Source: Candidatus Babelota bacterium (lineage in GTDB: Bacteria > Babelota > Babeliae > Babelales > Vermiphilaceae). From it: 64,000 nt of DNA. This document shows positions 1 to 64,000 of the stretch, in pieces. The translations under genes and the position numbers were made by a program. The notes below the pieces were generated by a model. The model was not told the DNA's origin. It saw only the letters and a list, made by a program, of their open reading frames with translations, and did no database searches. Numbering within the stretch: position 1 is the first letter of the stretch; the number at the start of each line of letters is the position of its first letter. The DNA lies in contig JBMOLF010000001.1 in NCBI GenBank assembly GCA_049325595.1, positions 64,001-128,000 on the forward strand, read 5' to 3'.

Positions 1-441
1 ATCGATCCAAAGCAATTTATTCTTATTAAATTAGTAAATAAAGAATGGCGCGTAGGACTTGAGTTTTTCACAAGCAGCGAAATGCTAGCTCTTATTTCCT
101 ACATCAACCAACTTCAAGAATTACAAAACAATTGGAAGCTTCAAATCACTGATAAAGAACGCTTTATAGAAGGATCTGGAGTACTCGCATTGCTTAATGC
201 TATTCGTGCAATAAGCAAACCATACATGAGCATTCAACGATACAAAGGTCTTGGAGAAATGAACCCTGAGCAATTGGGGGAAACCGCTATGGATCCAGTA
301 ACTCGTTCATTATTGCAAGTAACTATTCAAGATGCGCTTGAAGCAGATTCATGGTTTACCACTTTAATGGGAGATGATGTTTCTGGTCGTCGTAATTATA
401 TTGAAGAATACGGTCACTTTGTTAAAAACCTTGATGTATAA
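1..441 (+). CDS. gyrB: DNA gyrase subunit B, C-terminal part (5' end outside window)
   Basis: Frame open from base 1; [41 protein letters not shown]...NLDV is the GyrB C-terminus. Confidence 0.96.
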
Positions 442-444
442 GCA

Positions 445-1413
445 ATGAACATTATTAATTTGGTAATTTCATACATTCAAAAACATATGTTAATCCCCTC
501 CGGCACTAGCGTGCTGGTGGGGCTTTCTGGTGGCCCTGATTCAGTTTTCTTACTGCATGTTTTGGTGTTATTGCGCAATCAAGGATTAATTACCGATTTT
601 ATGGCAGCACATCTTGATCATCAATGGCGTGAGGATTCAGCAAAAGATGCACAGTTTTGCAAAGACTTGTGCAAAAAATGGAAAGTACCACTTATTATCA
701 ATAAACTTTCTGATTTGGGCATTTCACAAAAATCCACAGGATCTAAAGAAGAACTTGGTCGCCGTGCTCGTAGACAATTTTTTGAACAAGTAAAACGAGA
801 TTATGAGCTTGATCGTATTGCACTTGCCCATCACGCGCAAGATCAACAAGAAACATTTTTTATTCGTCTCATTCGCGGTACCAGTTTAACTGGATTAACC
901 GGTATGCGCCCCCAATCAGGTGATTACATTAGACCTTTATTAGAGTTAAATAAAAATGATATTGTTGCTTATCTTGATAAGCATGCAATTCCTTATATTA
1001 TTGATCCGAGCAACCTTTCAGAAGAATATTTGCGCAATCGCATTCGCTTAAAAGTAATTCCCGCATTGCAAGCATGTGATACACGCTTTGATCAAAACTT
1101 TGCTCAAACACTTGCTCGTTTGCAAGAGACTGAAGATTATTTAGAAGAACATACCACTCAAGAATTTGCAAAAATTGCTACGCCAGATTATAAAACAATC
1201 ACGGTAAACAATTTGCTCTCGTATCCATCTTTAATGCGCTATCGATTGCTGATGCACTGGATGCAAGCAAATAATGTGCGCATTCCTCTAAGCCAATCAT
1301 TTTTAGATGAAATACTGAGATTTTTGAGTAGTCCACACGGCGGCGCTCACGATTTACATCATGAATGGCGTATTGAGAAAAAATCTGGCATGGCAACGAT
1401 CAGCAAAAATTAA
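445..1413 (+). CDS. tilS: tRNA(Ile)-lysidine synthetase
   Basis: SGGPDS PP-loop, AHH..DQ.ET, IRPLL, DPSN...Y.RN.IR motifs. Confidence 0.95.
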   Translation: MNIINLVISYIQKHMLIPSGTSVLVGLSGGPDSVFLLHVLVLLRNQGLITDFMAAHLDHQWREDSAKDAQFCKDLCKKWKVPLIINKLSDLGISQKSTGSKEELGRRARRQFFEQVKRDYELDRIALAHHAQDQQETFFIRLIRGTSLTGLTGMRPQSGDYIRPLLELNKNDIVAYLDKHAIPYIIDPSNLSEEYLRNRIRLKVIPALQACDTRFDQNFAQTLARLQETEDYLEEHTTQEFAKIATPDYKTITVNNLLSYPSLMRYRLLMHWMQANNVRIPLSQSFLDEILRFLSSPHGGAHDLHHEWRIEKKSGMATISKN

Positions 1414-1434
1414 TTTATATGTTGGGATGAAAAA

Positions 1435-1854
1435 ATGACCAATCAAATCAAATTTGCGTGTGAAATTTTTATTATTAATAACAATTCATTATTACTTGGC
1501 AAAAGAAAAAATTTTTACGGCGAAGGTATGTGGGCTTTACCAGGGGGGCATTTAGAATATGGTGAAACTCTTATTGATTGTGCAAAGCGAGAATTAAAAG
1601 AAGAACTTGGTATTGAAAATGCTCAACTACAACTTATTGCAATAACCGATGACATTAATCAAGAACGTCATTACCTTCATGCGTCATTTTTACTCAATAA
1701 TTATAATGGTCCGATTATGCTAATGGAACCAGACAAATGCTATGAATGGAAATATTTTAATCTCTATCAATTACCACAAGAATTTTTTGAACCACATACA
1801 AAAATATTAAAAACATTTTTCAATAACTCTATTTATTTATCGAGCAACACATAA
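1435..1854 (+). CDS. NUDIX hydrolase
   Basis: Nudix box GGHLEYGETLIDCAKRELKEELG; EPDKC..W motif. Confidence 0.92.
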   Translation: MTNQIKFACEIFIINNNSLLLGKRKNFYGEGMWALPGGHLEYGETLIDCAKRELKEELGIENAQLQLIAITDDINQERHYLHASFLLNNYNGPIMLMEPDKCYEWKYFNLYQLPQEFFEPHTKILKTFFNNSIYLSSNT

Positions 1855-1896
1855 TATCATGGGGAGAATAGTATTCCCCCCTTATTGGATTAGCAC

Positions 1897-2805
1897 TTAT
1901 AATTTTACTGCGCTTAACGTAGCAACAACTGGTAACCCGGTTATTAGACCACCATTATTTAAAAAGTCATTAGCGCTTAAGCGCAATACATCACCTTGAT
2001 TAAAAAAAGCAAGAAAGCTATATGATGCCGTTTTAGGATCGGTAGATTCTATGGTGGCAGCAACTTGGCTTTGGGGCAAAATAGCAATATTATTTACCGT
2101 CACCTGCACTAAAAAATATCCCGTTGTAATACCCGAAATAGCAGTAAGCGAATAAGAAACTCGATAAAGCCCAGTAGTTGGACAAATAAATGTGGTATTG
2201 GTAAGCGTCCAATTATTATTAAAATCGATATTATTAAAATTAATGGTTGTAGCAGGAGTAGTAAATTGCTGCAAAGTAGTTTTATTTACTTGAAACAAAT
2301 TGTCCTGCACAAATACTCCTGTTGGTCCTTGGGCACCTTGCGCACCAGTAGCTCCTTGACCTGCTGGTCCTGTATTGCCGGTAATTCCTGTTATGCCCGT
2401 AGCACCTGGGATTCCTCCAAAGAAATTATTCCCATTAATAGAATCCACGCTTAAATTAGTTATCTGTGCATCAATACCTATTAAATCGATAGTGTTTAGT
2501 TCACTAAACGTAGCGCTATTGGCAGTCGTTACACAAGAATTAATTAATGTGGCTATAAGTTGTGGCGTTATTAATCTCGTACTACGCAAAATATTTTTAA
2601 CACAGAGAGACTGACATATACAGACTATTTTAGAAATGGTAGTTCTAGGTATATAGAATGTTTCTTGCCCACTATCATCCAATATATGTTGAAATGTTAA
2701 TTGGTCTTGTTCACCACAGGTATTATCATCAGCTTGTAAAAATGGCTGAAGAGAAATGATTAGTATAAATAATCTAATAAACATCTTAAAATGAATATAA
2801 AACAT
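1897..2805 (-). CDS. Secreted collagen-like protein with C-terminal C1q/BclA-like domain
   Basis: Signal peptide; G-X-T/G-X-Q triplets (GATGITGITGNTGPAGQGATGAQ); C-terminal F.CP.TGLY.VSY...F..GD.L.L pattern. Confidence 0.8.
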   Translation of the reverse strand: MFYIHFKMFIRLFILIISLQPFLQADDNTCGEQDQLTFQHILDDSGQETFYIPRTTISKIVCICQSLCVKNILRSTRLITPQLIATLINSCVTTANSATFSELNTIDLIGIDAQITNLSVDSINGNNFFGGIPGATGITGITGNTGPAGQGATGAQGAQGPTGVFVQDNLFQVNKTTLQQFTTPATTINFNNIDFNNNWTLTNTTFICPTTGLYRVSYSLTAISGITTGYFLVQVTVNNIAILPQSQVAATIESTDPKTASYSFLAFFNQGDVLRLSANDFLNNGGLITGLPVVATLSAVKL

Positions 2806-2818
2806 GTAGGCAATCTCC

Positions 2819-3736
2819 TTAATTAATTTTATTTACACTTAAGGTGGCGATATTTGGAATATTTTCAAAGCTAATATTAGATTGCCCAATAAAACCAAGA
2901 CGAATCGCATTGCCTGCATTTAACGCAGTAATAAAGGTGTGAGTTGCTGACTCAATGTAGTTACTCGTATTTAAAAAAGCTCGATATTGAACGCTTGGAA
3001 ACAAAATGGCAAAGACACCATTTAACAATACAAATGTTTGAATGGATGCTGGTGGCGCACTGGTAGCAGTTCGGAAACTTATTACATAAGAAATTTCATA
3101 AATACCTGTTTCAGGGCAGATATATGCCGTATTTCCTATATTGGTCCACCCTTGAGCAAAATCAGTAGAATCAAAGGTAATAACTTGTGGGTCAGAGCTA
3201 TCAATTGGTGTAAAAGGAGTTGATAAACTTGCACGAAAATAACTAGTAGCTGCAGCTTTGGGTCCGGTATTGCCAGTAAATCCAGTCGCACCGGTATTAC
3301 CAGGAAGACCTTGGGGGCCCGTATTACCTTGAGGGCCTTGTGGACCAGTATTACCCGTTAAATTGCTCGTTATTAAACCGGTTCCATTAATAGTTTGAAC
3401 ACCGGTGAGAGAAGTAGCAATCAATGTATTGGCAATCAATGATGAAAACTGTACTGTTTGGGCATTAACGGTTGATGCATTGAGTATACATGTTGTTAGT
3501 TCGTTAGCATATAATTCATTACTACAACTATTTTCTCTAACTGATAGTGTATCTTCTACGCCCATCAAGTTAGCTATCACCGATGACTTAATTTTTTTCT
3601 TATCACTTTTGAAAATATTATTTTTAGACAAATCAGTAATTATCTCATTAACATCATTATAACAAACATTTGGAATCTTTATTTCTTGTGCACATAGCGA
3701 AGTAAATAATATAAATACAAGTAAAATGAAAGCCAT
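2819..3736 (-). CDS. Secreted collagen-like protein with C-terminal C1q/BclA-like domain
   Basis: Signal peptide; GNTGPQGPQGNTGPQGLPGNTG repeats; YICPETGIYEISY; paralog of both neighbours. Confidence 0.82.
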   Translation of the reverse strand: MAFILLVFILFTSLCAQEIKIPNVCYNDVNEIITDLSKNNIFKSDKKKIKSSVIANLMGVEDTLSVRENSCSNELYANELTTCILNASTVNAQTVQFSSLIANTLIATSLTGVQTINGTGLITSNLTGNTGPQGPQGNTGPQGLPGNTGATGFTGNTGPKAAATSYFRASLSTPFTPIDSSDPQVITFDSTDFAQGWTNIGNTAYICPETGIYEISYVISFRTATSAPPASIQTFVLLNGVFAILFPSVQYRAFLNTSNYIESATHTFITALNAGNAIRLGFIGQSNISFENIPNIATLSVNKIN

Positions 3737-3750
3737 ATTTTTCCTTTTTA

Positions 3751-4626
3751 TTAACCAACACGATTGATAGCTAATGTTGCACTGGTGCTAAATATACCGA
3801 GATTGAGTTGTATTGGGGGCTCGGCAATGAATGCAAGCCGTAATTGATCGCCTGCAGATAGTGATATTAAAAAAGTTTGAAATAATGATACAAGTTCACC
3901 GTTATTTCCTGTGTAATAACCTCCTGCATAACTAGCAGGAATAGCATTAGCAGTAGCTGTACCATTTAAAAGAATTACTCCTTGAATTGGGGCTGGAGAA
4001 TTATCTGTAGTGTTAAAGGTAAGTGAATATGAAATTTGATATATTGCCGTTTGTTGACAGGTAAAAATAGTATTGGTGCCATCAACAGTCCATCCAGAAA
4101 TAAAAAAAGGTATTACTGATGTAACCACTTGTGGATCAATACTAAATGCTTGTGCTTGTTGAATATCATCTTTTGTGGCCATTAAATAATTTTGTGGTGA
4201 TGTTGGTAATCCGGTGGGACCGGTTAATCCCCTTGGGCCTGTATTACCGGTTAACCCATTAGCGCCCGGTGCTCCTTCTGCTCCTTGAGCACCTGCAGCA
4301 CCCGTAGGGCCTGTTCCTCCAAGGCTTTCTATTGATTGACCATTAATTGTTTCAATACCAGTAATATTGGTAATAATTGCTTGTACCGCAGTAACGGTAT
4401 CAGTTGTTAATGTTGATACTCTCAAAACAGGATCTTGTAAATTTTGAGTTTGAATTGAATCAGCGCATACCACTTGCGTACAGACTTTTTTAGCGCATAA
4501 ATTATTTTTTACCATAGCGTTTTGAACGCATAGTCTATCGTAATTTTTCGATTTATTATTAGATCGTACGTGATCATACCCTCTTATGCACGTAGTAGCT
4601 ATTAAAAAAAACACACACAATCTCAT
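3751..4626 (-). CDS. Secreted collagen-like protein with C-terminal C1q/BclA-like domain
   Basis: Start moved to ATG 4626 (AAGGAG RBS upstream, signal peptide MRLCVFFLIATT); GPTGAAGAQGAEGAPG repeats; FTCQQTAIYQISY, L.AGDQLRL. Confidence 0.8.
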   Translation of the reverse strand: MRLCVFFLIATTCIRGYDHVRSNNKSKNYDRLCVQNAMVKNNLCAKKVCTQVVCADSIQTQNLQDPVLRVSTLTTDTVTAVQAIITNITGIETINGQSIESLGGTGPTGAAGAQGAEGAPGANGLTGNTGPRGLTGPTGLPTSPQNYLMATKDDIQQAQAFSIDPQVVTSVIPFFISGWTVDGTNTIFTCQQTAIYQISYSLTFNTTDNSPAPIQGVILLNGTATANAIPASYAGGYYTGNNGELVSLFQTFLISLSAGDQLRLAFIAEPPIQLNLGIFSTSATLAINRVG

Positions 4627-4738
4627 ACTTACTCCTTTTTTTGTAAAATAATAAATAATAAAAAAAGGGTAGAACAAGATTTACCATAAAAAAAATTGCG
4701 CTTGTAATTAGGTAAAAGCGCTTTCTATTGCTGTATTT

Positions 4739-5362
4739 TTATTTAGAAACCCATTTATTGTTAATCAGATGAAAACGCCATAATTTATCTTGCGCTTGAG
4801 AAATACCAATACGTTGAGTGGTAACAATTAAAGATGAATTATTTTTTTCCCCTTGCATGAGATATAGATTATTTTTTTTATCAAGAAGCTTACCCTTATG
4901 TTCTAAAGTAATTCCCATTGCTTGAGTAAGTTTACCCGGACCATTGGTGATAGTGATAGGACAAGAAATGCCTCGATTAGATTTCATTATTTCTATGCCT
5001 TCAACTGGTTCTAAAGCTCGTATTAATACTCCACCAGCAGGCATGTCATTCGTTCGAGCAACGGTGTTAAAACAATAATGAATACCATAGCTTATGTATA
5101 CATATGCATGTCCAACTGGACCAAACATAGGGGCATTGCGATCCGTTTTACCTTTATAAGCATGGCTAGCTGGATCTTGTAAGCCTAAATAAGCTTCTGT
5201 TTCAACAATTTTGCCAACAAGCTTGGTGCCATTTATTTCGTGTACTAAATAACAGCCAAGAAGTTCTTTGGCAACAGTGATTGTATCTCGAGCAAAAAAT
5301 GAGTGACCCAAAATAGACATGTTTTCAACCTGCATTTTATTCTTATAAGAATAGTTTAGCAT
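4739..5362 (-). CDS. mpg: 3-methyladenine DNA glycosylase (MPG/AAG family); true start probably 5335 or 5320
   Basis: IVETEAYLG..DPASH, YVY.SYG.HYC.N, VLIRALEP, NGPGKL.QA, RIGIS motifs. Confidence 0.94.
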   Translation of the reverse strand: MLNYSYKNKMQVENMSILGHSFFARDTITVAKELLGCYLVHEINGTKLVGKIVETEAYLGLQDPASHAYKGKTDRNAPMFGPVGHAYVYISYGIHYCFNTVARTNDMPAGGVLIRALEPVEGIEIMKSNRGISCPITITNGPGKLTQAMGITLEHKGKLLDKKNNLYLMQGEKNNSSLIVTTQRIGISQAQDKLWRFHLINNKWVSK

Positions 5363-5487
5363 TTTTTCGAAAATTATTAAGTCTCTTACAGAGCACTAAA
5401 AAATCGTCTGTTGTTGCCTTACCTAAAAAAAATCCCTAGGCTCAAAAAGATAGCCTTATTGAAGCAAAGGCCTAGAGGGAGTAGTAC

Positions 5488-6543
5488 ATGAAAGACAGAT
5501 CGCTAAAAACCATCATTATTATCTTTTTACTTGTTCTACTCCTTCACTTATTATTATTTTTAGCTCTTTTTTTTATGCAAATGCAGCATGAATTTTCAAT
5601 GCCCCCTGTTCGCATGGAAGATTTAATGCAAAAACCAGCACAAGCGCAATCTCAATCATCACCCGAATCTAAACAAGAACAAGAAAAACCTGAAGAAGAA
5701 AAAAAACAAGAATGGGCTTCATTACGTCCCCAAGCTTCGTCATTTGGCGCGCCGGTAATATTGTATGATGAGCCAGATGATGGTGATTTACCACAAATAG
5801 AAAGCGCACAAGAAGCAATTGAACCAGATTACCAAGGTCCAGCAACTAACGAACAACCGGCCGAGCAAGAATTAGCACAAGAAGAGGATCTTACTCCAGA
5901 AGAAAAAAAATCCGAACCTGAACAAACCCCATTAATTGAGCCATTAAGCAAATCAATCGAACAACTAATAGAAAAAATATCACCCGAGACCCTAAATGCC
6001 GTACAAGAGCAAACACCATCGGTCAAACCTGCTCGTCAAACAAATCGGACAAAAAGAACACGCCGCAGAAAACGAGCACAAAAAAGACAAGCCGGCAAAA
6101 ATATTACCCTAGCCGATATTACTCAAGGATTTTTAGAACAATGGAAAAATAAAGGCCCTAACTTAGTGCGCATGTATGGAAATGATAATGCTGCGCCAAC
6201 TGATGAGCAAATACGTTACGAGCGTTACGCGGCGCGAATTTTATGGTGCTTACAAAATGCATGGAAAATAAAACTTTCAGAGTTACCCCGTCATGCCGCA
6301 GTCGAAAGTGAATTACAAATTTGTATGGTAATTAACAAACAAGGAAAATTAGAAAACGTAACCGTAGTTCGCTCATGTGGACATTCAGAAATCGATCGCT
6401 TTATTGTGGGAACTATTCAGTATGCGGGTAGTTCATTTCCCCCATTGCCAGGTTTTATCAAAGAAGAACCTTTTTATATGCCATGGATAATCAAACTTCA
6501 TTTAGAAAAACAGGGCGGACCAGCACGATTTAGCATGTACTAA
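5488..6543 (+). CDS. TonB/TolA-like protein (N-terminal TM, acidic/Pro-rich linker, TonB-C-like domain)
   Basis: Hydrophobic N-terminus; C-terminal I.K.G.L....V.RS.G..E.D......I..A...FPPLP pattern. Confidence 0.7.
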   Translation: MKDRSLKTIIIIFLLVLLLHLLLFLALFFMQMQHEFSMPPVRMEDLMQKPAQAQSQSSPESKQEQEKPEEEKKQEWASLRPQASSFGAPVILYDEPDDGDLPQIESAQEAIEPDYQGPATNEQPAEQELAQEEDLTPEEKKSEPEQTPLIEPLSKSIEQLIEKISPETLNAVQEQTPSVKPARQTNRTKRTRRRKRAQKRQAGKNITLADITQGFLEQWKNKGPNLVRMYGNDNAAPTDEQIRYERYAARILWCLQNAWKIKLSELPRHAAVESELQICMVINKQGKLENVTVVRSCGHSEIDRFIVGTIQYAGSSFPPLPGFIKEEPFYMPWIIKLHLEKQGGPARFSMY

Positions 6544-6615
6544 AACTCTTGTTAGACATCATAAAATAGCGCTACAGTAATAGCTATACTCGATTTTTGT
6601 TTGGAGGGATAAGCT

Positions 6616-8319
6616 ATGAAAACAAAATTTTTTATCTTAATACTTATTAGCATCACTCCTATTTATACTATGGAAAAAGAAAGGATTGATTTTAACGCTA
6701 ATGATCATTTACCAAAAAAAAGACGTAATACCTCATATCAACGACAAAACACTCATCCTAACCTTTCTTTACAACAAGAAGCTGAGCTTGAAACTAATCG
6801 GATTAAATTAGCTGATGCCATTGAATATAGTAATTTAGCGGCAATAAAAAAAATAATTAACAATAATCCTACTATTATTACTTCTTCATTTAATAGTGAA
6901 GATAATGACTCGCTGTTGCATATTGCGGCACAAAAAAAATGCTCTACAGAAACTTTACAGCTTTTATTAAAATTAGTTGACCAAACAGAAAACAAAAATG
7001 AAATTTTACAATCTACTAATTCAGCTGGGCGAACCCCTTTAATTGAAGCTATTATGCATAATAATTTAATAGCTTGTCGGCATTTTGTAGAACACAACGC
7101 TTCATATTTAGAAGCTTGCACACAAGATGATAAAACTTGTTTACATCTAGCAGTTTTAAAAGAAAACGAATTACTTGTAGCCGAAATATTAAAATGGGCA
7201 GAAAAGAAAAGCACATTAACTCTTAAAAAAATTTTATCCAGTATTGATTATGCGGGAAGAACCCCACTTTCACTTGCAGCATCTCAAGATAATGTAGACA
7301 TATTATTAAAAGTGGCAGATGAAAATACAATCAATTTAGAAGACAAAAAAGGATGCACACCTCTTTATTGGGCTACCTATCGTCAAAAACCAATTAATGT
7401 AAAAAAAATTGTTGAACGGGGAGCTAAAAACTCACCTAATAACGATGGAGATTACCCCTTACATGTAGCATGTACCATTAACACCAGCAAAGCTTACCAA
7501 TGCCTTAAAATACTCAGAAAATTTTCGGGCACTACGGAATTACGTAATAGCCAAAAACAAACTGCATTAATGGTTGCCGCCAAAAATTTAAATAAAAAAG
7601 CATTTAAATATCTCAAAAGAAAACGAGCCAATTTATTTGCCCAAGCACAACATGGCGAAACTATTCTTCATCTTTTAGCGGCTACCCCCCATGCACAAGA
7701 TTTTATCGCATACTATTTAAAAAAGAAAAAAGTGGCAGCTAACAATATGCTTGAAACGCCCGACGCCCAAGGAAGAACTCCCTTGTTTTATGCATTAGAA
7801 AATTTTGATAACTTTAAGTTTTTAGTAGAAAATTATGGTGCAAATATTACCGCTATCGATTTTAAGCTTAATTCCTTGCTTCATGTTGCATGTTCCAAGA
7901 AAAATTACAGCCAAGAAGTTATTGCTTACATTTTAAAACATGCTGCTGCCTTAATTGATTGGACTAATAATAATAGTGAAACTGCTTTAATAATCTCAAC
8001 TCAGTTAGGTCATACTACATGTATGGAATTACTATTAAAGCATGGTGCTAATATTAAAAAAACTGATTCAACAGGATGGACACCCTATCAATGGGCTGCC
8101 ACCAATGAAGGACCTGAATCGCTACAGATACTGAATAATACCAATCAAATGAGCTCAGAGGAAGCAAAATCAGCTTTAGAAGTAGCAAAAAAATCAAATA
8201 ACCAAGCAGCTATATTTTATTTAAAATCTTTTGAAAAAAGTAGTACATCAGAACAAAAAAGCGAACAAACATCTGCATCCTCTGATGAGCCACAAACCTC
8301 TTCTTCATTGACATATTAA
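6616..8319 (+). CDS. Ankyrin-repeat protein, signal peptide, putative host effector
   Basis: Many G.TPL..A / LLH.A repeats (GRTPLIEA, GRTPLSLAA, GCTPLYWA, GWTPYQWA). Confidence 0.93.
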   Translation: MKTKFFILILISITPIYTMEKERIDFNANDHLPKKRRNTSYQRQNTHPNLSLQQEAELETNRIKLADAIEYSNLAAIKKIINNNPTIITSSFNSEDNDSLLHIAAQKKCSTETLQLLLKLVDQTENKNEILQSTNSAGRTPLIEAIMHNNLIACRHFVEHNASYLEACTQDDKTCLHLAVLKENELLVAEILKWAEKKSTLTLKKILSSIDYAGRTPLSLAASQDNVDILLKVADENTINLEDKKGCTPLYWATYRQKPINVKKIVERGAKNSPNNDGDYPLHVACTINTSKAYQCLKILRKFSGTTELRNSQKQTALMVAAKNLNKKAFKYLKRKRANLFAQAQHGETILHLLAATPHAQDFIAYYLKKKKVAANNMLETPDAQGRTPLFYALENFDNFKFLVENYGANITAIDFKLNSLLHVACSKKNYSQEVIAYILKHAAALIDWTNNNSETALIISTQLGHTTCMELLLKHGANIKKTDSTGWTPYQWAATNEGPESLQILNNTNQMSSEEAKSALEVAKKSNNQAAIFYLKSFEKSSTSEQKSEQTSASSDEPQTSSSLTY

Positions 8320-8397
8320 TAAAGAAGACCTAAAAACGAAAAAAGATTTTATTCAGCTCTTTCTCCATGTTAATCTGTAAGTGAGACAAAAAAGGAG

Positions 8398-8970
8398 ATG
8401 CGTATGATTTTACGCAGAACACGCCTCGTTATTCTCATATGTATTACTGTTCATGGACTCCATGCACAATTATGCACATTGCATACTCATGCTGAATGGG
8501 AAAATTTGGAAAAACGTATTGCTACTAGTGAACGCTTTGGAAGCAAACTTATTCTTATTGGCACTTTAATGTTTAAAAAACGAGCAAATGAACCCATTAT
8601 TCTTAATCATTTACAAATGCAATGGCATGGCACTTATATTGATCAATTAAGCGCATCCTTATATCACAAAAAAAACAATCTTCGGTTCATTCCCCTTGAA
8701 GACAATCTCATATGTGATGGAATCTGGAACAAACACAAGCAACGCATTACCTTTAAATTTAATAAACCCTATTCTTTATCAGCGCATACCCAATTTTATA
8801 TTGTGTTATCAATTCCCTCCGAACTTGAAAACACTATGAAACTGGGCTCTTTCACTATAGAAAAAAATAGCATGCCTGATTTGATACAGTGTTCTATTCC
8901 CGATAAAGCTTGCATATTACAGATGGCACAAGGTTCCACAGCTCCAAATTTAGCTAGTATAGGCAAATAA
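8398..8970 (+). CDS. Hypothetical secreted protein
   Basis: 190-aa ORF with AAGGAG RBS and signal peptide-like N-terminus. Confidence 0.7.
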   Translation: MRMILRRTRLVILICITVHGLHAQLCTLHTHAEWENLEKRIATSERFGSKLILIGTLMFKKRANEPIILNHLQMQWHGTYIDQLSASLYHKKNNLRFIPLEDNLICDGIWNKHKQRITFKFNKPYSLSAHTQFYIVLSIPSELENTMKLGSFTIEKNSMPDLIQCSIPDKACILQMAQGSTAPNLASIGK

Positions 8971-9075
8971 TAAAAAAAGGCTTAGAGGCTGATCATTTTC
9001 AAAATAGAATTTTTTGTTATACTAAAAAACGAGTATAAATAGATTTCCCCTACATTTTTATCTTACGAGAAAGCT

Positions 9076-10206
9076 ATGGAAAAAAAAGATTACTATAGCA
9101 TACTAGGCGTTGCTAAAACGGCAACTAATGAAGAAATTAAAGCCGCATATCGCAAACTAGCGCTTAAGTATCACCCTGACCGCAATCCTAATAATAAAGA
9201 AGCTGAAGAAAAATTTAAAGAAGCAGCTGAGGCATACGAAGTATTATCTGATGAGAAAAAACGACGCCAATATGACCAATTTGGACATGCTGGATTAGGC
9301 GGTGGCATGGGTGGTGGCCCAGGCCATGGCATGAATATGGATGATATTTTTGAAAGCTTTGGCGATATCTTTGGTGATATTTTTGGTGGTGGTCGTCGTA
9401 GCGCCCGTAAAAAAACAGGGCCCGAGCCACGCCGCGGACACGATTTATCAAAAGATGTAGAAATTAGCCTTAAAGAATCTTATTTAGGTACCAAACACGA
9501 AATTGGTTACTATCATTATGAGCAATGTGATACGTGTAAAGGCAAAGGCGCTCAACCAGGAACTAAACCACATATGTGTGAAACCTGTAAAGGAACTGGC
9601 CAGGTTAACTTTACGCAAGGTTTTTTCATGTATTCACAAAGCTGCAGCGAATGTGGTGGCCAAGGATTTAAAATTCCATCTCCCTGTTTGACCTGCAACG
9701 GTCAATCCCGTGTTCAAATTTATGATAAATTTAACATCAATATCCCTGCTGGGATTTATGATGGAGCTGAGTTGCGTATTGCTGGCAAAGGTGATGCGGG
9801 TGTATATGGTGGACCCTCAGGTGATTTATTTGTTCGCGTACACGTAATGCCAGATAAAAAATTTGAACGCGTTGAAGATGATTTGGTATGCACTGTCTTG
9901 TTAACCTATCCACAATTGGTATTTGGCAGCCAGGTTGAAATAGAAAATATTGATGGTACCAAGGAAACCATAAAAATTCCTAAGGGCTGCCCAGTTGGTG
10001 AAAAACTTATTATTGCTGGCAAAGGTTTTAGTAAAATTCGCGGCAATGTAAAGGGTAATTTAGTAGTGGTTACACAATGTGACATCCCTAAAAAATTATC
10101 TTCCTCAGCCAAAGAATTGTTAACGAAATACTCTGAAGAAATTGGTACCACTATTGAAAATAAAGATGGATTTATCTCCGGATTATTCAAAAAATTTTTG
10201 GGGTAA
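9076..10206 (+). CDS. dnaJ: Chaperone DnaJ
   Basis: J domain with HPD, G/F-rich region, four CxxCxGxG zinc-finger repeats. Confidence 0.97.
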
Positions 10207-10209
10207 GGA

Positions 10210-11340
10210 TTAAATTCCCATCCGTCTTTTTTTCATACTTTTTTGAGAAATGGTGATCTGGTGTTTATGCTCGATCGCCATTTTTGTTATTAAATGGTAA
10301 AAAAAATCGCGATCAGGGCCTTTTATTACCGCCTGTTCATGAGCCTCAGCTAATGCTACAGGATAGCCTCTTCCTTTTATTGATTGATCAACAATAATAC
10401 GTGAAATCATCTCAAGTAAATCTGACCGTTGTGCAACCCATGCAGGAACTTCAATACGAACAATTTCCGTGTCTACATCTAAGTAAAAAAAATGCGGAGC
10501 ATTATGAGGTGGATATAAATGAGTAATAGCTGCATTGTTTTTAAATATAATTGAGCGGGTAAAGCTATCTAAATACAATCGTGCGATAGTTGCATCAACC
10601 ACCGTATCAAGCTGAGCAAGTTCAGGATCTGCGCTTTGTGCATTGCCATTTGTTATACCAAGCTTTAATAAATTTACCAATTCTTTGCTCTTAGGCAAAC
10701 TAATGTACCCTGCTAATGGGATACCCGCTTGATAAAACTTATCAAGAGCAACTAAGTATTTATGTAAAAAGAAATCTTTAAGCACCGCATCTTTAGATTC
10801 TAAATGCCAAAAAATAAGTGAGCCATCAAACAAAAATAATAAAGGATCATCTGGATATTGCTTCTTTAAAGCTAAAGAGCGATCCAATCCGATAGAAAAT
10901 TCAAGCTCCTGTCTTCTACAATTAACAAGCTCATTTGAATCTGCACTCACTAACTCATCTTCAACCCCGGTGTATAAAAAGGGTTGGGAATCAAGTTTAA
11001 TAGCTTTGCCCTCAGTGCCATAACCAAGTTCAACAGTGCCAATATTAATTAAAAAACAGGAAGTACCTTGGTGACGATCTGGATATACTTGCGAACCGTC
11101 AACACCTAGCACCCGATAGTGTTCCATTGGGTGAGGAACCACAATAGCATCACCTAAAGGTTCTTGCCAGTGAGGAATAAGCCAGGCACTTGATGCGTGC
11201 CTTGCCTTATACATAAACAAAGGATCATTACATAACTGATTCCACCAGGCTCGAATAAAGTCTATGTTAAAAGTAGGAGCAACAAAAATATGCTCTTTTT
11301 GAGCTTGTAATTCCTGAAGTATACGTGCACGGTTTAACAT
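10210..11340 (-). CDS. nurA: NurA-family nuclease
   Basis: GVDGSQ, LFDGSL, GYP.AL.EAHEQA.I motifs typical of NurA. Confidence 0.85.
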   Translation of the reverse strand: MLNRARILQELQAQKEHIFVAPTFNIDFIRAWWNQLCNDPLFMYKARHASSAWLIPHWQEPLGDAIVVPHPMEHYRVLGVDGSQVYPDRHQGTSCFLINIGTVELGYGTEGKAIKLDSQPFLYTGVEDELVSADSNELVNCRRQELEFSIGLDRSLALKKQYPDDPLLFLFDGSLIFWHLESKDAVLKDFFLHKYLVALDKFYQAGIPLAGYISLPKSKELVNLLKLGITNGNAQSADPELAQLDTVVDATIARLYLDSFTRSIIFKNNAAITHLYPPHNAPHFFYLDVDTEIVRIEVPAWVAQRSDLLEMISRIIVDQSIKGRGYPVALAEAHEQAVIKGPDRDFFYHLITKMAIEHKHQITISQKSMKKRRMGI

Positions 11341-11342
11341 GG

Positions 11343-11717
11343 TTATTCTCGCGTTTTATAGGAAGTTGCTCCCTCTTGCAATGCAATAAGAGCAATTAAT
11401 GCACAGCGTAAGCGATTGGGGCCCAATGAAATACCAATTAAATTTAAAAGATCTTCAGTCGAAAAAGAGAAAATAGCTTCTATTGGCTTACCTATAAACT
11501 GCTCACATAGCAACGATGCAGTAGCTTGACTAATAACACATCCTGACCCTTGAAAAGCGAGATCAACCACAATCTCGTTTTCAATAATGCCTTCAAAAGA
11601 GACTCGATCTCCACATGAAGGATTATATTGCTCTGATACCAAATTGGGCTCTTTGAGCATTTTTCTATGCGGGGAGTGTTTATAATGATCAATAAGTGCT
11701 TGGTGATAGATATTCAC
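11343..11717 (-). CDS. sufU: SufU/IscU-like Fe-S scaffold or sulfur-transfer protein
   Basis: NPSCGD, G.GC.ISQA.AS, R.RCA motifs. Confidence 0.9.
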   Translation of the reverse strand: MNIYHQALIDHYKHSPHRKMLKEPNLVSEQYNPSCGDRVSFEGIIENEIVVDLAFQGSGCVISQATASLLCEQFIGKPIEAIFSFSTEDLLNLIGISLGPNRLRCALIALIALQEGATSYKTRE

Positions 11718-11801
11718 TCAGATTATCCTCCTATACCTTATCTAGTATAGCGTAGCTTGCGTTATTGAAAAACCCCCAAGCACTTATTTTATCGTATCGT
11801 C

Positions 11802-12590
11802 TTAGTTTTCCTCAGGTACAGGGTGCCCAAGATACTCACTTAATCGTCTAATATGGGCCATAAGAAGCTCAAGCTGGGACATATTGGTCGTCACCGCATT
11901 CTTAAGACGCTTTAAGCTTTGAGCTGATTCTTGTTCAATTTGTTTCCAATAATCTTTGACTACATTATTGTTCCTACCATAGTTATCAAGTAAATGCGCT
12001 ACTTGATCATCAATACGAGCACGTTCTTGTTGGTATTGTGAAATAACCTGAGCTAGGGCTTCTTTTAAATCAACAACAGCTAAAGTATATTGCTTAAGCT
12101 CTTGTTCGGACAATGCACGTTGTTCTAATGCATGAGCTGCGCGAGCAAATTCTTGCACTAATTTTTCCATATTACCAAACGCGCTACTTACTTGAGATAA
12201 AATCTCTAATAAACTGGCAAGCTCATTTTGTAATTTTTCTCGATCATACTGATCTTCATATTTGGCATTGATCACTCGATTGCGTGCAAACGTAAATTGG
12301 CGATCTAATTCAGCCATTGTGGTTGCAAGATTTTGAGCATGTTCTTGTGAAGATTGATTAATAAGCTGTTTAATTTCAGTTGCCGTAGTACGTGGTGGTT
12401 GACCAGCAATTTCATGCCATAATCCAACGATACCATCTTTTAAGGATGGATTATCAATATTAAGAATTGCATGCAATTTTTCTAGGGTAGTTGGCACTCG
12501 CTCCTGATCAGTTTGCGCTAAAAATGAAACAGGATAACCAATCACTAATACATACAACAACAATCGTTTCCCCTGCTTCATATGCACCAC
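11802..12590 (-). CDS. Hypothetical secreted coiled-coil protein
   Basis: 262-aa ORF, N-terminal hydrophobic segment, helical heptads. Confidence 0.7.
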   Translation of the reverse strand: MVHMKQGKRLLLYVLVIGYPVSFLAQTDQERVPTTLEKLHAILNIDNPSLKDGIVGLWHEIAGQPPRTTATEIKQLINQSSQEHAQNLATTMAELDRQFTFARNRVINAKYEDQYDREKLQNELASLLEILSQVSSAFGNMEKLVQEFARAAHALEQRALSEQELKQYTLAVVDLKEALAQVISQYQQERARIDDQVAHLLDNYGRNNNVVKDYWKQIEQESAQSLKRLKNAVTTNMSQLELLMAHIRRLSEYLGHPVPEEN

Positions 12591-12758
12591 TCCTTCTTTA
12601 CCAGTATTTTTTATTTCTAACGTTAATTAGTGTGTGCTGGATAAAATGAACAAGTCAAGCTATTGTTAAATTTAAATTATTAAAAAATATTCAATTTTGA
12701 TTTCTTCAAAAATTTAACTTATATTTTCATTATCTATCAATCAAAAAAACAACCATTA

Positions 12759-13586
12759 ATGCAAAAAGTTCTTATGAAAAAAATATTTTTTATTATAGCT
12801 ATCTTGAATTGTTTATCACTAATCAATGCTGCAGAGCATAATCCTACTCAAATTGCAAGCCAAAACCCTCCTACACAAACGGCATTATATTACGCTAGTA
12901 AATATTGTAAAAATCTTCCTGTAGCAGAAAAAAAGATGTGGTTTCTTTTCAATACACTAACTCCCATACAAGACATTGCAAAAGAATTAAAGTCAATTTC
13001 CTATACAGAAAAAGAATTAAGTGAAATAGATAAAGAAAATCAGAGGGTACATGAACAAATTTTATCTATTATAAAAACAAATATGACACTGCAACAAAAT
13101 GAGCAAATAACCGCTATAATAAAATCACTTGAAAACAAAAGAGAACAAAAATTAGCTTGGATCGATAGCTTATATCAAAAAACATGTAAGGTTATTTATG
13201 AGCTATATAAGATACTAGCAGAAAATTGTGATGTTACCCATAATCCTGCATTGCAGCAAAAAAAAGAATCTCCAGCAAAATATGACCATTCAACATTTTG
13301 TCAAGTACTAACTAATAGTACCAAACAACCTTTAAAAGGACTTTTACACAAAAAAAATAATCCTTTCAAATTTAATGGCAAAAATTCAGCGCAATCAAAG
13401 CTAAAAAATGTTTATGATGGATATCATTTTGATTCACAAACTCATACGAAAGATCCAATTAATTGTAATGTAAATCCAAAAAATATTTTTTCTGCATCTT
13501 TAAGAAATAAAGAAATTAAAGATAATTACGATTTATTTTCACCATACAAAGAATTAATCAATGAATCGGTGTGGTATAGAAAATAA
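12759..13586 (+). CDS. Hypothetical secreted protein
   Basis: MKKIFFIIAILNCLSLINA signal peptide. Confidence 0.7.
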   Translation: MQKVLMKKIFFIIAILNCLSLINAAEHNPTQIASQNPPTQTALYYASKYCKNLPVAEKKMWFLFNTLTPIQDIAKELKSISYTEKELSEIDKENQRVHEQILSIIKTNMTLQQNEQITAIIKSLENKREQKLAWIDSLYQKTCKVIYELYKILAENCDVTHNPALQQKKESPAKYDHSTFCQVLTNSTKQPLKGLLHKKNNPFKFNGKNSAQSKLKNVYDGYHFDSQTHTKDPINCNVNPKNIFSASLRNKEIKDNYDLFSPYKELINESVWYRK

Positions 13587-13684
13587 TTTTTTTATTATCA
13601 ATTTCAAAAACAATTTTTGATCTTTTGAACATGATTTGAGAAAATGTATACCATGCATTTAGAACATTCAATCAGGGAAAAATC

Positions 13685-14680
13685 ATGAAAAAATTATTAT
13701 TATTTTTTTGCACACTAATAGGAATTCATTACACAAATACCATGGAGAAGTGGGATAATGCATACAATCAAACGATGTCTATTAAACCTGGTATGTCTTA
13801 CGAAGAACAAGAACAAATTTTATCACAAGCTCACAATAATTTGTCTCAATTTAACACTCAATTACGCCAAAATCCAGTTGGTGTAATAGCAAATAATCAA
13901 AATAAACAAAGAGCAGAACAATGGGAATCAAAAAATAATTTGCCACAAAATTGCGATAATAATAACGATGCTCGGTCAAATGAACAAAATGAACTTAATG
14001 ACCATCTAGTTCGTGATTTTATAAGCTGGGCAGAAGACCATACCGCACGTCAAGAAAAACAACGTAAAGATTTTGATGCGCTTGCAAAGAAAGCGATTGA
14101 GGATGCAAAAAAAATGAATCCTCCTCTACTCAATCACAAAAAAGCTCTGTTATTAGCTGGGGCATCATGTACCGCATTAAGTGGATGGGTAGCTTATAAA
14201 AACAGAGAACGCATTGCAGAATATTACAACAGAATCGACCCTAAAAAACTAGCAAAAACATGCTTATATATTGGTTGTGGATCGGCAGTATTTATTGCAG
14301 GATTATATGGTTACAAAAAATTAACTACTTTGAACTGGAGCAGCAAAAACAAATTAGAAGAACCTGAAATAGTGATTATTCCTACAAGGGCAACCACATC
14401 TAAAAGAGAATATCAGGACCACGCACAAGAAATGAGAGAAAAATATAATATTCCTAAGCGTGAAAGAAATAACCACAATTCATCACGAAGAAATAATAAT
14501 AATTATTTTCAGGAAGCTAAAGAAGAAATACAGGCTGATTGGGAACATTTAAAAAAGACCACTAAAGATACTATAGAAGAGGCGCCAGAACTTTTAGAAG
14601 AAATCGGAGAAGATATTAAAAACAGTTTTAAACGTGGATGGCGCAAATTTAAAAAATTGGTTGAAAAATTAATCAATTAA
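13685..14680 (+). CDS. Hypothetical secreted/membrane protein
   Basis: Signal peptide, two internal hydrophobic segments, basic amphipathic C-terminus. Confidence 0.75.
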   Translation: MKKLLLFFCTLIGIHYTNTMEKWDNAYNQTMSIKPGMSYEEQEQILSQAHNNLSQFNTQLRQNPVGVIANNQNKQRAEQWESKNNLPQNCDNNNDARSNEQNELNDHLVRDFISWAEDHTARQEKQRKDFDALAKKAIEDAKKMNPPLLNHKKALLLAGASCTALSGWVAYKNRERIAEYYNRIDPKKLAKTCLYIGCGSAVFIAGLYGYKKLTTLNWSSKNKLEEPEIVIIPTRATTSKREYQDHAQEMREKYNIPKRERNNHNSSRRNNNNYFQEAKEEIQADWEHLKKTTKDTIEEAPELLEEIGEDIKNSFKRGWRKFKKLVEKLIN

Positions 14681-14682
14681 TC

Positions 14683-14724
14683 TAAGTAAAAAAGCGTTTT
14701 TAAGCTAAAACGCTTTTTTACTTA
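14683..14724. terminator. Intrinsic terminator (bidirectional-type hairpin)
   Basis: 18-bp perfect inverted repeat TAAGTAAAAAAGCGTTTT / AAAACGCTTTTTTACTTA with a 6-nt loop, directly after the stop at 14680. Confidence 0.85.
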
Positions 14725-14733
14725 ATTGTAGAT

Positions 14734-15081
14734 TTGCTAACAGGATTAAAAATGTATAGATACATAAACAAACAATATCTCATTCTATTATTGATTGTTA
14801 TAAAATATACAAATGTGCGCGCAATGGATAAATCTCAATCTGTCTTTGGTCTAGGGTATCACCCTACTATCAATACTCTTGCCAAAATACGGGATCAAAA
14901 ACCTCTTGAATGGTGTAGTTTACCGTACACTAGAATATTTAATAGAGGAATTAATCCGGTAAAAATCAAAATACCCAATATAGCACTGTTAAACACTACC
15001 AATGCAGAATGGCATAAAAAAACTCTTCAGGCATGGCTGCGAGCAAAAAATCATAAAAATAAATTTTTCTCAGCAAAATAA
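14734..15081 (+). CDS. Hypothetical secreted protein
   Basis: 115-aa ORF with signal-like N-terminus ending RAMD. Confidence 0.5.
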   Translation: MLTGLKMYRYINKQYLILLLIVIKYTNVRAMDKSQSVFGLGYHPTINTLAKIRDQKPLEWCSLPYTRIFNRGINPVKIKIPNIALLNTTNAEWHKKTLQAWLRAKNHKNKFFSAK

Positions 15082-15229
15082 ATCTGCTCTAGATAGTTTT
15101 TACTTAAAAGAGCAGTACAAACAGTCAACAATTATAAAAATTGCTTATTTATCGCTATTTTTTCGTTTATTGCGCTTTTCGCTCCTTGTGATAGCCTGAT
15201 AATAGGTTATCATTAAAAATTTCCTATAA

Positions 15230-16093
15230 ATGGGGGAAAATTACGTGATTATGAATAAAAAATCATTTTTATTTGTTTTTTTTATATTATTTGCCGGGCT
15301 TACCACTAAACCACTCAATGTCATCTTTGACATGGGAGGAGTACTTGCCGAAACTAATACACTTGGTTTTTTGTGGGAAGTAGGACCTTTAAAAATTATT
15401 CTAAATACTCTATTCACCCAAAAAAATCCTCGTACCGTACTTTATAAATTTTTAGATACTCTAATTGTTCGCAATGAGCACGAAACCAAGGCTCGTGATG
15501 ATAAAGGCAATTATGTACCTCAAATTATGTGTGAATGGCTCAAAGGGACCTTAACACCTCAAGAAATTTATGATCTGATAGCCAAATCGATTGATGAACA
15601 TCCAGAGTTTTTCATGAATGAAACTGATCAAGAAGTTATTAAATCAATTGCTCGTACTATGTTTAATCCCGAGACTTTTATAAAAACACGCGTACTTTTG
15701 CAAGAGAGTATCGATTTTGTAAAACGCTGCAAAGAACAAGGACATTCCGTTTATATTTTATCAAACTGGGATGCCATATCATTTCCACTTTTATTAGAAC
15801 AAAACCCTGAATTTGCACAACTCTTTAAAGATCACATAGTTGTTTCAGGAGCAATTGGCCTTATCAAACCCAATCCAGCAATTTATTACTATTTGCTCAA
15901 TACCTACAAGCTTAATCCTACCGATTGTGTTTTTATCGACGATCAGCTTGAAAATATCATCGCTGCTCGCGATGTTGGTATGCATGCAATTCATTGCACT
16001 AAAGTAAAAGGTTTAATTGGGAGCAGCCCTGATATTGCGTCAGTTCAAGAACAGTTTGATCAATTGTGTGCTCAAAAACTAACTACCGCTTAA
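15230..16093 (+). CDS. HAD-superfamily phosphatase with N-terminal signal/TM
   Basis: IFDMGGVL motif I, LSNW motif II, KP.P.IY and FIDD..EN motifs III/IV. Confidence 0.9.
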   Translation: MGENYVIMNKKSFLFVFFILFAGLTTKPLNVIFDMGGVLAETNTLGFLWEVGPLKIILNTLFTQKNPRTVLYKFLDTLIVRNEHETKARDDKGNYVPQIMCEWLKGTLTPQEIYDLIAKSIDEHPEFFMNETDQEVIKSIARTMFNPETFIKTRVLLQESIDFVKRCKEQGHSVYILSNWDAISFPLLLEQNPEFAQLFKDHIVVSGAIGLIKPNPAIYYYLLNTYKLNPTDCVFIDDQLENIIAARDVGMHAIHCTKVKGLIGSSPDIASVQEQFDQLCAQKLTTA

Positions 16094-16793
16094 GATTAAT
16101 TTTTGTTCCGTTATAAAATAGATGCAATTTACGCAAAATAGTAGGCACTGCCGCAAATAATCCCAGCATGACAAATGCTGCCAACACCTTGGGAGTAAAA
16201 ATATCATGCAATGAGTGTATTTGGGTAAGCTGTTTGCCCGTATATGCATAAATTAATGATGAGGGAATAATACCTAATGAGGTTGTCCATACAAACGTCC
16301 ATAAAGGAACTTTTGTTAATCCTGCCAAAATATTAATCACAAAAAAAGGTATCACAAAAATAAAACGTGTCATCATTAAATACCACCAACCTTTTTCATG
16401 AAATGCTTGGTTAAATGTAGCTAACTGACGCTCATATTTTTTTTGTAAAAAATGTCCAAACAAATAACGAACTGATAAAAAAGATATCGTAGCTCCGAGT
16501 GTTGCACCAATATTGGCATATAATGCACCGGGAATAACGCCAAATAAAAAGCCACCAAGTAACGTAAGTAATGCTGACAGTGGTAAAACGAGAATTACTT
16601 CAGTCATATAAGAAAGAATATACATTATAACTGATTTTATATAATGCGTTCGTACAAACAGCTCAAGATGTTTAATATTTTCTTGAATATTTTCGAGCGT
16701 TAATCGTTCTTTTAGACCATGTCGCCATAATAATGCAACACCAATTGCAGCTATGATAACAAAGATAAATCTATTACGGATTGTTGGATGCAT
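16083..16793 (-). CDS. TVP38/TMEM64 (VTT, DedA superfamily) membrane protein
   Basis: LTLLGGFLFG...G......GATLGA...F...RY, RF...PF..IN..AG, G..P motifs. Confidence 0.9.
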   Translation of the reverse strand: MHPTIRNRFIFVIIAAIGVALLWRHGLKERLTLENIQENIKHLELFVRTHYIKSVIMYILSYMTEVILVLPLSALLTLLGGFLFGVIPGALYANIGATLGATISFLSVRYLFGHFLQKKYERQLATFNQAFHEKGWWYLMMTRFIFVIPFFVINILAGLTKVPLWTFVWTTSLGIIPSSLIYAYTGKQLTQIHSLHDIFTPKVLAAFVMLGLFAAVPTILRKLHLFYNGTKINLKR

Positions 16794-17478
16794 GCTGTTT
16801 CCTGTTGCTAAATTTTTGAATCACAATAGGAATAATTGCAAGCAAGGCTAAAATTCCAAATAAAATCATAATTTCTTGAGAAAATATCTCTTTTACCGAT
16901 TCTATTTCGCCAAGTTTTTTACCCGCAAGCACACAAATAAAAATAAATGGCAATGAACCAATAGCCGTAATAATCAAAAATTTACCAAGTGTGATACCTG
17001 AGATAACAGCAAGCGTATTTACTACAAAAAAGGGAATTACTGAAAAAAAGAAAAGAACTAATAAATAGCTGGTTCCATACTTTGCAAAATTAGCTTTGAA
17101 TTTTTCTAATCGTGGGCCATGTTGCGCTTGCAACCAAGATTTAAATAATGTTTTAAGTAAGGTAAACGAACTGGCAGCTCCTATAACTGAACCAGCTTCC
17201 GAATAAGCAACTCCTTTAACTAATCCAAATAAATAACCTCCAAGCAGTGTAAGAGGTATTAATATAGGCAAGCCAAATGAAATAATAAGTGCGTAGAGCA
17301 AAATATAAATTGCCGCTGCGATGATTTGATTATTATCCACGGCAGCTTTTATAGCTACTTGCTTTGCTTGAATATTCTCAAGCGTTAACATTTTATATAC
17401 ACCAGTAGCGTAACCAATCAATAGTACTGAACTTAAAATACTAAGAACAATAAGAATTTTTTTTATATTGCCACTCAC
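16774..17478 (-). CDS. TVP38/TMEM64 (VTT, DedA superfamily) membrane protein, tandem paralog
   Basis: LTLENIQ, LTLLGGYLFG, PFFVVN motifs shared with neighbour. Confidence 0.88.
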   Translation of the reverse strand: MSGNIKKILIVLSILSSVLLIGYATGVYKMLTLENIQAKQVAIKAAVDNNQIIAAAIYILLYALIISFGLPILIPLTLLGGYLFGLVKGVAYSEAGSVIGAASSFTLLKTLFKSWLQAQHGPRLEKFKANFAKYGTSYLLVLFFFSVIPFFVVNTLAVISGITLGKFLIITAIGSLPFIFICVLAGKKLGEIESVKEIFSQEIMILFGILALLAIIPIVIQKFSNRKQHASNNP

Positions 17479-17556
17479 AATTCACCTTAAGCAGATAAAA
17501 GGGTTACCTGCTTAAGATGTCTTATTATTATTTCACAAATCAAGAATCTACTAAAT

Positions 17557-18846
17557 TCATTTTTTATAGGGTAATGCTGCCTGTTGCAAATTAGTACTAG
17601 AGTAGGCAAATGGTTTAGTTAGAAATTGATTAGGAAGTCCATGAAAAACTTGATTTTTTTGTTGCTCATCTGTTGATGTAGCATATTTTTTTGATGTATC
17701 AACTATAGTAAGAATTTGAGAAACACCTTTTCTCAATTCAGCTGTATGCACCGATTGATTTGATGCAAAATTCTCTAATGAATCTAATTGTTTTTTTTGA
17801 GATTTTTGTCCTTGCTCGATAGTATCCAACCGAGACATAACATTATCTAATATACCCTTAGTCTCTTTTACTTCTTGCTTAAGCAAAGTTATCTCTTGTC
17901 CATTTTCTAGTGTTAATTTGAGCAAACCATCTTGTTGTTTTTGCAAAAACTCATAATTTAATTGCGATTGAAATCTGAGCAATTGCTTATTGTTCATTTG
18001 ACTTATTTTTTTCCCTTTTTGTTCTGCAATATATTCTTCTGCTTCTGCATAACTACATTGGTAATACTGGCTTGCAATTAGCGTAATCTCACCAAGAAGC
18101 TGCTCTTTTTCAGAACTTATAGCTAATTCTTTTGCCTCTTTATCTTCATCAATTTCTTTTTTAAGCATTTGAAGATTGCTTGAAATGAGCTTTAATGATG
18201 TTTTAGTTTCTACATCAGCTAGTTTAAAATCTAATTTTAATGAATCAAGTCCTTTATCAATATCCTTTTTAAATTCGGCAAATTGCTTTTCTGTATCTGT
18301 TTTAATAGCATTAAGCGCTAAGGCAATATTTTGCTCTAATGTTTTGCGGGTTTGATCTTGTGAAATTTCGGTAGTTTTTTTAATTTCATCAAGGGCTAAT
18401 TCAAGTTGGTGTGTAAAATGTTCTTTTAATTCACCTATAACCTTTTGATCACCTTGAACCATTAATGCTTTTATTTCTTCATGGTTTTCTTCAATTGTTT
18501 TTCTTAGCTCATCAATTTTTTTACTTAATTTTTGAAATCCATACGCCACCGGACTCGTGAGTGTTCCTAACAATGCCGCTGCTGCATATGATTTGAGTAA
18601 CAGAAAAGCTAAAAAACCGCCGCCGCAGCCGCAGCCTACTGAAAAAGTAATAATACCTGCTGTCGCTATTTTATGATTACAGTCATATAAAAAATCTTTG
18701 GTCTTTTTATAACTACTTTTTAATGAATTATATGTTTTAAAAAATTCAAAACCATTATTCACTTCCATCGGCATAATTGATGAGGTAGAAAATAGTATCA
18801 AGATTATGGAAAGCAAAAAATTTTTTGATTGAACAAAAGAATGCAT
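17557..18846 (-). CDS. Hypothetical secreted protein with hydrophobic hairpin and long coiled coil
   Basis: Signal peptide, Gly/Ala-rich bilobed hydrophobic region, ~300-aa heptad-rich region. Confidence 0.75.
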   Translation of the reverse strand: MHSFVQSKNFLLSIILILFSTSSIMPMEVNNGFEFFKTYNSLKSSYKKTKDFLYDCNHKIATAGIITFSVGCGCGGGFLAFLLLKSYAAAALLGTLTSPVAYGFQKLSKKIDELRKTIEENHEEIKALMVQGDQKVIGELKEHFTHQLELALDEIKKTTEISQDQTRKTLEQNIALALNAIKTDTEKQFAEFKKDIDKGLDSLKLDFKLADVETKTSLKLISSNLQMLKKEIDEDKEAKELAISSEKEQLLGEITLIASQYYQCSYAEAEEYIAEQKGKKISQMNNKQLLRFQSQLNYEFLQKQQDGLLKLTLENGQEITLLKQEVKETKGILDNVMSRLDTIEQGQKSQKKQLDSLENFASNQSVHTAELRKGVSQILTIVDTSKKYATSTDEQQKNQVFHGLPNQFLTKPFAYSSTNLQQAALPYKK

Positions 18847-18912
18847 GTAAAACCCCTGGATGTATGTGCAAAGATAATCAAAAAATAGTTATTAACTTAT
18901 ATAACTTACTTT

Positions 18913-20133
18913 TTAAAAGTATTTTGAGCTACAAAGCTTTTCAATGAGTATAATTAACTGGTCTATTTCTTCAAGCAAATTGTAACAATAGAAACTTGCT
19001 CTCACTGATGCATCAAGCCCTAAACGCTGTGCTAACGGCTGCGCACAATAATGGCCAGCACGCATATAAACACCGTTATTACCTAAATATGTAGCAACAT
19101 CATGAGCATGTATACCATCGATGGTAAAACTTACTAAATGCCCGTGTTGCTTAAGTTGCTCAATAGGCCCGAGAACTTTTACGCGAGAAATTGTTTGTAA
19201 TCCCTCAATTAATCGAGAACACAATGCAGCTTCATGAATGCGCAACGTGTCAAAAGGAACATTTTTTTCAAGATAAGAAATTGCAGCACTAAGACCAATT
19301 GCTTGGGCTATAGGAGGGGTTCCTGCTTCAAATTTTTGCGGTGATTTTAACCACGTAGCCGTATATTTTTCAACATTAAATACCATGCCACCACCAAATT
19401 GATATGGCTGCATTTTGTCGTGCAAATGAGCAGCAATATATAATATACCAATTCCCGTAGGTGCTAACATTTTGTGTCCACCAAAGACCAGAAAATCTGG
19501 TTGTAGTAGTTGTATATCTATAAGTTGGTGCGGCGCAGACTGAGCAGCATCGATTAAACACAATGCTCTTACTGCATGCGCTCGTTCAATGATAGGCTTA
19601 ATATCAATATGAGTTCCTAGTGCATTTGAAACGTGAGTAATTGCAACCAATTTTGTTCTGGTGTTTATTATTGATTCTAAGTCTTGCGTATTAAGCAAGC
19701 CATTATTATAAATGGGAATAAACTTTAATTTCGCACCAGTCGCTTTACATACTTGTTGCCAAGGAACTAAGTTTGAATGATGTTCAAGTTCCGTAACTAA
19801 AATCTCGTCGCCTTCTTTTAGGTTGTGTAGTGCCCATGCCGTTGCAACAGCATTAATGCCTTCGGTAGTTCCTTTGGTAAAAATTATTTCGTTTGGATTT
19901 GCATTAATAAACTGAGCAACATGCGCACGTGCTTGTTCATAAAGTTCTGTAACTTTTTCTGCTGCGGCATACACACTACGGTGAATTGGGGCATTATCGT
20001 AGGTATAAAAATGAGAAATTGCATCTATTACGGCTAAGGGCTTTTGAGTCGTTGCAGCATTATCAAAATAAATAATCGGTTTATCATTAACACGTTGTTG
20101 TAAAAAAGGAAAGTCGCTTTGCAAATGTTTCAT
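18913..20133 (-). CDS. sufS: Cysteine desulfurase SufS
   Basis: YFDNAATTQKP, EHHSN..PW, DAAQ, GHKM (PLP Lys), RAGHYCAQP. Confidence 0.96.
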   Translation of the reverse strand: MKHLQSDFPFLQQRVNDKPIIYFDNAATTQKPLAVIDAISHFYTYDNAPIHRSVYAAAEKVTELYEQARAHVAQFINANPNEIIFTKGTTEGINAVATAWALHNLKEGDEILVTELEHHSNLVPWQQVCKATGAKLKFIPIYNNGLLNTQDLESIINTRTKLVAITHVSNALGTHIDIKPIIERAHAVRALCLIDAAQSAPHQLIDIQLLQPDFLVFGGHKMLAPTGIGILYIAAHLHDKMQPYQFGGGMVFNVEKYTATWLKSPQKFEAGTPPIAQAIGLSAAISYLEKNVPFDTLRIHEAALCSRLIEGLQTISRVKVLGPIEQLKQHGHLVSFTIDGIHAHDVATYLGNNGVYMRAGHYCAQPLAQRLGLDASVRASFYCYNLLEEIDQLIILIEKLCSSKYF

Positions 20134-20140
20134 GATTTCC

Positions 20141-21289
20141 TTATGGTAATACGGTTAAAATAAATGCCATAAATGATTCTCTCATTTCTTGATCAAGATC
20201 TTGCAAAATTTCTTGACTAAATGCTTGCAGCAATAATCGTTGCGCTTGTTTTTGGCTCATGCCACGCGCTTGTAAATACAATAATTGATCATAATCAAAA
20301 TAACCTGTTGCACTTCCATGTGAACATTGCACATCATTGGTTAATGCTTCAAGACTTGGTATCGATCGTGCTTGAGCAAACTCAGAAAACAACATATTTT
20401 TATTTTCTTGATGAGCATTGGTATTATGCGCAGTAGAACTTATATGCACAAGACCGGCATAATCAAATAATGCATGATCAGCAAGCAACCCTTTAACCAG
20501 CAAATTACTGGTTGCATTACTTGCTTGGTGATGCTGATGCGTGCGCAACATAAGCTTTTGATGATTATGCAACACACTCAGCTCTTTAGCTGTTAATAAA
20601 CTGTTTTTACCCACCAGTTGAGCATGCCATTCGTGCAGGGTATTATGCGCGTAACGTGCTACCGAATAGTAGTTTAATTGCGCATGATCGTGTAAAACAA
20701 AATCAGTAAATCGCAACGCTGCTTGAACTTTTTCTTGATTGCTAATCTCGATCCAACGCAGTATCGCATGGCGATGAATAACGGTAGTTGTTGCAGTTAT
20801 TGAATGCACATGCGTATAAGCCCGATCATTAACAATGGTAATATTTGAATTTTCATCTGCAATGATAAGCAACTTTTCACAGGAAGCTGATCCAAAATAA
20901 TCATATATCTGCGAGAGTAAAATATGATGATTCTCATAAGGCGCACAATACAACACAATATAGTGTTTGCAAATCGCGTTTACCAGCTCTCGTATCGGTG
21001 ATGACGTATCGGAAATTGATTTGTTTATCTTATCAGATATAAGAAAAAAAATGTCATCATAATGCCCAGCAAATGAATTAATCGAAAAATAAAGCGGTTT
21101 TTTTTGTTTTTGATGTTGTACTAATGGTTCAATATGCCAATCAATAACAGGCATCAAAGAAATTTTAGCCTTTGGTAATTTTTCTAATAATTCTTCATAT
21201 TTTTGTAAATGATGTAATCGAACGTTATTTTCTACGTTGTTAGTAAGCCATTGCTTTGCTCGATCAATTGAAGGATAAAAGGTATTCAT
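20141..21289 (-). CDS. sufD: Fe-S assembly protein SufD (divergent N-terminus)
   Basis: P.LE...[12 protein letters not shown]...QL.YLQARG motif; located between sufB and sufS. Confidence 0.9.
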
Positions 21290-22656
21290 CCAATAGATCC
21301 TTCCATTTCATGTTCAATAAGTCGATTAATTTCTATGGCATATTCCATTGGCAATTGTTGAACAAATGCATCAATAAATCCATTTACAATAAATGCTCGT
21401 GCTGCTGCCTCAGACAACCCACGGCTGGTAAGATAAAAAATTTGATCATCACTAATTTTGCTTACCGAAGCTTCATGACCAATATCAACTTTTTGTTGTG
21501 CTACATCCACTGTCGGATAGGTATCTGAACGAGAATGCTCATCAAGTAACAATGCATCACATTGCACGCGAGATTTTGCGTTGGCAGCTTTTTTTGAAAC
21601 TTTTAAAAGACCACGGTAACTTGTTCTGCCACCATCTTTACTTATCGATTTAGAAACAATATTAGATGTTGTATTTTCCGCCAGATGAATTACTTTAGCA
21701 CCAGCATCTTGATGTTGACCTTTTTTGGCCACCGCAATTGAAATAATCTGAGCTTTTGCGCCAGCTTCTTTTAAAACAACACAGGGATATTTCATGGTAA
21801 CTTTACTACCAAAATTGCCATCTATCCATTCTACGGTAGCATTTTTGTGAGCTATTGCCCTCTTTGTTACCAGATTATATACATTATTCGACCAGTTCTG
21901 GATTGTGGTATAGCGAATATGGCTTTCTGAAAGTGCTACCAATTCAACAACAGCGCTATGCAACGAACTCTTACGATACAATGGCGCGCTGCATCCTTCA
22001 ACATAATGCACGAAACTTCCTGGTTCGGCAATTATTAAGGTACGTTCAAATTGCCCCATTTGAGCCGCATTAATTCTAAAATAGGCTTGCAATGGTTGAT
22101 CAATCTGCACACCTGAAGGTACATATACAAAACTGCCACCACTCCAAACTGCACTGTTAAGTGCTGCGAACTTATTATCACGTACCGGTATTACTGTCGC
22201 AAAATATTTTTTGAACAAATCAGGATAATTAACCAATGCAGTGTTCATATCACAAAATATAACACCTTGTTCTTCCCATTTTTTTTGTAATTTTTTATAC
22301 ACAACTTCTGATTCGTATTGAGCGCCTACCCCTGCTAAGAATCGTTGTTCAGCTTGTGGAATACCTAAGGCATCAAACGTATTTTTAATAGAATCTGGGA
22401 CGGTATCCCAACTTGTTTTTTGATCTTCAAGTGGCTTTAAGTAATAGTAGATATCATCAAGTTGCAATTCACTCAAATCAGCACCCCACAAAGGCATTGG
22501 TATTTTTTCAAATACTTCTAATGCCTGGAGTCTAAAATCGGTCATCCAACCGGGTTCATTTTTTTGTTCAGAAATTTGAGTAACAATATCTCTTGTGAGC
22601 CCTTTTTTTGTTTTAAAAACATAAGAGCTCGAGAATGGATCACGAGAAGACATCAT
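21286..22656 (-). CDS. sufB: Fe-S assembly protein SufB
   Basis: [37 protein letters not shown] motifs. Confidence 0.97.
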
Positions 22657-23371
22657 ATCCTTTTATTTCTACTTCTTGGGCAAGCGCGATAGTACCACTC
22701 AAGCTAATGGTGCCATTTTTTAAAATATGAACATGATCAACCGGCATATGGTGCAAAAGACGGTTATAGTGGGTAATACAAAGTACAGCAAATTGATTAT
22801 TTTCTTTACGCAACTGTTCAATTACCCGCGCAACAAGCTTTAGCGCATCTACATCTAGCCCTGAATCTATTTCATCGAGTATTACTAACTTGGGCTTTAA
22901 AATAAGCATCTGTAACAACTCTAAGCGCTTTTTTTCGCCACCTGAAAACGACTCATTCAATGCCCTGTGAGCAAACGCATAATCCATATGCAAAAATTCA
23001 AGAGCTTGCGTAAGAAGATTCATAAAATCTTTAGCTGATATTGATGTTTTAAAAGTTGCCTGATAGGCCTCTTTTAAAAAATTAGAAACCGTAACACCAG
23101 GGATTTCAATTGGTTGTTGAAAAGCTAAAAATAACCCCTGTTGCGCTCGTTTATCAGGCGAAAGTGCTAAAAGATCCGATCCATTGTAATCAATTTGGCC
23201 TTGTAAAACCTGATAAGCAGGATGACCCATGAGCGTGTAAGCCAAGGTACTTTTACCCGATCCATTTGGCCCCATTATGGCATGAGTGGAGCCAGGTTCA
23301 ACATGCAATGAACATTCAGAAAGAATAACTTTTTGATCACGGCTAACCGTGACATTTTTTATATGAAGCAT
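22640..23371 (-). CDS. sufC: Fe-S assembly ATPase SufC
   Basis: [26 protein letters not shown]. Confidence 0.96.
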
Positions 23372-23452
23372 TATATATAAATCGATTAGAATTATTTTTA
23401 TTATAGTATATCACAATGATAACTCATGTACTAATACAATAAGGAGAGCCCG

Positions 23453-24058
23453 ATGTTTTTTATTGTAATGCTTATTGCTTTTTGCCACTCAAGCGCATTA
23501 GGAATGGAATTAAAAATAGAATCCTATAAAGAATGTAAAGCCGCTCAGGAAAAAGTATGCGCTGCTGCTAAAAATGGAATTTTCCTTCAGGCATTGGTAC
23601 ACACCGAATCCATTCTTTCAAAAATAGATTCCAAAAAGCTTAATTCCTGGACTCATTTTACTCTTCAAGCCGGCGCTTTTGCTTATCTAAGCCATCAAAT
23701 TTTTAGATCTAAAGAACACCTTGAGGCACTCTACTCAAAACAATTTGATCCTTCATCTCATTTAGAATTTAAAAAAGTAAAAGCAGGTTATTATTTAGCG
23801 CAAATAGCTCTTGATGCAAATAATCTCCATCAAGCATTTGAATATTTGAGCGCTGCTTCACAAATCAGCTTGATAAGCAAGAAACGCAAAGAGTTTTATA
23901 TTACTGTTATGAATGATCTAGCAGAATTGTATAAACTTAGAAACGATTTATTAAATGCATGTTCCTGCTATGAAAATATAACGAGACTCGCTGAGGAATT
24001 TCCCCATGATGCGGCAGGCGCACAAATAGATTTAAAGCGATTAGAAAACATCTTATAA
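23453..24058 (+). CDS. Hypothetical secreted helical (TPR-like) protein
   Basis: AAGGAG RBS; signal peptide; YYLAQ..L.....QA..YL helical repeat pattern. Confidence 0.65.
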   Translation: MFFIVMLIAFCHSSALGMELKIESYKECKAAQEKVCAAAKNGIFLQALVHTESILSKIDSKKLNSWTHFTLQAGAFAYLSHQIFRSKEHLEALYSKQFDPSSHLEFKKVKAGYYLAQIALDANNLHQAFEYLSAASQISLISKKRKEFYITVMNDLAELYKLRNDLLNACSCYENITRLAEEFPHDAAGAQIDLKRLENIL

Positions 24059-24060
24059 AC

Positions 24061-24576
24061 TTATTTCAACAGCTGCACATATGCACTATCTAAATAGGTG
24101 TTTATTTCAAAAAAATAATCACATTGCCAAGATTGGGTTTCTAATGCTTGTTTGCTGCTCACCGTATCCCAAGGAGGATAAACACGCATAGCTCGTTTGC
24201 CACCTTTTTCATTTTTTGATAAAAAGCCTTTTTTATGTAGTATTTCTTTGGGAAATATAAAATGCCCCAAGCAATCAGCCTTATGAACACTGACTATCAA
24301 TAATTCAAATGAATCATTTAAATCTAATGGTATTATTGTACCCCTATCATTTCGTTTCCATAAAGTAACAAATTGACCTATTTTTGTAGGAGTTATTTTA
24401 GCAACTCTAAATTTAACTGATTTACCATTTAATTCATAACAACTTGCGCTGTATTCTTTGCTCTCAGCTTCAATAAAAAGATTTGCAATCAAGAAACCAG
24501 CAGCCTCATACAGCTTCAATGCCTTGTGTAAATCAGGATGTAAAATTAAATTTTGAATAGTGATGGAGTTTTTCAT
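24061..24576 (-). CDS. mepB: MepB family protein
   Basis: FRVAKITPTKIGQFVTLWKR, GKRAMRVYPPW, TQ.WQ..YF. Confidence 0.9.
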   Translation of the reverse strand: MKNSITIQNLILHPDLHKALKLYEAAGFLIANLFIEAESKEYSASCYELNGKSVKFRVAKITPTKIGQFVTLWKRNDRGTIIPLDLNDSFELLIVSVHKADCLGHFIFPKEILHKKGFLSKNEKGGKRAMRVYPPWDTVSSKQALETQSWQCDYFFEINTYLDSAYVQLLK

Positions 24577-24581
24577 AGAAA

Positions 24582-25754
24582 TTATAATACCCGAATTACT
24601 TCTTCAAAGGAAGTAAGTCCTTGCGAGAGTTTTGCAAAAGCATCTGCAGCCAACGTCTTCATTCCCTCTTCTTGTGCAATTTGTTCAATATCAGTTAATT
24701 TAGGTTGCTGCACAATAACTGAACGCAACTGATTGCTCATGATAAGCAATTGAAATATACCAATTCTACCCTTATAACCAGTGCCTAGGCATTCAGTACA
24801 ACCAACTGACTCATATAATTTCTCAATGGTGCAACTTAACTTAGTCATTATAGATTGTTGATCAGCAGTAGGTAACTTAACCACCTTACAAGCGTTACAT
24901 AATCGTCGTACCAATCGTTGCGCCAATACACCCGTAAGTGCGGCATTAATTAAGAATGGCTCAATACCCATATCAAGCAGTCGCATGATCACGCTTGGTG
25001 CATCACCCGCGTGAATAGTGCTTAACACAATGTGCCCCGTTAGTGCTGCTTCAATAGCAATATGTGCTGTTTGTTTATCGCGCATTTCTCCAACCATTAT
25101 AATGTCAGGATCTTGTCTAAGCAAAGCGCGCATACCTTTTTCAAAGGTAAATCCTGCTTCAGGATGTATTTGAGCTTGGCTAATGCCAGGAATATTGTAT
25201 TCAATAGGATCTTCAAGAGTGATTATATGTTGCCGTCGATTATTGAGCGCAGAAAGCGCTGCATACAGCGTTGTCGTTTTGCCCGATCCAGTAGGCCCTG
25301 CTGCTAAGAAAAAACCAAATGAACCGGAAAGCAGCTGTTGCGATTGAGCCAACATAGTTGGTTCAAATCCTAGTTGTGGCATTGATATTTTTAATCGTTC
25401 TTGATCAAGCAAACGCAATACAATTTTTTCGCCAAACGAACAAGGAAATGTAGAAAGTCGTACATCGATGATACGATTTTTAAAATTAAAACTAAATTTA
25501 CCATCTTGCGGAATCCGATGCTCAGCCACATTGATATGAGCAAGTATTTTAAGTCGAGCCATTACCGAAGATATGGTATCTATAATACAAGTCGCCGCAT
25601 CATATAAAACGCCATCAATACGCACTCTGATAACCAACCCTTCTGATGATGGTTCAAAATGAATATCAGATGCATTATAAAGCGTTGCCTGCTTTAATAC
25701 CGTATCAACCAAAGAAACGGCAGATAGCTGTTGATCAGCAGGTATACGAAGCAT
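24582..25754 (-). CDS. PilB/GspE-family secretion/pilus ATPase lacking the N1 domain
   Basis: ASDIHFEP, PQDG, GPTGSGKTTTLY, EDPIEY, LRQDPD...GEMRD, C..C zinc motif, GYKGRIG. Confidence 0.93.
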   Translation of the reverse strand: MLRIPADQQLSAVSLVDTVLKQATLYNASDIHFEPSSEGLVIRVRIDGVLYDAATCIIDTISSVMARLKILAHINVAEHRIPQDGKFSFNFKNRIIDVRLSTFPCSFGEKIVLRLLDQERLKISMPQLGFEPTMLAQSQQLLSGSFGFFLAAGPTGSGKTTTLYAALSALNNRRQHIITLEDPIEYNIPGISQAQIHPEAGFTFEKGMRALLRQDPDIIMVGEMRDKQTAHIAIEAALTGHIVLSTIHAGDAPSVIMRLLDMGIEPFLINAALTGVLAQRLVRRLCNACKVVKLPTADQQSIMTKLSCTIEKLYESVGCTECLGTGYKGRIGIFQLLIMSNQLRSVIVQQPKLTDIEQIAQEEGMKTLAADAFAKLSQGLTSFEEVIRVL

Positions 25755-25757
25755 ACT

Positions 25758-26348
25758 TTATTCTCCTAGATCTTCATCTTCATTAGCAGATGGATCATGG
25801 ATTTTAGGACTTTCATCTTCCTCTAAGAGCAATTCATTGTGCAACTCTAATTCAATTTCATTTTCATTCATTACTTTGTCGTAATCATAACCTTGAGTGA
25901 GGGAATCTTCATAATATTCTTTTACTGCATCTTCAATATCACGCCCAAGTCCTACATAAAACTGAATATCATATGAAACATATTCACCTATTTCTGGTAA
26001 CAATTCAGAATCATTTGGGTTACTTGCAACCATGATCAAAATATTTTCATCGACTTGCAAAGGAATAATACGCTTACGCAATAAAAAGTCTTTAGGAAAT
26101 TTATGTAATAAAAAAGTTTCAAAAAAATATCCCACCACATCAATGGCAGGAACTTCATAAAGATCACTGAGCGCTTTTAATAAGGGCGCTTCTTCTACCA
26201 ATCCCTCTTCTAGCAGAAAATCATCAAACGATTCTTTAGAAGAATTTTTAAATGCACGCTGCATTGCTCGTGCTTCTTCTGGTTTTACTACTTTATTTTT
26301 TACTAAAATATCGCATAATGCTTGGGCAAATGTCTCTCTCTTTTCCAT
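25758..26348 (-). CDS. Stand-alone GspE/PilB N-terminal (T2SSE_N-like) domain
   Basis: L.D.L....V, L.E.GLV.E..L..ALS, FP..FL....IIPL......L..VA..P pattern; directly upstream of the ATPase. Confidence 0.78.
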   Translation of the reverse strand: MEKRETFAQALCDILVKNKVVKPEEARAMQRAFKNSSKESFDDFLLEEGLVEEAPLLKALSDLYEVPAIDVVGYFFETFLLHKFPKDFLLRKRIIPLQVDENILIMVASNPNDSELLPEIGEYVSYDIQFYVGLGRDIEDAVKEYYEDSLTQGYDYDKVMNENEIELELHNELLLEEDESPKIHDPSANEDEDLGE

Positions 26349-26362
26349 GCTTCATTTCCTTT

Positions 26363-26752
26363 TTAACCAACGCGTATGCCAAATGCACAACCACCAGCAA
26401 AACTTAATGCGATGAGAACATTATTTTTTATCCATGTCCATAATAGTTGAATAATATCTCCTTCAGTTGCACCATATTCGATGCCAAAAAAAGAACGTAA
26501 TTTATCTTGATTTAAAGAAATCTGGATGATTTCAAACTGATTAAGAATTACTAATCCAATAATGACGCTAATAATAATTGCAAGAATATGTGCATAGCGC
26601 TTTAGTAAATAACCAATTACAAAGCCTAATCCAAATCCGACAAGCATACCCGTTAAAGTACCACGCATGTCCCAAAATTTTTGTTTAATATTCTCAACAT
26701 GTAATGAATCTTTTACTGAGTCAACCCAATTAGTCGCACTATTTTGTGCCAT
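26363..26752 (-). CDS. FUN14-like small membrane protein
   Basis: G...GF..GY.LK...........G...L.....I.....DK ... F.GG...G pattern. Confidence 0.6.
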   Translation of the reverse strand: MAQNSATNWVDSVKDSLHVENIKQKFWDMRGTLTGMLVGFGLGFVIGYLLKRYAHILAIIISVIIGLVILNQFEIIQISLNQDKLRSFFGIEYGATEGDIIQLLWTWIKNNVLIALSFAGGCAFGIRVG

Positions 26753-26828
26753 ACGAAATCTCCAGTTTTTTGATAAAAAATTTTGCTCTCTGATTTAGAT
26801 CTTAACGTACTGAAAAAATTTTTTCCAT

Positions 26829-26863
26829 AAAAAAAGGAGAGACATCAATTTGATGTCTCTCCT
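26829..26863 (-). terminator. Intrinsic terminator of hup
   Basis: AGGAGAGACATCA / TGATGTCTCTCCT stem followed by a T-run on the minus strand. Confidence 0.88.
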
Positions 26864-26887
26864 GCAATTTTTAGCTTTTTTCGTTAA

Positions 26888-27166
26888 TTACGCTTTGGTA
26901 ACTAAAGATTTAAGAGCTTTTCCTGGTCTGAATTTAGGAACTTTCTTAGCAGGAATTTGCATTTTTTTACCAGTAGCTGGATTTACACCAACTCTGCTTT
27001 TTCTTTTCATTACAGTAAATGTACCAAAACCGGTTAATACAACTGGTTTACCTTGTTTAAGTGCAGTACTGACAGCAGAAATGAAAGCTTCGAGGCTTTC
27101 CTTGCAAGTTGCTTTAGAAAGCTTGGTCTGCTTTGCCATGCTTTCAACTAATTTAGCTTTGTTCAT
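26888..27166 (-). CDS. hup: HU DNA-binding protein
   Basis: MNKAKLV...GFGTF....R..R.G.NP.TG....IPA..VPKF.PGKALK. Confidence 0.96.
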   Translation of the reverse strand: MNKAKLVESMAKQTKLSKATCKESLEAFISAVSTALKQGKPVVLTGFGTFTVMKRKSRVGVNPATGKKMQIPAKKVPKFRPGKALKSLVTKA

Positions 27167-27226
27167 GAAATATCCTTCAATTGTTTGTTCTCAATTTTTG
27201 AGCAAACAAAACTAGTACTACAATGT

Positions 27227-27255
27227 ACACTATTTGTCGTCTAAATTTTTGTCAA
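27227..27255 (-). promoter_or_regulatory. Putative sigma70 promoter of hup
   Basis: TTGACA-17 nt-TAGTGT on the minus strand. Confidence 0.6.
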
Positions 27256-27275
27256 GAATAATTTGGATTTTTTGA

Positions 27276-27362
27276 TGGTGCCGAGAGCCGGACTCGAACC
27301 GGCACAGACTTACGTCCGAAGGATTTTAAGTCCTTTGCGTCTACCAATTTCGCCATCTCGGC
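27276..27362 (-). tRNA. tRNA-Leu (anticodon TAA)
   Basis: GCCGAGATGGCGAAATTGGTAGACGC..AAGGA CTTAAAA TCCTT..long variable arm..GGTTCGAGTCC..CACCA. Confidence 0.96.
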
Positions 27363-27400
27363 ATGTATTTCAATATATTGTACCACAAAATTATGATTTG

Positions 27401-27474
27401 TGGAGGCGGCACCCGGATTCGAACCGGGGGTCAGGGTTTTGCAGACCCATGCCTTACCACTTGGCTATGCCGCC
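27401..27474 (-). tRNA. tRNA-Cys (anticodon GCA)
   Basis: GGCGGCATAGCCAAGTGGTAAGGC..GGGT CTGCAAA ACCC..GGTTCGAATCC..CTCCA. Confidence 0.96.
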
Positions 27475-27483
27475 TTGAAATCT

Positions 27484-28077
27484 TTATTTACCTATTATAC
27501 CAGCTGCTACCATTTTTTCATACAACTCTTGTGTTGTGATTACTTTAACAGTATCAGAAGCTTCTTCACTAAGCATATCGTCTTCAGCAGGTTTTTCAAT
27601 TTTTGATTTCAAGTATGCACTAGCACAAGCGCCTTTAACTGGTAACCCTTGCTGGTACCATTCAGCCATACCTGCTTCGTATGCCCATACATGCTCAAAT
27701 CCAAGATTCTTGAAAATCTTGTACGCTTCGCCACTGGCAGCACACATATAGTTACTGCAATATATTACTACTTCAGCATTTTTTGGCAATGTTTTTGCAT
27801 ATTCCGCGACTTTTTCAAAAGGAACATTAATAGAACCTATAATGCTGCAATCGTCAAACTCTTTAGCGCCCAATACATTAATGACATACAATGATTGAGT
27901 AGCTAATTCCTCTTTAGGCTTTTGAAAGCATGAAGGAAGAATTGTCAAAGAACATAACCCCAAAATTAGTAAAAATAATCTTGAAAAAGAAGCTGTCATA
28001 AGGTCTCCTGATTTATTATTACCAATCTTGCTTGCGTCTACTGTACCAAAAAATAAGTATTGTGCAATATTTTTCAT
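27484..28077 (-). CDS. Rhodanese-domain protein, possibly a lipoprotein
   Basis: I.GSINVP, VVIYCSNYMCAAS, AYEAGMAEW; LPSC lipobox-like motif. Confidence 0.85.
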   Translation of the reverse strand: MKNIAQYLFFGTVDASKIGNNKSGDLMTASFSRLFLLILGLCSLTILPSCFQKPKEELATQSLYVINVLGAKEFDDCSIIGSINVPFEKVAEYAKTLPKNAEVVIYCSNYMCAASGEAYKIFKNLGFEHVWAYEAGMAEWYQQGLPVKGACASAYLKSKIEKPAEDDMLSEEASDTVKVITTQELYEKMVAAGIIGK

Positions 28078-28086
28078 ACAAATCCT

Positions 28087-28482
28087 TTAAATTTTCATTA
28101 ATTTTCGCAATTCTGCTGCGCCAATAGTACGTATCTCTTCTGTTCCTTGTTCTGGAACTGCTGGTTTAGAAGTTGGTTTTGATAAATATTCCAACTTACA
28201 TTCACCCTGCACCGGAAAACCCATTTGAAACCATTCTACAACACCACCTTCGTATGCCCACACATTTTTAAAACCCATTCTATTAAGTTTTTGCCATGCC
28301 AGACGGCTCATCGGACATAAATAATTAGCACAATATACTACAACTGGTTTTTTTCGGTCCCATTCTTTAACTTCTTGTTCTAATTGATCAAGATGAATAT
28401 TAATGGAATTTTGTATATGGCAATCTATATAGGTTTTATTATCGAGCACATTGATAACAGCTAGATTAGTATCGGGAAGCAT
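28087..28482 (-). CDS. Rhodanese-domain protein (tandem paralog)
   Basis: HI.NSINI, VVVYCANYLCPMS, AYEGGVVEW. Confidence 0.87.
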   Translation of the reverse strand: MLPDTNLAVINVLDNKTYIDCHIQNSINIHLDQLEQEVKEWDRKKPVVVYCANYLCPMSRLAWQKLNRMGFKNVWAYEGGVVEWFQMGFPVQGECKLEYLSKPTSKPAVPEQGTEEIRTIGAAELRKLMKI

Positions 28483-28506
28483 TCTACTCTCCTTTTTTTT
28501 TAAGAG

Positions 28507-29496
28507 TTATTTAACAATTTGTAAGAATCTATTCCAACGTACCCGTTTCCAAAAATCTATTGGATGTTTTATAAGATCAACAATCCACCAATCTTCGTTG
28601 CTATCAACTGACCAAATTCTGAACAAAATACGCGCATGGATATATTTACCATCAATAGGTCCAAAATAGCGACAATCTTGACTGCCACGACGATTATCTC
28701 CCATACACCAATATTGATTTTTACCTAATTCTATATAAAAATCATCAGTTCCATTCCAATAATTTTTGCTTCCCGGTTGCGGTGGACGCACACATTGTGG
28801 TTTAGTCTCTGCAACAAATGGTTCAATTAAAATTGGCTTGCCATCACGATATACAATACGATCAGGAGTTATGCGATAAAATGGTTGATCTTCATATGAT
28901 ACTGAAGGATCATATGAACGACGCACTTGATATTCATAACGCAATTGCGTAGCAACAAAGTCATTAAATTGTGATGAGTGTAAATAACCGTGAGAAATCC
29001 ATTTTAAAGCTTCTTGCTCAACGTTTTTTTGTGCAATCGCGGGATCAACCTTCCATAAATCAATTAAGGGATATTTATTAATATAAGGTTCATTAAGTTT
29101 TACATCATTAAGATATATTACTGGTTTGCCATCTTCAATTACCCCACGAATTTTATCACCCGGAATACCTATTACTCGTTTAGTCCAATTTGAAGGTCCC
29201 CATACATATTGCTGGAAAAGATAGGTGAGTGGATTTGATGAATAATTAAAAAGCGGGTCGTTAAAAGCAATTATTTCGCCACGTTGTGGAGCTCTAAATA
29301 GATAGGTAAATTTATCTGCAAAAAAACGTTCTCCAACTAACATAGTTGTTTCCATCGAACCAGTTGGTACTTGATAAAGACCAAATCCAATAGTTCTAAT
29401 TAAAAACACCACCGATAATAAAAAAATCATTTGTCCTAATGATTCCAAAAAACTTTTTGGTGGTTTATTAGTTTTATTTTTTGAAAATATTTGCAT
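28507..29496 (-). CDS. lepB: Signal peptidase I
   Basis: GSMETT (catalytic Ser), KRVIGIPGD (Lys), GDNR..S.D.RYFG. Confidence 0.95.
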   Translation of the reverse strand: MQIFSKNKTNKPPKSFLESLGQMIFLLSVVFLIRTIGFGLYQVPTGSMETTMLVGERFFADKFTYLFRAPQRGEIIAFNDPLFNYSSNPLTYLFQQYVWGPSNWTKRVIGIPGDKIRGVIEDGKPVIYLNDVKLNEPYINKYPLIDLWKVDPAIAQKNVEQEALKWISHGYLHSSQFNDFVATQLRYEYQVRRSYDPSVSYEDQPFYRITPDRIVYRDGKPILIEPFVAETKPQCVRPPQPGSKNYWNGTDDFYIELGKNQYWCMGDNRRGSQDCRYFGPIDGKYIHARILFRIWSVDSNEDWWIVDLIKHPIDFWKRVRWNRFLQIVK

Positions 29497-29538
29497 ATTA
29501 TTTCCCTTACAAAAAATTAAACAACTTTGTGGCGCTTA

Positions 29539-30186
29539 TTATACCAAAAAATACAAGGGATCAACTTGTCTGCCAAACATATGCACTTCAAAATGCAAGT
29601 GTGAGGCATCTTTCCCCTTTTTATGCACATGACCTGTTGACCCTACTTCACCAATCAAGGTTCCTTTTTGTACTTTAGTGCCAACTGGTGCATGTATTTT
29701 GTGTAAATGAGCATAACGAGTTCTATATTTATTGTTATGAACAATTTCTACCATATTCCCGTAACCAGAATAATAGCCGGATCGTATTACCACACCAGTT
29801 TCAGCTGCTTTTACGGGTGTACCTTGGGAAGCAGCCATGTCTATCCCCGTGTGAAATCCACGTGGTTTTTTTCTTGGACCAAAAAATGAACTCAACCAAA
29901 ACTGAGCCCGCTCAATTGGCCATGCAAGACTAATATCATGCTGTAAATTAGCTGGGCGGCTTGAATAAATTTTCTTCAATCGCCCGGAAGACACGATTGG
30001 TCGTGGCCGTTTAGGAATCACTTTGCGTTTGCGTTCTGGTACTTTTGGTTTAGTAGCGTCAAGCACCTGATCACTATAATCACGCCATTCATCAAGATCT
30101 AAATGGTTTAACAAATTATCTAGTTTTTCTGCTTTTAAATAATCAATCATTGATTGACGCAAATAACCAAGTTCGCGATTTACCAC
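29539..30186 (-). CDS. M23-family metallopeptidase (frame is open upstream to 30330; probably the C-terminal part of a frameshifted gene)
   Basis: HTGID (HxxxD), YAHL, HLHFEV (HxH) motifs. Confidence 0.92.
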   Translation of the reverse strand: MVNRELGYLRQSMIDYLKAEKLDNLLNHLDLDEWRDYSDQVLDATKPKVPERKRKVIPKRPRPIVSSGRLKKIYSSRPANLQHDISLAWPIERAQFWLSSFFGPRKKPRGFHTGIDMAASQGTPVKAAETGVVIRSGYYSGYGNMVEIVHNNKYRTRYAHLHKIHAPVGTKVQKGTLIGEVGSTGHVHKKGKDASHLHFEVHMFGRQVDPLYFLV

Positions 30187-30233
30187 GACAAAATTAGTTT
30201 CTTTGGCTTCATTTTCTGCTGATTGATTTTTTT

Positions 30234-30316
30234 GCGAGCGATCAACTGCACGAGCGACTTTAACAGCAAGGTGTGAATATCGCTCGCCAGCTACTTTCCC
30301 AGATTGTCGATCTCCT
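30234..30316 (-). promoter_or_regulatory. Putative -1 programmed ribosomal frameshift signal
   Basis: AGGAG (30316-30312), 11 nt, G_GGA_AAG (30300-30294), TAG, then GCGAGCGAT stem with complementary partners at 30258-30250 and 30242-30234. Confidence 0.65.
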
Positions 30317-30554
30317 GGGCAGCTAACGTATTATAGTCATGTAATACTTTTTTGAGCGCAACAATATATGATTGATATTCTTGCTTGAGCTCTAACATTT
30401 TATCAGCTTGTCGCACAAAAAAGCGGTATTCAGCATACAATAAAATACTTAAGCCACTGGCAACAAGGGTGAAAAATAAAAAAAAATATTTACTTAATTG
30501 ATTGATACATAGCTTAATGGTACTTCCCTATCCTGTAAGACGCATATTACTCAT
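30291..30554 (-). CDS. Unannotated N-terminal membrane-anchor/coiled-coil ORF of the M23 peptidase; start uncertain, in-frame TAG at 30530-30528
   Basis: Reads MSNMRLTG*GSTIKLCINQLSKYFFLFFTLVASGLSILLYAEYRFFVRQADKMLELKQEYQSYIVALKKVLHDYNTLAAQEIDNLGK*; ATG 30554 overlaps the upstream stop (TAATG). Confidence 0.6.
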
Positions 30555-31264
30555 TAGACCATTGATAATGCTTCATTATTATGCTCTATCCATCCTATTA
30601 CAGATCCTTGTTTAACTTTGCACCAAGTCTGTTGTTGTTCTTTTATTATAACCTCGGAGCCTTTTTTTAATGTCCCAACTATTGGATATTGCACTTGTGG
30701 CCCCGCATGTAAACAAATCTGATCAGTACAAATAGCAGTAACTGTTTGTGCTTGATAATATTTTGTATATAAAATAGTACCAACACAAAGCATATTCAGA
30801 CCAGCTAAGAGTACCAGTGTCTTCTTTTTTCGACAATAGGTATACCATATAATAAGACTAAAAAACAAAACCCAACTTATTAAAAAAATCAGTTGAAGCA
30901 TCCCTAGTGAAGTTTGACTCCATGTTTGGATTGCTATTTTTTTTTCTTGATCTTGTACACCAAGAAGCAAAGCAACATTATTAATTTGCTGTTGGGCTTT
31001 TTGATATATTGATGAAGTTGAATTTGTCTTTTGTGCTTTACGCCATGCCCATAATGCCTGTGGATAATTTTTTAAACAGTAATAACAATTACCAATGTTA
31101 TACCAAACTGCACTACTCTTTTGTTTAATTTCTTGATAAGTAGTCAATGCTTGTTCAAATTGTTTTTGTTTATACAAATGGTTACCACGCAAAAAAGTTT
31201 CTTGTGTTGTTGCACTCAAACAGATGCTTACCGCGAGCAATAGACTAAAGATCAGTCGTTTCAT
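30554..31264 (-). CDS. batE: BatE-like TPR + SH3 protein
   Basis: F..GN.LY, WYNIGN.YY TPR, TM helices, C-terminal SH3b-like W.KV....IGWI; start set at ATG 31264 with GGAGG RBS. Confidence 0.78.
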   Translation of the reverse strand: MKRLIFSLLLAVSICLSATTQETFLRGNHLYKQKQFEQALTTYQEIKQKSSAVWYNIGNCYYCLKNYPQALWAWRKAQKTNSTSSIYQKAQQQINNVALLLGVQDQEKKIAIQTWSQTSLGMLQLIFLISWVLFFSLIIWYTYCRKKKTLVLLAGLNMLCVGTILYTKYYQAQTVTAICTDQICLHAGPQVQYPIVGTLKKGSEVIIKEQQQTWCKVKQGSVIGWIEHNNEALSMV

Positions 31265-32988
31265 ACCAGCTCCTCCCAAAAAACTACCCATTTATGCGCA
31301 CGATCAAACAAATCAGCAAATTGATTTTTGTCTTTAAACAACCCAAAACGGGCTTCAGATAATTGTTTCCAAAAATCTTCCCATTGATGTTGTATTTGGC
31401 TAGGAACTGCACGATATTTAAATACTGATGCTATTTGATTTTCAAAATCTGCTTCTTGATCGATTGCCGTTTTTTGTATCACAAAAGATCTAACTTCTTG
31501 ATACAGCAATTGATAGTTCATTGTTTTTTGTGCTTTGCTAATGCTTTTCTGAACCTTTTTTAAGGCAAAAACATGAGATGACATGAATGGTAAACTTCCT
31601 TGTTGAAGCATGCGAAAAATAATTAATCCTCCCGAGGCTCCGGCAATGAGTATGCAAAGCATTATAAAAAAATTCCAGGGAATAATTTTTTCAGTTGTGG
31701 CATTCCATGGCCCCTCTGCTAATGCAGGTATTGCACTATCATCTTCTTTTTTTTCAGTTAACTCTTCTGGTCCTAATTGGTTTTCCTGAATCGGTTGATT
31801 ATTTTTTTGGTTATTAACCGCAATCACATGTATTGTTAAAGGAGAAGTAGTAAGAGTACGGTATGCTCTTTTTTGTGTGTCAAAATAGATAAATTTTTGT
31901 GCAGGAATTTCCCAATCACCTGCTTGTGTTGCTTGAATTATATACTCAAAAACTTTCTTTTGTTGATTATTATCTTGCTGAATTACCTGTTTTTTTGATT
32001 CGTACCATTTTAACGTGGGTGTCATGCCTTGCAAAGGTAAAATATCTAATCGATCAAAATCGCTATCGCCAATAAGCTCTAAAGTAAGAACCGTTCCTTC
32101 TCCTTGTTTAATAGCATGTGATTCTACCGATGCTTTAAAAGATTGGAACGTACCAACTGCTTGCGCGTGATGTTGTGTTTGCGGTAACTCGTTAACGCGT
32201 AATCGAACACCATTAGAATACACGCGTTTTTGCTCATTCATAGTTGCAAATACGGAAGTAAACATAGCAAAAAGATCATCTTTTTTACTTGGCATACTAT
32301 AATCAGCATAATAAGCAGGAATCAAGCAATTACCTGCAGATTGGGGATAAAGTTCCCAAGACCATTCAAAATATTCATAACTGGTCCCATCAATATCTTC
32401 AACGCCAGAAAAAGGACCTTGTTTTTTTTGAACAGTAAACGGACATTGATTTAATTCAGGCTCACCAACATGTCGCAGTTGTATCCGTTTATGACTTGTA
32501 TAAAATCGCAAAGTACATCGTATTTTTTCACCAACAACAACTTCAGTCTTATCACATGACAATCGCATAAATGCTTTTGCTTCTTTTGCTTTTTTTCCAG
32601 AATCAATATCAGCAACAACTTTGACGGTAACTTGATTAGAAACCAATGATTGATTGTTTGTTGTCAGTCGAGCAGGACCTAGAACAAACATGCCTTCTGC
32701 ATCTGCATAAACACGATAGTTAAAAGTAATGTGAGAAGCACCATTTATTGTTTGCATTTGAAATCCTGCAGGACGTATATGCATATGCTCATTACCAGAT
32801 AATTCAGGTTGCACATGAGTACTGGTAGCAGGAGCTATAGTTACTTGTGCTAAAAATGGTTGACCAACTAATGCCTGATTAAGCTGATCACCATCAGTAG
32901 TGGCAACATCTAAGCTAATTTCTTGCGCTGATAAGGTTATTGATAACACAAGAAACAGATAATATATATTACCAAGAATATTCTTCAT
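31261..32988 (-). CDS. batD: BatD-like protein
   Basis: Signal peptide, Ig-like repeats, V..LP....AVG.F, F.YFD....Y..L, C-terminal TM. Confidence 0.82.
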   Translation of the reverse strand: MKNILGNIYYLFLVLSITLSAQEISLDVATTDGDQLNQALVGQPFLAQVTIAPATSTHVQPELSGNEHMHIRPAGFQMQTINGASHITFNYRVYADAEGMFVLGPARLTTNNQSLVSNQVTVKVVADIDSGKKAKEAKAFMRLSCDKTEVVVGEKIRCTLRFYTSHKRIQLRHVGEPELNQCPFTVQKKQGPFSGVEDIDGTSYEYFEWSWELYPQSAGNCLIPAYYADYSMPSKKDDLFAMFTSVFATMNEQKRVYSNGVRLRVNELPQTQHHAQAVGTFQSFKASVESHAIKQGEGTVLTLELIGDSDFDRLDILPLQGMTPTLKWYESKKQVIQQDNNQQKKVFEYIIQATQAGDWEIPAQKFIYFDTQKRAYRTLTTSPLTIHVIAVNNQKNNQPIQENQLGPEELTEKKEDDSAIPALAEGPWNATTEKIIPWNFFIMLCILIAGASGGLIIFRMLQQGSLPFMSSHVFALKKVQKSISKAQKTMNYQLLYQEVRSFVIQKTAIDQEADFENQIASVFKYRAVPSQIQHQWEDFWKQLSEARFGLFKDKNQFADLFDRAHKWVVFWEELV

Positions 32989-34084
32989 GCGATGCTCCTT
33001 TATCTTGCTGATCAACTGCTGATTGAATTAATAGTTTATTAAGTTTTTCATCAGCTTTCTCTTGTTGTTCAAGAAGTTGATTAATCCATTGCATCTGCTT
33101 ATCTATTTTTTGAGTTTTACTAAAATCAGCCTGTTGTTGCTGGCTCTGTTCATTATTTTGAGATGCTGATGATTGCTCATCTTTTTTTGTACCCTTATTG
33201 CTCTGCGTATTAGAAGCTTGCTTTTGTTGGGCGTCATTCTTTTTACCATTTTGTTGAGAATTATGATGTTTAACAGATTGATCAGACTGAGATTTTTCTG
33301 ATCGTGATTGTTCACTCATGCTTTGCTGAGAAGAATTTTCTTGTTGCTGAGACTGTTCATTATTATCACCTTTCTCTTGCGACTGTTGCTGCTCACGCTC
33401 AGTGTCACCTTTGTTTTTATGTTCAGCAAATGGTGATGAATTTTTCTCTTTTTTTGGAGATTCTTGTTTTCTCTGAGAAGGTGATTGATTCTGTTTTTGT
33501 TCTTGCTGTTGCTGTTTTTGATCTTTATTCTTTTGAGCATTCTGTTGATCTTGTTTTTCTCGGTCCTGAGATGACGCATCAGATTGATCTTCTTGTGGAT
33601 CTTTCTCGTTTTCTTTTTTGTTATTTTCCTGATCAGATTGATTATTATTGCTCTCTTGTTTTTGCTCTTCTTGGTGCTTCATTTTTTTTGCGTATTCAAG
33701 ATTATGCTTCGCGCGTTCATTAGCATTATTAAGCTCTAATACCTTTTGATAAGACTCAATAGCTTGGTCCCATTCTTTGCGCTTTAAGCGTGCATTGCCG
33801 GTATTAAAATATGCTTGCTCTTTTAAAAGAGATTGTCTATCTGAAGCATGGTGTGCTGCAACAGAAAAAAATTTAACTGCCGATTCATAATCTTCTGTTT
33901 GATAGGCTGCTACACCCGCATCATATGCTAACTGGGCCGAGGTAGGAGCATTGGCAACTAATTGCTTTAAATCTTCGCTTGCTCCCTTACAATCACCTTT
34001 TTGAGCTTTGCTGATTGCTTTATCATAATCAAAAAATGAATAGCTCGTGTGAATAACACAAAGCAGTACCAGTATTAATTTCAT
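32969..34084 (-). CDS. batC: BatC-like TPR protein with Q/N/K-rich linker
   Basis: AYFNTGNA, AI.SY..VL..N.....A.HNLE, low-complexity linker, terminal W. Confidence 0.82.
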   Translation of the reverse strand: MKLILVLLCVIHTSYSFFDYDKAISKAQKGDCKGASEDLKQLVANAPTSAQLAYDAGVAAYQTEDYESAVKFFSVAAHHASDRQSLLKEQAYFNTGNARLKRKEWDQAIESYQKVLELNNANERAKHNLEYAKKMKHQEEQKQESNNNQSDQENNKKENEKDPQEDQSDASSQDREKQDQQNAQKNKDQKQQQQEQKQNQSPSQRKQESPKKEKNSSPFAEHKNKGDTEREQQQSQEKGDNNEQSQQQENSSQQSMSEQSRSEKSQSDQSVKHHNSQQNGKKNDAQQKQASNTQSNKGTKKDEQSSASQNNEQSQQQQADFSKTQKIDKQMQWINQLLEQQEKADEKLNKLLIQSAVDQQDKGASHEEYSW

Positions 34085-35085
34085 AAGATCCATTCAAGCG
34101 CAAAACAGATAAAACTAATTAACAAAAACCAATGATATTGTTCTTGATAATGATCAATTTTTTTATCGTCTATTTTTTCTTTTTCAAATCGATTAACTAA
34201 TGAAACTAATTCTTGTATGTCAGCATCATTAGTAGTTGCCTTAATATATTTACCACCTACTTGCTCAGATAATTCTTGTAATAATGGTTCATTAAGACGC
34301 GATATTACAATAGCACCATTTTTATCTTTTTGATGACCGGTTTGAACTCCATGATGGTCAATAAGCGGAACTGGTGCTCCCGTTTCGGTGCCAATTCCCA
34401 CGGTAAAAATGTGCAAGTTTTGTTGTTGAGCTTGTTGTTTAATAACAGTTAAATCATGTGAAAAATCTTCCCCGTCGGTAACTATTACCAGCAATTTATT
34501 TTTTCGATCTGCCATATCTTTAAACACACGTAGAGCCTGAATAATTGCTTGGTCAATTGCCGTACCACCTGTTGATACCGTTGAATAATCAAGCGCATTT
34601 AAAAACATAAAAAATGCTTGTGAATCTGTTGTTAAAGGGCATTGCACAAATGCTGATCCAGCAAATAAAATAAGACCAACTCGTTCAGAATTAAGCGAGG
34701 CTACTAACTGTTTAATTTTTTGCTTTGCAAATTCAAGTCGATTAGGCTCAATATCTTTTGCAAGCATACTTTTTGAGATATCAATAGCGATAAATAAATC
34801 ACGGCCTTCTTGCTGCACTACCTCTTCTTTTTTATCCCATTGAGGTCGTAGTAATGATACAAATAAGGTTGAACTTGCCACAATTAACAAAAAAGTTTTA
34901 AACAAAACTTTTAAGGGTGAATAATGCAGTAATCTTCCTTTTTTGCCTGAGCCAGCAAGAACGTGTGCATAGGTAATTGTTAAATAACTTTTATATACAA
35001 TAAGCCCTATAATAACTAATAACAGTGGCAACCACTTGATATGTGACCAAGCGCCCCACTCTATACCAAACCATGTTGTATTCAT
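34081..35085 (-). CDS. batB: BatB-like vWA membrane protein
   Basis: RPQW, DISKSM (MIDAS), PNRL..AK, PLT.D, TDGED. Confidence 0.88.
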   Translation of the reverse strand: MNTTWFGIEWGAWSHIKWLPLLLVIIGLIVYKSYLTITYAHVLAGSGKKGRLLHYSPLKVLFKTFLLIVASSTLFVSLLRPQWDKKEEVVQQEGRDLFIAIDISKSMLAKDIEPNRLEFAKQKIKQLVASLNSERVGLILFAGSAFVQCPLTTDSQAFFMFLNALDYSTVSTGGTAIDQAIIQALRVFKDMADRKNKLLVIVTDGEDFSHDLTVIKQQAQQQNLHIFTVGIGTETGAPVPLIDHHGVQTGHQKDKNGAIVISRLNEPLLQELSEQVGGKYIKATTNDADIQELVSLVNRFEKEKIDDKKIDHYQEQYHWFLLISFICFALEWIL

Positions 35086-36074
35086 AAACCATACCAAATT
35101 AATGTTGATGCAATTAGTTCAGCACCACATAAGGCTAATACACCCCATGCAAATGGCATAAAAATATCATAATATTTTTGATAAATTGGTGCTTCATATT
35201 CTTTTTTTTCTAGTCTATCAATCGTATCGTAAATTGCACGCATATCAGCTGCATTACGCGCTTGGAAAAAAGTTCCTCCTGTTTTTTGAGCAAAATAGGT
35301 TAATAATTCTTTATTTATTTTTGGTCTGCCAATAGGACCAAAAAACGAATGCATAATAACTTCATCTTTATCACTTCCTATACCAATAGTATAAATTTTG
35401 ATTCCTAATTTTTGAGCAACTTCAAGCGCTACTGTTGGATTCATATCTTTTTCACTTGGTTGGCCATCAGTTAACAATACAATCACTTTACTTGCCGCTT
35501 GCGAGTGTTTTAATCGATTACATGCAGTGACAATTGCCGTTGCCAACAATGTTCCATCAGGATTAATCATACCAAGCTCAATATCACGCACCATATCACG
35601 AATCATTTTTTTATCATGGGTAATAGGACAACGCGATAGAGTGTCGTTTGCAAATAATACCAACCCTATGGCATCGTTAGTTCGCTTTTGAATAAAATGA
35701 ATAGCCTCATCTTTTGCGATTTCTAATCGCGAACGTTTATCATCTTGGTAATCTTGATGTTGCATGCTACCAGAAACATCTAAGGCTAAAACGATATCGA
35801 TACCCTCAGCTTTGATTAATGATTTATTATCAGCTCGTTGTGGTTTGGCAACTAAAAAAGCAAGAAGTAATAACGTAATTAATCGTAACCAAGAAATTAT
35901 TTTTCTGGCATAGAAAGATCCAGTAAATGAACGATAACTGTGTAATACGTGCACCAACGAATAGCGATACATAATAGGCTTGTACCACCACAACCGCAAT
36001 GCAAGAATAGTAATCAAAAATGGAATAATGCCATATAATGCTTGTGCATTACCAAGGTGCCAAATCCATGCCAC
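35082..36074 (-). CDS. batA: BatA-like vWA membrane protein
   Basis: GIDIVLALDVSGSM, R.ND.IGLV.F, LLTDG, IYTIGIG, ID.LEK. Confidence 0.9.
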   Translation of the reverse strand: MAWIWHLGNAQALYGIIPFLITILALRLWWYKPIMYRYSLVHVLHSYRSFTGSFYARKIISWLRLITLLLLAFLVAKPQRADNKSLIKAEGIDIVLALDVSGSMQHQDYQDDKRSRLEIAKDEAIHFIQKRTNDAIGLVLFANDTLSRCPITHDKKMIRDMVRDIELGMINPDGTLLATAIVTACNRLKHSQAASKVIVLLTDGQPSEKDMNPTVALEVAQKLGIKIYTIGIGSDKDEVIMHSFFGPIGRPKINKELLTYFAQKTGGTFFQARNAADMRAIYDTIDRLEKKEYEAPIYQKYYDIFMPFAWGVLALCGAELIASTLIWYGL

Positions 36075-36077
36075 AGT

Positions 36078-36797
36078 TTATTCCTTAGTTTGTATAAACC
36101 AATCAAACACTCGATTTTTAAACGCCTCGTCAGTTTCATGTTCACCAATATACATGCGCTCTCCAATAACAACGGTAATCGGTGCATAATTGGCAAGCCA
36201 AGTATTTGGTGGATATACCTTATTTGCATTAAAAATGCGAATCGGTACTACCGGACGCCCCGTTTTTCTGGCCAGTATAACAAACCCACCAAAAAAATCA
36301 TGTACTTTGCCATCGGTATATCTGCCACCTTCTGGAAATATGATTACATGCATCTTTTGATTATTTATTACTTTAATTGCTTCAATTAAACTCCGCATAC
36401 CTTTCATGGGAGAAGACATATCAACCAACACCGAAGTTTTAGGTAACAACACACGCAAGTGCGGCGATTTAAGCAATTCAGCCATTGCCATCCATACATG
36501 ACTATAGCCATTCATAGCATTGCCAACTAAAGGAATATCAAGTGACGATTGGTGGTTGGCTACAATAACGGCTGGCTCAGAGGGTACATACCGATGTCCC
36601 TTATAACGGATAGGAACAAGAATACATTTAAGCGCTAAGTAATAAAAAGCACGTTGCACCCATAATACCCACCGACTGCCCAATACCATCTTACGTGGCA
36701 ATAGTACGATTATCAAAATGGGAATAGCAAAAACTATCCCTAAGAGAATAACCAGCGTGTATGAAATAAGAGTGTGAATAATTCTTCCAATAATCAT
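36078..36797 (-). CDS. plsC: 1-acyl-sn-glycerol-3-phosphate acyltransferase
   Basis: NHQSSLD (HX4D) and FPEGGR motifs. Confidence 0.9.
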   Translation of the reverse strand: MIIGRIIHTLISYTLVILLGIVFAIPILIIVLLPRKMVLGSRWVLWVQRAFYYLALKCILVPIRYKGHRYVPSEPAVIVANHQSSLDIPLVGNAMNGYSHVWMAMAELLKSPHLRVLLPKTSVLVDMSSPMKGMRSLIEAIKVINNQKMHVIIFPEGGRYTDGKVHDFFGGFVILARKTGRPVVPIRIFNANKVYPPNTWLANYAPITVVIGERMYIGEHETDEAFKNRVFDWFIQTKE

Positions 36798-36802
36798 AGT
36801 TA

Positions 36803-37621
36803 TTACTCAATTAATTTGATAGGAAAATAAAGATCAAACTGCTCATGCACTTTTTTACTATAAAAAATTGAAAAAACCGATAAAACAATGGGTGCAAATC
36901 CTATAATAATAAATATACTCACCAATTTGCAGGGAATAATATAACAAAGAAACAATAATATTTGTGCACCAACAGCAGCAAACAATGAAAGTAAAAAAAC
37001 AAAAGGCAAATTATAAAAAATCATCAAAAAAGCATTTTTAAAAGCTGTCAAAAAAGATGTTATGGTAATTGATGCATCAAGCCAAAATAACGTAAAAAAA
37101 GAGATAAATGCAGCATAACTAAATCCTACAAACCAGACCAAACTCGGAATCTTAGTAATGGATAAAACATGAAAGTTAAAAGGAAATAAAACCAAAACAG
37201 TTTTGGTTAAAAACCAATTGTTTGTTTTAAACACATGCGCATATAAAAAGTTAATGCCCATAGCTATTATGATAGTTGCACAAAGAAAACCAATTGCATA
37301 CAAGATATACCGACCATAATATGAATAGGTTTTTCGCAAAACACTCGGACGTATGAGTAAAAACAATATAAAAATATATAAAAAACTACCTAATAAAGCA
37401 GTAACCTTATAGATTTCAAAAGCAAAAGACTCAATACTGTTATTACCCATCAAAACTATTAAGGCACCCACTATACCAAGCAAAAACCACCATTGTGAAA
37501 ATAAGGTTGCATAACTATTTTTAATTTTCTTGTAAATTGCACTTCCAAGAACGCGTCCATTTTTTGACGTAAGTGCCACCACCTCACGCCAAGAATCTTT
37601 CCATGCTCTAAGTACTGACAT
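36803..37621 (-). CDS. Hypothetical polytopic membrane protein
   Basis: About six hydrophobic segments; RBS AGGAG. Confidence 0.75.
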   Translation of the reverse strand: MSVLRAWKDSWREVVALTSKNGRVLGSAIYKKIKNSYATLFSQWWFLLGIVGALIVLMGNNSIESFAFEIYKVTALLGSFLYIFILFLLIRPSVLRKTYSYYGRYILYAIGFLCATIIIAMGINFLYAHVFKTNNWFLTKTVLVLFPFNFHVLSITKIPSLVWFVGFSYAAFISFFTLFWLDASITITSFLTAFKNAFLMIFYNLPFVFLLSLFAAVGAQILLFLCYIIPCKLVSIFIIIGFAPIVLSVFSIFYSKKVHEQFDLYFPIKLIE

Positions 37622-37656
37622 TCTCTCTCCTAGAGATTAATTACTTAAAAAAGTTT

Positions 37657-38322
37657 TTATTTCATTTCTTCTAAGCGATCTATTCCATTAAAAATACGTA
37701 ATGCTTTTTGTGTGTCTGGATATTTAAAAAGACCGGTACCAATGGCAAAATCATCTACCCCTTTTTTAAGCAACATCTCATAATTCTGCACCGTAACGCC
37801 CCCATCTACAGCAATTCTAAATTTAAGATTGCGGGTTTGACGATAACCAAGAAGAGGATCAATCTTAGACAATGTATCGGTTAACATTGGTTGTCCTGCA
37901 AAACCAGGTTTTACCGTCATAATAAGAACTTGATGAAGTTTGTCTAAAAATGGAAATACATCTTGCACCGGTGTTTCAGGCGAAATTGCCAAGCTTGGTA
38001 ACCAATTTTTTTGTTTTATTTTTTTTATCATTACCAGTACGCCACCTTTAGATTCCAAATGAAAGGTAAATATGCTTCCACCGGGTAATGGTAAACGCTC
38101 TAAATAATCTTTTGGCCGTTCAACCATTAAATGGGCCCATAATTGTTTTGCTGTAATGCGCGTAATGGGCTCAATAAACATAGGACCAACCGTTATATTA
38201 GACGTAAAATAAGGATCCATAATATCAATATGATAACCATGTACATATTGTTCGGTCTCTTCAATATCTTTTTTTAAATTCATTACATCAGCAGCTATTA
38301 ATGATGGATAAATTCCTGGCAT
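37657..38322 (-). CDS. rpe: Ribulose-phosphate 3-epimerase
   Basis: PSLIAAD, HIDIMD, HLMV, MTVKPGF.GQ, VDGGV; start set at ATG 38322 with AAGGAG RBS. Confidence 0.92.
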   Translation of the reverse strand: MPGIYPSLIAADVMNLKKDIEETEQYVHGYHIDIMDPYFTSNITVGPMFIEPITRITAKQLWAHLMVERPKDYLERLPLPGGSIFTFHLESKGGVLVMIKKIKQKNWLPSLAISPETPVQDVFPFLDKLHQVLIMTVKPGFAGQPMLTDTLSKIDPLLGYRQTRNLKFRIAVDGGVTVQNYEMLLKKGVDDFAIGTGLFKYPDTQKALRIFNGIDRLEEMK

Positions 38323-38498
38323 ACGATCTCCTTTATTAGATGTCATGTAAGTCTATTTACACGGTACTTAATCACGCATGATAATTGCAAGTCCTTGCTA
38401 CTGCTCAGCAATGGGATTTTTCATTTTAAAATAAGGTTTATTTACATTCAAAGAGCCTCTATTTTATACTCGAAAAAATGTAAAAGGAGATCGCTAAA

Positions 38499-39923
38499 AT
38501 GAATAAAACACAAAAAATTATCAGCTTATGCAGTCTGGCATTTATGCTTACTGGTTTTACCATATGGAAACGCGGTGCAGCACATAAACCAGATCTTACC
38601 GCTATAAAAGATTCAACTAATATAATACCCGTACTCATAGTTGGTTCAGGTCCAACAGGATTAAGTGCTGCTTTGTTTACTGCGCGAGCAGGTTTTAAAA
38701 CGGTAGTACTTGCTGGCTCTCAACCAGGTGGTCATTTAAATGAAATTTCAACCATCGAAAATTGGCCAGGTTCTCCTAAAATGAAAGGCACTGAACTGGG
38801 ACAAGAATTAGAAAAACAAGCAACACAGTTTGGGGCACATATTATAAAAGATAATGCAAAAGAAATTGATTTAGGACAATGGCCATTTAAAGTTGAAACC
38901 ACAGATGGTCGTATTTTGCATGCTCTAACGGTTATTGCAGCAACTGGTGGTGAACCAAAGCGCCTAGATATTCCTGGTCTAGATACGTATTGGGGTAAGG
39001 GAGTTGGCGTATGTACTATTTGTGATGCACCGCTTAATAAAGGACAAACAGTAATAGTGGTCGGTGGATCAGATACTGCAGCAGAGCGCGCTATGCAGCT
39101 TGCTCCTTTTGCAAAAAAAGTGATTATGGTAGTTCGTGAACCCCAATTGCAAGCAACGGCACAAGTTCAAAAATACCTCAAAGAATATGATACTATTTCT
39201 ACCATGCTTAACAGCCAAATTATGCGCATAGACGGCGATGGCAATAGAATAAATACGGTTACCGCAAAACATAACACAACTAATCAAACAGAAGCTATCC
39301 CTGCTCATGCAGTATACCTTTCTGTTGGTTTTACACCACGTACCGATTTATTTAAAAAACAAGTAAAATTAGATGCAAATGGCTACATCGCAATTAATCG
39401 TCCAACTCATCAAACTTCGGTTCCCGGTGTTTTTGCTGCTGGTATTGTAACTGATGGCATTTACAACAAGGCAAGTATTTCATCGGGCATGGGAGTACAA
39501 GCTGCTATCGATGCTATTAATTTCTTGCAAGAGATTGGCTATACGCCCGCATTTGAAGAACAAATTGAACAACAACTTTTTAAAGAAAACAATACTAATT
39601 CAGCGAATAACTTGCAAATCATACGCACTCAACAAGAACTTGATACCTTATTAAATAAACCACTGGTAGTTATTCAAACAATGCATCCATTATGTTCATT
39701 ATGCCAAGCAACCCACAAAACATTCAAAAAGCTTGCGCAGCAATATAAAGATAAAATAGCTTTTGCACAGCTTGATATTAGCAAAACAGCACATCTTGCA
39801 AAACAATTAGGAGCAACGCAGGCATCAACACTAATTGCACTAAAAAATGGTAAGGTCATTACTACTAAACAGACTTTTGATGGCAAGCAAATCGAAGAAT
39901 TTGTAAACAACCTAATACGTTAA
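38499..39923 (+). CDS. trxB: Thioredoxin reductase fused to a C-terminal thioredoxin domain, with N-terminal signal/TM
   Basis: GSGPTG FAD motif, IENWPG, CTICD active site, TSVPGVFAAG; C-terminal CSLC thioredoxin fold. Confidence 0.88.
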   Translation: MNKTQKIISLCSLAFMLTGFTIWKRGAAHKPDLTAIKDSTNIIPVLIVGSGPTGLSAALFTARAGFKTVVLAGSQPGGHLNEISTIENWPGSPKMKGTELGQELEKQATQFGAHIIKDNAKEIDLGQWPFKVETTDGRILHALTVIAATGGEPKRLDIPGLDTYWGKGVGVCTICDAPLNKGQTVIVVGGSDTAAERAMQLAPFAKKVIMVVREPQLQATAQVQKYLKEYDTISTMLNSQIMRIDGDGNRINTVTAKHNTTNQTEAIPAHAVYLSVGFTPRTDLFKKQVKLDANGYIAINRPTHQTSVPGVFAAGIVTDGIYNKASISSGMGVQAAIDAINFLQEIGYTPAFEEQIEQQLFKENNTNSANNLQIIRTQQELDTLLNKPLVVIQTMHPLCSLCQATHKTFKKLAQQYKDKIAFAQLDISKTAHLAKQLGATQASTLIALKNGKVITTKQTFDGKQIEEFVNNLIR

Positions 39924-40573
39924 TTTTTATTTTTCTTGAAAATTTTATCAAAGCCTTTTTTGAGTTCATGAGGTAAAGACTCGAAAAAGGCTTTGATTTT
40001 TTCTTGTTGCTTTTTTTCTTTTTCTTTTCTTTTTAACTTTTTTTCTAATTTATTGCGATGCTGAGCGCCACGTTCTTTACCTTCTTCACGAATAGCAATA
40101 GCAAGTTCATTTTCGATTTGTTTTAACTCTTTTTCTTCTTGGATTATCATATTTTCTAATTCTTTTAACTTTTTTTCAGATATAGGTTTTTCTCTATCTT
40201 CCTTTGAAATAGAATCTTTTAATCCTTCTTTTACTTTCACCACATTTTTGGCTATTACTGCTACCGATTCAGGTGTATGTTTTTTATTGTCTATACTCGC
40301 AATACTTTCCTCTAAATTGTCGGGTTGACTCACCAATTCTTTTACTATTTTTTTTGCAAGAACACCTCGTACTAAAGTCTTGTATTCTTGCGCTATTCCT
40401 TTTCTTTGTCCTTCTAATTCCTCAATATGTAATTTAGGACTGCTTTTAGGACTTTGACTTCTACTTCGGGATTTTTCCATAGAAATGGATGAAAAGGTGA
40501 CTTTTAAACAAAGCATTAATAAACATTTTTTATTCATTTCCATCCTTGAAAATAACCGTAGGCATAAGATCAA
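39920..40573 (-). CDS. Hypothetical Lys/Glu-rich secreted protein
   Basis: Signal-like N-terminus, SPKSSPK, coiled coil; paralog of 40628-41359. Confidence 0.7.
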   Translation of the reverse strand: MILCLRLFSRMEMNKKCLLMLCLKVTFSSISMEKSRSRSQSPKSSPKLHIEELEGQRKGIAQEYKTLVRGVLAKKIVKELVSQPDNLEESIASIDNKKHTPESVAVIAKNVVKVKEGLKDSISKEDREKPISEKKLKELENMIIQEEKELKQIENELAIAIREEGKERGAQHRNKLEKKLKRKEKEKKQQEKIKAFFESLPHELKKGFDKIFKKNKN

Positions 40574-40627
40574 GGGCAGTGTACTGATAAAAAAACAAAG
40601 AAGTTAACAATGTAATACAAATAATTA

Positions 40628-41359
40628 TTATTCTTCATTGGTATACTTCTTTTTTGGTGATCTTTTGAAGAATTTTTTAATTTTCTTATTTAATGCCTTC
40701 TGACTCATTTTCCATTTTTCCAATCGCTCTTTGCGTTTTTGTTTTTTTAGCGCTTCTTTTTGTTGTAATTCAATTTTTTTTAGCTGTTTTTTAGTCTGTC
40801 TTTCAGCACGTATCTTTGCTGCTTCTCGAACAATTGGAATTATTTTTTGTTGCAATGTAGTATCAATTTCTTTTTCTTTTTGCTTTATATCCTCTTCTAT
40901 TTTATTTATTTCTTCAACATCCTTTTCCTTTAATTTTTCTACGGTAGCTTTTGTTCTTTGTGTTATACGAGTTATTGAAGCAGGACTATGTTGAGAATAT
41001 CCCTCAGATTCTTCTAATTCATCTTTTATTTTCTGCTCTAAATCATCAGATGGAAAGTTGGTATTAGATTTAATAGTTTCTAGCGCAACTTTTTTTATAA
41101 CATAATCACTATTGCTCTTACGATGTTCATTTAAAATTTTTTCTTTTTCTCTTTCAAGTCTCCTTAAAGTTGTAGCACTAACTTTTCGAATCAATTTATT
41201 AGGACTTCCTTTAGGACTCAGTGAAGGGCTATTTTTTTTAGAACTTTTAGGAGTTATTGCAATCTCAGAAAGAGAAGATGTAGATGTTATTGCTGAATCA
41301 CGCTCTGAAGCTTGGGTTATTCCAGTACATACAATAATAAAAAAAACATAGCTCAACAT
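40628..41359 (-). CDS. Hypothetical Lys/Glu-rich secreted protein
   Basis: Signal peptide, S/T-P-K repeats, coiled coil, basic tail. Confidence 0.72.
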   Translation of the reverse strand: MLSYVFFIIVCTGITQASERDSAITSTSSLSEIAITPKSSKKNSPSLSPKGSPNKLIRKVSATTLRRLEREKEKILNEHRKSNSDYVIKKVALETIKSNTNFPSDDLEQKIKDELEESEGYSQHSPASITRITQRTKATVEKLKEKDVEEINKIEEDIKQKEKEIDTTLQQKIIPIVREAAKIRAERQTKKQLKKIELQQKEALKKQKRKERLEKWKMSQKALNKKIKKFFKRSPKKKYTNEE

Positions 41360-41400
41360 AACTATCCTTCCTTGTTTTTACCCGATGTTTTTTTATTACC

Positions 41401-41436
41401 ATAAAAAAAAGGTCCCTAGAGAAGGAACCTTTTTAT
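41401..41436. terminator. Putative intrinsic terminator hairpin
   Basis: AAAAAGGTCCCT..AGGAACCTTTTT imperfect inverted repeat flanked by A/T runs. Confidence 0.6.
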
Positions 41437-41465
41437 AACATAAGAAAAAAAACAAATTAACATTA

Positions 41466-41915
41466 CTAGCTTATTGATAGCGCATAAAGTTCAGCAAGCA
41501 GAGCTTCATCTAATGCTATACGTTCTTTAGTAAGACCTTGTTCATCCAATGTATTTTGACAAATATACACACCCAATAAGGTTTTAATCGCAGCAAATAA
41601 TGATAGCCCCAAAGAGTTATAGCGTGAATGTAAAACAAAATAAATATGTTTTAATCCAGCAACAGTTAGATAGCCACCAACTACGAGCTTGGCCACATAA
41701 GCTAATTTTTTATTTAAGCTTTTTTGTGAAAACCGCAAATCATTTTTTACTAGCTTGGTATAGAGAGAAAGATGATTTTTTATGTTTGGGATTTTTTTAA
41801 TTGATTGATGCTCTTTATATTGTGCTACAAGCCAATTATAGGTAAATTCTTTTGGTTCTTGCGCTTGTAAGCTTATACCTATTAATATGGCACAAAAAAA
41901 CGTAAATAATTTCAT
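41466..41915 (-). CDS. Hypothetical protein (signal peptide plus 2 TM)
   Basis: ORF architecture only. Confidence 0.65.
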   Translation of the reverse strand: MKLFTFFCAILIGISLQAQEPKEFTYNWLVAQYKEHQSIKKIPNIKNHLSLYTKLVKNDLRFSQKSLNKKLAYVAKLVVGGYLTVAGLKHIYFVLHSRYNSLGLSLFAAIKTLLGVYICQNTLDEQGLTKERIALDEALLAELYALSIS

Positions 41916-41932
41916 AAGTTTTCTTTCATTAG

Positions 41933-42373
41933 CTATTTTGATGGATCAATAATATTTGTTTCATACACTAATGCTTTGTGAATTAAATACCCGCCAAAAG
42001 TCACAAAGATCATTGATGCAAACTTATGAAGCCCTCTAAGCGGACTAACAAGATCTTGCAATACCGCTCTTACATTATCGGTATGGGCATAAGTATCCCA
42101 TTTGGTAATGCCACTTTTATCTTTTGCAAACAAACTTGAACAATGCAAATTAACTAATTTTTTCAGACCTGCTTCAGTTTTATCGCTCTGATAAGCAAGA
42201 TGATAAGATTTGCAACCCAAAGCCACAAGCACCGCGCCCGTTACTATAAGCAATACTCGATCAGCTGGCTTTATCTGACGACTTTTTTGCTCACGTTGAT
42301 CTTTTTTACAAGATTCTGCTTGAATGGTAACAAATGGTTGGAGAATAAGTAGAGTAAGTAATATTTTTTTCAT
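41933..42373 (-). CDS. Hypothetical protein (signal peptide plus 2 TM)
   Basis: ORF architecture only. Confidence 0.65.
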   Translation of the reverse strand: MKKILLTLLILQPFVTIQAESCKKDQREQKSRQIKPADRVLLIVTGAVLVALGCKSYHLAYQSDKTEAGLKKLVNLHCSSLFAKDKSGITKWDTYAHTDNVRAVLQDLVSPLRGLHKFASMIFVTFGGYLIHKALVYETNIIDPSK

Positions 42374-42393
42374 GGTGGGTTTCTTTAAAAAAG

Positions 42394-42810
42394 TTATTGA
42401 TTTTCAGATAATTTAACACGTGCTTTACACATACCTTTATAAATGCTGATCTGTTTAGAAAACTCATCCATCCCATAGAGACGTATAAACTTTATAGTAA
42501 ATTCAGCGCATGCAACAGGCACCTTCAGCTGGCTAAGTTCTTGCCCAATATTTGTCTCAAAACAGTCTTGTAAAACTTTTTCTATTTTAATTTTTTCTCT
42601 TCTGACATGGGCTTGCTCATTTTTTTCTGCTTCTGCTTCACTTGTCATCTCTTTTATATTTTTTATGGTACTTGTTGTATACGAAGCTGCTTCAGCAATT
42701 TTTAAGGTTACTTCTAACACAAAGAGTAAATCCATAGAGAGAGCAGCATTTGTAAAAAAAATAGAAAATAGTAAAGTTGTTTTTTTTATTTTTATAATGT
42801 TTATAAGCAT
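42394..42810 (-). CDS. Small secreted protein, C-x17-C family
   Basis: Signal peptide; CFETNIGQELSQLKVPVACAEFTIKFIRLYG. Confidence 0.7.
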   Translation of the reverse strand: MLINIIKIKKTTLLFSIFFTNAALSMDLLFVLEVTLKIAEAASYTTSTIKNIKEMTSEAEAEKNEQAHVRREKIKIEKVLQDCFETNIGQELSQLKVPVACAEFTIKFIRLYGMDEFSKQISIYKGMCKARVKLSENQ

Positions 42811-42893
42811 AAGAAATTATATCGGCATTTATATATAACAAAATAAGATTGAACAATTCTCAATTTATGAATGTCAGCTTAAATTAAAAATAT

Positions 42894-43232
42894 CTATGTA
42901 AAATTCTCATATTCTTTCCATTTTTCTTCTGGAATTAGCTTATTGTAAGATTGAACAACATTTAAAATTAATTCATCGACATCCTCAAGAATTTCAGCAA
43001 GTGTCATTAACAGGAATCTCATATAGATTAAAATTAAAATCGCTTCAAAGCCATGTGTGCCTGGCAATGAATTTAACCTTTTACTAAGCAAATCCAGATA
43101 ATCTTTTATAACTTCAAATTCTTGGAGACTTTTTTTTGTATTTTCTATCATCTCTATTTGAATTGATTTTATTGGATTTAATTTATAAAGGTGCTCAATT
43201 TTTTGTAAAATTATTTTAGTTTCTTCAATCAT
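42894..43232 (-). CDS. Hypothetical protein, possible immunity protein
   Basis: 112-aa helical ORF overlapping the upstream gene by 4 nt (ATGA). Confidence 0.55.
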   Translation of the reverse strand: MIEETKIILQKIEHLYKLNPIKSIQIEMIENTKKSLQEFEVIKDYLDLLSKRLNSLPGTHGFEAILILIYMRFLLMTLAEILEDVDELILNVVQSYNKLIPEEKWKEYENFT

Positions 43233-43807
43233 GACAATTTGCTCAAAGCTGCTTTAGTGTTTTTTATATCACATCCGCCGTCTACTTTTAGAATGATTTT
43301 TATTTCATTGTGTTTATTAAATACTTCAATTTTTCTTTCATCAATTTTTACATAATCATTTTTTCTCAAGTAAATGTTTACTGATTGTTTTAATTGTAAC
43401 TTTTTAGGATATTTACTTTTTATTAACAAATTATTTGATACAAGCTGATTAATAAATTGAGATGAAATAACATCACAAAATAGTAATTCTTTTATATCAT
43501 CTTTATGTTCAAAATTAACTTTTGGGAACTTAAGAACTATAGTATCAATGTAATTTGCGATATTACTTAATGTTGCTGCCATTGAACCATTAAGCGAATA
43601 AAATCTTACAAGTTCTAATATAATTGCCGGTAAATCATTTTTTATTAAGAATCGATCAATTTTTTCATGACTTTCTTTAATCGCATCTTCTAAAATGGAA
43701 ATTTCATTAGAATCAATTTCTTCAGTTATAGTTTTAGGAGAAATATTTAACTTAAATGTCTTGTTAAGTTGCTCGACTGCTCGAGATAAATTATTAATGA
43801 CGCACAT
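43229..43807 (-). CDS. Putative immunity protein of the orphan toxin tip
   Basis: Starts 4 nt after the toxin-like ORF; no signal peptide. Confidence 0.5.
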   Translation of the reverse strand: MCVINNLSRAVEQLNKTFKLNISPKTITEEIDSNEISILEDAIKESHEKIDRFLIKNDLPAIILELVRFYSLNGSMAATLSNIANYIDTIVLKFPKVNFEHKDDIKELLFCDVISSQFINQLVSNNLLIKSKYPKKLQLKQSVNIYLRKNDYVKIDERKIEVFNKHNEIKIILKVDGGCDIKNTKAALSKLS

Positions 43808-43811
43808 TAAA

Positions 43812-44087
43812 TCATACCTTTATTGTTCGGCCCATCGCATTTTTTGCTTTTATGTAATTAACTGTCCCATCCAGGTTTAAAACTGTTCTTGCAAAACCTC
43901 GCTTATCATAAACCTCAATGTGATCAAAATGAGTTTTATCGATATAATAATGAAAACCTTTTTTTAGATCAGGATGTCCGAAATCTTTTTTTATTTTATA
44001 TACGATTGATTCCTTAACAATAAGATGAGTTTTTTGGGAAAAGTCTTTTAACTTATTGCCGAAATCAGTTTTAAAAAGTTCCTTCAT
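43812..44087 (-). CDS. Orphan polymorphic-toxin C-terminal domain, colicin E3/CdiA-CT-like RNase
   Basis: YYIDKTHFDHIEVYDKRG...VLNLDG resembles the D-x2-H-x2/3-E-x-Y catalytic pattern of colicin-E3-type RNases; no N-terminal delivery region. Confidence 0.6.
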   Translation of the reverse strand: MKELFKTDFGNKLKDFSQKTHLIVKESIVYKIKKDFGHPDLKKGFHYYIDKTHFDHIEVYDKRGFARTVLNLDGTVNYIKAKNAMGRTIKV

Positions 44088-44235
44088 ATTTAGAACTTTG
44101 CTGTAACAAGTATTGCGTTATTTCCAGCATTCACTTATATAGTGCTTCCTGAATAATTATCGAATGGGATAACCAAATACTTTGATTTATGACTTTTTTA
44201 ATTTCGAATTTAATTTTAATTTAAAATAGACTCTT

Positions 44236-44273
44236 TATAACACATACCCTTATCTTAAGGCGTATGTGTTATA
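44236..44273. repeat. Inverted repeat: 17-bp stem with one bulged C
   Basis: TATAACACATAC-CCTTA-tct-TAAGG-c-GTATGTGTTATA. Confidence 0.8.
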
Positions 44274-44300
44274 TGGGTATACTTTGTTGTTCTTTTAGTT

Positions 44301-44633
44301 TTATTCTTGGTTTGATAGATCAGCTTTCTGCATTTCTTGATATGAGCGCATTTTTTTTAAAAGCTCAGTAGTTCCGTGTAATAAAATAAAATCTTTAACA
44401 AATTCTGCACATTTTATAGGCAAATCTAACTGACTTAGCTCACTGCCCAAATTAATCTTTAAACATTCATTAAGACTTTTTTCGATTTTTCTTTTTTCAA
44501 TGTTTAGTTGTGCTTGTTGGTATGCATCTTCTTGAATAACACTATTTGTAGCATAAGATATTTTTGAATAGAACAATGCGTTGGTTGAATTTAGTAAAAT
44601 AAATAAGAAATCGATAATGTTAATTTTTTTCAT
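44301..44633 (-). CDS. Small secreted protein, C-x17-C family
   Basis: Signal peptide; CLKINLGSELSQLDLPIKCAEFVKDFILLHG; close paralog of 42394-42810. Confidence 0.72.
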   Translation of the reverse strand: MKKINIIDFLFILLNSTNALFYSKISYATNSVIQEDAYQQAQLNIEKRKIEKSLNECLKINLGSELSQLDLPIKCAEFVKDFILLHGTTELLKKMRSYQEMQKADLSNQE

Positions 44634-44680
44634 AATGAAATCCCTTTATATGGAGTTAAAATCTTTTTTGATCTACAAGA

Positions 44681-45436
44681 TTAGCTATATTTTTTCTGAA
44701 CACGTTCAGTTAAAGAACCTTTTTCACGAGCTTCTCGTTTTAGTTCAATTAATTCACATTCGTAATCTGAAAGGAATTCAGATTCTTTTAAAGGTTCAAT
44801 TGAAGAAGTATTAACTTTATCTGCAATCTTCGCTACATGAATTATCTTATCCGTTGTAGGAAGATTTTTAAAATCATTGATATATTGTGTAGTAGCATCA
44901 CGTGCAATATCAGCTGCTGACTTAGCGACTGTTATAATTGCAGGGGCTGCACCAGGAATCATTACTATGGCAACTCCTGTAGCGGCAACAGCGAACACAC
45001 AACCTGATATTATTAGTGCCTTTTGAGATGATGACAGTTCACCACTAGCTGTCTCTTTTTCTTTTATTGTTTTAATTACATCTTTATATTCTTGAATAAG
45101 TTCATTTGCTTTTTGCGCACCTCCAGCAAGTTTAAATGCATTCAAACATTCTGAACATTTACCTGGAATATCGTCAATTGAGTCCCTTTTAGCATGAGTT
45201 ACTAAACAATCAATAAAATTTTTTTCTAATTTGAGTAAGCGCGCTTGTTTTTTTAATTCTGCAATGTCATCTTTATTATTAACCTGGATGACTTTGCCTC
45301 CAATTGCAAAAACATTACAAGTTGTGGCAGCTAATTTTCCTATTGCCTCTACTAATTTGAGTTTGTCCCAAAGTGAATCATTGGGACTTGTAGTTTGATG
45401 AATAATTATAAAAATAGCTAAGAACGTCTTTTTCAT
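44681..45436 (-). CDS. Secreted C-x16-C family protein with TM segment
   Basis: CLVTHAKRDSIDDIPGKCSECLNAFKLAGG; hydrophobic ALIISGCVFAVAATGVAIVMIPG. Confidence 0.72.
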   Translation of the reverse strand: MKKTFLAIFIIIHQTTSPNDSLWDKLKLVEAIGKLAATTCNVFAIGGKVIQVNNKDDIAELKKQARLLKLEKNFIDCLVTHAKRDSIDDIPGKCSECLNAFKLAGGAQKANELIQEYKDVIKTIKEKETASGELSSSQKALIISGCVFAVAATGVAIVMIPGAAPAIITVAKSAADIARDATTQYINDFKNLPTTDKIIHVAKIADKVNTSSIEPLKESEFLSDYECELIELKREAREKGSLTERVQKKYS

Positions 45437-45972
45437 TTTGGTCTAACTAGATAAAAATCTGCACTTTTTTTCATACATTCTTTATTGCCAAGATAAAATG
45501 TAAATTGATCAATTAAATCTTTACAGGCTATGGGCATTTGAGTTGTTTCATCAAGCTCATCTGACTTATGCTGCAATAAACATTTATCCAGTAATACCTC
45601 AATTTCATATCCTCTAAGTCGTTTTTTTGCAAGCTCATTTCTTTCTTTTTGTTCTGGAGAGGGTCTTAACCAATTAATAAAACTTCCAATTGTAGCTCCA
45701 ACCACTGAAAAATTTCTACCAATATTTGAGATACTTTCAACTGTTCCTACAACACCTTTTTGAACTGCATTAGCTATTTTTTCATTGCTATCAGCCGTTC
45801 GTTCTTGTGGCGTTTTTTCTGAGTTAGTATCGTGTGCTTGATTTTTTTGATTTTCAACAATGTTTACATCATTCAAGTTAACTGTCTCAGAGGCTATTGA
45901 AATTTCATATGAAAGGCCGCTCAAAATAGCTATTAAAACCAGAAAAGTAATATTATTTTTCATCAAGAACAT
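45433..45972 (-). CDS. Secreted C-x18-C family protein
   Basis: Signal peptide; CLLQHKSDELDETTQMPIACKDLIDQFTFYLG. Confidence 0.72.
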   Translation of the reverse strand: MFLMKNNITFLVLIAILSGLSYEISIASETVNLNDVNIVENQKNQAHDTNSEKTPQERTADSNEKIANAVQKGVVGTVESISNIGRNFSVVGATIGSFINWLRPSPEQKERNELAKKRLRGYEIEVLLDKCLLQHKSDELDETTQMPIACKDLIDQFTFYLGNKECMKKSADFYLVRPK

Positions 45973-45980
45973 CCTTTATT

Positions 45981-46481
45981 TTATTGTTTATTAAATGATT
46001 TGATCTCATTAACACAACTATCCCACTTAGCTAAAAATATACTTAGCAAATTTAGTTCATATCCTGTTCTAATAAATTGATAAATTAATAACTGCTTATC
46101 AAAGTCATCTAAATATTTAACTTCAACAAATTCGGTTATTAGCCTACACGTAAAAATGCTTTGTTTTTCATTCACAAAATTATTCCATACTTTTTGAAGA
46201 CAATCTTCAAAATCTTCCGCATATTGATCTGCTAATTTACTATTTGTCTCTTTACCAATAGCTACTAAAATTCTTTTTATTAATTTATCCCGTAGAAATT
46301 CATATTCTTTTCTAGCATCAGAAACAACTTTCTTTTGCTCAGTTATTTTTTTTCCTAAAGCTGATAATTCTTGGTATTTCTGTATTAACTGATCTGATGC
46401 GTTATCATTGCCGGAAAGAATAGAAGAAAAAATTAAAGAATAGACGATAAACCATTTCTTCATAAGAAGTGATTCCCCCAA
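45981..46481 (-). CDS. Secreted helical protein
   Basis: MKKWFIVYSLIFSSILSG signal peptide; coiled coil; a C-x17-C spacing is present. Confidence 0.68.
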   Translation of the reverse strand: MGESLLMKKWFIVYSLIFSSILSGNDNASDQLIQKYQELSALGKKITEQKKVVSDARKEYEFLRDKLIKRILVAIGKETNSKLADQYAEDFEDCLQKVWNNFVNEKQSIFTCRLITEFVEVKYLDDFDKQLLIYQFIRTGYELNLLSIFLAKWDSCVNEIKSFNKQ

Positions 46482-46515
46482 GGTGTATGGCTAAATAAAT
46501 TACTGCTGATGCGGA

Positions 46516-46544
46516 ATTATAAAAAAAATTTAATTAAATGTCTA
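46516..46544 (-). promoter_or_regulatory. Putative sigma70 promoter for the small secreted-protein cluster
   Basis: TAGACA-17 nt-TATAAT on the minus strand. Confidence 0.65.
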
Positions 46545-46607
46545 ACAAATAGATAAAATTTTCTCTTGTGAAATTTTTGAGCTAGGTAAGTGAATTTAAT
46601 GTTTCAT

Positions 46608-47069
46608 TTATACAAAAACTGGCTTTAACCAGAGGGCTTGTAATTCGTTTTTTTCAATTACCGCAACAACATTAGTGATAAATTCAACCGCTTGATTATT
46701 CTTAGTTGGATCGCCTACGCAAACCCAGCCTGACTGCTGATTATAATAAACTGGCCAATGAATGTTGTTTAATCTATAAGAAAACCCTGGTTCATAACTT
46801 TTTAAAACCTTTAATTGTCCCACCTCATAATTTGGCACAGGCAAATCTGTTAAAATCCATTCGTGATTAGGGCAAAATCCATCAACTTGTACCACTAAAT
46901 TATTTACCACCGTTAAATTTAAATAGTTTATAACTAAAACAAAATCAATTCTTGCAGTAAATGGTCTAATATTAAAAGAAAATTCATCAAATAAGTAAAA
47001 TAATTTTCTTTGCTTTGCCTGTACAAATTCATCTTTAATTATGAATTCCATAAAATCTTTATTGATCAC
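46608..47069 (-). CDS. Hypothetical protein, possible immunity protein
   Basis: Beta-rich cytoplasmic ORF ending GWVCVGD...AVEF....VAV......ALWLKP; coupled to the upstream immunity array. Confidence 0.6.
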   Translation of the reverse strand: MINKDFMEFIIKDEFVQAKQRKLFYLFDEFSFNIRPFTARIDFVLVINYLNLTVVNNLVVQVDGFCPNHEWILTDLPVPNYEVGQLKVLKSYEPGFSYRLNNIHWPVYYNQQSGWVCVGDPTKNNQAVEFITNVVAVIEKNELQALWLKPVFV

Positions 47070-47869
47070 CTAGGATCCAGTGAAAGCTCAACAAAATCTA
47101 GTCCTTGGCATATTGAGGCTAATAAATCTAGATAGCGCCAATAATCAAAAACTACATCAGGACCACTAAATATACGCTCTTGCTTCCAAGGAAAAAAAGC
47201 ATTTGATATCTGCATGATTAATTCTTTATTCTCTGTATTAACGCAAATACCCATAAAAAAATAGGTGCCCTCACATTTGACATACAAATTATTACTCATC
47301 CGCTTTTCAATTTTTTCTATGATTTCTTGAACTGATAACAAGTAAGAATCACCGTACCATTCGTCATTTTGATATTCAAAAAAATAACATTCTTGAACTT
47401 GAGCGTTAGAAACAATACTGTGTACAGTTTTTGTTAAATCTGCGTAATTAAACTTAAGAGAAATAGAATGAGTATTATCAGAATCAGAATTAAAAAAACT
47501 TTTAGAACTAATGCGTTTAACAGGCCCTATATAAAACTGCTCAATTTCAAAGTTAATAGCTAATAGTAGCGCGTAAGAAAACATTAAATCTGTATTACAA
47601 ATAAAATTACTTGGAATAAAACTCAATACAAGATGTTGCTTAATCAACTGCATTGATAAATTAAAAAAAATATTGTTATGCGAAAGAATCAAAGTGGTAC
47701 TTAAATCAGTTTTTATGATTTGTATAAGTTCATTTTTCCCCAAAAATATTATTTCTTTGTTTTCGTTATAAAATAAAAATTGATTCAGTAATAAATTTGC
47801 ATGCAACCCATTTATAGATTCGCCAAAATCATCACGTACTTTTAATTTCATAAAAGCTGCATTAGTCAT
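47066..47869 (-). CDS. Putative immunity protein (two tandem repeat units)
   Basis: C-terminal DYWRYLDLLASICQGL matches the motif in the two neighbouring ORFs; N-terminal half is a degenerate copy. Confidence 0.6.
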   Translation of the reverse strand: MTNAAFMKLKVRDDFGESINGLHANLLLNQFLFYNENKEIIFLGKNELIQIIKTDLSTTLILSHNNIFFNLSMQLIKQHLVLSFIPSNFICNTDLMFSYALLLAINFEIEQFYIGPVKRISSKSFFNSDSDNTHSISLKFNYADLTKTVHSIVSNAQVQECYFFEYQNDEWYGDSYLLSVQEIIEKIEKRMSNNLYVKCEGTYFFMGICVNTENKELIMQISNAFFPWKQERIFSGPDVVFDYWRYLDLLASICQGLDFVELSLDPR

Positions 47870-47877
47870 AACAATCC

Positions 47878-48264
47878 TTATTCATATGTTGGTAATGAAT
47901 AATAGGGTTCTGTAAAAAATTCTTTTAAGAAAAAATTTTCGCATATAGCAAGTACACATTTTATGTATAAAGATAAATCATTTTGCTGTTCTTTAAACTT
48001 TGGAATAGCACTAATAATTGTTTTAGATGTTTGATATTCAATACTAATGTCTAGAAAAACTGTTTTATATTTAATTGCTAATTTTATTAATCTGTTACTA
48101 AAAAAAAGATCGCAAAATTCAGTTGCTGAAATCTGAACAGCATGGTTAAAGCTAGGATCATAAAAAGTTATTTTATTCATTAACATATTACCATACAAAG
48201 CTAGAGCAGCACTTTTTAAGTCATTAGCATCAACATAAGAATATATTTTATATTCGTTATTCAT
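47878..48264 (-). CDS. Putative immunity protein
   Basis: DLSLYIKCVLAICENF motif; paralog of 48261-48713. Confidence 0.6.
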   Translation of the reverse strand: MNNEYKIYSYVDANDLKSAALALYGNMLMNKITFYDPSFNHAVQISATEFCDLFFSNRLIKLAIKYKTVFLDISIEYQTSKTIISAIPKFKEQQNDLSLYIKCVLAICENFFLKEFFTEPYYSLPTYE

Positions 48265-48713
48265 GATATGCTCTCTTTCATAATTCCAATTACAGCAAAA
48301 TCATTACATAACTTAAGCATAATATTGATATAACGAGCAAAATCTAAACCATATGTGGGCAATCTTAAAAGAGGAATTAGACCGCTGTGAACAAACTCTA
48401 CTTCCCAATTAATAAAATCGCTAAAAGTTATCTCGCACAAACCAGCATCAGTTTTGTTGATCCAGAATTTAAAAGCTGTATCTTTATAGCGAGTAAAAAT
48501 TCCATAATATTCTATGTTACTATTTTCATCAAAGTTAATTATTCTTTCTGCAATCTCATCGGGACCAATTAATTTTGCAGCCTCATAACCTTCATTCCAA
48601 ATATAATTATAATAAATAAAGCCAATTTTTAATCCCGACTCTGAAATTTTCTTAATGTATTCCTGGTTATAAGAAAGATTAATCGTTGCACTAACTACAT
48701 GCAATAAACTCAT
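48261..48713 (-). CDS. Putative cognate immunity protein
   Basis: Starts 1 nt after the toxin stop; DFARYINIMLKLCNDF motif. Confidence 0.65.
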   Translation of the reverse strand: MSLLHVVSATINLSYNQEYIKKISESGLKIGFIYYNYIWNEGYEAAKLIGPDEIAERIINFDENSNIEYYGIFTRYKDTAFKFWINKTDAGLCEITFSDFINWEVEFVHSGLIPLLRLPTYGLDFARYINIMLKLCNDFAVIGIMKESIS

Positions 48714-48714
48714 T

Positions 48715-51700
48715 TTATCCCTCTATGAAAGATATACCATTGTCATAAAACCATTTTTGCCAATGTTCTGGAATAGGCTGCTTGGAATGCACCTCAAACG
48801 TCTTTCCATAAGCACTCGCATTTTTTTTCTGCTCAATAAATCTACTTTTCATAGTCTGCATTTTTTTTGCAGTTATATTTTGCCAGTATCTATCTTTGCA
48901 TTCTATTAACTTGGATAAAGTTTCTATATCAAATTCGCAAGTCTTATTCCCAGGAAGTTTTCTTCCAAAATAAACAACTTTTTCACCTTTTGATTCTAAG
49001 TTAAGAGCTTTTTCAAGTTCATAAATAGCACCCCTAGCGGTATTTAAATCATTACCATCTAAAGTCTTGGTTGCCGTCTTTAAAATTTTATATAGGGGTC
49101 CATCTTTATTCCAAAAACTATTCACCTCTTTAAATAACCTTGCCCCATCAGTTACCTTCTCAACATTAATTATTGATTCCATCTCGAAATTTGTTAAATA
49201 TTCTGAAACTGTTTTTAAATTTTTAAGAACAGCATTTATATGCTCTTCTAGCTGCTGATTAGTGACAACTAATTTACCTATGCTATTAGTTATCCTCTCA
49301 GCTTCCATGAACTGTGCTGGAATTTTACTTTCTACTGCAAATCCTTCAGCAGTTTGGGCTACCGCATTTACTTCTTTTAATTCGCGTAAAATATTTTCTG
49401 CTCGTGCAAGAGCCACTTGTATTGCAGGAGACGTTGCATTAAAAATTACTCCCAATCCCTGATCGATCAATAATCCTTCAGTAACCATTCTGCCTATTAA
49501 CTTTGCTTTTTCTTGTACGGGTAGTTCGGCTAATGCAATCATAGTTTTGGCAAGATTGATTCCATCTGTACCAACTCTATTGCAAAGACTATTTAATTTT
49601 GCAGCACATTTTTCTAAATCATCCTGCAACACTATGTCAGCCAAATCCAATAAAATATCTGCGGTATATACAAAAGGTTTTATAAATCCTTCAGTTGCAT
49701 TGAGCACAAACTGTTCTGGATTTTTTGCAATCTCGCTACCTAACTCTGAACCTTCTCTCACCGCCAACCACGCACATTCAGCCGCCAGTTTTTCATTGTT
49801 ATACAATTCAGTTATAAAAGTGCTTGGAATCTCAGATAAAAGACGATTAAGACAATCGTCAATAAGCACATTTTTATTGTGCACCTTTAAATCTTGGTAA
49901 GAAGCTTTTGATTCATAATCACTGAGTATTTGAATTGTTTGCTTTAATGTATGGGCAATTGATGAGCCTAATGGATTAATAACACGCGCTGTATCAGAAA
50001 AAACAATATTTTCAGTAACTACATAAAGCTTGTGGGCCACATTTTGCGCAGAATAAGCAACTTGATTAAAACAATGTTCTAATGAATGTCCTACATATTT
50101 TGATACTGTTTGGCCATATTCAAACAAAGACCAGCAAAAATCCGCTAAACTAAGTGCTTTAGAGGCATGCCCTTCTAAATTTACTTTTGCGGTATGCAAT
50201 AAATAATCAGCAATCTTACTATGCAGCGTTTTATCATAATCTGAGGCTGTCTTTTTAAATGATAATTCTGAAACCTTATTAAAGAGTTCAACAACCTCAG
50301 TATGTACAACTTGCTGAATTGCGTTACCAATACAATATTCTAAAACTCTTTGATTTTCTTTTTTTTGATTAAGCAACCATTTTGATTCTAAGCTAAGTTC
50401 ATAATTTTGTTCGTAAACAATAGAACCATGCTCTTTAATAAAATTTAATGCTTCTTCTCGGCGGGTTACAATAAACTCCGCTTGCTTGTTATTTTCAGAT
50501 AAGACAAGTGGTGCTACTTGTTCATACTTATCTAGTTGCGCCTTGCAGTCATTAAAATTTTGTTCTATTAAGTTAGTTATCTCATTTCTTAAAGAAGAAT
50601 CTATATGGTAATTATATTTTTTTTGATGCTTACTTAAATTAACAAATCTGGCGATAACCGGCGCATTATAGGAATAATCCCATTGAGGAATTTTATTATC
50701 AGATTCCTCTATTTTAGGTAATCCATTAATAGTCAATTCATTTTTCACCAAATTTTGTTCAGCAATTGTAGCCTGTGGCGATGAAGCTTGAGCAATCAAA
50801 CTATCTTGGTCATTAACTGCAATTGCCTGCTTAGCATTTAAGTTGTTCTCTGATGCTAAAGATTCAGTTTTATTTTTTTTCAACCCTGAAATTATACGAT
50901 TGTAAGGCAACAGACTTTCGCTATTTTTTAGATAGTCGGCAGCTTCATTTGATTTATTATTTTCTGCTAATTTTATGAGATGGCCAAGTTTTTGATTTAC
51001 CTCATTAGCTTGTACTTTTTTTAAAAAGGTTTTGGGAGTACAACCACGTTGTAAATTTTTTATACCATTTATAATCTGTTGCGAACTGCTTTTTGCACAC
51101 TGGTAGGCCTGTCCAATCCCACCTTCGGTTTTTATTGTATTTAAAATACTGGTACGTGAATTAATATCATTTACTATAGTCGATTTAAAATTATCAGTAT
51201 TGATCGATAACAAAGTGTCATACCACTCTGCTGGACTTCCTGAAATTGTCTTGCAAAAATCGGCACAAATTTGCGTTATTAATTGTCTGTCATTGCTAGA
51301 AAGATCTACCTTAATTGTTGCATCCGGAGCGCATGCGACTAAACTAAGCTTTTCTTTTATTGGTATCCATTGCTGATTATAGCTGGTATTATTTATGGAG
51401 CTATGCAATAACTCATGAATAGCTTTTACCGTTGAAAAACTATTATTACTTTCAAGCAAAGTTTTAAAGTTTGTTTTAATAGATTCAATAGCATTGAGTG
51501 TGGCAACATCACAAAGATTTTTTTGAATCGGAACATTAACTAATAATTGAACAGGATTATCAGATAAATAAGGATTTAATTCTGATGCGAGTTTCTTTTC
51601 AGAACTATAAAGATATAACGATTGTCCCTCATTCCAATGCTGATTAAGAATAGGATTATTTCGATAGAGTGGAATAACATCTAATGCTTTTCCATTACCC

Positions 51701-51936
51701 CACTCTATTTCATGATATTGCTTATATGCGCTATAGTTTTCCATACGATTAAAACTACTATTAAGAGATTTTGATCGTTGATCATAAACAATATCATTTT
51801 GTTTAGAGGCAATTTCTACATAGGGTTTGGAAGTAGTACATTTTTGTACATTACTAAAGTGCGCAATAGGCACTGGAACATCTTTATATGAACCCCAGAT
51901 TGGCAACGTTATGCATAATACTATTAAAAAAAACAT
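48715..51936 (-). CDS. Large secreted polymorphic toxin-like protein with C-terminal PD-(D/E)XK (REase-fold) nuclease
   Basis: Signal peptide; long helical body; C-terminal GAIYE...EFDIE....IECK...Q motif; followed by small coupled genes. Confidence 0.75.
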   Translation of the reverse strand: MFFLIVLCITLPIWGSYKDVPVPIAHFSNVQKCTTSKPYVEIASKQNDIVYDQRSKSLNSSFNRMENYSAYKQYHEIEWGNGKALDVIPLYRNNPILNQHWNEGQSLYLYSSEKKLASELNPYLSDNPVQLLVNVPIQKNLCDVATLNAIESIKTNFKTLLESNNSFSTVKAIHELLHSSINNTSYNQQWIPIKEKLSLVACAPDATIKVDLSSNDRQLITQICADFCKTISGSPAEWYDTLLSINTDNFKSTIVNDINSRTSILNTIKTEGGIGQAYQCAKSSSQQIINGIKNLQRGCTPKTFLKKVQANEVNQKLGHLIKLAENNKSNEAADYLKNSESLLPYNRIISGLKKNKTESLASENNLNAKQAIAVNDQDSLIAQASSPQATIAEQNLVKNELTINGLPKIEESDNKIPQWDYSYNAPVIARFVNLSKHQKKYNYHIDSSLRNEITNLIEQNFNDCKAQLDKYEQVAPLVLSENNKQAEFIVTRREEALNFIKEHGSIVYEQNYELSLESKWLLNQKKENQRVLEYCIGNAIQQVVHTEVVELFNKVSELSFKKTASDYDKTLHSKIADYLLHTAKVNLEGHASKALSLADFCWSLFEYGQTVSKYVGHSLEHCFNQVAYSAQNVAHKLYVVTENIVFSDTARVINPLGSSIAHTLKQTIQILSDYESKASYQDLKVHNKNVLIDDCLNRLLSEIPSTFITELYNNEKLAAECAWLAVREGSELGSEIAKNPEQFVLNATEGFIKPFVYTADILLDLADIVLQDDLEKCAAKLNSLCNRVGTDGINLAKTMIALAELPVQEKAKLIGRMVTEGLLIDQGLGVIFNATSPAIQVALARAENILRELKEVNAVAQTAEGFAVESKIPAQFMEAERITNSIGKLVVTNQQLEEHINAVLKNLKTVSEYLTNFEMESIINVEKVTDGARLFKEVNSFWNKDGPLYKILKTATKTLDGNDLNTARGAIYELEKALNLESKGEKVVYFGRKLPGNKTCEFDIETLSKLIECKDRYWQNITAKKMQTMKSRFIEQKKNASAYGKTFEVHSKQPIPEHWQKWFYDNGISFIEG

Positions 51937-51954
51937 AGCTAACTTATTCCACTC

Positions 51955-53280
51955 TTAAATTTTCTCTTTTTTTAAATCCTGTAAATAATTTATGGTCTTT
52001 GTATCGCTCTTAATCAATGATTTATTGTCCTGCCAAGCCAATACTTTGTCTTTCAATTTTTCATCACTGTATATCTGCAAATTATTATGAAAATTCGATT
52101 GTTCGAGCTGATGATTAAAGCTTTGTTGTTGCAAATTTAATTGAGTATCAAACTGATTTGATTGAGTTCTTAACTGTATATAAAAGTTGCGTTGATTTAA
52201 ATATAAGTTAAGAATCGATATTACTGTTGGTAATCCCTGAGTAATAAATATTCTCATACCTGGTTTTATTTTTTGGTATAAGTTACCAAACCAGTCATTC
52301 CATGTGTTCCAATTTTTGATGAGACGCTCAAAATCTTGCTCTTGAATAACAATATCTGTTTTGTTTCTAATCTTGGCGTTACGTGCAGCTTGCTTAACTA
52401 AACGATCTAGCATTCTTAAAGGTTTACCCTTAGTTCGGTGGGCTATGTAATCTATATATTTATCATTGATTTTATACGGAATACTAAGAGCAGCTAGGTG
52501 ATACCTTATCGCCTCTTTACGCGAATTATAACTTGACTGACCTAATGTGATAATATCAAAATCAATAAAACGTGTTTTTATAGGTGATGGCAAATCTTGA
52601 AAAGCTTTGTTAGAAGTACCAATAAAAAACACATTTCCATATTTATTACAATCATCAAGCATTGTCCAAAATTTAGCAACCGCAGCTTTATCTTGTTTAT
52701 TATCAGCTTCAGCCAAATCGGTAATCTCAGTAAATTCATCCAAAATCAAAACACAATCTGTTTGAGTCTTAAACAAAGTATGAAATAAATGGTTTATATT
52801 TTCAGCTCCAGAATGTTTGTACTTATCAAGTAAATCAGGAGCTCTTTCTAGTCTATACCTTCTTTTTGTTACTTTTGCTATAGCCATAGCCAAGCTAGTC
52901 TTACCCATTCCAGGTTCTCCTAAAAGCAACATTCTATCGGGCAATAAATCTCTGGAAATTGGATCTATTAAACTATCAACAATGTCCTCAACCTCAGCAG
53001 GAGCCGAATCTATTAATTTTTTAGCAAAATCATCACTTATAGAGTGAATATCATCATTGAATATATTATTTTGGTTAAATTTTAAAGAATATGTCTTAGT
53101 GCTCTCTTCAGTATCTTCATCAATATAAATAATTGGTTTTTTTGTAATAACCCTGTCAACAAGATCATTTACTCGTATAGATGTGCGCGTATTGTTGATA
53201 GTTTCCTGGCAATAGAGGTTACTTGATAAGCTTATGCTGATAAATATATTAAAAAGAATTACACTTATATTATTCTTCAT
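51955..53280 (-). CDS. AAA+ ATPase (classic clade) with signal peptide-like N-terminus and C-terminal hydrophobic helix
   Basis: GEPGMGKT, LILDE, IGTSN, LPSPIKTRF. Confidence 0.88.
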   Translation of the reverse strand: MKNNISVILFNIFISISLSSNLYCQETINNTRTSIRVNDLVDRVITKKPIIYIDEDTEESTKTYSLKFNQNNIFNDDIHSISDDFAKKLIDSAPAEVEDIVDSLIDPISRDLLPDRMLLLGEPGMGKTSLAMAIAKVTKRRYRLERAPDLLDKYKHSGAENINHLFHTLFKTQTDCVLILDEFTEITDLAEADNKQDKAAVAKFWTMLDDCNKYGNVFFIGTSNKAFQDLPSPIKTRFIDFDIITLGQSSYNSRKEAIRYHLAALSIPYKINDKYIDYIAHRTKGKPLRMLDRLVKQAARNAKIRNKTDIVIQEQDFERLIKNWNTWNDWFGNLYQKIKPGMRIFITQGLPTVISILNLYLNQRNFYIQLRTQSNQFDTQLNLQQQSFNHQLEQSNFHNNLQIYSDEKLKDKVLAWQDNKSLIKSDTKTINYLQDLKKEKI

Positions 53281-53301
53281 GTTGCAGCACCCTTTGATGT
53301 C

Positions 53302-54351
53302 TCATGCGTGATCATTCATCCAGCGCTCATATCTTCTATCGGCTTTAATGGTGTAGTACAAATTAATCATTGAAAATAAGATGGGTGGACCATATATAAG
53401 CACATCTCTTATAGTAAATTTATTTTTATTAATAAATTCTTTTAACGAAAATGATTTTTTACTTTCATGCAAGGCACGTAAAAAGTCATTTTTTGTAATT
53501 ATGCTTCGTGGATTTTTATAATGCGCATACTGCGCCGCTCGTATAATTACGGATTCAATTTCACGAATAGACATTCCCGCAGTTTTTGTTGCAAGCCACC
53601 GACATTCCGATCGCGTCCAATCTTTAGTAATTTGACCTAAATAAAATGCGATTATTTCTACCCTATTGTCATAGTCAGGTAGATTTATGGGAACAATAAA
53701 ACCTTCAAATCTACTTTTTAAAGGTCCAGGAATATCGTTAAGATCATTAGCAGTTGCAATAAAAAAGATATTTGGATTTTGAGCGCATCGATCGAGCAAC
53801 AACCACAGCGCCTCAAGTAACCCTGGATCAATATCCTGTCCCTCTTTTTTATTTTTGAAAAATACATTGATTTCATCGATAATAATGGTCATTTTTTGAT
53901 TTGATTCTAAAATTTCACCAAATATTTTTAATAAATTTTGAGGACCGGAATGTTTATATTCATTGGCAACAAAAGGTGCTTCTATCACTATATAATCTGC
54001 CTCAAGCATATGTCCTATCGCTTTTGCTAATGTTGTTTTCCCACATCCAGGAGGACCAACCAATAAAAGCCTTTTAGGTTTTGCCTTTGCATATATTAAT
54101 GGATAACGAAGATTATAAATAATTTGTTTAAGTCGTTCAGACATTTGCTTTTGAACTAGAGAAAGCAACAAACTATCTTCTTGCTGATCACTACAATACG
54201 CACTATCCTCAATAGGAATTTTTTTGATATTTTTATCGACTAATTCAGCTACAGATTTTGGTTTTTCTTCTGAATTAGGTACAATATTATTAAAATAGAA
54301 AGACAACAGAATAATTATTAAGTAGCAAACATTAAAATGGACTTTTCTCAT
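53302..54351 (-). CDS. AAA+ ATPase (classic clade) with signal peptide-like N-terminus and C-terminal hydrophobic helix
   Basis: GPPGCGKT, IIIDE, IATAN, IPGPLKSRF, LPD...R..I, T.GMS.REIE. Confidence 0.9.
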   Translation of the reverse strand: MRKVHFNVCYLIIILLSFYFNNIVPNSEEKPKSVAELVDKNIKKIPIEDSAYCSDQQEDSLLLSLVQKQMSERLKQIIYNLRYPLIYAKAKPKRLLLVGPPGCGKTTLAKAIGHMLEADYIVIEAPFVANEYKHSGPQNLLKIFGEILESNQKMTIIIDEINVFFKNKKEGQDIDPGLLEALWLLLDRCAQNPNIFFIATANDLNDIPGPLKSRFEGFIVPINLPDYDNRVEIIAFYLGQITKDWTRSECRWLATKTAGMSIREIESVIIRAAQYAHYKNPRSIITKNDFLRALHESKKSFSLKEFINKNKFTIRDVLIYGPPILFSMINLYYTIKADRRYERWMNDHA

Positions 54352-54393
54352 AAATTCTCATAAAAATAGCTCGAAACTTTTTTTTGACCGCTA

Positions 54394-54422
54394 AAACTAA
54401 CATAAAATTATGGGAATCTCAA
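54394..54422 (-). promoter_or_regulatory. Possible sigma70 promoter of the AAA-toxin operon
   Basis: TTGAGA-17 nt-TAGTTT with TG extended -10. Confidence 0.35.
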
Positions 54423-54585
54423 TCTAAAATTTGCCATATTTGACTTTTTGAAAATATTTTGCTTATCCTAAAATGTAGTAATAGACAAAATTTATAAGAA
54501 TGATACAACATTATTCATTACTTTTAACAATTAATAGACGGCTCGAGTTTATAACAACTGGTTGAAGAGATCGAAAGTAGTAGCC

Positions 54586-56841
54586 ATGAAAAAATTGCTG
54601 ATAGTAGAGTCACCAGCAAAAATTAAAACGATATCCAAGTTTTTGGGCAAAGATTTTAAAATTATGTCCACTATGGGACATGTTAAGGATCTGCCTGCCA
54701 AAAAAGTTGGTGTTACACTTTCTGATGATGCTATCGATATTGAATATGTTGCTATTCCTGATAAAGAAAAGACCATTGCAGAAATTTGCAAAGCGGCCTC
54801 TTCTGCTGACGAAATTTATTTAGCGCCCGACCCTGACCGTGAGGGTGAAATTATCGCATGGCATATTGAGCAAGAAATAAAAAAAGTTGCCAAGAAAAAA
54901 GCGAAAATTCATCGTATTACCTTTAACGAAATTACCAAATCAGCCGTTACTGAGGCAATTGAAAATCCTTTTGAGGTGGATTTACAAAAAGTAGCTGCTC
55001 AACAAGCACGCCGTGTGCTTGATCGTTGGGTGGGTTATGAAGTTTCACCTATTTTATGGACTAAACTAGCACCGGGTCTTTCTGCTGGTCGTGTGCAATC
55101 AGTTGCTTTGCGCTTAATTTGCGACCGTGAAGAAGCAATTCGTAGCTTTAAACCAGAAGAATATTGGACCATTGCAGGAATTTTTTCCGGTGATCATGGC
55201 AAAATAGAAGCAGCATTAACTCATATTGGTAAAGAAAAGGCCGAAATTAGCAGTAAACAACAAGCTGATGAATTAGTAAAAAAATTAAAAGCTGCCTCAT
55301 ATGAAATAGAAAGTATTACTGATAAAGAGCGTCTTAAAAATCCGTACGCTCCTTTTATGACCAGTACTTTACAGCAAGCGGCATTTAACCAGCTTGGTTT
55401 TTCGGTTAAAAAAACTATGCAACTTGCCCAACAATTGTATGAGGGTATTCCGCTCGATGATCCAAAAAGCCCGATCGCGCTCATTACTTATATGCGTACC
55501 GACTCACTACGTTTATCAGACACCGCTATTAAGCAAGCACGAGATTTTATTAGCGATCATTTTGCCAAAGATTACCTGCCAAAAACGGCTATGGTATATG
55601 AAAAATCAAAAGGTAAAGCAAAAACCCAAGATGCGCACGAAGCAATCAGGCCTATTGATGCCAACATTACTCCTGAACGTGCTGGTCGTTATTTACCAAA
55701 AGATCTTGCCAAATTATATGAACTTATTTGGAAACGTTATATTGCCTGCCAGATGAAGCCGGCAGTATATGCTCAGCGCCAAGTAGTTATTAAAGGTGAT
55801 AAATATCTTTTTAAAGTTACTGGTTCTACCTTAATTTTTGATGGGTTCTTAAAAGTATATTCTGGTGATGAGGAAGAAGAAAAAGAACAAAAAGTAGTTA
55901 TTCCTCATGGCATAAAAGCAAAAGATCCTTTAGATCTTGAAAAAATTAATCCAAAACAACATTTTACCCAACCGCCTCCAAAATATACCGAAGCTTCGTT
56001 AGTAAAAGAAATGGAAAAAGAAGGTATTGGACGCCCAAGTACGTATGCTACCATTATGAATACCATACGGGCACGTGCTTATACCACGCTTGATTCAAAA
56101 AAACGTTTTACCCCAACTGAACTTGGTATGACGGTAACCAAACTCTTAACAGAAAATCTTCCGCATATCATGAATATTAAATTCACCGCATTAATGGAAG
56201 AAGATCTTGATAAAATAGCGCAGGGCGAGTTCCAACGCGATGAATTGTTGCGTGAATTTTATAAAAATTTCCAAGAAGATATTGCCCTTTTTAAAGGAAA
56301 AGATGGTAAACGTATTGCTGAGCCTACCGATATTACCTGTCCTAAATGCAATGAAGGTAAACTGGCTATTCGTTTTGGTAAAACAGGCGAATTTTTAGGA
56401 TGCATGCGTTACCCCGATTGCGATTTTACTTCTAATTTTAAGCGAAATGAACAAGGTATTATTGAATTAGTTAAAGCTGAACCATTAGTAGTATTGGATG
56501 AGCCCTGTCCATTATGTGGTAAACCATTACGCCAGGTAAATGGCAAATTTGGCCCATTTATTGCCTGCTCTGGTTACCCTGAATGCAAATATATCCATCA
56601 AGTTAAAGCTAGTTTCCCCTGCCCGGTTGACGGCGGTGAAGTAGTGCAACGGCGTTGGCGCGGTGGTACCTTCTGGGGTTGTGGCAATTATCCAAAATGT
56701 AAGTTTGCCGTATTTGGTGATATTGAAGAAATACCATGCCCAAATTGTTCTTTGCCATTTTTAGTAAAAAAAGTTGATAAAGAAGGTAAAGTTACCCTCT
56801 TTTGCTCAGACAAAAAATGTGGCTATACCAAAGAAGAATAA
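54586..56841 (+). CDS. topA: DNA topoisomerase I
   Basis: IVESPAK, DPDREGE, SAGRVQS, ITYMRTDS (catalytic Tyr), C-terminal zinc ribbons. Confidence 0.97.
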   Translation: MKKLLIVESPAKIKTISKFLGKDFKIMSTMGHVKDLPAKKVGVTLSDDAIDIEYVAIPDKEKTIAEICKAASSADEIYLAPDPDREGEIIAWHIEQEIKKVAKKKAKIHRITFNEITKSAVTEAIENPFEVDLQKVAAQQARRVLDRWVGYEVSPILWTKLAPGLSAGRVQSVALRLICDREEAIRSFKPEEYWTIAGIFSGDHGKIEAALTHIGKEKAEISSKQQADELVKKLKAASYEIESITDKERLKNPYAPFMTSTLQQAAFNQLGFSVKKTMQLAQQLYEGIPLDDPKSPIALITYMRTDSLRLSDTAIKQARDFISDHFAKDYLPKTAMVYEKSKGKAKTQDAHEAIRPIDANITPERAGRYLPKDLAKLYELIWKRYIACQMKPAVYAQRQVVIKGDKYLFKVTGSTLIFDGFLKVYSGDEEEEKEQKVVIPHGIKAKDPLDLEKINPKQHFTQPPPKYTEASLVKEMEKEGIGRPSTYATIMNTIRARAYTTLDSKKRFTPTELGMTVTKLLTENLPHIMNIKFTALMEEDLDKIAQGEFQRDELLREFYKNFQEDIALFKGKDGKRIAEPTDITCPKCNEGKLAIRFGKTGEFLGCMRYPDCDFTSNFKRNEQGIIELVKAEPLVVLDEPCPLCGKPLRQVNGKFGPFIACSGYPECKYIHQVKASFPCPVDGGEVVQRRWRGGTFWGCGNYPKCKFAVFGDIEEIPCPNCSLPFLVKKVDKEGKVTLFCSDKKCGYTKEE

Positions 56842-56844
56842 ACT

Positions 56845-57522
56845 TTAGAACTCCATGGTATCTAAGAAAAATTCATTAATTTCTTTATCAACATATTGAG
56901 AGAATTTCTCGCTCAATATTTGTTGAAAGTCTTGTATTGTTTGTTTTTCAAACTGCCCCTGTATGCGCTTAACACAGGGAGCGGGATGAATCTCAAGCCG
57001 CGTATCAAAGCTTAATCCCTTATCTTTGCTAAGATACACAGATAAACCACAATTCCCCATGCGCATTAACCAATTGAAGGGTAAATATTTAATTGGCAAG
57101 GCATCTACGGTTGATTTATTTTTGTTGTTCAAATAATTGTATTCACAAGTCTGAATACCATTATGAGCATATGACTTGTAATACACAAATACCGGAACCA
57201 TGTAATCATTAATTAGATTATTATTATCACAATCATCAATTTTAATAGTGGTAGATAATTTTTCATTCTCTTGAAAATTTTTAAATGGGTACCATTGGCT
57301 ATCTCTCACTAAGACATAGGCTTGTAATTCTTGTGCTCGTTTTCTTATTTTATGTTCCGGGCCCATTTCATGATAATAATCATCATGCGTTCTTTTCTTG
57401 CCTGAAAAACAATGACTCCGAATAAGTTGTTTCTTGTTTTCTTCAATACAACAATAATCTATATCCATAGTTAACAAGGGAACATTGTTGAACGCGAAAA
57501 GAAATATCAAATATTTTTTCAT
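56845..57522 (-). CDS. Hypothetical secreted protein with NLS-like motif
   Basis: Signal-like N-terminus; distant paralog of 57982-58830. Confidence 0.68.
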   Translation of the reverse strand: MKKYLIFLFAFNNVPLLTMDIDYCCIEENKKQLIRSHCFSGKKRTHDDYYHEMGPEHKIRKRAQELQAYVLVRDSQWYPFKNFQENEKLSTTIKIDDCDNNNLINDYMVPVFVYYKSYAHNGIQTCEYNYLNNKNKSTVDALPIKYLPFNWLMRMGNCGLSVYLSKDKGLSFDTRLEIHPAPCVKRIQGQFEKQTIQDFQQILSEKFSQYVDKEINEFFLDTMEF

Positions 57523-58007
57523 AGATTAGATTTTTTAAAAATTAATATCCATTGATTTCCATACAATCCTGAACCAATGCCCACTGGTTCAAAGCCTGCT
57601 TTGAGCAATGCCTTATAGCTTCGCGGATTTTCGCAATATACGCGTGCGGTAAATTCTGTTAACCCCGTTTCATTAAAGTAAATAGTAGCAGTTTTTTTTA
57701 TGGCTTCTTGAAGGTATCCTTTACCCCAATATTGCTTGTTGATCCAGCAATAGAGTTGGCCTGGGTTTTCATCGGGAAGTCGTATTTGTATCGCACCAAC
57801 ATATGCATTTTCTTTTGGTGCATAAATCAAATAAAAAAAAGTTGGAATACCACGTTCTTTTCGGGTTAAACAAAGCTCAAGATATGCTTCTTCATCTTCC
57901 CAACAAGCAACCTGCAAATAAGGCCACAAGTTGGGTTCAAAAAGTTTTTTATAAATAGCAATATGCGAATAATCAAGATCTTTAAGTTCTACCATGTGCT
58001 TCATCAA
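57519..58007 (-). CDS. GNAT (RimJ/RimL-like) acetyltransferase
   Basis: WI...YWGKGY, N..S...L.KAGF motifs. Confidence 0.85.
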   Translation of the reverse strand: MMKHMVELKDLDYSHIAIYKKLFEPNLWPYLQVACWEDEEAYLELCLTRKERGIPTFFYLIYAPKENAYVGAIQIRLPDENPGQLYCWINKQYWGKGYLQEAIKKTATIYFNETGLTEFTARVYCENPRSYKALLKAGFEPVGIGSGLYGNQWILIFKKSNL

Positions 58008-58830
58008 CCCTAGGAGAAGAAAGAGAAATAACCGAAAGATCGGGCAAATATTCTTCTGCGCCCTCCATCATCATACTCATATCTTCTTGATTTGCATTGT
58101 TGGTTTTGACCTTATATACGTGTTCAAAAATATGCTGGGAAAATCCTAATTTTTTTTGCGCCGGGATCAACCATAATGGTATGTCTTTACGTTCAACACT
58201 TGCAGGCAAGAAAATCTCAAACGGCTCATCTTCCCGTAATAAAGACACAAAGCTTTCTGGTAAATAGGTTATTTTCAAGGGGTGGTGTTTACCATCTTCT
58301 GGTGAAAAACCAAAATAATTTAAATTGATCTTTTTGCCACAAAACATCTTTGAAAGTGCTGATAGGCAAACAGGTACCATTACCGTATCTCCCGACAATA
58401 AGGCACCAAGAGCACAAACCAATTCCTCTTTATTTTCAAGTTCTTTTAAAAGACAAATTGGTTTATCTTCTTTTATCGCTATATAAGCTTCAAGATGCGC
58501 ACAGTTATTATGTTTTCCCCAAGGCAGAATACCTTCATGAACAATTTTGCGTTTTTTAGTTGGTCCACCTAATTCGTTTGATGCAGCTCTTTTAAAACCA
58601 GTATGCTTTTCTAATTTTACTTTTTTTTGAGCAGCAAATGCGTGGTCATCGGTCACTTTTCTTTTAACACCTTGTTTTTTTGATTGAGTAGCAACAAAAA
58701 ATACCGGAGCGCTTTTACGAGCTTGCGCAATGCATAATGGTATTCCCTGGTGCTCATCAACCATTTCAATGTCCATAGCTAGTGCCGATGTTATAGAAAA
58801 AAGAATGAGAAAAGCAAAAAGCATCATCAA
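57982..58830 (-). CDS. Hypothetical secreted protein with two bipartite NLS-like motifs
   Basis: Signal peptide ending ALA-MD; KR-x11-KKVK and KR-x10-KKRK. Confidence 0.72.
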   Translation of the reverse strand: MMMLFAFLILFSITSALAMDIEMVDEHQGIPLCIAQARKSAPVFFVATQSKKQGVKRKVTDDHAFAAQKKVKLEKHTGFKRAASNELGGPTKKRKIVHEGILPWGKHNNCAHLEAYIAIKEDKPICLLKELENKEELVCALGALLSGDTVMVPVCLSALSKMFCGKKINLNYFGFSPEDGKHHPLKITYLPESFVSLLREDEPFEIFLPASVERKDIPLWLIPAQKKLGFSQHIFEHVYKVKTNNANQEDMSMMMEGAEEYLPDLSVISLSSPRVDEAHGRT

Positions 58831-58838
58831 AAAAATCC

Positions 58839-60770
58839 TTAACTTAATTGCGACCCGGAAATCACTGGTTGCTCGGGCATCATAAGTTTAAGATTACCAG
58901 CTTCATCTTTTGCAAAAAGCATCATACCCTGTGATTCTAAGCCTAAAATCTTTCTTGGCTTAAGATTTACTACAAACAAAGCTTGTTTGCCAATCAATTG
59001 TTCAGGTTGATAATATTTACGAATGCCAGACAATACTTGTCGCATACCATCAGCACCAAAATCAACTTGTAGCTTAAGCAATTTATCTGATTGATCTACA
59101 AAAGTGCATTCTTTAATAGTACCTACTTTGAGTTGAACTTTGGCAAAATCTTCTATGCCAATATAGGTTGGTTCTTCAATTTTTGGTTGTTCAATTTTTT
59201 CTGGTGCAGCAGTTTCTCGCTCACTCATTGGTTTTGCAAATAAGGCATCAATTTTGTGTAACATAAATCGTTCTTTCCATATACCAAGCTTAAGTAAATC
59301 AACTATATTGGTCTCATGAGCTATTGTTTTGCCCAAACTTTTAAGCAATTGCTCCATTTTTTCAGGCATTACCGGCCATAATAATAATCCAACGGTGTAC
59401 AACCCATGAGCAGCAGCACTTATTACCTGCTCAAACTCTGCTCGATTATTTTTTACTAATTTCCATGGTTCTTGTGAATGAAAATAAGCATTTACCTGAT
59501 TAATAAATTTCCACAGCTTTGCCAATGCCATGTGAAATTGAAATTCATCCATGCTCAGTTCATATTCTTGAACAGCATTTAAGCATTGGTCTCGTAATTC
59601 AATAGCAGCGACTGACCATACGGCTTTTGGTGCTACATCATAAAAATCATACTTATGAGCCAATGTTACTAATCGGTTAAGTAAATTACCCAAATCATTG
59701 GCTAAATCAGATTCAATCTTTTGCTCAAGATCTGCAATGCTAAATTCACTATCATGAGTAATAGCAAGAGCACGTAATAAGTAATAACGAACTGGATCAG
59801 CACCATAGGCTTCTTTTAATGCGATAGGGTCAATAACATTGCCCAATGATTTGGACATCTTCTGCGCACCAACTTTAATCCATCCATGCACCAATAAATG
59901 TTTTGGTAATGCCAGACCACTTGCCATTAAAAATGCTGGCCAATACACCGCATGGAACCGCACAATATCTTTGCCCATAATGTGCACATCGGCCGGCCAC
60001 CAGAAATTAAATTCCTGTTCTTTGCCTGGTTGATCATAACCTACGCCAGTAATGTAATTGTTAAGTGCATCAGCCCACACATAGGTTACATGTTTATTAT
60101 CGCCCGGAAATGGAATACCCCACGTAATGGTAGTTCGAGAAATACTCAAATCTTTTAAACCCGATTTTACAAAACTGATAACTTCGGCAAAACGCTCTTT
60201 TGGTACAATAAAATCAGGGTTTTCTTCATAAAATTTTAATAAACGCTCTTGATAGGCAGACAATCTAAAAAAATAAGTTTCTTCTGACACCCAATGGGTC
60301 GCTCTGCCACATGAAGGGCACGGCGGCATTTCTTGCTCATGAGCTTCATGCTCAGTAACAAATGTTTCACACGAAGTACAATACCAGCCTTTATAAAATG
60401 CTTTATAAATATCGCCCTGCGCTAACAATTGAGAAAGCCAATCTTGTACTGCTTTTACATGATAATCATCAGTAGTGCGAATAAATTTGGTATATTCAAT
60501 TTCATAATCAGACCAAGCCTTTTTATACGCATCTATAAAGCTATCAACAAACTCTTTGGGCTTTTTGCCCGCTTGCTCAGCCGCTTGGGCTATTTTTTGG
60601 CCATGCTCATCGGTACCCGTTAAGAAAAACACCTTTTTACCTTTAATCTTATTCCATCGCGCACTCACATCGGCAAGCACGGTAGAATATAACGACCCTA
60701 AATGTGGTCGTGCGGTAACATAGTAAATAGGAGTAGTAACATACCATTTATTCTTAGGGATTGATGACAT
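58839..60770 (-). CDS. metG: Methionyl-tRNA synthetase with C-terminal tRNA-binding domain
   Basis: TTPIYY, HLGS (HIGH), GTDEHG, KMSKS, NLKPRK..G.ESQGM. Confidence 0.97.
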   Translation of the reverse strand: MSSIPKNKWYVTTPIYYVTARPHLGSLYSTVLADVSARWNKIKGKKVFFLTGTDEHGQKIAQAAEQAGKKPKEFVDSFIDAYKKAWSDYEIEYTKFIRTTDDYHVKAVQDWLSQLLAQGDIYKAFYKGWYCTSCETFVTEHEAHEQEMPPCPSCGRATHWVSEETYFFRLSAYQERLLKFYEENPDFIVPKERFAEVISFVKSGLKDLSISRTTITWGIPFPGDNKHVTYVWADALNNYITGVGYDQPGKEQEFNFWWPADVHIMGKDIVRFHAVYWPAFLMASGLALPKHLLVHGWIKVGAQKMSKSLGNVIDPIALKEAYGADPVRYYLLRALAITHDSEFSIADLEQKIESDLANDLGNLLNRLVTLAHKYDFYDVAPKAVWSVAAIELRDQCLNAVQEYELSMDEFQFHMALAKLWKFINQVNAYFHSQEPWKLVKNNRAEFEQVISAAAHGLYTVGLLLWPVMPEKMEQLLKSLGKTIAHETNIVDLLKLGIWKERFMLHKIDALFAKPMSERETAAPEKIEQPKIEEPTYIGIEDFAKVQLKVGTIKECTFVDQSDKLLKLQVDFGADGMRQVLSGIRKYYQPEQLIGKQALFVVNLKPRKILGLESQGMMLFAKDEAGNLKLMMPEQPVISGSQLS

Positions 60771-60979
60771 GTGGTAATTCCTTTGCAATAATAAAGAGCA
60801 TTTTATTGCTTTTTAGAATAACCGAAATTATGACAAACATAAAGTTTGATGGCCCTGCCAGAAAATGTGCCATTAACCAACTCTTTCTAGTATAATCGCA
60901 GTATATTAAAGCCATCGCAGCTCAAGCACAAAAATTACAAGAAAAGCACAAAAAAGAAAAAATGGATTCACATTAAGAT

Positions 60980-61005
60980 TAAGGCGCAACATATGTTGCG
61001 CCTTA
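60980..61005. terminator. Perfect 26-bp palindrome, probable terminator hairpin
   Basis: TAAGGCGCAACATATGTTGCGCCTTA, 12 nt downstream of the stop at 61018. Confidence 0.65.
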
Positions 61006-61017
61006 TAAATATTCTAT

Positions 61018-61782
61018 TTACGAAATATAGTCATCTGCTCTTAATTGCTTGTACACCGTTTTAAGCCAGGTAATTAAACTTAATTGCGCTTGGTCTATGG
61101 CAATAACACTATCAAGATCATCAGCATTAGCCGATTCATCGGTAGTACTGCCTATAGTACTAGCCAAATCTTGATAGGCATCAGCAAGAACCATTACTTT
61201 TTGCTCGACGCTGAGCAAAACTGATTCAAGATACGCAACGCGCATTTCGATATTCTCAAGCATCTGACCAGAATTAGTTATACCATCTTGATTTGCCTGA
61301 ATATCATTTTTAATAATACTCAATTCTTCAACTAGTTCTTTTTTTACTTTATCTAGGGCAGTTTTTAATCCACGTAAATCTTTAGTGTGAATCAAATCTA
61401 CTAATGCTTTTAGTTCTTTACTACGTTTAAGTAATTTTGCTAATGCTTTTGCATGCAAAGATTGCACATCTGGCGAAACAATTTGATTATTTTCATTTAT
61501 TGAAACTGATAAGCGATCACATAATTCATGTATTGCTGCGTTGTCGGTAAAATCAGATTGCATAGTAAGCGATTCTTTTAGGTTTTTACACTCAGTAACC
61601 AATTCTTCAACTGTTTTTAATAATTGTGAAAAATAAAGTTCTTTGGTAACTGGCTTTTCGTGTTTTTCGCATGAAACAGGATCAATCAGCGACGCAGAAT
61701 AAGTAGTTTGATCGTCATGTGCAATTACCGAACAGCAAAGCATTAAGCATAAAACTGCCATTGCATGTTTTGTACAATTCAT
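61018..61782 (-). CDS. Hypothetical secreted coiled-coil protein
   Basis: AAGGAG RBS, signal peptide, heptads. Confidence 0.72.
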   Translation of the reverse strand: MNCTKHAMAVLCLMLCCSVIAHDDQTTYSASLIDPVSCEKHEKPVTKELYFSQLLKTVEELVTECKNLKESLTMQSDFTDNAAIHELCDRLSVSINENNQIVSPDVQSLHAKALAKLLKRSKELKALVDLIHTKDLRGLKTALDKVKKELVEELSIIKNDIQANQDGITNSGQMLENIEMRVAYLESVLLSVEQKVMVLADAYQDLASTIGSTTDESANADDLDSVIAIDQAQLSLITWLKTVYKQLRADDYIS

Positions 61783-61853
61783 GGTTCTCCTTTTTTAATA
61801 GTGCTCTTACTCTCATCAAGATCAATTTTTTTAACAATACATGTCAATGATCA

Positions 61854-62915
61854 TTACGCAAAGACATCAATCCACAATTGGTTAATTTCTTGATCAGGAA
61901 TTATATTACGCAGAAAATCATAACGATTAATATTTTCAATTAAATTAGTGCACCATTCTTTGTCTAGCGCCGCAACATCGGTGCGAGCCGGGCAATAGCC
62001 ATATAACGCTGCATTGTGCTCAATTACGTCTGGCCGTAGTAAAAAGTTAAGCAAGGCATATACTAATTCATCTTTTTGTGTAGCAGCAGGAATAGCAAAT
62101 GCATCAATCACCGCTAAACTTCCTGACGATGGTATAACAAAACCTAAATTGGGAGTATGAGCTTTATATCGCATATATTCTGATGAAAGAACCAAGGCCA
62201 ATTGACAACTTTTTGTTTTTAATAAACTTGCTGCACGTTCAATACTGTAAGTTTCTATATGCTTTTTTTGTTGCTGAAGTACCTGCTTAATTTCAGCTAA
62301 TTTTTCTTTGTTAGTTAAGGCATTAATCGAGCCAAAACGGTGCAACGCTGCAAGCATTACCGCTTCACGTGCTTCATCGGTCATGCATACGGTGTATTTA
62401 CCTGGACTAAAAAGAATATCCCATCTATCAAGGGGAATGCCCTGCGGAAAATCATCAGTGCTATAGCCAATACCATAAACTCCCAAATAATAAGGAACTG
62501 CATATTCGTTAGTTTTATCAAAATAATGTCCCATTAATTGTGGAAAAATCAAAGACCATGCAGCAATCTTATCGGGTTGAATTTTTTTGAGTAACCCTTC
62601 TTGTTTTAACAATTCTATCGAATGGTCATCAGGCATAATCAAATCGTAATCTTTGCCACCAGTAGTGCGCATTTTGCTCAACAATGATTGGCTATCTTCA
62701 TAGTAAGCAACATGTAATGCTATACCAGATTCTTTTTCAAACTTTTTAAAAGTCTGCTCATCAAACATAGCAGGCGGCACTAAAATTGTTAAACTCAAGC
62801 GAGCCGTTACCAATTTTTGGTGTATTTTAGGAATCATCAAAAATAAAAAGATAATGCTCAACCACCCTGCAACAATTATCGGATACCAAAAAAAAGAGAA
62901 CGATCTGCTGTTCAT
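61854..62915 (-). CDS. potD: Spermidine/putrescine ABC transporter substrate-binding protein
   Basis: FEKE.GI, YDLI.P, FD..N.YAVPY..G..GI.Y, D.FAIP, LNFLL.P. Confidence 0.85.
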   Translation of the reverse strand: MNSRSFSFFWYPIIVAGWLSIIFLFLMIPKIHQKLVTARLSLTILVPPAMFDEQTFKKFEKESGIALHVAYYEDSQSLLSKMRTTGGKDYDLIMPDDHSIELLKQEGLLKKIQPDKIAAWSLIFPQLMGHYFDKTNEYAVPYYLGVYGIGYSTDDFPQGIPLDRWDILFSPGKYTVCMTDEAREAVMLAALHRFGSINALTNKEKLAEIKQVLQQQKKHIETYSIERAASLLKTKSCQLALVLSSEYMRYKAHTPNLGFVIPSSGSLAVIDAFAIPAATQKDELVYALLNFLLRPDVIEHNAALYGYCPARTDVAALDKEWCTNLIENINRYDFLRNIIPDQEINQLWIDVFA

Positions 62916-63706
62916 TGGAGAAAATCCATCTTTTTAATTTTCAATGAAGAGAACAATAACACTAAAGCACTACTTATAAGCAATAACAATGTCGAAAGAG
63001 CGTTTATCACTGGCGTAGCGCCACTTCTAATTAAAGCAAAAATATGTATGGGCAACGTTTGCGTTGCTGATCCCGCACAAAAAAATGAAATAATAAAATC
63101 ATCCAACGATACGACAAACACTAACAATGATGCTGCTGCCAACGCTGGTGCAAGTAAAGGAATATATACTTTTCTAAAGGTTTGTCCTTGTGTTGCACCT
63201 AAATCCATAGAAGCTTCCATATAACGTTTATCAAGTTCATCAAAGCGAGATTTGACAATAGGCACCACATAGCCAAGTCCAATCAAAGTATGGCCAGCAA
63301 TTAACGTTGTCAGTCCAAGAGGTACGCTCAGAATAATAAATAAATTGAGTAATCCAACTGCTAAAACAATTTCTGGCATTGCAAGACTTGCATAAAAAAG
63401 TACCACCAAATTTGCTACGTAATTTTTACTGCTATATAGCACAAAAAGAGTTCCTAAAGTGAGGCTTAATAACACCGTAGCACCTGCTACGATTAATGAA
63501 TTTTTAAGAGCAATCCAAATAGCAGCACTTTGCCACAATTCTTGATACCAACGAAGCGAAAATCCTTCCCACTCAAATGGTGTTGCGCCATGGTTAAAGG
63601 AAAATAAAACCAGTACTATAATGGGCAAATACATAAAAAGATAGGTTACTAATCCCACCACCGGCCAAAAGGAAGAAGTTGATATTTTAAATCGAGAAGT
63701 GGCCAT
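62912..63706 (-). CDS. potC: Spermidine/putrescine ABC transporter permease
   Basis: FMYLPI.....FSFN, FSLRWY, EASMDLGA, SLDDF..SFF, TLP. Confidence 0.92.
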   Translation of the reverse strand: MATSRFKISTSSFWPVVGLVTYLFMYLPIIVLVLFSFNHGATPFEWEGFSLRWYQELWQSAAIWIALKNSLIVAGATVLLSLTLGTLFVLYSSKNYVANLVVLFYASLAMPEIVLAVGLLNLFIILSVPLGLTTLIAGHTLIGLGYVVPIVKSRFDELDKRYMEASMDLGATQGQTFRKVYIPLLAPALAAASLLVFVVSLDDFIISFFCAGSATQTLPIHIFALIRSGATPVINALSTLLLLISSALVLLFSSLKIKKMDFLQ

Positions 63707-63708
63707 AA

Positions 63709-64000
63709 TTATTTCCTTTGTACGCGAGGATTAATAAACCATTTAAATACACGCATTATTGCCCATGCACTTAGAGCAAGAACAACTCCACTCAATATCG
63801 TAAACGCAGATCCTCTACCAATATCGCGCGCTGAAAGGAAAAATTGTGAAATAAGTGGACCAACAAATAAATAACGTCCGCCACCTAAGAGTACGGGAAT
63901 TACTAATTCACCAAAGGCTGGTACAAACACCAAAAAAAAGCCCGTTCTAATGCCTGGTAGAGATAAAGGCAATGTAACATGTTTAAAGGTATTCCATGCA
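63709..64000 (-). CDS. potB: Spermidine/putrescine ABC transporter permease, 3' part (truncated by window end)
   Basis: PLSLPGI..G..LVF.PA.G..VIP.LLGG motif upstream of potC. Confidence 0.88.
   Translation of the reverse strand, partial: AWNTFKHVTLPLSLPGIRTGFFLVFVPAFGELVIPVLLGGGRYLFVGPLISQFFLSARDIGRGSAFTILSGVVLALSAWAIMRVFKWFINPRVQRK

Follow-up and report, generated by a model that had tools for sequence, protein, structure and literature searches.

A putative -1 slippage site between the membrane anchor and the M23 peptidase of a Babeliales gene

We analysed a stretch of 64,000 nt, hereafter called the window (contig JBMOLF010000001.1, positions 64,001 to 128,000), from the genome of a Candidatus Babelota bacterium, an uncultivated intracellular organism. 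On its minus strand, a short reading frame with a membrane helix and a longer one encoding an M23 peptidase overlap between two neighbouring genes. The features of the locus are as follows.

30554..31291, minus strand: TPR + SH3 membrane protein, upstream neighbour; the gene order is the same in the congener G001
30490..30510, minus strand: out-of-frame mini-ORF (ATG, 5 codons, TAA) in the frame of M23, 4 nt upstream of the ATC named in the next line
30291..30506, minus strand: frame B, the anchor frame, with a membrane helix and a long helix; it spans 71 codons from ATC 30506 to AAG 30294, then TAG
30312..30316, minus strand: SD-like AGGAG within the Gln-Glu codons CAG GAG; 11 nt between AGGAG and the heptamer
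30294..30300, minus strand: G_GGA_AAG, putative slippery heptamer; its zero frame is that of the anchor ORF
30291..30293, minus strand: zero-frame UAG right behind the heptamer
30243..30293, minus strand: predicted hairpin with core GCGAGCGAU (30287-30279) paired to GUCGCUCGU (30258-30250); alternative perfect partner AUCGCUCGC (30242-30234)
29539..30300, minus strand: -1 frame with linker and M23 domain, GGG AAA GUA... to the stop, 253 codons; open from 30330
29557..29856, minus strand: Peptidase_M23 domain (PF01551, E 2.1e-30), residues 159-258 of the 263-aa frame
28507..29496, minus strand: signal peptidase I (Peptidase_S26), intact downstream neighbour, used as control gene

A first-pass annotation of the window had described the upstream frame as a membrane anchor and the M23 frame as its -1 frame, and on re-checking all of its coordinates proved correct. 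The sequence of frame B shows a clear membrane helix; the frame is open upstream as far as 30527 and ends in ...YFFLFFTLVASGLSILLYAEYRFFVRQADKMLELKQEYQSYIVALKKVLHDYNTLAAQEIDNLGK before the TAG at 30293-30291. The M23 frame does lie in the -1 register and is open from 30330 to its stop at 29541-29539, so that the two ORFs overlap over 30330-30291, where both are coding. Both parts match one family HMM, the anchor at positions 4-65 (E 3e-14) and the M23 part at positions 79-310. The M23 frame keeps its metal-binding motifs HTGID (HxxxD) and HLH (HxH) intact, is matched by M23 structures (best E 5.3e-17), and is 77% identical to its counterpart in G001 and about 84-86% identical to those of a sister cluster. 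Anchor ORF and M23 ORF are, as judged from these matches, the two parts of one gene for a predicted membrane-anchored LytM/M23 peptidoglycan endopeptidase that is conserved in Babeliales (Candidatus Dependentiae). The genome encodes a second M23 paralog (G000:C10).

In an AlphaFold2 model of the congener protein, residues 2-66 form a single long helix, and the putative slippage site lies at its end, where a disordered linker begins. A split exactly at this structural boundary could mean that the gene has undergone fission, that is, that anchor and M23 domain work as separate proteins without recoding, and GTG 30186 and ATG 30150 are possible starts for a soluble M23 protein. The downstream frame has neither signal peptide nor membrane helix, however, so a separate peptidase would remain cytoplasmic and not reach peptidoglycan. 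Fission would also leave about 38 codons, those from the heptamer to GTG 30186, untranslated, although their sequence is conserved with the sister cluster. We consider fission highly improbable.

The first-pass annotation had proposed that the two frames are joined by a programmed -1 ribosomal frameshift, and the three signals that it listed for this are all in place around the junction (GGGAAAGTAGC within 30285-30305, minus strand). The heptamer G_GGA_AAG sits inside the ORF overlap and, read in frame B, fits X_XXY_YYZ. A count over 263,983 codons in 856 conserved ORFs of the genome finds this heptamer in frame only once, compared with 6.1 +/- 2.8 times after shuffling of codon order, and the broader pattern X_XXA_AAG occurs in frame 169 times. 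GGGAAAG is below expectation in all three frames (1, 11 and 0 occurrences vs 6.1, 24.8 and 6.4), so its scarcity is no specific sign that slippery frames are avoided. The stop that follows is the rarest of the genome, TAG accounting for 104 of 855 stop codons in the 856 ORFs. The SD-like AGGAG lies 11 nt 5′ of the heptamer; for such elements the optimal distance upstream of a -1 site is about 10-14 nt. It can pair with the anti-SD CCUCCU at the 3′ end of the 16S rRNA, which reads ...GGAUCACCUCCUUUC, and with 366 occurrences of AGGAG in 791,949 coding nt one would be met in about 0.3% of 7-nt spacing windows. Downstream of the heptamer, after a 6-nt spacer, the stem arm GCGAGCGAT (30287-30279) finds partners in GTCGCTCGT (30258-30250) and ATCGCTCGC (30242-30234). 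The 69 nt after the heptamer have a predicted fold of -21.5 kcal/mol (z -2.47, with 3 of 200 dinucleotide shuffles as stable; z -2.39 with mononucleotide shuffles). Equally stable folds were found in 0.6% of 3000 random 69-nt coding windows and in 5.9% of those with a GC content of at least 0.45; the rarity of the hairpin is thus partly owed to local GC. Heptamer, AGGAG and predicted hairpin make up the full classical set of -1 signals (dnaX/IS911 type), canonically spaced, and each is individually rare.

The window's genome (G000) was then set against its congener G001, a single-contig genome of the same genus, and against the sister cluster (P0001 and P0122-P0125). The sister cluster was compared by proteins alone; metagenome scans found none of its DNA, one of them returning only a 43% relative. 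G001 has G_GGA_AAG in the same frame, followed by 9 nt where the window has 8; that is, relative to G001 the window is without one base immediately 3′ of the heptamer. Downstream of the heptamer, hairpins are predicted in the window's genome and in G001 alike (z -2.4 and -2.8), and AGGAG is absent at the site in G001. The protein is conserved in both frames up to the heptamer, the window reading ...AAQEIDNLGK and then VAGERYSHLAVKVARAV, and the sister protein ...VAQENDDLGK LASERYSQLAVRAARAV. Read-through of the UAG was also considered and rejected: past it the zero frame reads LASDIHTLLL..., is not conserved and stops again.

Orthologs carrying a conserved -1 break had been expected by the first-pass annotation if frameshifting takes place, and uniformly continuous orthologs if it does not. 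The gene is split in none of the seven closest relatives (G001, P0002, P0001 and P0122-P0125), each of which encodes one continuous protein, so the outcome comes close to the one named there as counting against frameshifting. The break is therefore lineage-specific and not an old conserved frameshift and, being absent from all seven, it does not allow selection for it to be shown. What stands of the frameshift interpretation is that the halves belong to one gene, that the break falls within one codon of the heptamer and that the signals are present; against it stand the lack of conservation of the break, the absence of AGGAG in G001 and the tRNA complement discussed below.

A rival explanation is that a recent one-base deletion, perhaps together with a change of the start codon from ATG to ATC, has inactivated the gene, so that heptamer, AGGAG and hairpin are older coding features that mimic a frameshift cassette, and a useless anchor fragment alone is made. 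A break found in a single lineage is what such an event would leave behind, and both heptamer and hairpin already exist in G001, whose ORF is continuous. The genome also encodes tRNA-Lys(CUU) in addition to tRNA-Lys(UUU), which speaks for inactivation as well. G_GGA_AAG is described as highly shift-prone in E. coli, and the high slipperiness of AAG there is ascribed to the single tRNA-Lys of that species (PMC5009743, in part). With a dedicated tRNA-Lys(CUU), AAG should be less shift-prone here, going by the E. coli/Thermus comparison in part of the same source (PMC5009743).

A further point, missed in the first-pass annotation, is that, upstream of its membrane helix, the anchor ORF lacks any ATG, GTG or TTG codon. 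The ATG of G001 aligns with an ATC at 30506-30504 of the window, and this replacement may be a second lesion; the want of a canonical start codon likewise favours inactivation. The ORF listing begins the anchor ORF at TTG 30440, within the helix; an exact look-up of the resulting 49-aa ORF in the protein collection gave no match, which says little either way. An ATG at 30510 belongs to the M23 frame and runs into a stop after 6 codons. A +1 event at AAG TAA A, by which this ATG would be joined to the anchor frame, was rejected, re-pairing being impossible and the alignment of window and G001 being free of indels there. Gene calls in the sister cluster start downstream too (P0124 begins MFIFF...), so the missing ATG is possibly shared and tolerated, which weakens it as a mark of inactivation.

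Frame changes were detected in 9 of 998 pairs of G001 ORFs and G000 sequence, and the M23 gene is the only real long gene among the nine, the others being ORFs of at most 105 aa, an antisense ORF or breaks of G001's own. A second frameshift candidate in G000, q364 (C15), proved to be an antisense ORF interrupted by stops in every frame and was discarded. If the M23 gene were a pseudogene, it would be the sole frameshifted conserved gene seen in the genome, and a random deletion would have had to hit about 30 of 966 nt beside a lone heptamer that coincides with the putative slippage position of the family. Since dS is saturated against G001 and not computable (dN 0.18), a three-taxon rate comparison was used alone. 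It gave 8-10 window-unique vs 11-13 sister-unique changes in the M23 part, and 1-5 vs 1-3 in the anchor part. With no excess of window-unique changes and no further stop or other lesion in 253 codons, the relaxed constraint of a pseudogene is not seen; a very recent inactivation would be compatible with such unrelaxed constraint. The gene was found in 180 of 261 genomes of the order, and with this query (E <= 1e-20) it was unseen in five families (f12, 0/35; f7, 0/12; f17, 0/7; f19, 0/6; f8, 0/3), so loss is possible. Its apparent dispensability in some lineages, like the presence of the second M23 paralog, adds to the case for inactivation, which we regard as unlikely on balance and yet as a serious contender.

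The break could also be an error of sequencing or consensus, in which case the true gene would be continuous and one base would have been lost in assembly. The continuity of the close relatives fits this, adding back one base gives a protein of family length, and the assemblies of relatives clearly hold such errors, G001 showing about 60 frame-broken genes against G000. The window's own assembly is otherwise without frame breaks relative to G001, however, and the site is merely G3A3 with no long homopolymer, though the gene has A7 and T9 runs. Furthermore, an identical 215-aa ORF product is recorded from NCBI and Logan on 2 contigs, which may share the same reads. Such an error seems to us clearly improbable. 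The single frame-broken gene, the unaccelerated change and the two-source record argue against a simple pseudogene or assembly error.

The frameshift reading draws further on the linker in which the break lies, as seen across the order. Of 77 continuous orthologs, 46 have a tract of A9-A13 in their linker, and A/T runs of at least 10 number 51 in the linker zones vs 4 in the remaining 260.9 kb of the same loci. Linker KKK is coded by pure AAA in 33 of 35 cases, compared with 3 of 38 in the rest of these ORFs and 2 of 15 in flanking ORFs; codon usage predicts 45%. Stops close behind the tract are common in both other frames: the -1 frame is closed within 5 codons in 96% (control 47%) and the +1 frame within 2 codons in 50% (control 15%). 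The Lys of the heptamer falls in the alignment column where the K-run starts in 20 of 31 K-run orthologs. By alignment, the heptamer site is the positional homolog of this putative order-wide slippery A-tract, of which GGGAAAG may be only a remnant. Hairpins are not characteristic of the sequence after A-tracts (mean z -0.32; z <= -2 in 3 of 57), and an in-frame heptamer near the column is absent in 23 of 29 tract-less orthologs, so the two-product design is not universal.

Split genes occur at 15 of 92 informative loci of the order, 11 of them at A-runs of at least 10 (one apparent split, in G083, spans masked N's and was excluded from the counts). Sorted by assembly contiguity, frame breaks at the tract appear in 5 of 8 genomes with at most 3 contigs, 2 of 12 with 4-10 contigs and 4 of 37 with more than 10; many of these breaks in relatives are probably homopolymer errors. 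At the break in the window, a run of about 9 or more identical bases is absent, G3A3 being all there is, and with only A3 at the site transcriptional slippage cannot act there.

The reading that we favour, although we put it at slightly less than an even chance, is a dnaX-like two-product slippage site whose arrangement is reversed in the window, the full enzyme requiring a -1 shift. Because a base is missing 3′ of G_GGA_AAG, ordinary decoding would halt at the UAG and yield the helical anchor as its only product. A fraction of ribosomes would slip by -1 on the heptamer, with tRNA-Gly(UCC) shifting from GGA to GGG and tRNA-Lys from AAG to AAA. Slippage would be favoured by AGGAG pairing to the 3′ end of the 16S rRNA, by slow decoding of the A-site UAG and by the hairpin that begins 6 nt further on. 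After the shift, GUA GCU GGC... would be read, giving the full enzyme with the junction ...NLGK-VAGERY... and a length as in relatives. On this model the linker would be an old two-product site that yields anchor alone and anchored enzyme, in which the window's genus has replaced the A-tract by heptamer plus hairpin; the window itself would be the reversed arrangement, its long product dependent on the shift.

A wider version, which we offer as a rather doubtful extension, would make the M23 linker a selected slippage site across Babeliales, with two proteins per gene, the helical anchor and the anchored enzyme. Most lineages would use A9-A13, either for transcriptional slippage or to switch the gene on and off, and the window's genus G_GGA_AAG with a hairpin, by ribosomal frameshifting, the window being frame-reversed. 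The domain junction of an AmiC-like amidase may hold a comparable site.

To our knowledge, frameshifting is established for few chromosomal non-mobile bacterial genes (dnaX, prfB, copA and csoS2), and we know of no cell-wall hydrolase among them. A full-text search limited to Dependentiae together with frameshift returned a single, unrelated paper. If the proposed shift takes place, it would be a way to set the ratio of membrane stalk to anchored peptidoglycan cutter in amoeba-dwelling bacteria, and a swap between transcriptional and translational slippage would exist outside dnaX. Under the order-wide version, cell-wall hydrolases would repeat the whole range of dnaX solutions. Such a shift would also caution annotators against writing off 'split' M23 genes of Dependentiae as mere pseudogenes. 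If the shift does not take place, what remains is a single recent frameshift mutation in a small genome that is intact otherwise.

Several known systems resemble the locus in part. Tamas et al. in 2008 reportedly described slippage at poly(A) tracts that rescues frameshifted genes in insect endosymbionts. In Citrobacter rodentium tssM, as in the window, a chromosomal gene is interrupted and slippage gives two length variants (PMC4256274, in part). The tssM and endosymbiont cases share with the window AT-rich, host-associated bacteria with reduced genomes; they differ in their long A runs and transcriptional mechanism, whereas the heptamer of the window would act at translation. The frameshift of the phage lambda G-T tail chaperone is of low efficiency and is not known to require an SD/hairpin pair of the dnaX type. 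It uses the same heptamer, G_GGA_AAG, and its -1 shift likewise leads to a long fusion product (PMC5009743, in part), in a phage gene pair whose frameshift, unlike the break in the window, is conserved across many phages. In E. coli copA, a -1 frameshift gives a 70-aa product; here, too, a chromosomal non-mobile gene makes a short N-terminal module separately, by means of a -1 site that lies at a domain boundary, but the long product comes from the zero frame and the function of the short one is known (PMC5009743, in part).

The dnaX gene offers both modes. Thermus thermophilus dnaX, which works by transcriptional slippage, has an A/T run with nearby stops in both non-zero frames, like the A9-A13 tract of the relatives, and Thermus has two Lys tRNAs, like the window's genome (PMC5009743, in part). 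It differs from our case in that the window has A3 only and that slippage in the relatives is deduced from sequence statistics. Taken together, Thermus and E. coli dnaX suggest that homologous genes can use either a homopolymer or a heptamer with hairpin (PMC5009743, in part). The frameshifting of dnaX is conserved and experimentally shown, whereas the break in the window belongs to one lineage and is known from sequence alone; E. coli also has a single tRNA-Lys vs two here, and dnaX encodes a replicase subunit, not a cell-wall hydrolase. The likenesses to E. coli dnaX (tau/gamma) lie in the X_XXA_AAG heptamer, the SD-like element about 10 nt upstream, the hairpin about 6 nt downstream, a stop at or beside the site and two products with a common N-terminus (PMC5009743, in part). 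Finally, dnaX in its reversed form, which has been suggested to occur in a few bacteria, has in common with the window a long product that needs the shift and a zero-frame stop directly after the site (PMC5009743, in part).

On the minus strand of the window, the anchor frame codes for a membrane helix plus a lengthy helical stretch and terminates in CTG GGA AAG TAG (TAG at 30293-30291). The -1 frame relative to it stays open between 30330 and 29539 and encodes a Peptidase_M23 domain (PF01551, E 2.1e-30) with the HTGID and HLH motifs intact. The first-pass annotation had placed three frameshift-like elements at this junction, and all were found exactly at the positions it described:

30300-30294, minus strand: heptamer G_GGA_AAG
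30316-30312, minus strand: AGGAG, with 11 nt between it and the heptamer
30287-30279 with 30258-30250 or 30242-30234, minus strand: inverted repeats

The gene is preceded by a TPR-SH3 protein gene and followed by signal peptidase I, an order common to the window and G001, a single-contig genome of the same genus. The genome containing the window (G000) has 1.29 Mb in 24 contigs at 34.7% GC, and, going by the source names of homologous proteins, the family belongs to Candidatus Dependentiae/Babeliales.

The anchor and M23 frames belong to one gene that is broken by one base. In G001, both parts are covered by a single ORF of 322 codons. DNA alignment revealed that G_GGA_AAG is also present there in the same frame, and that the shared GAG is preceded by 9 nt in G001 (TATTATAGC) versus 8 in the window (TAGCTGGC). 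The closest relatives, a sister cluster known as proteins alone (P0001, P0122-P0125; ~84-86% identical), are unbroken across the site, as is P0002, reading ...AQENDDLGKLASERYSQLAV... Compared with these proteins, the window agrees in the anchor frame up to GK and in its -1 frame starting with the next codon (VAGERYSHLAV), which places the lesion at the base(s) directly 3′ of the heptamer. If ribosomes slip by -1 at this heptamer, a family-length protein is regained with zero foreign residues; the same shift in G001 is predicted to give ...GKVL-stop. The break is conserved in none of the seven closest relatives (G001, P0002, P0001 and P0122-P0125). The programmed -1 frameshift originally proposed is partly supported: a full set of -1 signals is present at the break, but with continuous genes in the nearest relatives it does not strictly qualify as a conserved programmed frameshift.

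The signals are rare by chance. G_GGA_AAG occurs in frame once among 263,983 other codons, and AGGAG within a 7-nt spacing window has a chance of ~0.3%. The 69 nt 3′ of the heptamer have a predicted fold of -21.5 kcal/mol (z -2.47), a stability matched by 0.6% of 3000 coding windows, but by 5.9% of GC-matched ones. UAG is the rarest stop (104/855), and the 16S tail contains CCUCCU. The genome has tRNA-Lys(CUU) alongside tRNA-Lys(UUU). In the excerpted text of PMC5009743, strong A_AAG shifting in E. coli is linked to its single tRNA-Lys, and two Lys tRNAs may explain why Thermus uses RNA polymerase slippage instead; by analogy, the two Lys tRNAs here would be a point against efficient shifting. 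In G001, a predicted 12-bp hairpin lies 2 nt 3′ of the heptamer (-17.3 kcal/mol, z -2.86), and AGGAG is absent. At least part of the signal set already existed before the break.

An ortholog was found in 180 of 261 genomes of the order (E <= 1e-20). We read 100 loci (the 20 best matches, 20 picked for short open frames and 60 others from the 180-genome list), of which 77 were continuous and 16 split; another 4 were truncated at contig ends and 3 had a different N-terminus. The split in G083 runs across masked bases and was set aside, leaving 15 split loci among 92 informative ones, window included. Of these, eleven break at A10-A11 runs and one (G049) on an in-frame A_AAA_AAG; the other three (window, G209, G253) break where there is no run. 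Neighbouring lepB in the same genomes had no breaks among the 150 matches listed, bar two exceptions: a genome of 52% completeness, in which the frame is short, and a match at a contig end. Among tract-bearing genomes, the split fraction falls with contig number (5/8 at <=3 contigs, 2/12 at 4-10, 4/37 at >10), so homopolymer errors in long-read assemblies probably account for many of the splits. In two same-genus species pairs, both members carry an A10/A11 tract that is out of frame at a shared position (L086 of G045 and L090 of G046; L093 of G139 and L098 of G138), and G041-G044, of the same genus as one of these pairs, are in frame with A12-A13. Either these tracts were under-called repeatedly, or the out-of-frame state is real and persists.

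The presence of the tract, unlike split counts, is independent of exact run length. A run of A9-A13 in the linker between anchor and M23 domain, ~560-830 nt before the M23 gene stop (loci L003-L020 and L082-L161), occurs in 46 of the 77 continuous orthologs; these 46 span at least 8 families within the order. The linker figures are descriptive counts and not tests, because kin are not independent: A/T runs of >=10 number 51 in linker zones versus 4 in the other 260.9 kb of these loci; all three codons of KKK are AAA in 33/35 cases in the linker, 3/38 elsewhere in the same ORFs and 2/15 in flanking ORFs (codon-usage prediction 45%); and 3′ of the tract a stop is met within 5 codons of the -1 frame in 96% (control 47%) and within 2 codons of the +1 frame in 50% (control 15%). 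Within G000, KKK is pure AAA in 15/104 cases (expected 57%), and A runs number 279 (A8), 30 (A9), 3 (A10) and 1 (A11). The Lys codons of the linker tract are protected from AAG.

A-runs were also seen in other genes. An AmiC-like amidase (Amidase_3; G000:C15:218317-219459, L165/L166) has an A10 at the junction that immediately precedes the catalytic DxGHG motif. Among its relatives (L167-L195 examined), an A9-A13 run lies 18-45 nt before DxGHG in 10 of 30 loci, two further loci have such a run but the motif was not located there, and the gene is apparently in pieces at the A-run in G008, G019 and G036. Elsewhere in the conserved coding sequence of G000 (792 kb), A-runs of >=10 are confined to three genes (L162-L164; C10:116402-117394, C17:6629-7372 and C10:29308-29940): between the two domains of an MsrA-MsrB fusion, before the zinc finger of an Fpg-like glycosylase, and after the domain of a secreted thioredoxin-like protein (EKKKE).

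The Lys of the G001 heptamer occupies the same alignment column as the K-run start in 20 of 31 K-run orthologs. The window heptamer lies 762 nt before the stop, and most tracts start ~610-780 nt before it, many at 740-780. No hairpins follow the A-tracts (mean z -0.32; z <= -2 in 3/57); both genomes of the window's genus have a predicted one after the heptamer. An AlphaFold2 model of the G001 protein, with a mean pLDDT of 74, shows residues 2-66 as one helix (pLDDT about >=90) and puts the heptamer Lys (residue 72) at the start of a disordered linker. An in-frame heptamer near the alignment column of that Lys is lacking in 23 of 29 orthologs without a tract, which argues against a universal design. 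The break coincides with a full -1 signal set, at the family's own putative slippage position.

When all G001 ORFs of >=90 aa were compared with G000 by tblastn, 9 of 998 pairs showed a frame change, the M23 gene being the only real long gene among them, versus ~60 broken genes in the reverse comparison; the G000 assembly is therefore clean, essentially without frameshifted genes. Set against intact G000 ORFs, the ~60 G001 genes (L022-L081) are each divided over two frames, which suggests that the G001 assembly has many indel errors or else reflects real decay, so that G001 annotation and pseudogene counts call for care. That the missing base is a sequence error is quite improbable: the 215-aa M23 ORF is recorded from two sources on 2 contigs, which speaks against an assembler artefact, although the underlying reads may be the same. 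A very recent pseudogene is rather unlikely. The G001 start ATG aligns with ATC in the window, and no canonical start codon precedes the membrane helix of the anchor ORF, which counts against the health of the gene, but sister gene calls likewise begin downstream, so the missing ATG may predate the break. The window branch shows no faster change than the sister: a three-taxon comparison gave 8-10 unique changes for the window versus 11-13 for the sister in the M23 part, and 1-5 versus 1-3 in the anchor part (dN window-G001 0.18; dS saturated). Just upstream of and overlapping the ATC lies a 6-codon ATG mini-ORF in the M23 frame (30490-30510, minus strand). Fission into two proteins is scarcely credible.

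The gene that carries the break shows no decay, and the rest of the genome is essentially free of frameshifted genes. We tentatively favour a functional -1 bypass, selected or merely tolerated, in a reversed dnaX-like arrangement. The family's tract itself resembles Thermus dnaX as presented in the excerpt of PMC5009743, with a slippery run and near stops in both non-zero frames.

Follow-up and report, generated by a model that had tools for sequence, protein, structure and literature searches.

What kind of system is encoded by the run of co-oriented, AT-rich genes beside topA in this Babeliales (Dependentiae) bacterium? The locus had been predicted to be a new polymorphic toxin system with paired AAA ATPases. 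We consider its core, with high confidence, to be a polymorphic toxin system, and on balance we favour reading the whole as such a system with an accessory AAA ATPase pair. We found no publication describing this Dependentiae toxin/AAA system. Positions (Table 1) refer to the window, i.e. the whole stretch of 64,000 nucleotides analysed.

Table 1. Positions of the genes and protein modules discussed in the text
Feature	Position	Strand	Length	Remark
g16 + g17	41466-42373	-	146 + 149 aa	beyond the range 42394-54351
g15	42394-42810	-	138 aa	
g14	42894-43232	-	112 aa	
g13	43229-43807	-	192 aa	
g12	43812-44087	-	91 aa	
g11	44301-44633	-	110 aa	
g10	44681-45436	-	251 aa	
g9	45433-45972	-	179 aa	
g8	45981-46481	-	166 aa	
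g7	46608-47069	-	153 aa	
g6	47066-47869	-	267 aa	
g5	47878-48264	-	128 aa	
g4	48261-48713	-	150 aa	
BIG	48715-51936	-	1073 aa	
BIG toxin tip	48718-49296	-		residues 881-1073; PD-(D/E)xK nuclease-fold domain
MID module	49276-50631	-		BIG residues 436-887; alignment-based
AAA2	51955-53280	-	441 aa	
AAA1	53302-54351	-	349 aa	
topA	start 54562	+	759 aa	adjoins the minus-strand block

All 15 minus-strand genes predicted between 42394 and 54351 correspond to open reading frames, and the first seven, from AAA1 to g7, are as tightly coupled as had been claimed, with intergenic gaps of -4 to 21 nt; the ORF coordinates give wider gaps further on (126 nt between g7 and g8, 213 nt between g11 and g12). 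The block is indeed AT-richer than its flanks, the GC content per kilobase being 0.26-0.32 over 40-54 kb, apart from one exceptional bin of 0.35 at 49-50 kb, against 0.35-0.38 outside and about 0.345 in the whole genome. Its extent had been drawn too short, however, for the minus-strand AT-rich stretch runs four genes further, to 39920. Of the sigma-70-like matches in the region the best, TAGACA-17-TATAAT at 46516-46544 on the minus strand, lies in the g7-g8 gap; it is a match to consensus only, and the total number of such sites in the region is no higher than in shuffled sequence. A hydrophobicity scan detected hydrophobic N-termini in AAA1, AAA2, BIG, g8, g9, g11 and g15, and none in g4-g7 or g12-g14. 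N-termini of this kind are very common in the phylum, 44% of the coding sequences of Chromulinavorax being described as carrying signal-like ones in the available text of PMC6561590.

The large protein and its exchangeable tips

The large protein, BIG, is composed of a hydrophobic N-terminus (residues 1-17), a lineage-specific N-terminal region, the MID module and the nuclease tip, in that order; both its signal-type N-terminus and its C-terminal PD-(D/E)xK motif had been anticipated, and the motif is conserved. Residues E94, E133, C134 and K135 are invariant in the alignment of the tip and D124 is nearly so, which preserves the E..D..ExK motif. The top Foldseek matches of the tip (AF2 model, pLDDT 87.9) are PD-(D/E)xK nucleases, among them Cdn1, VC1899, Card1, Can2, AF1548 and the CdiA-CT of B. 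pseudomallei, with E-values from 3.5e-4 to 8e-3. Motif and model together show a PD-(D/E)xK nuclease fold with a conserved catalytic E..D..ExK, and the tip would be expected to act as a nuclease.

MID is the all-helical constant scaffold common to the toxin family, with relatives in public data amounting to 1059 cluster representatives at E<=1e-3. Its AF2 model is all-helical and only partly confident (pLDDT 62 overall, >80 at model residues 11-170), and a fold search with this model gave no specific match. The expectation that the large protein would lack a known trafficking domain held, Pfam being blank on the scaffold in the 1 + 30 + 30 + 78 proteins scanned, and the VENN motif is absent from BIG and from 149 representatives. 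We regard the MID scaffold as a putatively new, undescribed helical module with no Pfam scaffold match. Signal-like N-termini occur in 84 of 111 complete family representatives, and BIG is a member of a large toxin family that combines a hydrophobic N-terminal export signal, MID and an exchangeable tip of about 100-190 aa.

The variable C-termini expected of such a family were found: relatives with MID carry Ntox17, Ntox21, Ntox35, EndoU, colicin-E3-like and barnase-like tips. Among 24 relatives of MID/BIG type, drawn from 20 loci, Pfam recognises toxin tips on 10 (four Ntox17, two EndoU, one each of Ntox35, Ntox21 and Cytotoxic), and among the 78 top family representatives on 16 (six Ntox17, three Ntox21, two Ntox35, two EndoU, as well as Cytotoxic, barnase-type Ribonuclease and DUF4258). 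Grouped by BLAST, 102 tips form 32 clusters. The exchange is also visible between close relatives. The protein P0002 is identical to BIG at 856 of 922 positions up to the junction and unrelated beyond it; in a 93%-identical strain, which still has g4-g7, 2.8 kb of different DNA take the place of residues 881-1056 of BIG, the swap falling exactly at residue 881. These alignments show that tips have been swapped by recombination at the junction between MID and tip.

Immunity genes and the orphan tip cassette

Which genes could protect the producer? The start codon of g4 lies 1 nt past the stop codon of BIG, and a g4-family gene stands directly downstream of all 12 BIG-type tips versus none of 12 other tips; we predict that g4 encodes the immunity protein cognate to this nuclease tip. 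The array of paralogous immunity genes foreseen for this locus is borne out by an HMM made solely with sequences of other genomes, which matches g4 at 3e-21, g6 at 1.2e-10 and g5 at 0.015, and by the phmmer match between g5 and g6 (2e-5). The two-domain paralog g6 contains a full g4-family domain in its C-terminal half (134-265), and g5, judging by these matches, is a paralog in the same immunity family as g4 and g6, though a divergent one. The cytoplasmic g7 gave no relatives in searches of Pfam, of its own genome or of the relatives; from its position it is possibly a further immunity gene. In one relative a CdiI_N immunity protein (5e-24) comes after an Ntox21 toxin.

Of 261 genomes, 35 have homologs of g12, which for the most part form the C-terminal end of frames of 300-1193 aa, some of them with MID, and g12 itself starts at the conserved Met that opens tips of its type in full-length toxins. 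Of its description as an orphan RNase-like tip the first part stands, since the homologs end large toxins elsewhere; the second does not, as profile searches with g12 gave no support for an RNase family. The neighbouring g13 had been listed as a small gene; it is not an immunity-like one, and the alignment reveals instead a degenerate version of the g12 tip: phmmer matches it to g12-type tips, which its C-terminal half resembles without their conserved His and Arg. In a 19-sequence search g14 matches (7.5e-5) an HMM of the ORFs of about 100 aa that follow g12-type tips elsewhere, and is a modestly supported candidate for their immunity protein. These comparisons show g12-g14 to be an orphan tip cassette.

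AAA ATPases, small secreted proteins and export

What could be the role of the AAA ATPases? AAA1 has a hydrophobic segment (residues 8-24) and a single classical AAA module (PF00004, 1.6e-21) with Walker A GPPGCGKT and Walker B IIIDE, the D1 domain of p97/Cdc48 being its closest match among solved structures (5e-31). AAA2, which is 28% identical to it, has an N-terminal hydrophobic segment, an AAA module (PF00004, 1.2e-20), a weak second hydrophobic segment (344-360) and a Q/N-rich tail. Of 55 AAA domains, 49 have the Walker A and 50 the Walker B motif; a peptidase domain turned up neither in the 20 AAA proteins scanned nor in the conserved C-terminal extension. Two AAA genes are thus present, as the original prediction had it; they are not, however, an ancient conserved pair, for there are no conserved first and second clades, and the pairs arose by repeated local duplication. 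PADLOC models of IetA match AAA1 (1.1e-18) and AAA2 (1.5e-13), which together with the PD-(D/E)xK nuclease would suit an anti-phage defence built from an IetA-like ATPase and a nuclease effector. We consider this highly improbable: the matches span the generic AAA module only, none of the 13 remaining genes matched any PADLOC model, the nuclease is part of a protein that bears a signal, has exchangeable tips and is accompanied by cognate immunity genes, and the bacterium is an intracellular parasite of protists.

The prediction that AAA genes accompany such toxins elsewhere was confirmed, as they lie directly beside the toxin in 6 of 22 toxin-selected loci. The same holds for 10 of 20 loci picked by g12-type tips, two of the negatives being truncated contigs, and in 13 of 20 loci selected by their AAA genes a large ORF stands directly downstream, strongly identified toxins being present in seven of the 20 and weakly identified ones in two more. 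The order of AAA, toxin and small ORFs, immediate and co-oriented, recurs in over 20 loci; in several families of the phylum, genes of a single Cdc48-like AAA clade directly precede such toxins. An adjacent AAA gene is lacking in 16 of the 22 and 10 of the 20 toxin loci, and of the 65 genomes that match BIG no more than 23 match AAA1 as well, at the strict threshold of 1e-20 and with one query behind each genome list. An AAA partner is thus no obligatory part of the toxin family. We nevertheless think a functional link of AAA and toxin likely.

The small secreted proteins are a further component. The predicted cysteine pair characterises the families of g9 (C-x18-C), g10 (C-x17-C-x2-C), g11 and g15 (both C-x17-C), but not that of g8, whose paralogs lack it. 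With a signal-type N-terminus and a coiled-coil-like sequence, g8 opens a conserved g8-g9-g10 cassette that has two further copies in the same genome (C11 and C7) and one in a genome of the same genus, G246, directly upstream of an AAA-AAA-toxin operon. Signal-type N-termini are also found in g9 and g11, the latter 47% identical to its paralog g15; g10 is probably a membrane protein, since a strongly hydrophobic segment (155-171) comes after its cysteine domain. The g10 family occurs in 9 of 261 genomes, in about four of them near a toxin or AAA gene, and the cysteine-pair proteins appear weakly linked to the toxin system. Closely spaced with g15, g16 and g17 each have a signal and two hydrophobic segments, and a terminator-like hairpin follows them at 41406-41434.

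How might these parts work together? In the producer cytoplasm g4 would bind and neutralise the nuclease tip, and the toxin would exit via Sec, possibly followed by the type II secretin pathway, the sole secretin-type system found in this genome, which has two secretins. A membrane-anchored AAA ring might unfold the toxin or strip off its immunity protein, rendering it export-competent, and MID could mediate binding to or entry into the target, which would be a rival bacterium in a shared protist host, or the host itself. The role of the AAA as unfoldase or export factor, by analogy with secretion-system ATPases acting on chaperone-bound effectors, is offered tentatively. Membrane topology can be predicted from charge by the positive-inside rule. 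In AAA1, positive residues are found N-terminally of the hydrophobic segments and again behind the C-terminal one, a pattern that would put the ATPase module on the non-cytoplasmic side and fits poorly with a cytoplasmic unfoldase.

Alternatively, and as originally suggested, AAA rings anchored in the membrane by hydrophobic segments on one or both sides of the ATPase module might themselves be a dedicated machine for toxin translocation or extraction. They would then form an export route of a new, AAA-driven kind instead of assisting Sec, possibly aided by the membrane and cysteine proteins g8-g10. AAA machines such as Bcs1, Cdc48 and Msp1 do transport proteins through membranes or pull them out, and the tight upstream synteny across families, the cassette in G246 and a genome in which no T6SS or eCIS sheath was found all agree with such a route. 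A crude hydropathy scan of 54 AAA family members gave an N-terminal hydrophobic segment in 24 and a post-AAA segment in 21, but both in only 9. The toxins' own signal-like N-termini (84 of 111), the many toxins without an adjacent AAA gene, the rarity of the g10 family (9 of 261 genomes) and the failure to identify an outer-membrane component also argue against it, and we hold it unlikely.

Could the AAA and the large proteins be separate host-directed effectors, neighbours only through shared variable effector islands, with immunity genes merely shielding the producer before export? The AT-rich, island-like block would fit, the charge distribution around the hydrophobic segments of AAA1 might point to an exported module, one relative (L075) has ankyrin repeats fused to the AAA module, a hint that it acts in the host, and in another locus (L077) an ankyrin protein adjoins the AAA gene. 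A host role has been proposed for signal-peptide AAA and Ulp1-like proteins of Babela massiliensis, nine AAA proteins with atypical signal peptides being predicted to act in the amoeba cytoplasm, according to the available text of PMC4378268. Same-order, co-oriented adjacency in more than 20 loci is nevertheless far more regular than co-residence in islands, and bacterial-conflict tips, polyimmunity arrays, orphan tips and a CdiI_N partner all occur here. Host-directed toxins of endosymbionts, moreover, are described in the accessible part of Zhang et al. 2012 (PMC3482391) as usually lacking immunity genes. We judge this explanation improbable and retain the polymorphic toxin system with accessory ATPases.

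Comparison with known systems

The Sec-dependent MafB toxins of Neisseria share with this system a signal peptide, a family-specific constant region, an exchangeable C-terminal toxin, an immunity gene directly downstream and orphan tip-immunity cassettes close by. MafB-type toxins belong to the 'T2SS/Sec' class of polymorphic toxins and include Ntox17 among their tips, as given in the available text of Zhang et al. 2012 (PMC3482391). The toxins described here differ in having no DUF1020/MafB N-terminal domain or other Pfam scaffold match, their constant part being a putatively new helical module, in having AAA ATPase genes upstream where MafB loci have mafA, and in belonging to a bacterium that lives as an obligate protist parasite. 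The CDI (CdiA/CdiB/CdiI) and Rhs toxins likewise have exchangeable tips, cognate immunity and orphan modules that have been displaced; shared with CDI are also the pairing of Ntox21 and CdiI_N in one relative and the fold match of the BIG tip to B. pseudomallei CdiA-CT; the locus, however, has no TPS, filamentous-haemagglutinin, YD or PAAR domains in Pfam and no VENN motif. A search of this genome for ShlB/CdiB gave no match, nor did its control.

PVC/eCIS and T6SS each have their own AAA+ ATPase, Cdc48-like in PVC and ClpV in T6SS, and a Cdc48-like ATPase is genetically linked to polymorphic-type toxins here too. Yet no phage sheath or VipB gene was found in this genome (95% complete), the AAA proteins are single-module with hydrophobic anchors rather than cytosolic double rings, and the toxins have signal-like N-termini. 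The AAA and permuted Ulp1-like proteins of Babela massiliensis, by their description in the available text of PMC4378268, belong to the same phylum, form an expanded AAA family with atypical signal peptides and are encoded next to predicted membrane proteins; that text reads them as host-directed desumoylases and reports no toxin link, whereas the 20 AAA proteins scanned here have no detected peptidase domain. Finally, Cdn1, Card1, Can2, VC1899 and AF1548 share the fold and catalytic motif of the BIG tip at 12-20% sequence identity, but BIG has no CARF domain, and in contrast to these CARF-associated and other nucleases its domain is a presumably secreted toxin tip with an immunity family of its own.

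Exchange of tips on a constant scaffold

The large toxin of the locus (BIG, 1073 aa) belongs to a family in which a constant scaffold, including a helical module (MID, residues 436-887), is combined with different C-terminal tips (residues 881-1073 in BIG). A word-indexed search with BIG returned eight relatives. The closest, P0002, is identical at 856 of 922 aligned positions and diverges fully after '...IPAQFMEAE' (residue ~880), where an unrelated tip of ~230 aa follows; P0003 matches BIG end to end at 68% identity, and what P0004-P0008 have in common with BIG is confined to the final ~170 residues and a weak stretch in the centre. Within the phylum, BIG has matches in 65 of 261 genomes. 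Two parts can be told apart in them, residues ~450-700 and residues ~920-1073; the frames that contain the second range from 104 to 1312 aa. A Pfam scan covered 24 relatives from 20 fetched loci and six further homologs. Polymorphic-toxin tips were recognised in 10 of the 24 relatives (EndoU_bacteria in two, Ntox35 in one, Ntox17 in four, the colicin-E3 'Cytotoxic' domain in one, Ntox21 in one), and the scaffold had no Pfam match apart from DUF-level ones.

The extent of the family emerges from a MID profile (alignment A4, 28 sequences) scored against 1.84 billion representative proteins, which gave 1059 matches at E <= 1e-3, 795 at 1e-10 and 290 at 1e-30. Among the best 149 of these 1059, 111 were complete, 84 of them with a hydrophobic N-terminus; the part following MID had a median length of 100 aa, and the 102 tips of at least 50 aa fell into 32 BLAST clusters. 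Pfam identified known toxin tips, from seven families, in 16 of 78 MID representatives and found no match in the other 62, while ten representatives traced by exact-sequence look-up were named only 'hypothetical protein'. The variable C-termini expected by the original prediction are thus borne out, by the range of tip families and clusters on one scaffold and by a near-identical strain with a different tip.

In line with that prediction, which recognised no CdiB, VgrG/PAAR, Rhs/YD, WXG/LXG, Hint or MuF part, BIG contains by Pfam none of the domains that define the known delivery classes (T5SS/CDI, T6SS/PAAR-VgrG, T7SS/LXG-WXG, Rhs/YD, MafB-DUF1020, MuF, PT-HINT). These class-defining trafficking domains had no Pfam match in sets of 30, 30 and 78 relatives either, with the sole exception of PT-HINT in locus L054, and the VENN motif was not found in BIG or in 149 representatives of the family. 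The MID model is confident only at model residues ~11-170 (BIG ~446-605). Foldseek against the PDB gave as its best match the alpha-pore-forming toxins SmhB/AhlB (E 0.047, TM about 0.1), and a VIA wide search returned generic helical bundles (best Z 8.5); neither assigns a fold to MID. Large toxins linked to AAA genes (L067, L069, L079, L081, L082, L085 and L086) contain another repeated module, ~250-300 aa long, ahead of MID or of the tip; L086 has it in duplicate.

What is the activity of the BIG tip? In 20 aligned tips (A1), G90, E94, E133, C134, K135 and W139 are invariant and D124 is present in at least 90%, within the pattern '...ARGAxYELE...FDI...KLIECK...', so that the catalytic E, D and (D/E)xK residues are all represented. 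An AlphaFold2 model of the tip (mean pLDDT 87.9) placed PD-(D/E)xK nucleases first in Foldseek against the PDB, several with probability 1.00 (E 3.5e-4 to 8e-3, TM about 0.42-0.45); the matches include Cdn1 (3.5e-4), VC1899, Card1, Can2, AF1548 and the arenavirus cap-snatching endonuclease, and also the Burkholderia pseudomallei CdiA-CT (8e-3), NucS, XPF and PspGI. Alignment and structural search together support both the fold and the catalytic constellation, and the tip is a predicted member of the PD-(D/E)xK nuclease superfamily. The domain is also found in other settings: in a short secreted-type paralog outside the window (Table), which has no g4-family gene alongside and resembles short forms of 190-270 aa in many genomes of the phylum, and in the middle of a 1255-aa protein preceded by a 302-aa g4-family gene.

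The replacement of a tip can be followed directly between strains. Contigs of four public sequencing runs were compared with positions 42000-56000 of the window. The stretch is present identically in one run (X1), from which it may derive, and the other three cover shares of 0.14-0.43, with a long collinear contig only in run X2. The collinearity of this contig (158,324 letters) extends over topA, AAA1, AAA2 and BIG and breaks off at position 49296, codon 881, where 2,783 other letters take the place of 526 nt (residues 881-1056). It returns at 48769, and the X2 strain has therefore kept the final 17 codons of the original tip together with g4-g7. Polymorphic toxin loci classically show this pattern of displacement. 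The g12-g14 stretch also differs in length between the two strains, and the differences from X2 are concentrated at the BIG tip and the orphan-tip region; g8-g10 are collinear yet strongly diverged. The P0002-type tip, the one that stands in for the nuclease tip in the related strain, recurs at the end of an 871-aa ORF adjoining AAA genes in another genome of the phylum (G187, 6e-32) and of a 478-aa ORF on a small contig of the genome under study, which may be an alternative allele from a strain mixture or a second toxin.

Predicted immunity genes and the orphan cassette

The gene following BIG, g4, starts 1 nt after the BIG stop codon. The fetched loci and the genome under study yielded, in iterated profile searches, 27 proteins of the g4 family. 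Each of the 12 toxins with a BIG-type tip (11 loci, window included) has one to four genes of the family immediately downstream; 12 toxins with other tips have none there. By this covariation with the BIG-type tip, the g4 family is predicted to consist of immunity genes. The complex prediction for the BIG tip and g4 (alignments A1 and A3) gave scores of 0.01 and 0.22, against a mark of 0.32, which counts neither for nor against their pairing. A comparable arrangement is found in a relative whose Ntox21 toxin has as its next gene a CdiI_N immunity protein (5e-24).

An HMM built from other genomes only matches g4 (3e-21), the C-terminal half of g6 (1.2e-10) and g5 (0.015), and g5 and g6 match each other at 2e-5; the description of g4, g5 and g6 as three paralogous immunity-like genes was therefore right. 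We infer that g5 and g6 may protect against a second secreted nuclease or against foreign tips. The next gene, g7, had no relatives in any search, and a role can only be guessed from its position.

The proposal of an orphan tip further downstream also holds, g12 being a standalone copy of a tip found on large toxins. Of 261 genomes, 35 have homologs of g12 (91 aa), which for the most part form the extreme C-terminus of open frames of 300-1193 aa. In 20 fetched loci the g12-type tip ends MID-bearing proteins in L047, L052, L056, L061 and L064, and it is also carried by other scaffolds, one of them with a PT-HINT domain. In full-length toxins a conserved Met, within the motif 'NMxEFF', opens the tip, and g12 starts exactly there. 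In the alignment of this tip (A2), three positions do not vary (D50, E58 and G74) and two hardly vary (H53 and R87). The 'RNase-like' character given to g12 is not supported by sequence profiles: Pfam matched 0 of 23 aligned tips, and a profile compared with PDB sequences found no nuclease. The tip motif may resemble the colicin E3-type Cytotoxic domain; at the level of sequence profiles g12 does not qualify as a colicin E3-type rRNase (PF09000), none of the 23 aligned tips matching that domain at E <= 1.

Of the two small genes that follow, g13 aligns through its C-terminal half to the g12-type tip, lacking H53 and R87, and is a decayed tip rather than an immunity gene. The likelier candidate for immunity is g14, which matches an HMM of ~100-aa ORFs located downstream of g12-type tips elsewhere (7.5e-5 in a 19-sequence search). 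In one relative (L059) five g12-type tips form an array that includes three standalone ORFs of 91-146 aa, each with an ORF of 180-222 aa after it. Judged by tip exchange, immunity covariation and orphan cassettes, the locus would be classed as a polymorphic toxin system in the sense of Zhang et al. 2012.

The AAA genes and the surrounding block

The genome under study (1.29 Mb, 24 contigs, ~34.5% GC, 95% complete) is that of a member of the Babeliales within the Dependentiae. It carries the system in a co-oriented AT-rich block, which agrees with the original prediction, as does the tight coupling of the first seven genes (AAA1, AAA2, BIG and g4-g7, with gaps of -4 to 21 nt). Wider gaps of 126 nt and 213 nt follow g7 and g11. 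GC content per kb is 0.26-0.32 over 40-54 kb (0.35 in one bin, 49-50 kb) compared with 0.35-0.38 around, and the AT-rich co-oriented stretch extends beyond the 15 genes through g16-g19 (Table). A promoter scan found 59 sites against 67.6 in shuffles, that is, no excess, and the site in the g7-g8 gap is a match to the promoter consensus only. Hydrophobic N-termini are present in AAA1, AAA2, BIG, g8, g9, g11 and g15 and absent in g4-g7 and g12-g14. Pfam matches among the 15 genes are confined to AAA1 (PF00004, 1.6e-21) and AAA2 (PF00004, 1.2e-20); the other 13 have none at E <= 0.001.

Positions of features in the window, elsewhere in the genome under study (G000; C1 and C8 are contigs, the window being C1:64001-128000) and in loci fetched from relatives (L-numbers)
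Feature	Location	Strand	Remarks
Gene block AAA1 to g15	window 42394-54351	minus	15 ORFs head to tail
topA	window 54562		diverges from the block
g12-g14 stretch	window 42658-44136		1.5 kb here, 5.8 kb in X2 strain
g16, g17	window, within 39920-42373	minus	small; signal and two hydrophobic segments each
g18, g19	window, within 39920-42373	minus	Lys/Glu/Ser-rich, secreted-looking; block extends to 39920
Terminator-like hairpin	window 41406-41434		strong, 12-bp stem, after g17
205-aa paralog	G000:C1:165542-166159	plus	signal peptide and intact BIG-type PD-(D/E)xK domain
478-aa ORF	G000:C8:74-1510	plus	2-kb contig; P0002-type tip at end (6e-13)
1255-aa protein	L040:6219-9986 (G009)		BIG-type nuclease domain at residues ~381-541
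Array of g12-type tips	L059 (G227:C29:18000-36000)		
894-aa fusion	L075:2263-4947 (G111)	plus	ankyrin repeats, clade AAA module, C-terminal hydrophobic segment
MscS-type mechanosensitive-channel proteins (~1190 aa)	L076:5222-8812; L078:4353-7934		convergent with clade AAA genes; two related genomes

Both ATPases have Walker A and Walker B motifs, which are found in 49 and 50 of the 55 domains of the family, respectively. The nearest match of AAA1 among solved structures is the D1 module of p97/Cdc48 (5e-31), and from their sequences the two are assigned to the classical AAA clade as Cdc48/p97-like proteins. This clade has expanded within the phylum: AAA1 has matches at 1e-20 in 50 of 261 genomes, up to seven per genome.

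The expected synteny of AAA genes and toxins is indeed encountered in other genomes, as seen in three independent samples of loci. In 22 loci chosen by BIG matches, clade AAA genes adjoin the toxin in six (the window, contig C23 of the same genome, L022, L023, L024 and L032). They do so in 10 of 20 loci chosen by g12-type tips, directly upstream in seven, one small ORF away in L060 and L061, and as AAA fragments further upstream in L062; two contigs among the negatives were too short to judge. Conversely, 13 of 20 loci chosen by AAA1 matches have an ORF of 429-1475 aa next or next-but-one downstream, usually with small ORFs after it. Toxins are strongly identified in seven loci of this sample, by MID in L070, L076, L079 and L086, EndoU in L069, Ntox35 in L085 and a P0002-type tip in L081; in two more they are weakly identified (L067, EndoU, 2e-4; L080, MID, 1.6e-4), and the remaining large ORFs have mosaic modules in common with identified toxins. 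By a rough estimate, chance adjacency would be about 1 percent, with few genes of each kind in a genome of ~1100 genes.

The association has its bounds. Many toxins, above all the ~600-aa forms, have no AAA neighbour, and comparison of genome lists at a strict threshold finds AAA genes in 23 of the 65 BIG-positive genomes. Tandem AAA pairs appear to have arisen by repeated local duplication; first and second members do not cluster on a quickly built tree, which needs 5 changes where shuffles give 4.8. In a crude scan, hydrophobic anchors were N-terminal in 24 of 54 and post-AAA in 21 of 54. The missing neighbours, the share of genomes, the repeated duplication and the partial anchors limit the AAA-toxin claim. 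Toxin-adjacent AAA proteins have a conserved C-terminal extension (a group of eight), for which the ESM Atlas gave no usable feature match and only coiled-coil-like structural neighbours (TM < 0.5); no peptidase domain was found in 20 AAA proteins scanned. The anti-phage system IetAS was considered and rejected: PADLOC matches to IetA reflect the generic AAA module only, and 13 neighbours had no other PADLOC match. Besides the ankyrin fusion and the channel proteins listed in the Table, an ankyrin-repeat protein follows an AAA gene in L077.

The small Cys-pair proteins were expected to accompany the AAA and toxin genes. Their C-x17-18-C domain is common to g9, g10, g11 and g15, and g8 has paralogs without it. 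The genes g8-g9-g10 form a cassette with further copies on contigs C11 and C7 of the same genome, and in a genome of the same genus (G246) this cassette lies directly upstream of an AAA-AAA-toxin series. The g10 family is present in only 9 of 261 genomes, and by comparison of match coordinates about four of these (the one under study, G246, G233 and G073) have a toxin or AAA match in the vicinity of the g10 relative. The link to toxin and AAA genes is real and weak.

Delivery and the relation to known systems

How could these toxins leave the cell? To our knowledge, secretion in Dependentiae is limited to Sec and the type II/IV-pilus secretins, and the genome under study has two secretins. At 95% completeness it has no match to the contractile sheath genes PF04984 and PF05943, for which the controls matched; a search for ShlB/CdiB transporters found none, the control genomes likewise being without a match. 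The Babela genome paper gives type II as the sole secretion system of that genome (PMC4378268), and the Chromulinavorax description gives signal peptides on 44% of CDS (PMC6561590).

In the reading that we favour, the AAA protein would assist toxin export as an accessory that unfolds the toxin or strips off its immunity protein. One rival makes it a dedicated translocon for the toxins; the hydrophobic anchors speak for this, the many toxins without an AAA neighbour against it. Another regards AAA proteins and toxins as unrelated host effectors: nine signal-peptide AAA/Ulp1-like proteins are interpreted as host-directed in the Babela paper (PMC4378268), and against this reading stands the recurrent adjacency of the two genes. 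Beyond the favoured accessory role, we consider it unlikely that a membrane-embedded, single-ring Cdc48-like AAA protein, often tandem-duplicated and at times joined by small membrane proteins with a Cys pair, is a dedicated toxin motor that frees toxins of their immunity proteins and drives them across the envelope. If true, this would be a new AAA-powered delivery route, serving parasites that fight one another within a single protist cell.

Polymorphic toxins are found in many free-living and some endosymbiotic bacteria. Our literature search returned no description of them in Dependentiae, nor of this system, and the accessible parts of the main Dependentiae genome papers do not mention such toxins. 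We therefore rate as new the scaffold, the immunity and tip families and the phylum, to which a recurrent AAA partner is added. These are apparently the first polymorphic toxins from the Dependentiae (Babelota), obligate parasites of protists that form a widespread phylum, and suggest strong conflict between strains meeting inside one host cell. The toxin family is large: at 50% identity it comprises 1059 clusters, its scaffold is unannotated, and it includes at least 32 types of tip along with several immunity families that are new. The AAA partner may offer a handle on how bacteria with apparently only Sec and type II export folded-prone, immunity-bound nucleases, and the locus supplies new reagents in a predicted PD-(D/E)xK toxin with its inhibitor and in the small g12-type toxin tip.

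In the accessible portion of Zhang et al. 2012 (PMC3482391), AAA+ ATPases are associated with T6SS (ClpV) and PVC (Cdc48-like) only. In both, the AAA protein is tied to phage-tail machines, whereas such machines are absent in the genome under study. The locus functions like the Sec-dependent polymorphic toxins of the MafB type and has its cassette logic in common with CDI and Rhs, yet it fails the domain tests of every described trafficking class, and the recurrent AAA gene immediately upstream of the toxin lies outside all of them.

Follow-up and report, generated by a model that had tools for sequence, protein, structure and literature searches.

The window analysed here, a stretch of 64,000 nucleotides from contig JBMOLF010000001.1 of a Candidatus Babelota bacterium, contains a group of minus-strand genes, four of which are, on comparison of their sequences, paralogs sharing a domain of ~85 residues. 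Members of B type carry the domain at the C-terminus, preceded by a hydrophobic or amphipathic helix, and in members of C type a conserved hydrophobic hairpin centred on proline comes after the domain. The features of the locus are as follows.

42394..42810, minus strand: short member, 138 aa; leader, short helix and domain (window 42421-42687)
44301..44633, minus strand: short member, 110 aa; leader and domain only (domain at window 44322-44588)
44681..45436, minus strand: C-type member, 251 aa; leader, helix, domain, hydrophobic hairpin and basic C-terminal helix
45433..45972, minus strand: B-type member, 179 aa; leader, polar variable region, amphipathic helix and P-x-x-C domain
45981..46481, minus strand: family-A gene, first gene of the cassette; hydrophobic N-terminal leader, then a long helical/coiled-coil protein
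46516..46544, minus strand: promoter-like site (TAGACA-17-TATAAT) within the gap of 126 bp that precedes the family-A gene

In the C-type protein the domain occupies residues 55-130 (window 45047-45274) and the hydrophobic hairpin, with its central Pro motif, residues 139-173 (window 44918-45022). The B-type protein has a predicted Gly-rich amphipathic helix at residues 79-102, followed by the three-helix domain at ~100-179 (window 45436-45675). This bears out the extra helices that the first-pass annotation had noticed in two of the proteins. The C-type and B-type genes overlap by 4 bases, and three unrelated small genes separate the 138-aa copy from the remaining cassette. Translation of the family-A gene is likely to start at the ATG at 46463, which has GGGGGAA just before it. 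The near-consensus promoter previously described for the cluster is present: it matches 11 of 12 consensus positions and is the top-scoring site in 41300-47200, but this is a consensus match in a region where promoter-like sites are not in excess (33 in total, compared with 30.2 +/- 6.1 in shuffles). Among sequencing runs a single one contains this stretch, and it may be the source of the assembly; no RNA run containing it is listed.

In all four window proteins the N-terminus is basic and a short run of hydrophobic residues follows. From these leaders, judged by eye and by a crude test, we infer that the domain proteins are exported, although the test is non-discriminating, being passed by 59% of the long ORFs of this genome (625 of the 1061 that have 150 aa or more). 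In one cultured member of the Dependentiae, according to PMC6561590, signal peptides are found on 44% of proteins, with ORFans enriched in that set; the same article describes the lineage as an obligate intracellular parasite and proposes that its large Sec-dependent secretome manipulates the host.

A domain family in Dependentiae

The four ORFs (42394-42810, 44301-44633, 44681-45436 and 45433-45972) align over a common block in which both cysteines and the phenylalanine are invariant. The motif C-x(16-18)-C-x6-F-x4-G occurs in 9 of the 5444 genome ORFs of at least 40 aa, 7 of which are family members, compared with a mean of 1.65 and a maximum of 5 in 20 residue shuffles. Its stricter form, C[LF]..P-x-x-C-x6-F-x4-G, is found in 6 of the 5444 ORFs, every one a family member, and in none of 20 shuffles. 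The common motif first noticed in the four minus-strand genes is therefore borne out, far beyond chance. An HMM built from the window copies recovers 8 genome ORFs at E<=6.6e-8, the next ORF having E=0.4, and the genome thus holds 8 copies of the domain. The domain consensus is ..Y.Y..P[ST].EE..(helix)..L..CL..N....G[IL]P..C......F...AG; among 159 instances the proline and the second cysteine are conserved in 100%, the first cysteine in 91%, and L and G in 90% each. In a domain tree (53 rows, 89 columns) the 110-aa and 138-aa copies are sisters with support of 99/91; the tree is otherwise mostly unresolved, and copies of B type after A, B type before A and C type form no separate clades.

Searching a library of 1.84 billion proteins with the domain profile returned 512 clusters when the cut-off was E<=1e-3 and 157 when it was E<=1e-10, these clusters being 50% identity representatives in a library that carries no taxonomy. 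The window proteins match no Pfam family above its cut-off, and none of 45 relatives has any family at E<=1e-3; the profile of the colicin-type pore-forming domain (PF01024) is matched neither by the window proteins nor by those relatives. The domain also has no match in NCBIfam, PHROGs or PDB sequences, so that the profile search recommended for the motif connects it with no known family in these four collections. The only source names on relatives read "hypothetical protein [Candidatus Dependentiae bacterium]", and no such family came up in full-text literature searches or in passages of PMC6561590. On these sequence searches, the family is previously undescribed and so far known only from Dependentiae, a phylum of intracellular bacteria. 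The Dependentiae are widespread obligate protist parasites whose large secretome is almost wholly uncharacterised, and what is new to Pfam, NCBIfam and PHROGs comprises the domain family with its 512 clusters, the P-x-x-C signature, a partner family and a recurrent cassette. Annotators gain a new domain and experimenters a compact, testable module.

The domain is present in 33 of 261 Dependentiae genomes, and the module is therefore not essential. Domain genes often lie in tandem arrays, the longest of 7 copies. Mobile-element genes adjoin some cassettes (integrase, primase-like DUF3987, recombinase). Some adjoin pilus or secretion genes (T2SS-F in 4 regions, secretin and PilM in 1); these neighbours come from a small number of genera and may be explained by a common insertion site.

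Fold, cysteines and architectures

The AlphaFold model of the 179-aa protein has pLDDT values of 93-98 over residues 100-179, with helices at 106-134, 148-161 and 163-176; in the C-type 251-aa protein the domain alone is modelled with confidence. The ~85-residue domain is confidently predicted to be a three-helix bundle with two cysteines at the base of the first loop. In the 179-aa model one of these cysteines lies close to where helix 1 ends and the other close to where helix 2 begins, a geometry that makes a disulfide staple between them plausible. A VKOR-type oxidase homolog is encoded in the genome, making periplasmic disulfides feasible; DsbA and DsbB were not found there. However, the staple is not the whole explanation, since the first cysteine is replaced in 15 of 159 domains (by S in 10, A in 3, E in 1 and another residue in one) while P-x-x-C is invariant. 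Of the disulfide-stapled helical hairpins originally envisaged, the helical core and a plausible placement of the cysteines remain, but the fold is a three-helix bundle and not a simple hairpin.

Foldseek comparison of the domain model with the PDB gave 0 matches at E<=1e-3, and a wide VIA fold search gave generic helical matches only, with a best Z of 6.8; as modelled, the domain is a helical bundle of generic fold, and none of its structural neighbours is informative. The ESM Atlas gave no usable feature match for the 251-aa or 179-aa protein, all structure rows having TM < 0.5. Zinc fingers, the best PDB sequence match of the domain profile (E 0.027), were judged spurious. The best compact structural match is human Coa6 (PDB 6pce; Z 6.7, rmsd 2.3 A over 57 residues), although this Z lies in the range of common arrangements, and unrelated helical chains such as bS20 and an ATP synthase subunit score alike. 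Coa6 belongs to the CHCH/twin-CX9C family, in which two CX9C motifs form two inter-helix disulfides. The likeness lies in the small helical unit, with cysteines close to the connecting loop to hold its first two helices; the domain differs in having no CX9C pairs, two conserved cysteines 17-19 residues apart and an added third helix, and the two are unrelated in sequence.

A hydrophobic or amphipathic segment nearly always adjoins the domain. Among 153 domain proteins, the domain is C-terminal in 136, of which 43 have a TM-like stretch before it, and 27 proteins consist of leader and domain only; at least 60 aa follow the domain in 15 of the 153, with a TM-like stretch there in 14 of these 15. 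In any B-type protein whose leader and domain are separated by a true TM helix, the domain would be cytoplasmic, whereas in leader-plus-domain forms it would be outside. The N-terminal regions of B proteins are variable, often Ala-rich and amphipathic. An alignment of 16 C-type proteins shows C77, P91, C94, P161 and P165 to be invariant and the hairpin to be conserved, with two hydrophobic lobes flanking a conserved P-x3-P-G-T turn.

The cassette and its neighbours

The gene at 45981-46481 had been put forward as a degenerate member of the cysteine-domain family. This assignment was rejected, and the gene belongs to a separate coiled-coil family, A: none of 23 family-A proteins from 23 regions matches the domain profile at E<0.01, a profile-profile comparison gives a probability of 0.12%, and the two cysteines are absent from other family-A members (the alignment holds 19 homologs, from 3 loci of this genome and 13 other loci). 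Family A is found in 33 of 261 genomes and occurs together with the domain in 27 (27 of the 33 domain-bearing genomes), compared with ~4 expected by chance, related genomes not being independent.

Family A, which almost always lies immediately upstream of the domain genes, is present in 18 of the 23 regions; the gene next after A is a B gene in 17 cases, and in 6 a C gene occupies position +2 or +3. The unit that recurs begins with A, continues with one or more B genes and sometimes ends in C; its copy number varies and its distribution is patchy. A C-type gene occurs in just 6-7 of the 23 regions, which rules out anchoring of B by C as a general model. Complex prediction for the B domain, the C domain and mature A (score 0.02, mark 0.32) gives no evidence either way. 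A further protein, X2, stands at the head of the cassette in 10 of the 23 regions, followed in some relatives by a tiny membrane protein. By eye, X2 has a leader and a domain of ~100 aa, together with a GGG(P) motif and a Gly/Ala/Thr-rich hydrophobic tail of 60-120 aa, and it is directly followed by a leaderless membrane protein of 64-157 aa in 9 of 11 cases. This genome has no X2 homolog (best E 0.29) but keeps A-B-C nonetheless.

It had also been proposed that the domain proteins are translocon, adaptor or periplasmic immunity subunits of a toxin system formed with the nearby AAA genes and a large toxin-like protein of 1073 aa. Of the 33 domain-bearing genomes, 4 (G000, G001, G241 and G109) have the AAA genes and the large gene beside the cassette, with the 1073-aa homolog no more than 10 kb from a domain gene; the gene order takes three forms among them. 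Of the 33, 18 have no homolog detectable with this query. Within this genome the modules also occur apart: two further cassettes (contigs C7 and C11) are without an AAA or large-protein neighbour, and a second AAA and large-protein pair (contig C23) is without a cassette. Regular placement beside the large toxin-like gene across genomes was thus not found, and the gene neighbourhoods speak against the subunit proposal. At this locus the promoter-like site of the cassette comes after four leaderless small genes that follow the large protein. The local picture is thereby corrected, in that the domain genes of the window should not be read simply as components of the toxin-like locus next to them.

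Neither the 1073-aa protein nor a neighbouring 91-aa ORF (43812-44087) has a match in Pfam, NCBIfam, PHROG or PDB sequences. Resemblances noted by eye, of the 1073-aa C-terminus to a PD-(D/E)xK nuclease and of the 91-aa ORF to a colicin-E3-type RNase, found no library support. Three aligned homologs of the 1073-aa protein have a common central region and differing C-termini, and it is this variability alone that suggests the neighbours to be candidate toxins.

Possible roles of the module

The reading we prefer, with a probability of roughly 0.4, is that the four window genes belong to an autonomous, mobile, exported and membrane-associated module rather than to a set of toxin-system subunits. 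Its proteins would be exported by Sec and act at a membrane, with the hydrophobic segment inserting into the bilayer or resting on it, and the P-x-x-C bundle, usually disulfide-stapled, would serve as a stable unit for pairing subunits or for displaying the variable N-terminal parts. Such a module, which would not depend on the AAA and large-protein genes next to it, may be a weapon active on membranes, or else a complex of this intracellular parasite in its envelope or in host membranes. The domain proteins may have a membrane-active or pore role. It is a rather doubtful extension that A-B-C, X2 and the tiny membrane protein together form a mobile Sec-dependent membrane-attack system, in which hydrophobic hairpins and glycine-rich helices would breach or remodel a foreign membrane, of a competitor or a host organelle, and the P-x-x-C module would act as an assembly or redox-controlled switch.

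A bacteriocin-like role, in which exported membrane-damaging proteins act against co-resident bacteria and a membrane-anchored paralog or the small membrane proteins protect the producer, appears unlikely. Tandem amplification, patchy spread and mobile-element neighbours are typical of conflict systems, and the frequent position of X2 at the head of the cassette, with a small membrane protein next to it, resembles microcin-immunity pairs in composition and gene order. In Enterobacteria such pairs comprise a Gly-rich exported peptide with a double-glycine leader, a small membrane immunity gene and a dedicated exporter. The likeness is confined to relatives, where a Gly/Ala-rich hydrophobic exported protein precedes the tiny membrane protein; the pair is missing from this window and genome although A-B-C is retained, X2 has a Sec-type leader and an N-domain of ~100 aa, neither an ABC or C39 exporter nor a double-glycine leader was seen, no leader-peptidase exporter genes were seen in the regions scanned around cassettes, and no library match supports a bacteriocin. 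We hold it no more probable that the proteins are host-directed effectors whose hairpins or amphipathic helices insert, much as in chlamydial Inc proteins, into host-derived membranes (vacuole, ER, mitochondria or lipid droplets), although the parasitic lifestyle and proposed secretome described above, the two-lobed C-type hairpin around its conserved turn, the variable amphipathic N-terminal regions of B proteins and the expansion and divergence of the gene family would all fit. Chlamydial Inc proteins such as IncA have a bilobed hydrophobic hairpin of ~40-60 residues, are exported by type III secretion and reside in the host vacuole membrane. A hairpin of this type, flanked by helical domains, is found in the C-type members only (residues 139-173 of the 251-aa protein, conserved in 16 proteins), but their leader is by eye Sec-like and not a type III signal, the hairpin lies mid-protein or in the C-terminal half, and no match to any sequence family was found. 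Furthermore, a hairpin as hydrophobic as this, placed after a Sec leader, should be retained in the inner membrane of the bacterium itself, and neither a dedicated effector-translocation system linked to the cassette nor eukaryote-like domains were seen.

A resident envelope complex that does not act on other cells and has a housekeeping or mobile-element role, for example in exclusion or in maintaining the envelope, would account for parts that all look like envelope proteins and for cassettes beside type II secretion, type IV pilus or mobile-element genes, but it is quite improbable given a module restricted to 33 of 261 genomes and pilus or secretion neighbours drawn from few genera. The least probable reading, which we consider very unlikely, makes the domain proteins accessory subunits of the adjacent AAA ATPases and the 1073-aa toxin-like protein. 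It has in its favour the adjacency in four genomes and the differing C-termini of the large homologs, a feature also of polymorphic toxins; against it are the 29 of 33 domain-bearing genomes with no such neighbour within 10 kb, the separate occurrence of the two modules in this genome, the cassette's own promoter-like site and the fact that no toxin domain was identified in the neighbours. Zhang et al. 2012 are said to have given a general description of polymorphic toxin systems with immunity arrays. Tandem paralog arrays beside a large protein with variable C-termini resemble that arrangement, but the paralogs here carry leaders and hydrophobic segments and usually occur without the large protein and mostly with family A. 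Relatives of the window proteins bear NCBI names from a cultured Dependentiae strain, so that a cultured system for experiments may be available.

The cysteine domain and its coiled-coil partner

Contig C1, from a 1.29 Mb genome (95% complete), contains the window, whose 41.4-54.4 kb interval is a minus-strand gene run of low GC (∼29-32% versus ∼35% elsewhere) containing the following features:

53302-54351, minus strand: classic AAA ATPase (PF00004), hydrophobic N-terminus
51955-53280, minus strand: classic AAA ATPase (PF00004) in tandem with the preceding, hydrophobic N-terminus
48715-51936, minus strand: 1073-aa leader-bearing protein
45981-46481, minus strand: member of family A, a coiled-coil partner family
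45433, 44681, 44301 and 42394, minus strand: genes for proteins of 179, 251, 110 and 138 aa carrying the cysteine domain, a three-helix unit of ∼85 residues with a P-x-x-C signature
43812-44087, 43229-43807, 42894-43232, 41933-42373 and 41466-41915, minus strand: small ORFs between or after the two short members of the cysteine-domain family
41434-41406: strong terminator-like hairpin (12 pairs) closing the gene run

The five small ORFs have neither a paralog in the genome nor a library match. The four cysteine-domain genes and the ORF at 45981-46481 are present as the first-pass annotation described, and the aligned window ORFs contain a common block in which both cysteines and a phenylalanine are invariant. 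The two-cysteine motif proposed in that annotation occurs beyond chance, being found in 9 of 5444 genome ORFs, seven of them family members, against a shuffle mean of 1.65; a stricter P-x-x-C form selects six ORFs, every one from the family, and none in 20 shuffles. An HMM built from the window copies matched eight genome ORFs at E ≤ 6.6e-8 (five had gone into its building; of the rest, one lies on C7 and two on C11), the next best scoring E = 0.4.

The suggestion that 45981-46481 is a degenerate member of the same family was not borne out, since this ORF scored in the first HMM only because it had been included in building it. Profile A2, built without it from 16 sequences of the same genome and five relatives, matches none of the 23 family A proteins in the 23 regions studied, and when the profiles of family A and the domain are compared with each other the probability is 0.12%. 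The ORF belongs instead to family A, whose other proteins are without the two cysteines. Family A proteins have 150-190 residues, an N-terminal hydrophobic leader and a conserved end (..LKF..IR...E...LK.L...YE..); the window copy probably starts at the ATG at 46463, behind GGGGGAA.

The consensus of the cysteine domain, drawn from 159 instances in 153 proteins, is.G...Y.Y..P[ST].EE......LkAe..L..CL..N.....G[IL]P..C......F...AG......Fk., in which the proline and second cysteine are invariant, the leucine and glycine are each kept in 90%, and the first cysteine is kept in 144 of 159 (replaced by S in 10, A in 3 and E in 1). That P-x-x-C is invariant even where the first cysteine is lost shows that the second cysteine has a further role beyond a disulfide. 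The AlphaFold model of the 179-aa protein (72-sequence alignment; pLDDT 93-98 over residues 100-179) comprises three helices (106-134, 148-161 and 163-176), the first two joined by a 13-residue loop that contains a small bridge; the 251-aa protein is confidently modelled only over the same three helices. Cys131 lies three residues ahead of the end of helix 1 and Cys150 two residues inside helix 2; a disulfide could plausibly join the two at the loop's base. The genome encodes a VKOR-type oxidase, and neither DsbA nor DsbB was found in it. The fold itself is ordinary: Foldseek returned no match at E ≤ 1e-3 and VIA only generic helical bundles (best Z 6.8), among them Coa6 (Z 6.7 over 57 aa) and ribosomal protein bS20 (Z about 6.2-6.5).

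Distribution and architectures

Searched against 1.84 billion representatives, the domain profile found 512 clusters at E ≤ 1e-3, of which 157 reach E ≤ 1e-10. Of 10 clusters looked up, two are named, both as ‘hypothetical protein’, and one names Candidatus Dependentiae bacterium; the proteins of close relatives are named at NCBI as ‘hypothetical protein [Candidatus Dependentiae bacterium ...]’, which places the window's genome in this phylum. A scan of 45 relatives gave no Pfam family at E ≤ 1e-3; for the window proteins, Pfam, NCBIfam and PHROG all lack a match of any weight, and the PDB sequences hold no relative of the domain. The cysteine-domain family, family A and their cassette are absent from the libraries searched, and the parts of the Dependentiae literature that were searched make no mention of them. 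Their general kind is familiar: a family that has expanded in a bacterium of intracellular life, with helical proteins predicted to be exported and to associate with membranes. The interest of the cassette is moderate at present, and would be higher if it were true that it attacks membranes.

Among 261 Dependentiae genomes, one for each species of the phylum, the domain occurs in 33, often as tandem arrays, and is restricted to the taxonomic families listed below, with no instance in sixteen others. Family A likewise occurs in 33 of the 261, and the two are found together in 27 (counted across two tables).

Domain-positive genomes by taxonomic family
f1 (without G000): 16 of 79
f3: 6 of 41
f6: 5 of 14
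f11: 4 of 10
f12: 1 of 35

Nearly always, the shared domain has a hydrophobic or amphipathic element beside it. Of the 153 proteins surveyed, it ends 136 (B-type), where the helix ahead of it has a high median hydrophobicity and a TM-like stretch separates leader and domain in 43; 27 proteins consist of leader and domain only, as do the window's 110- and 138-aa copies. At least 60 residues follow the domain in 15 proteins (C-type), and in 14 of them this extension includes a TM-like stretch. Striking conservation marks the C-type hairpin (..KK.LIG....VG.....V.AAP...PGT..AAKA.A..), which leads into a second helix of the type Y..[PT].EEEL and then a basic tail (..SL.ERI..). In a few proteins, two or three domains stand in tandem.

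On contig C11 (21364-22227, minus strand; L006:1006-1869), an in-frame TAG interrupts the C-type copy at the very end of the predicted leader, reading MKKIIFLFVGLISFQA*SVGK..., and the rest of the frame is intact. The gene may recently have become a pseudogene, the TAG may be an error of sequencing, or an internal start may yield a product that has no leader.

The cassette and its neighbours

Gene context was compared over 20 regions of 9-19 kb around matches in 16 other genomes, together with three loci of the window's own genome. Clustering of their 513 ORFs placed 58 members of the domain family in all 23 regions, 23 of family A in 18, and 11 of a further family, X2, in 10. The recurrent order is X2, a small membrane protein, (B), A, B, then (B or C); counted from the closest A gene, B lies at +1 in 17 cases and at -1 in 6, and C at +2 or +3 in 6. 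The helical proteins with leaders thus form a conserved cassette that varies in copy number and is so far known only from Dependentiae. In X2, a leader precedes a domain of ∼100 aa, a GGG(P) motif and a Gly/Ala/Thr-rich hydrophobic tail of 60-120 aa ending ..FLP; the family has no Pfam match. It is usually followed directly by a leaderless membrane protein of 64-157 aa with 2-4 TM segments, and by eye the two look like a microcin-style toxin-immunity pair. Examples in relatives are:

L054:10888-11529, X2
L060:9785-10438, X2
L048:11153-11833, X2

The other flanks are mixed: housekeeping genes, type II secretion or pilus genes (limited to a few genera), and, in several regions, genes for integrases, recombinases and primase-like proteins. 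A tree of 53 domain copies is poorly resolved; in it the window's two short copies are sisters, a pair specific to their lineage, and short branches unite copies from different taxonomic families (for example G046 of f3 with G240 and G215 of f1, and G241 of f1 with G101 of f6). Taken with the patchy occurrence of the cassette and its integrase and primase neighbours, such groupings suggest that it has moved horizontally within the phylum.

The C11 cassette is immediately preceded by three ∼170-aa membrane proteins, paralogs encoded in tandem (23853-25397, minus strand), which have no Pfam match; a homolog (L061:3746-4270) adjoins a cassette in another genus.

In the window, the 1073-aa protein comes after the AAA pair; next are four small ORFs that lack a leader, and last the cassette, which has a promoter-like site of its own in front. 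The AAA genes have paralogs on contigs C11, C23 and C12, and the AAA-AAA-large-protein trio recurs in relatives (L055); exported AAA ATPases would be unusual. The 1073-aa protein, in which no toxin or known domain was found, has a homolog in the same genome:

C23 22388-25315: large-protein homolog

The 1073-aa protein and its homologs have only the central ∼350 residues in common, and their differing C-termini are reminiscent of polymorphic toxins; its last ∼125 residues recur at 27% identity in an ORF near the end of contig C1. The central region occurs in 45 of the 261 genomes, usually in several copies. The first-pass annotation had linked the cassette to these genes, but only 4 of the 15 genomes with both central region and cysteine domain have them within 10 kb, and these four (G000, G001, G241 and G109) show three different gene orders. 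In the window's own genome, the cassettes on C7 and C11 have no AAA or large-protein neighbour, and no cassette accompanies the second AAA and large-protein pair, on C23. Such an association is therefore not defining, being found only on occasion.

Possible roles

We tentatively favour, with a probability of about 0.4, an autonomous, exported, membrane-associated module, whose proteins would be exported by Sec, have their bundle stabilised by a disulfide and act at a membrane. Topology is the chief obstacle for any model: a leader plus a single genuine TM helix should leave the domain in the cytoplasm, whereas in the leader-plus-domain proteins it should be exported.

The alternatives lie within or beside this reading. 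A bacteriocin-like weapon, hinted at by the pairing of X2 with a small membrane protein in relatives, is unlikely; X2 is absent from the window's own genome, so that A-B-C stands alone there. Dependentiae live intracellularly and infect protists, and effectors of host membranes with an Inc-like design are about as improbable as such a weapon. A resident complex of the envelope or of a mobile element is still less likely. The role of toxin accessory proposed in the first-pass annotation is the least probable and seems very doubtful.

Neighbouring the cysteine-bearing cluster, a 474-aa ORF (38499-39923, plus strand) reads by eye as a thioredoxin-reductase-type flavoprotein fused to a C-terminal thioredoxin-like CxxC domain, and the hydrophobic segment at its N-terminus suggests a putative membrane-anchored or exported redox fusion.
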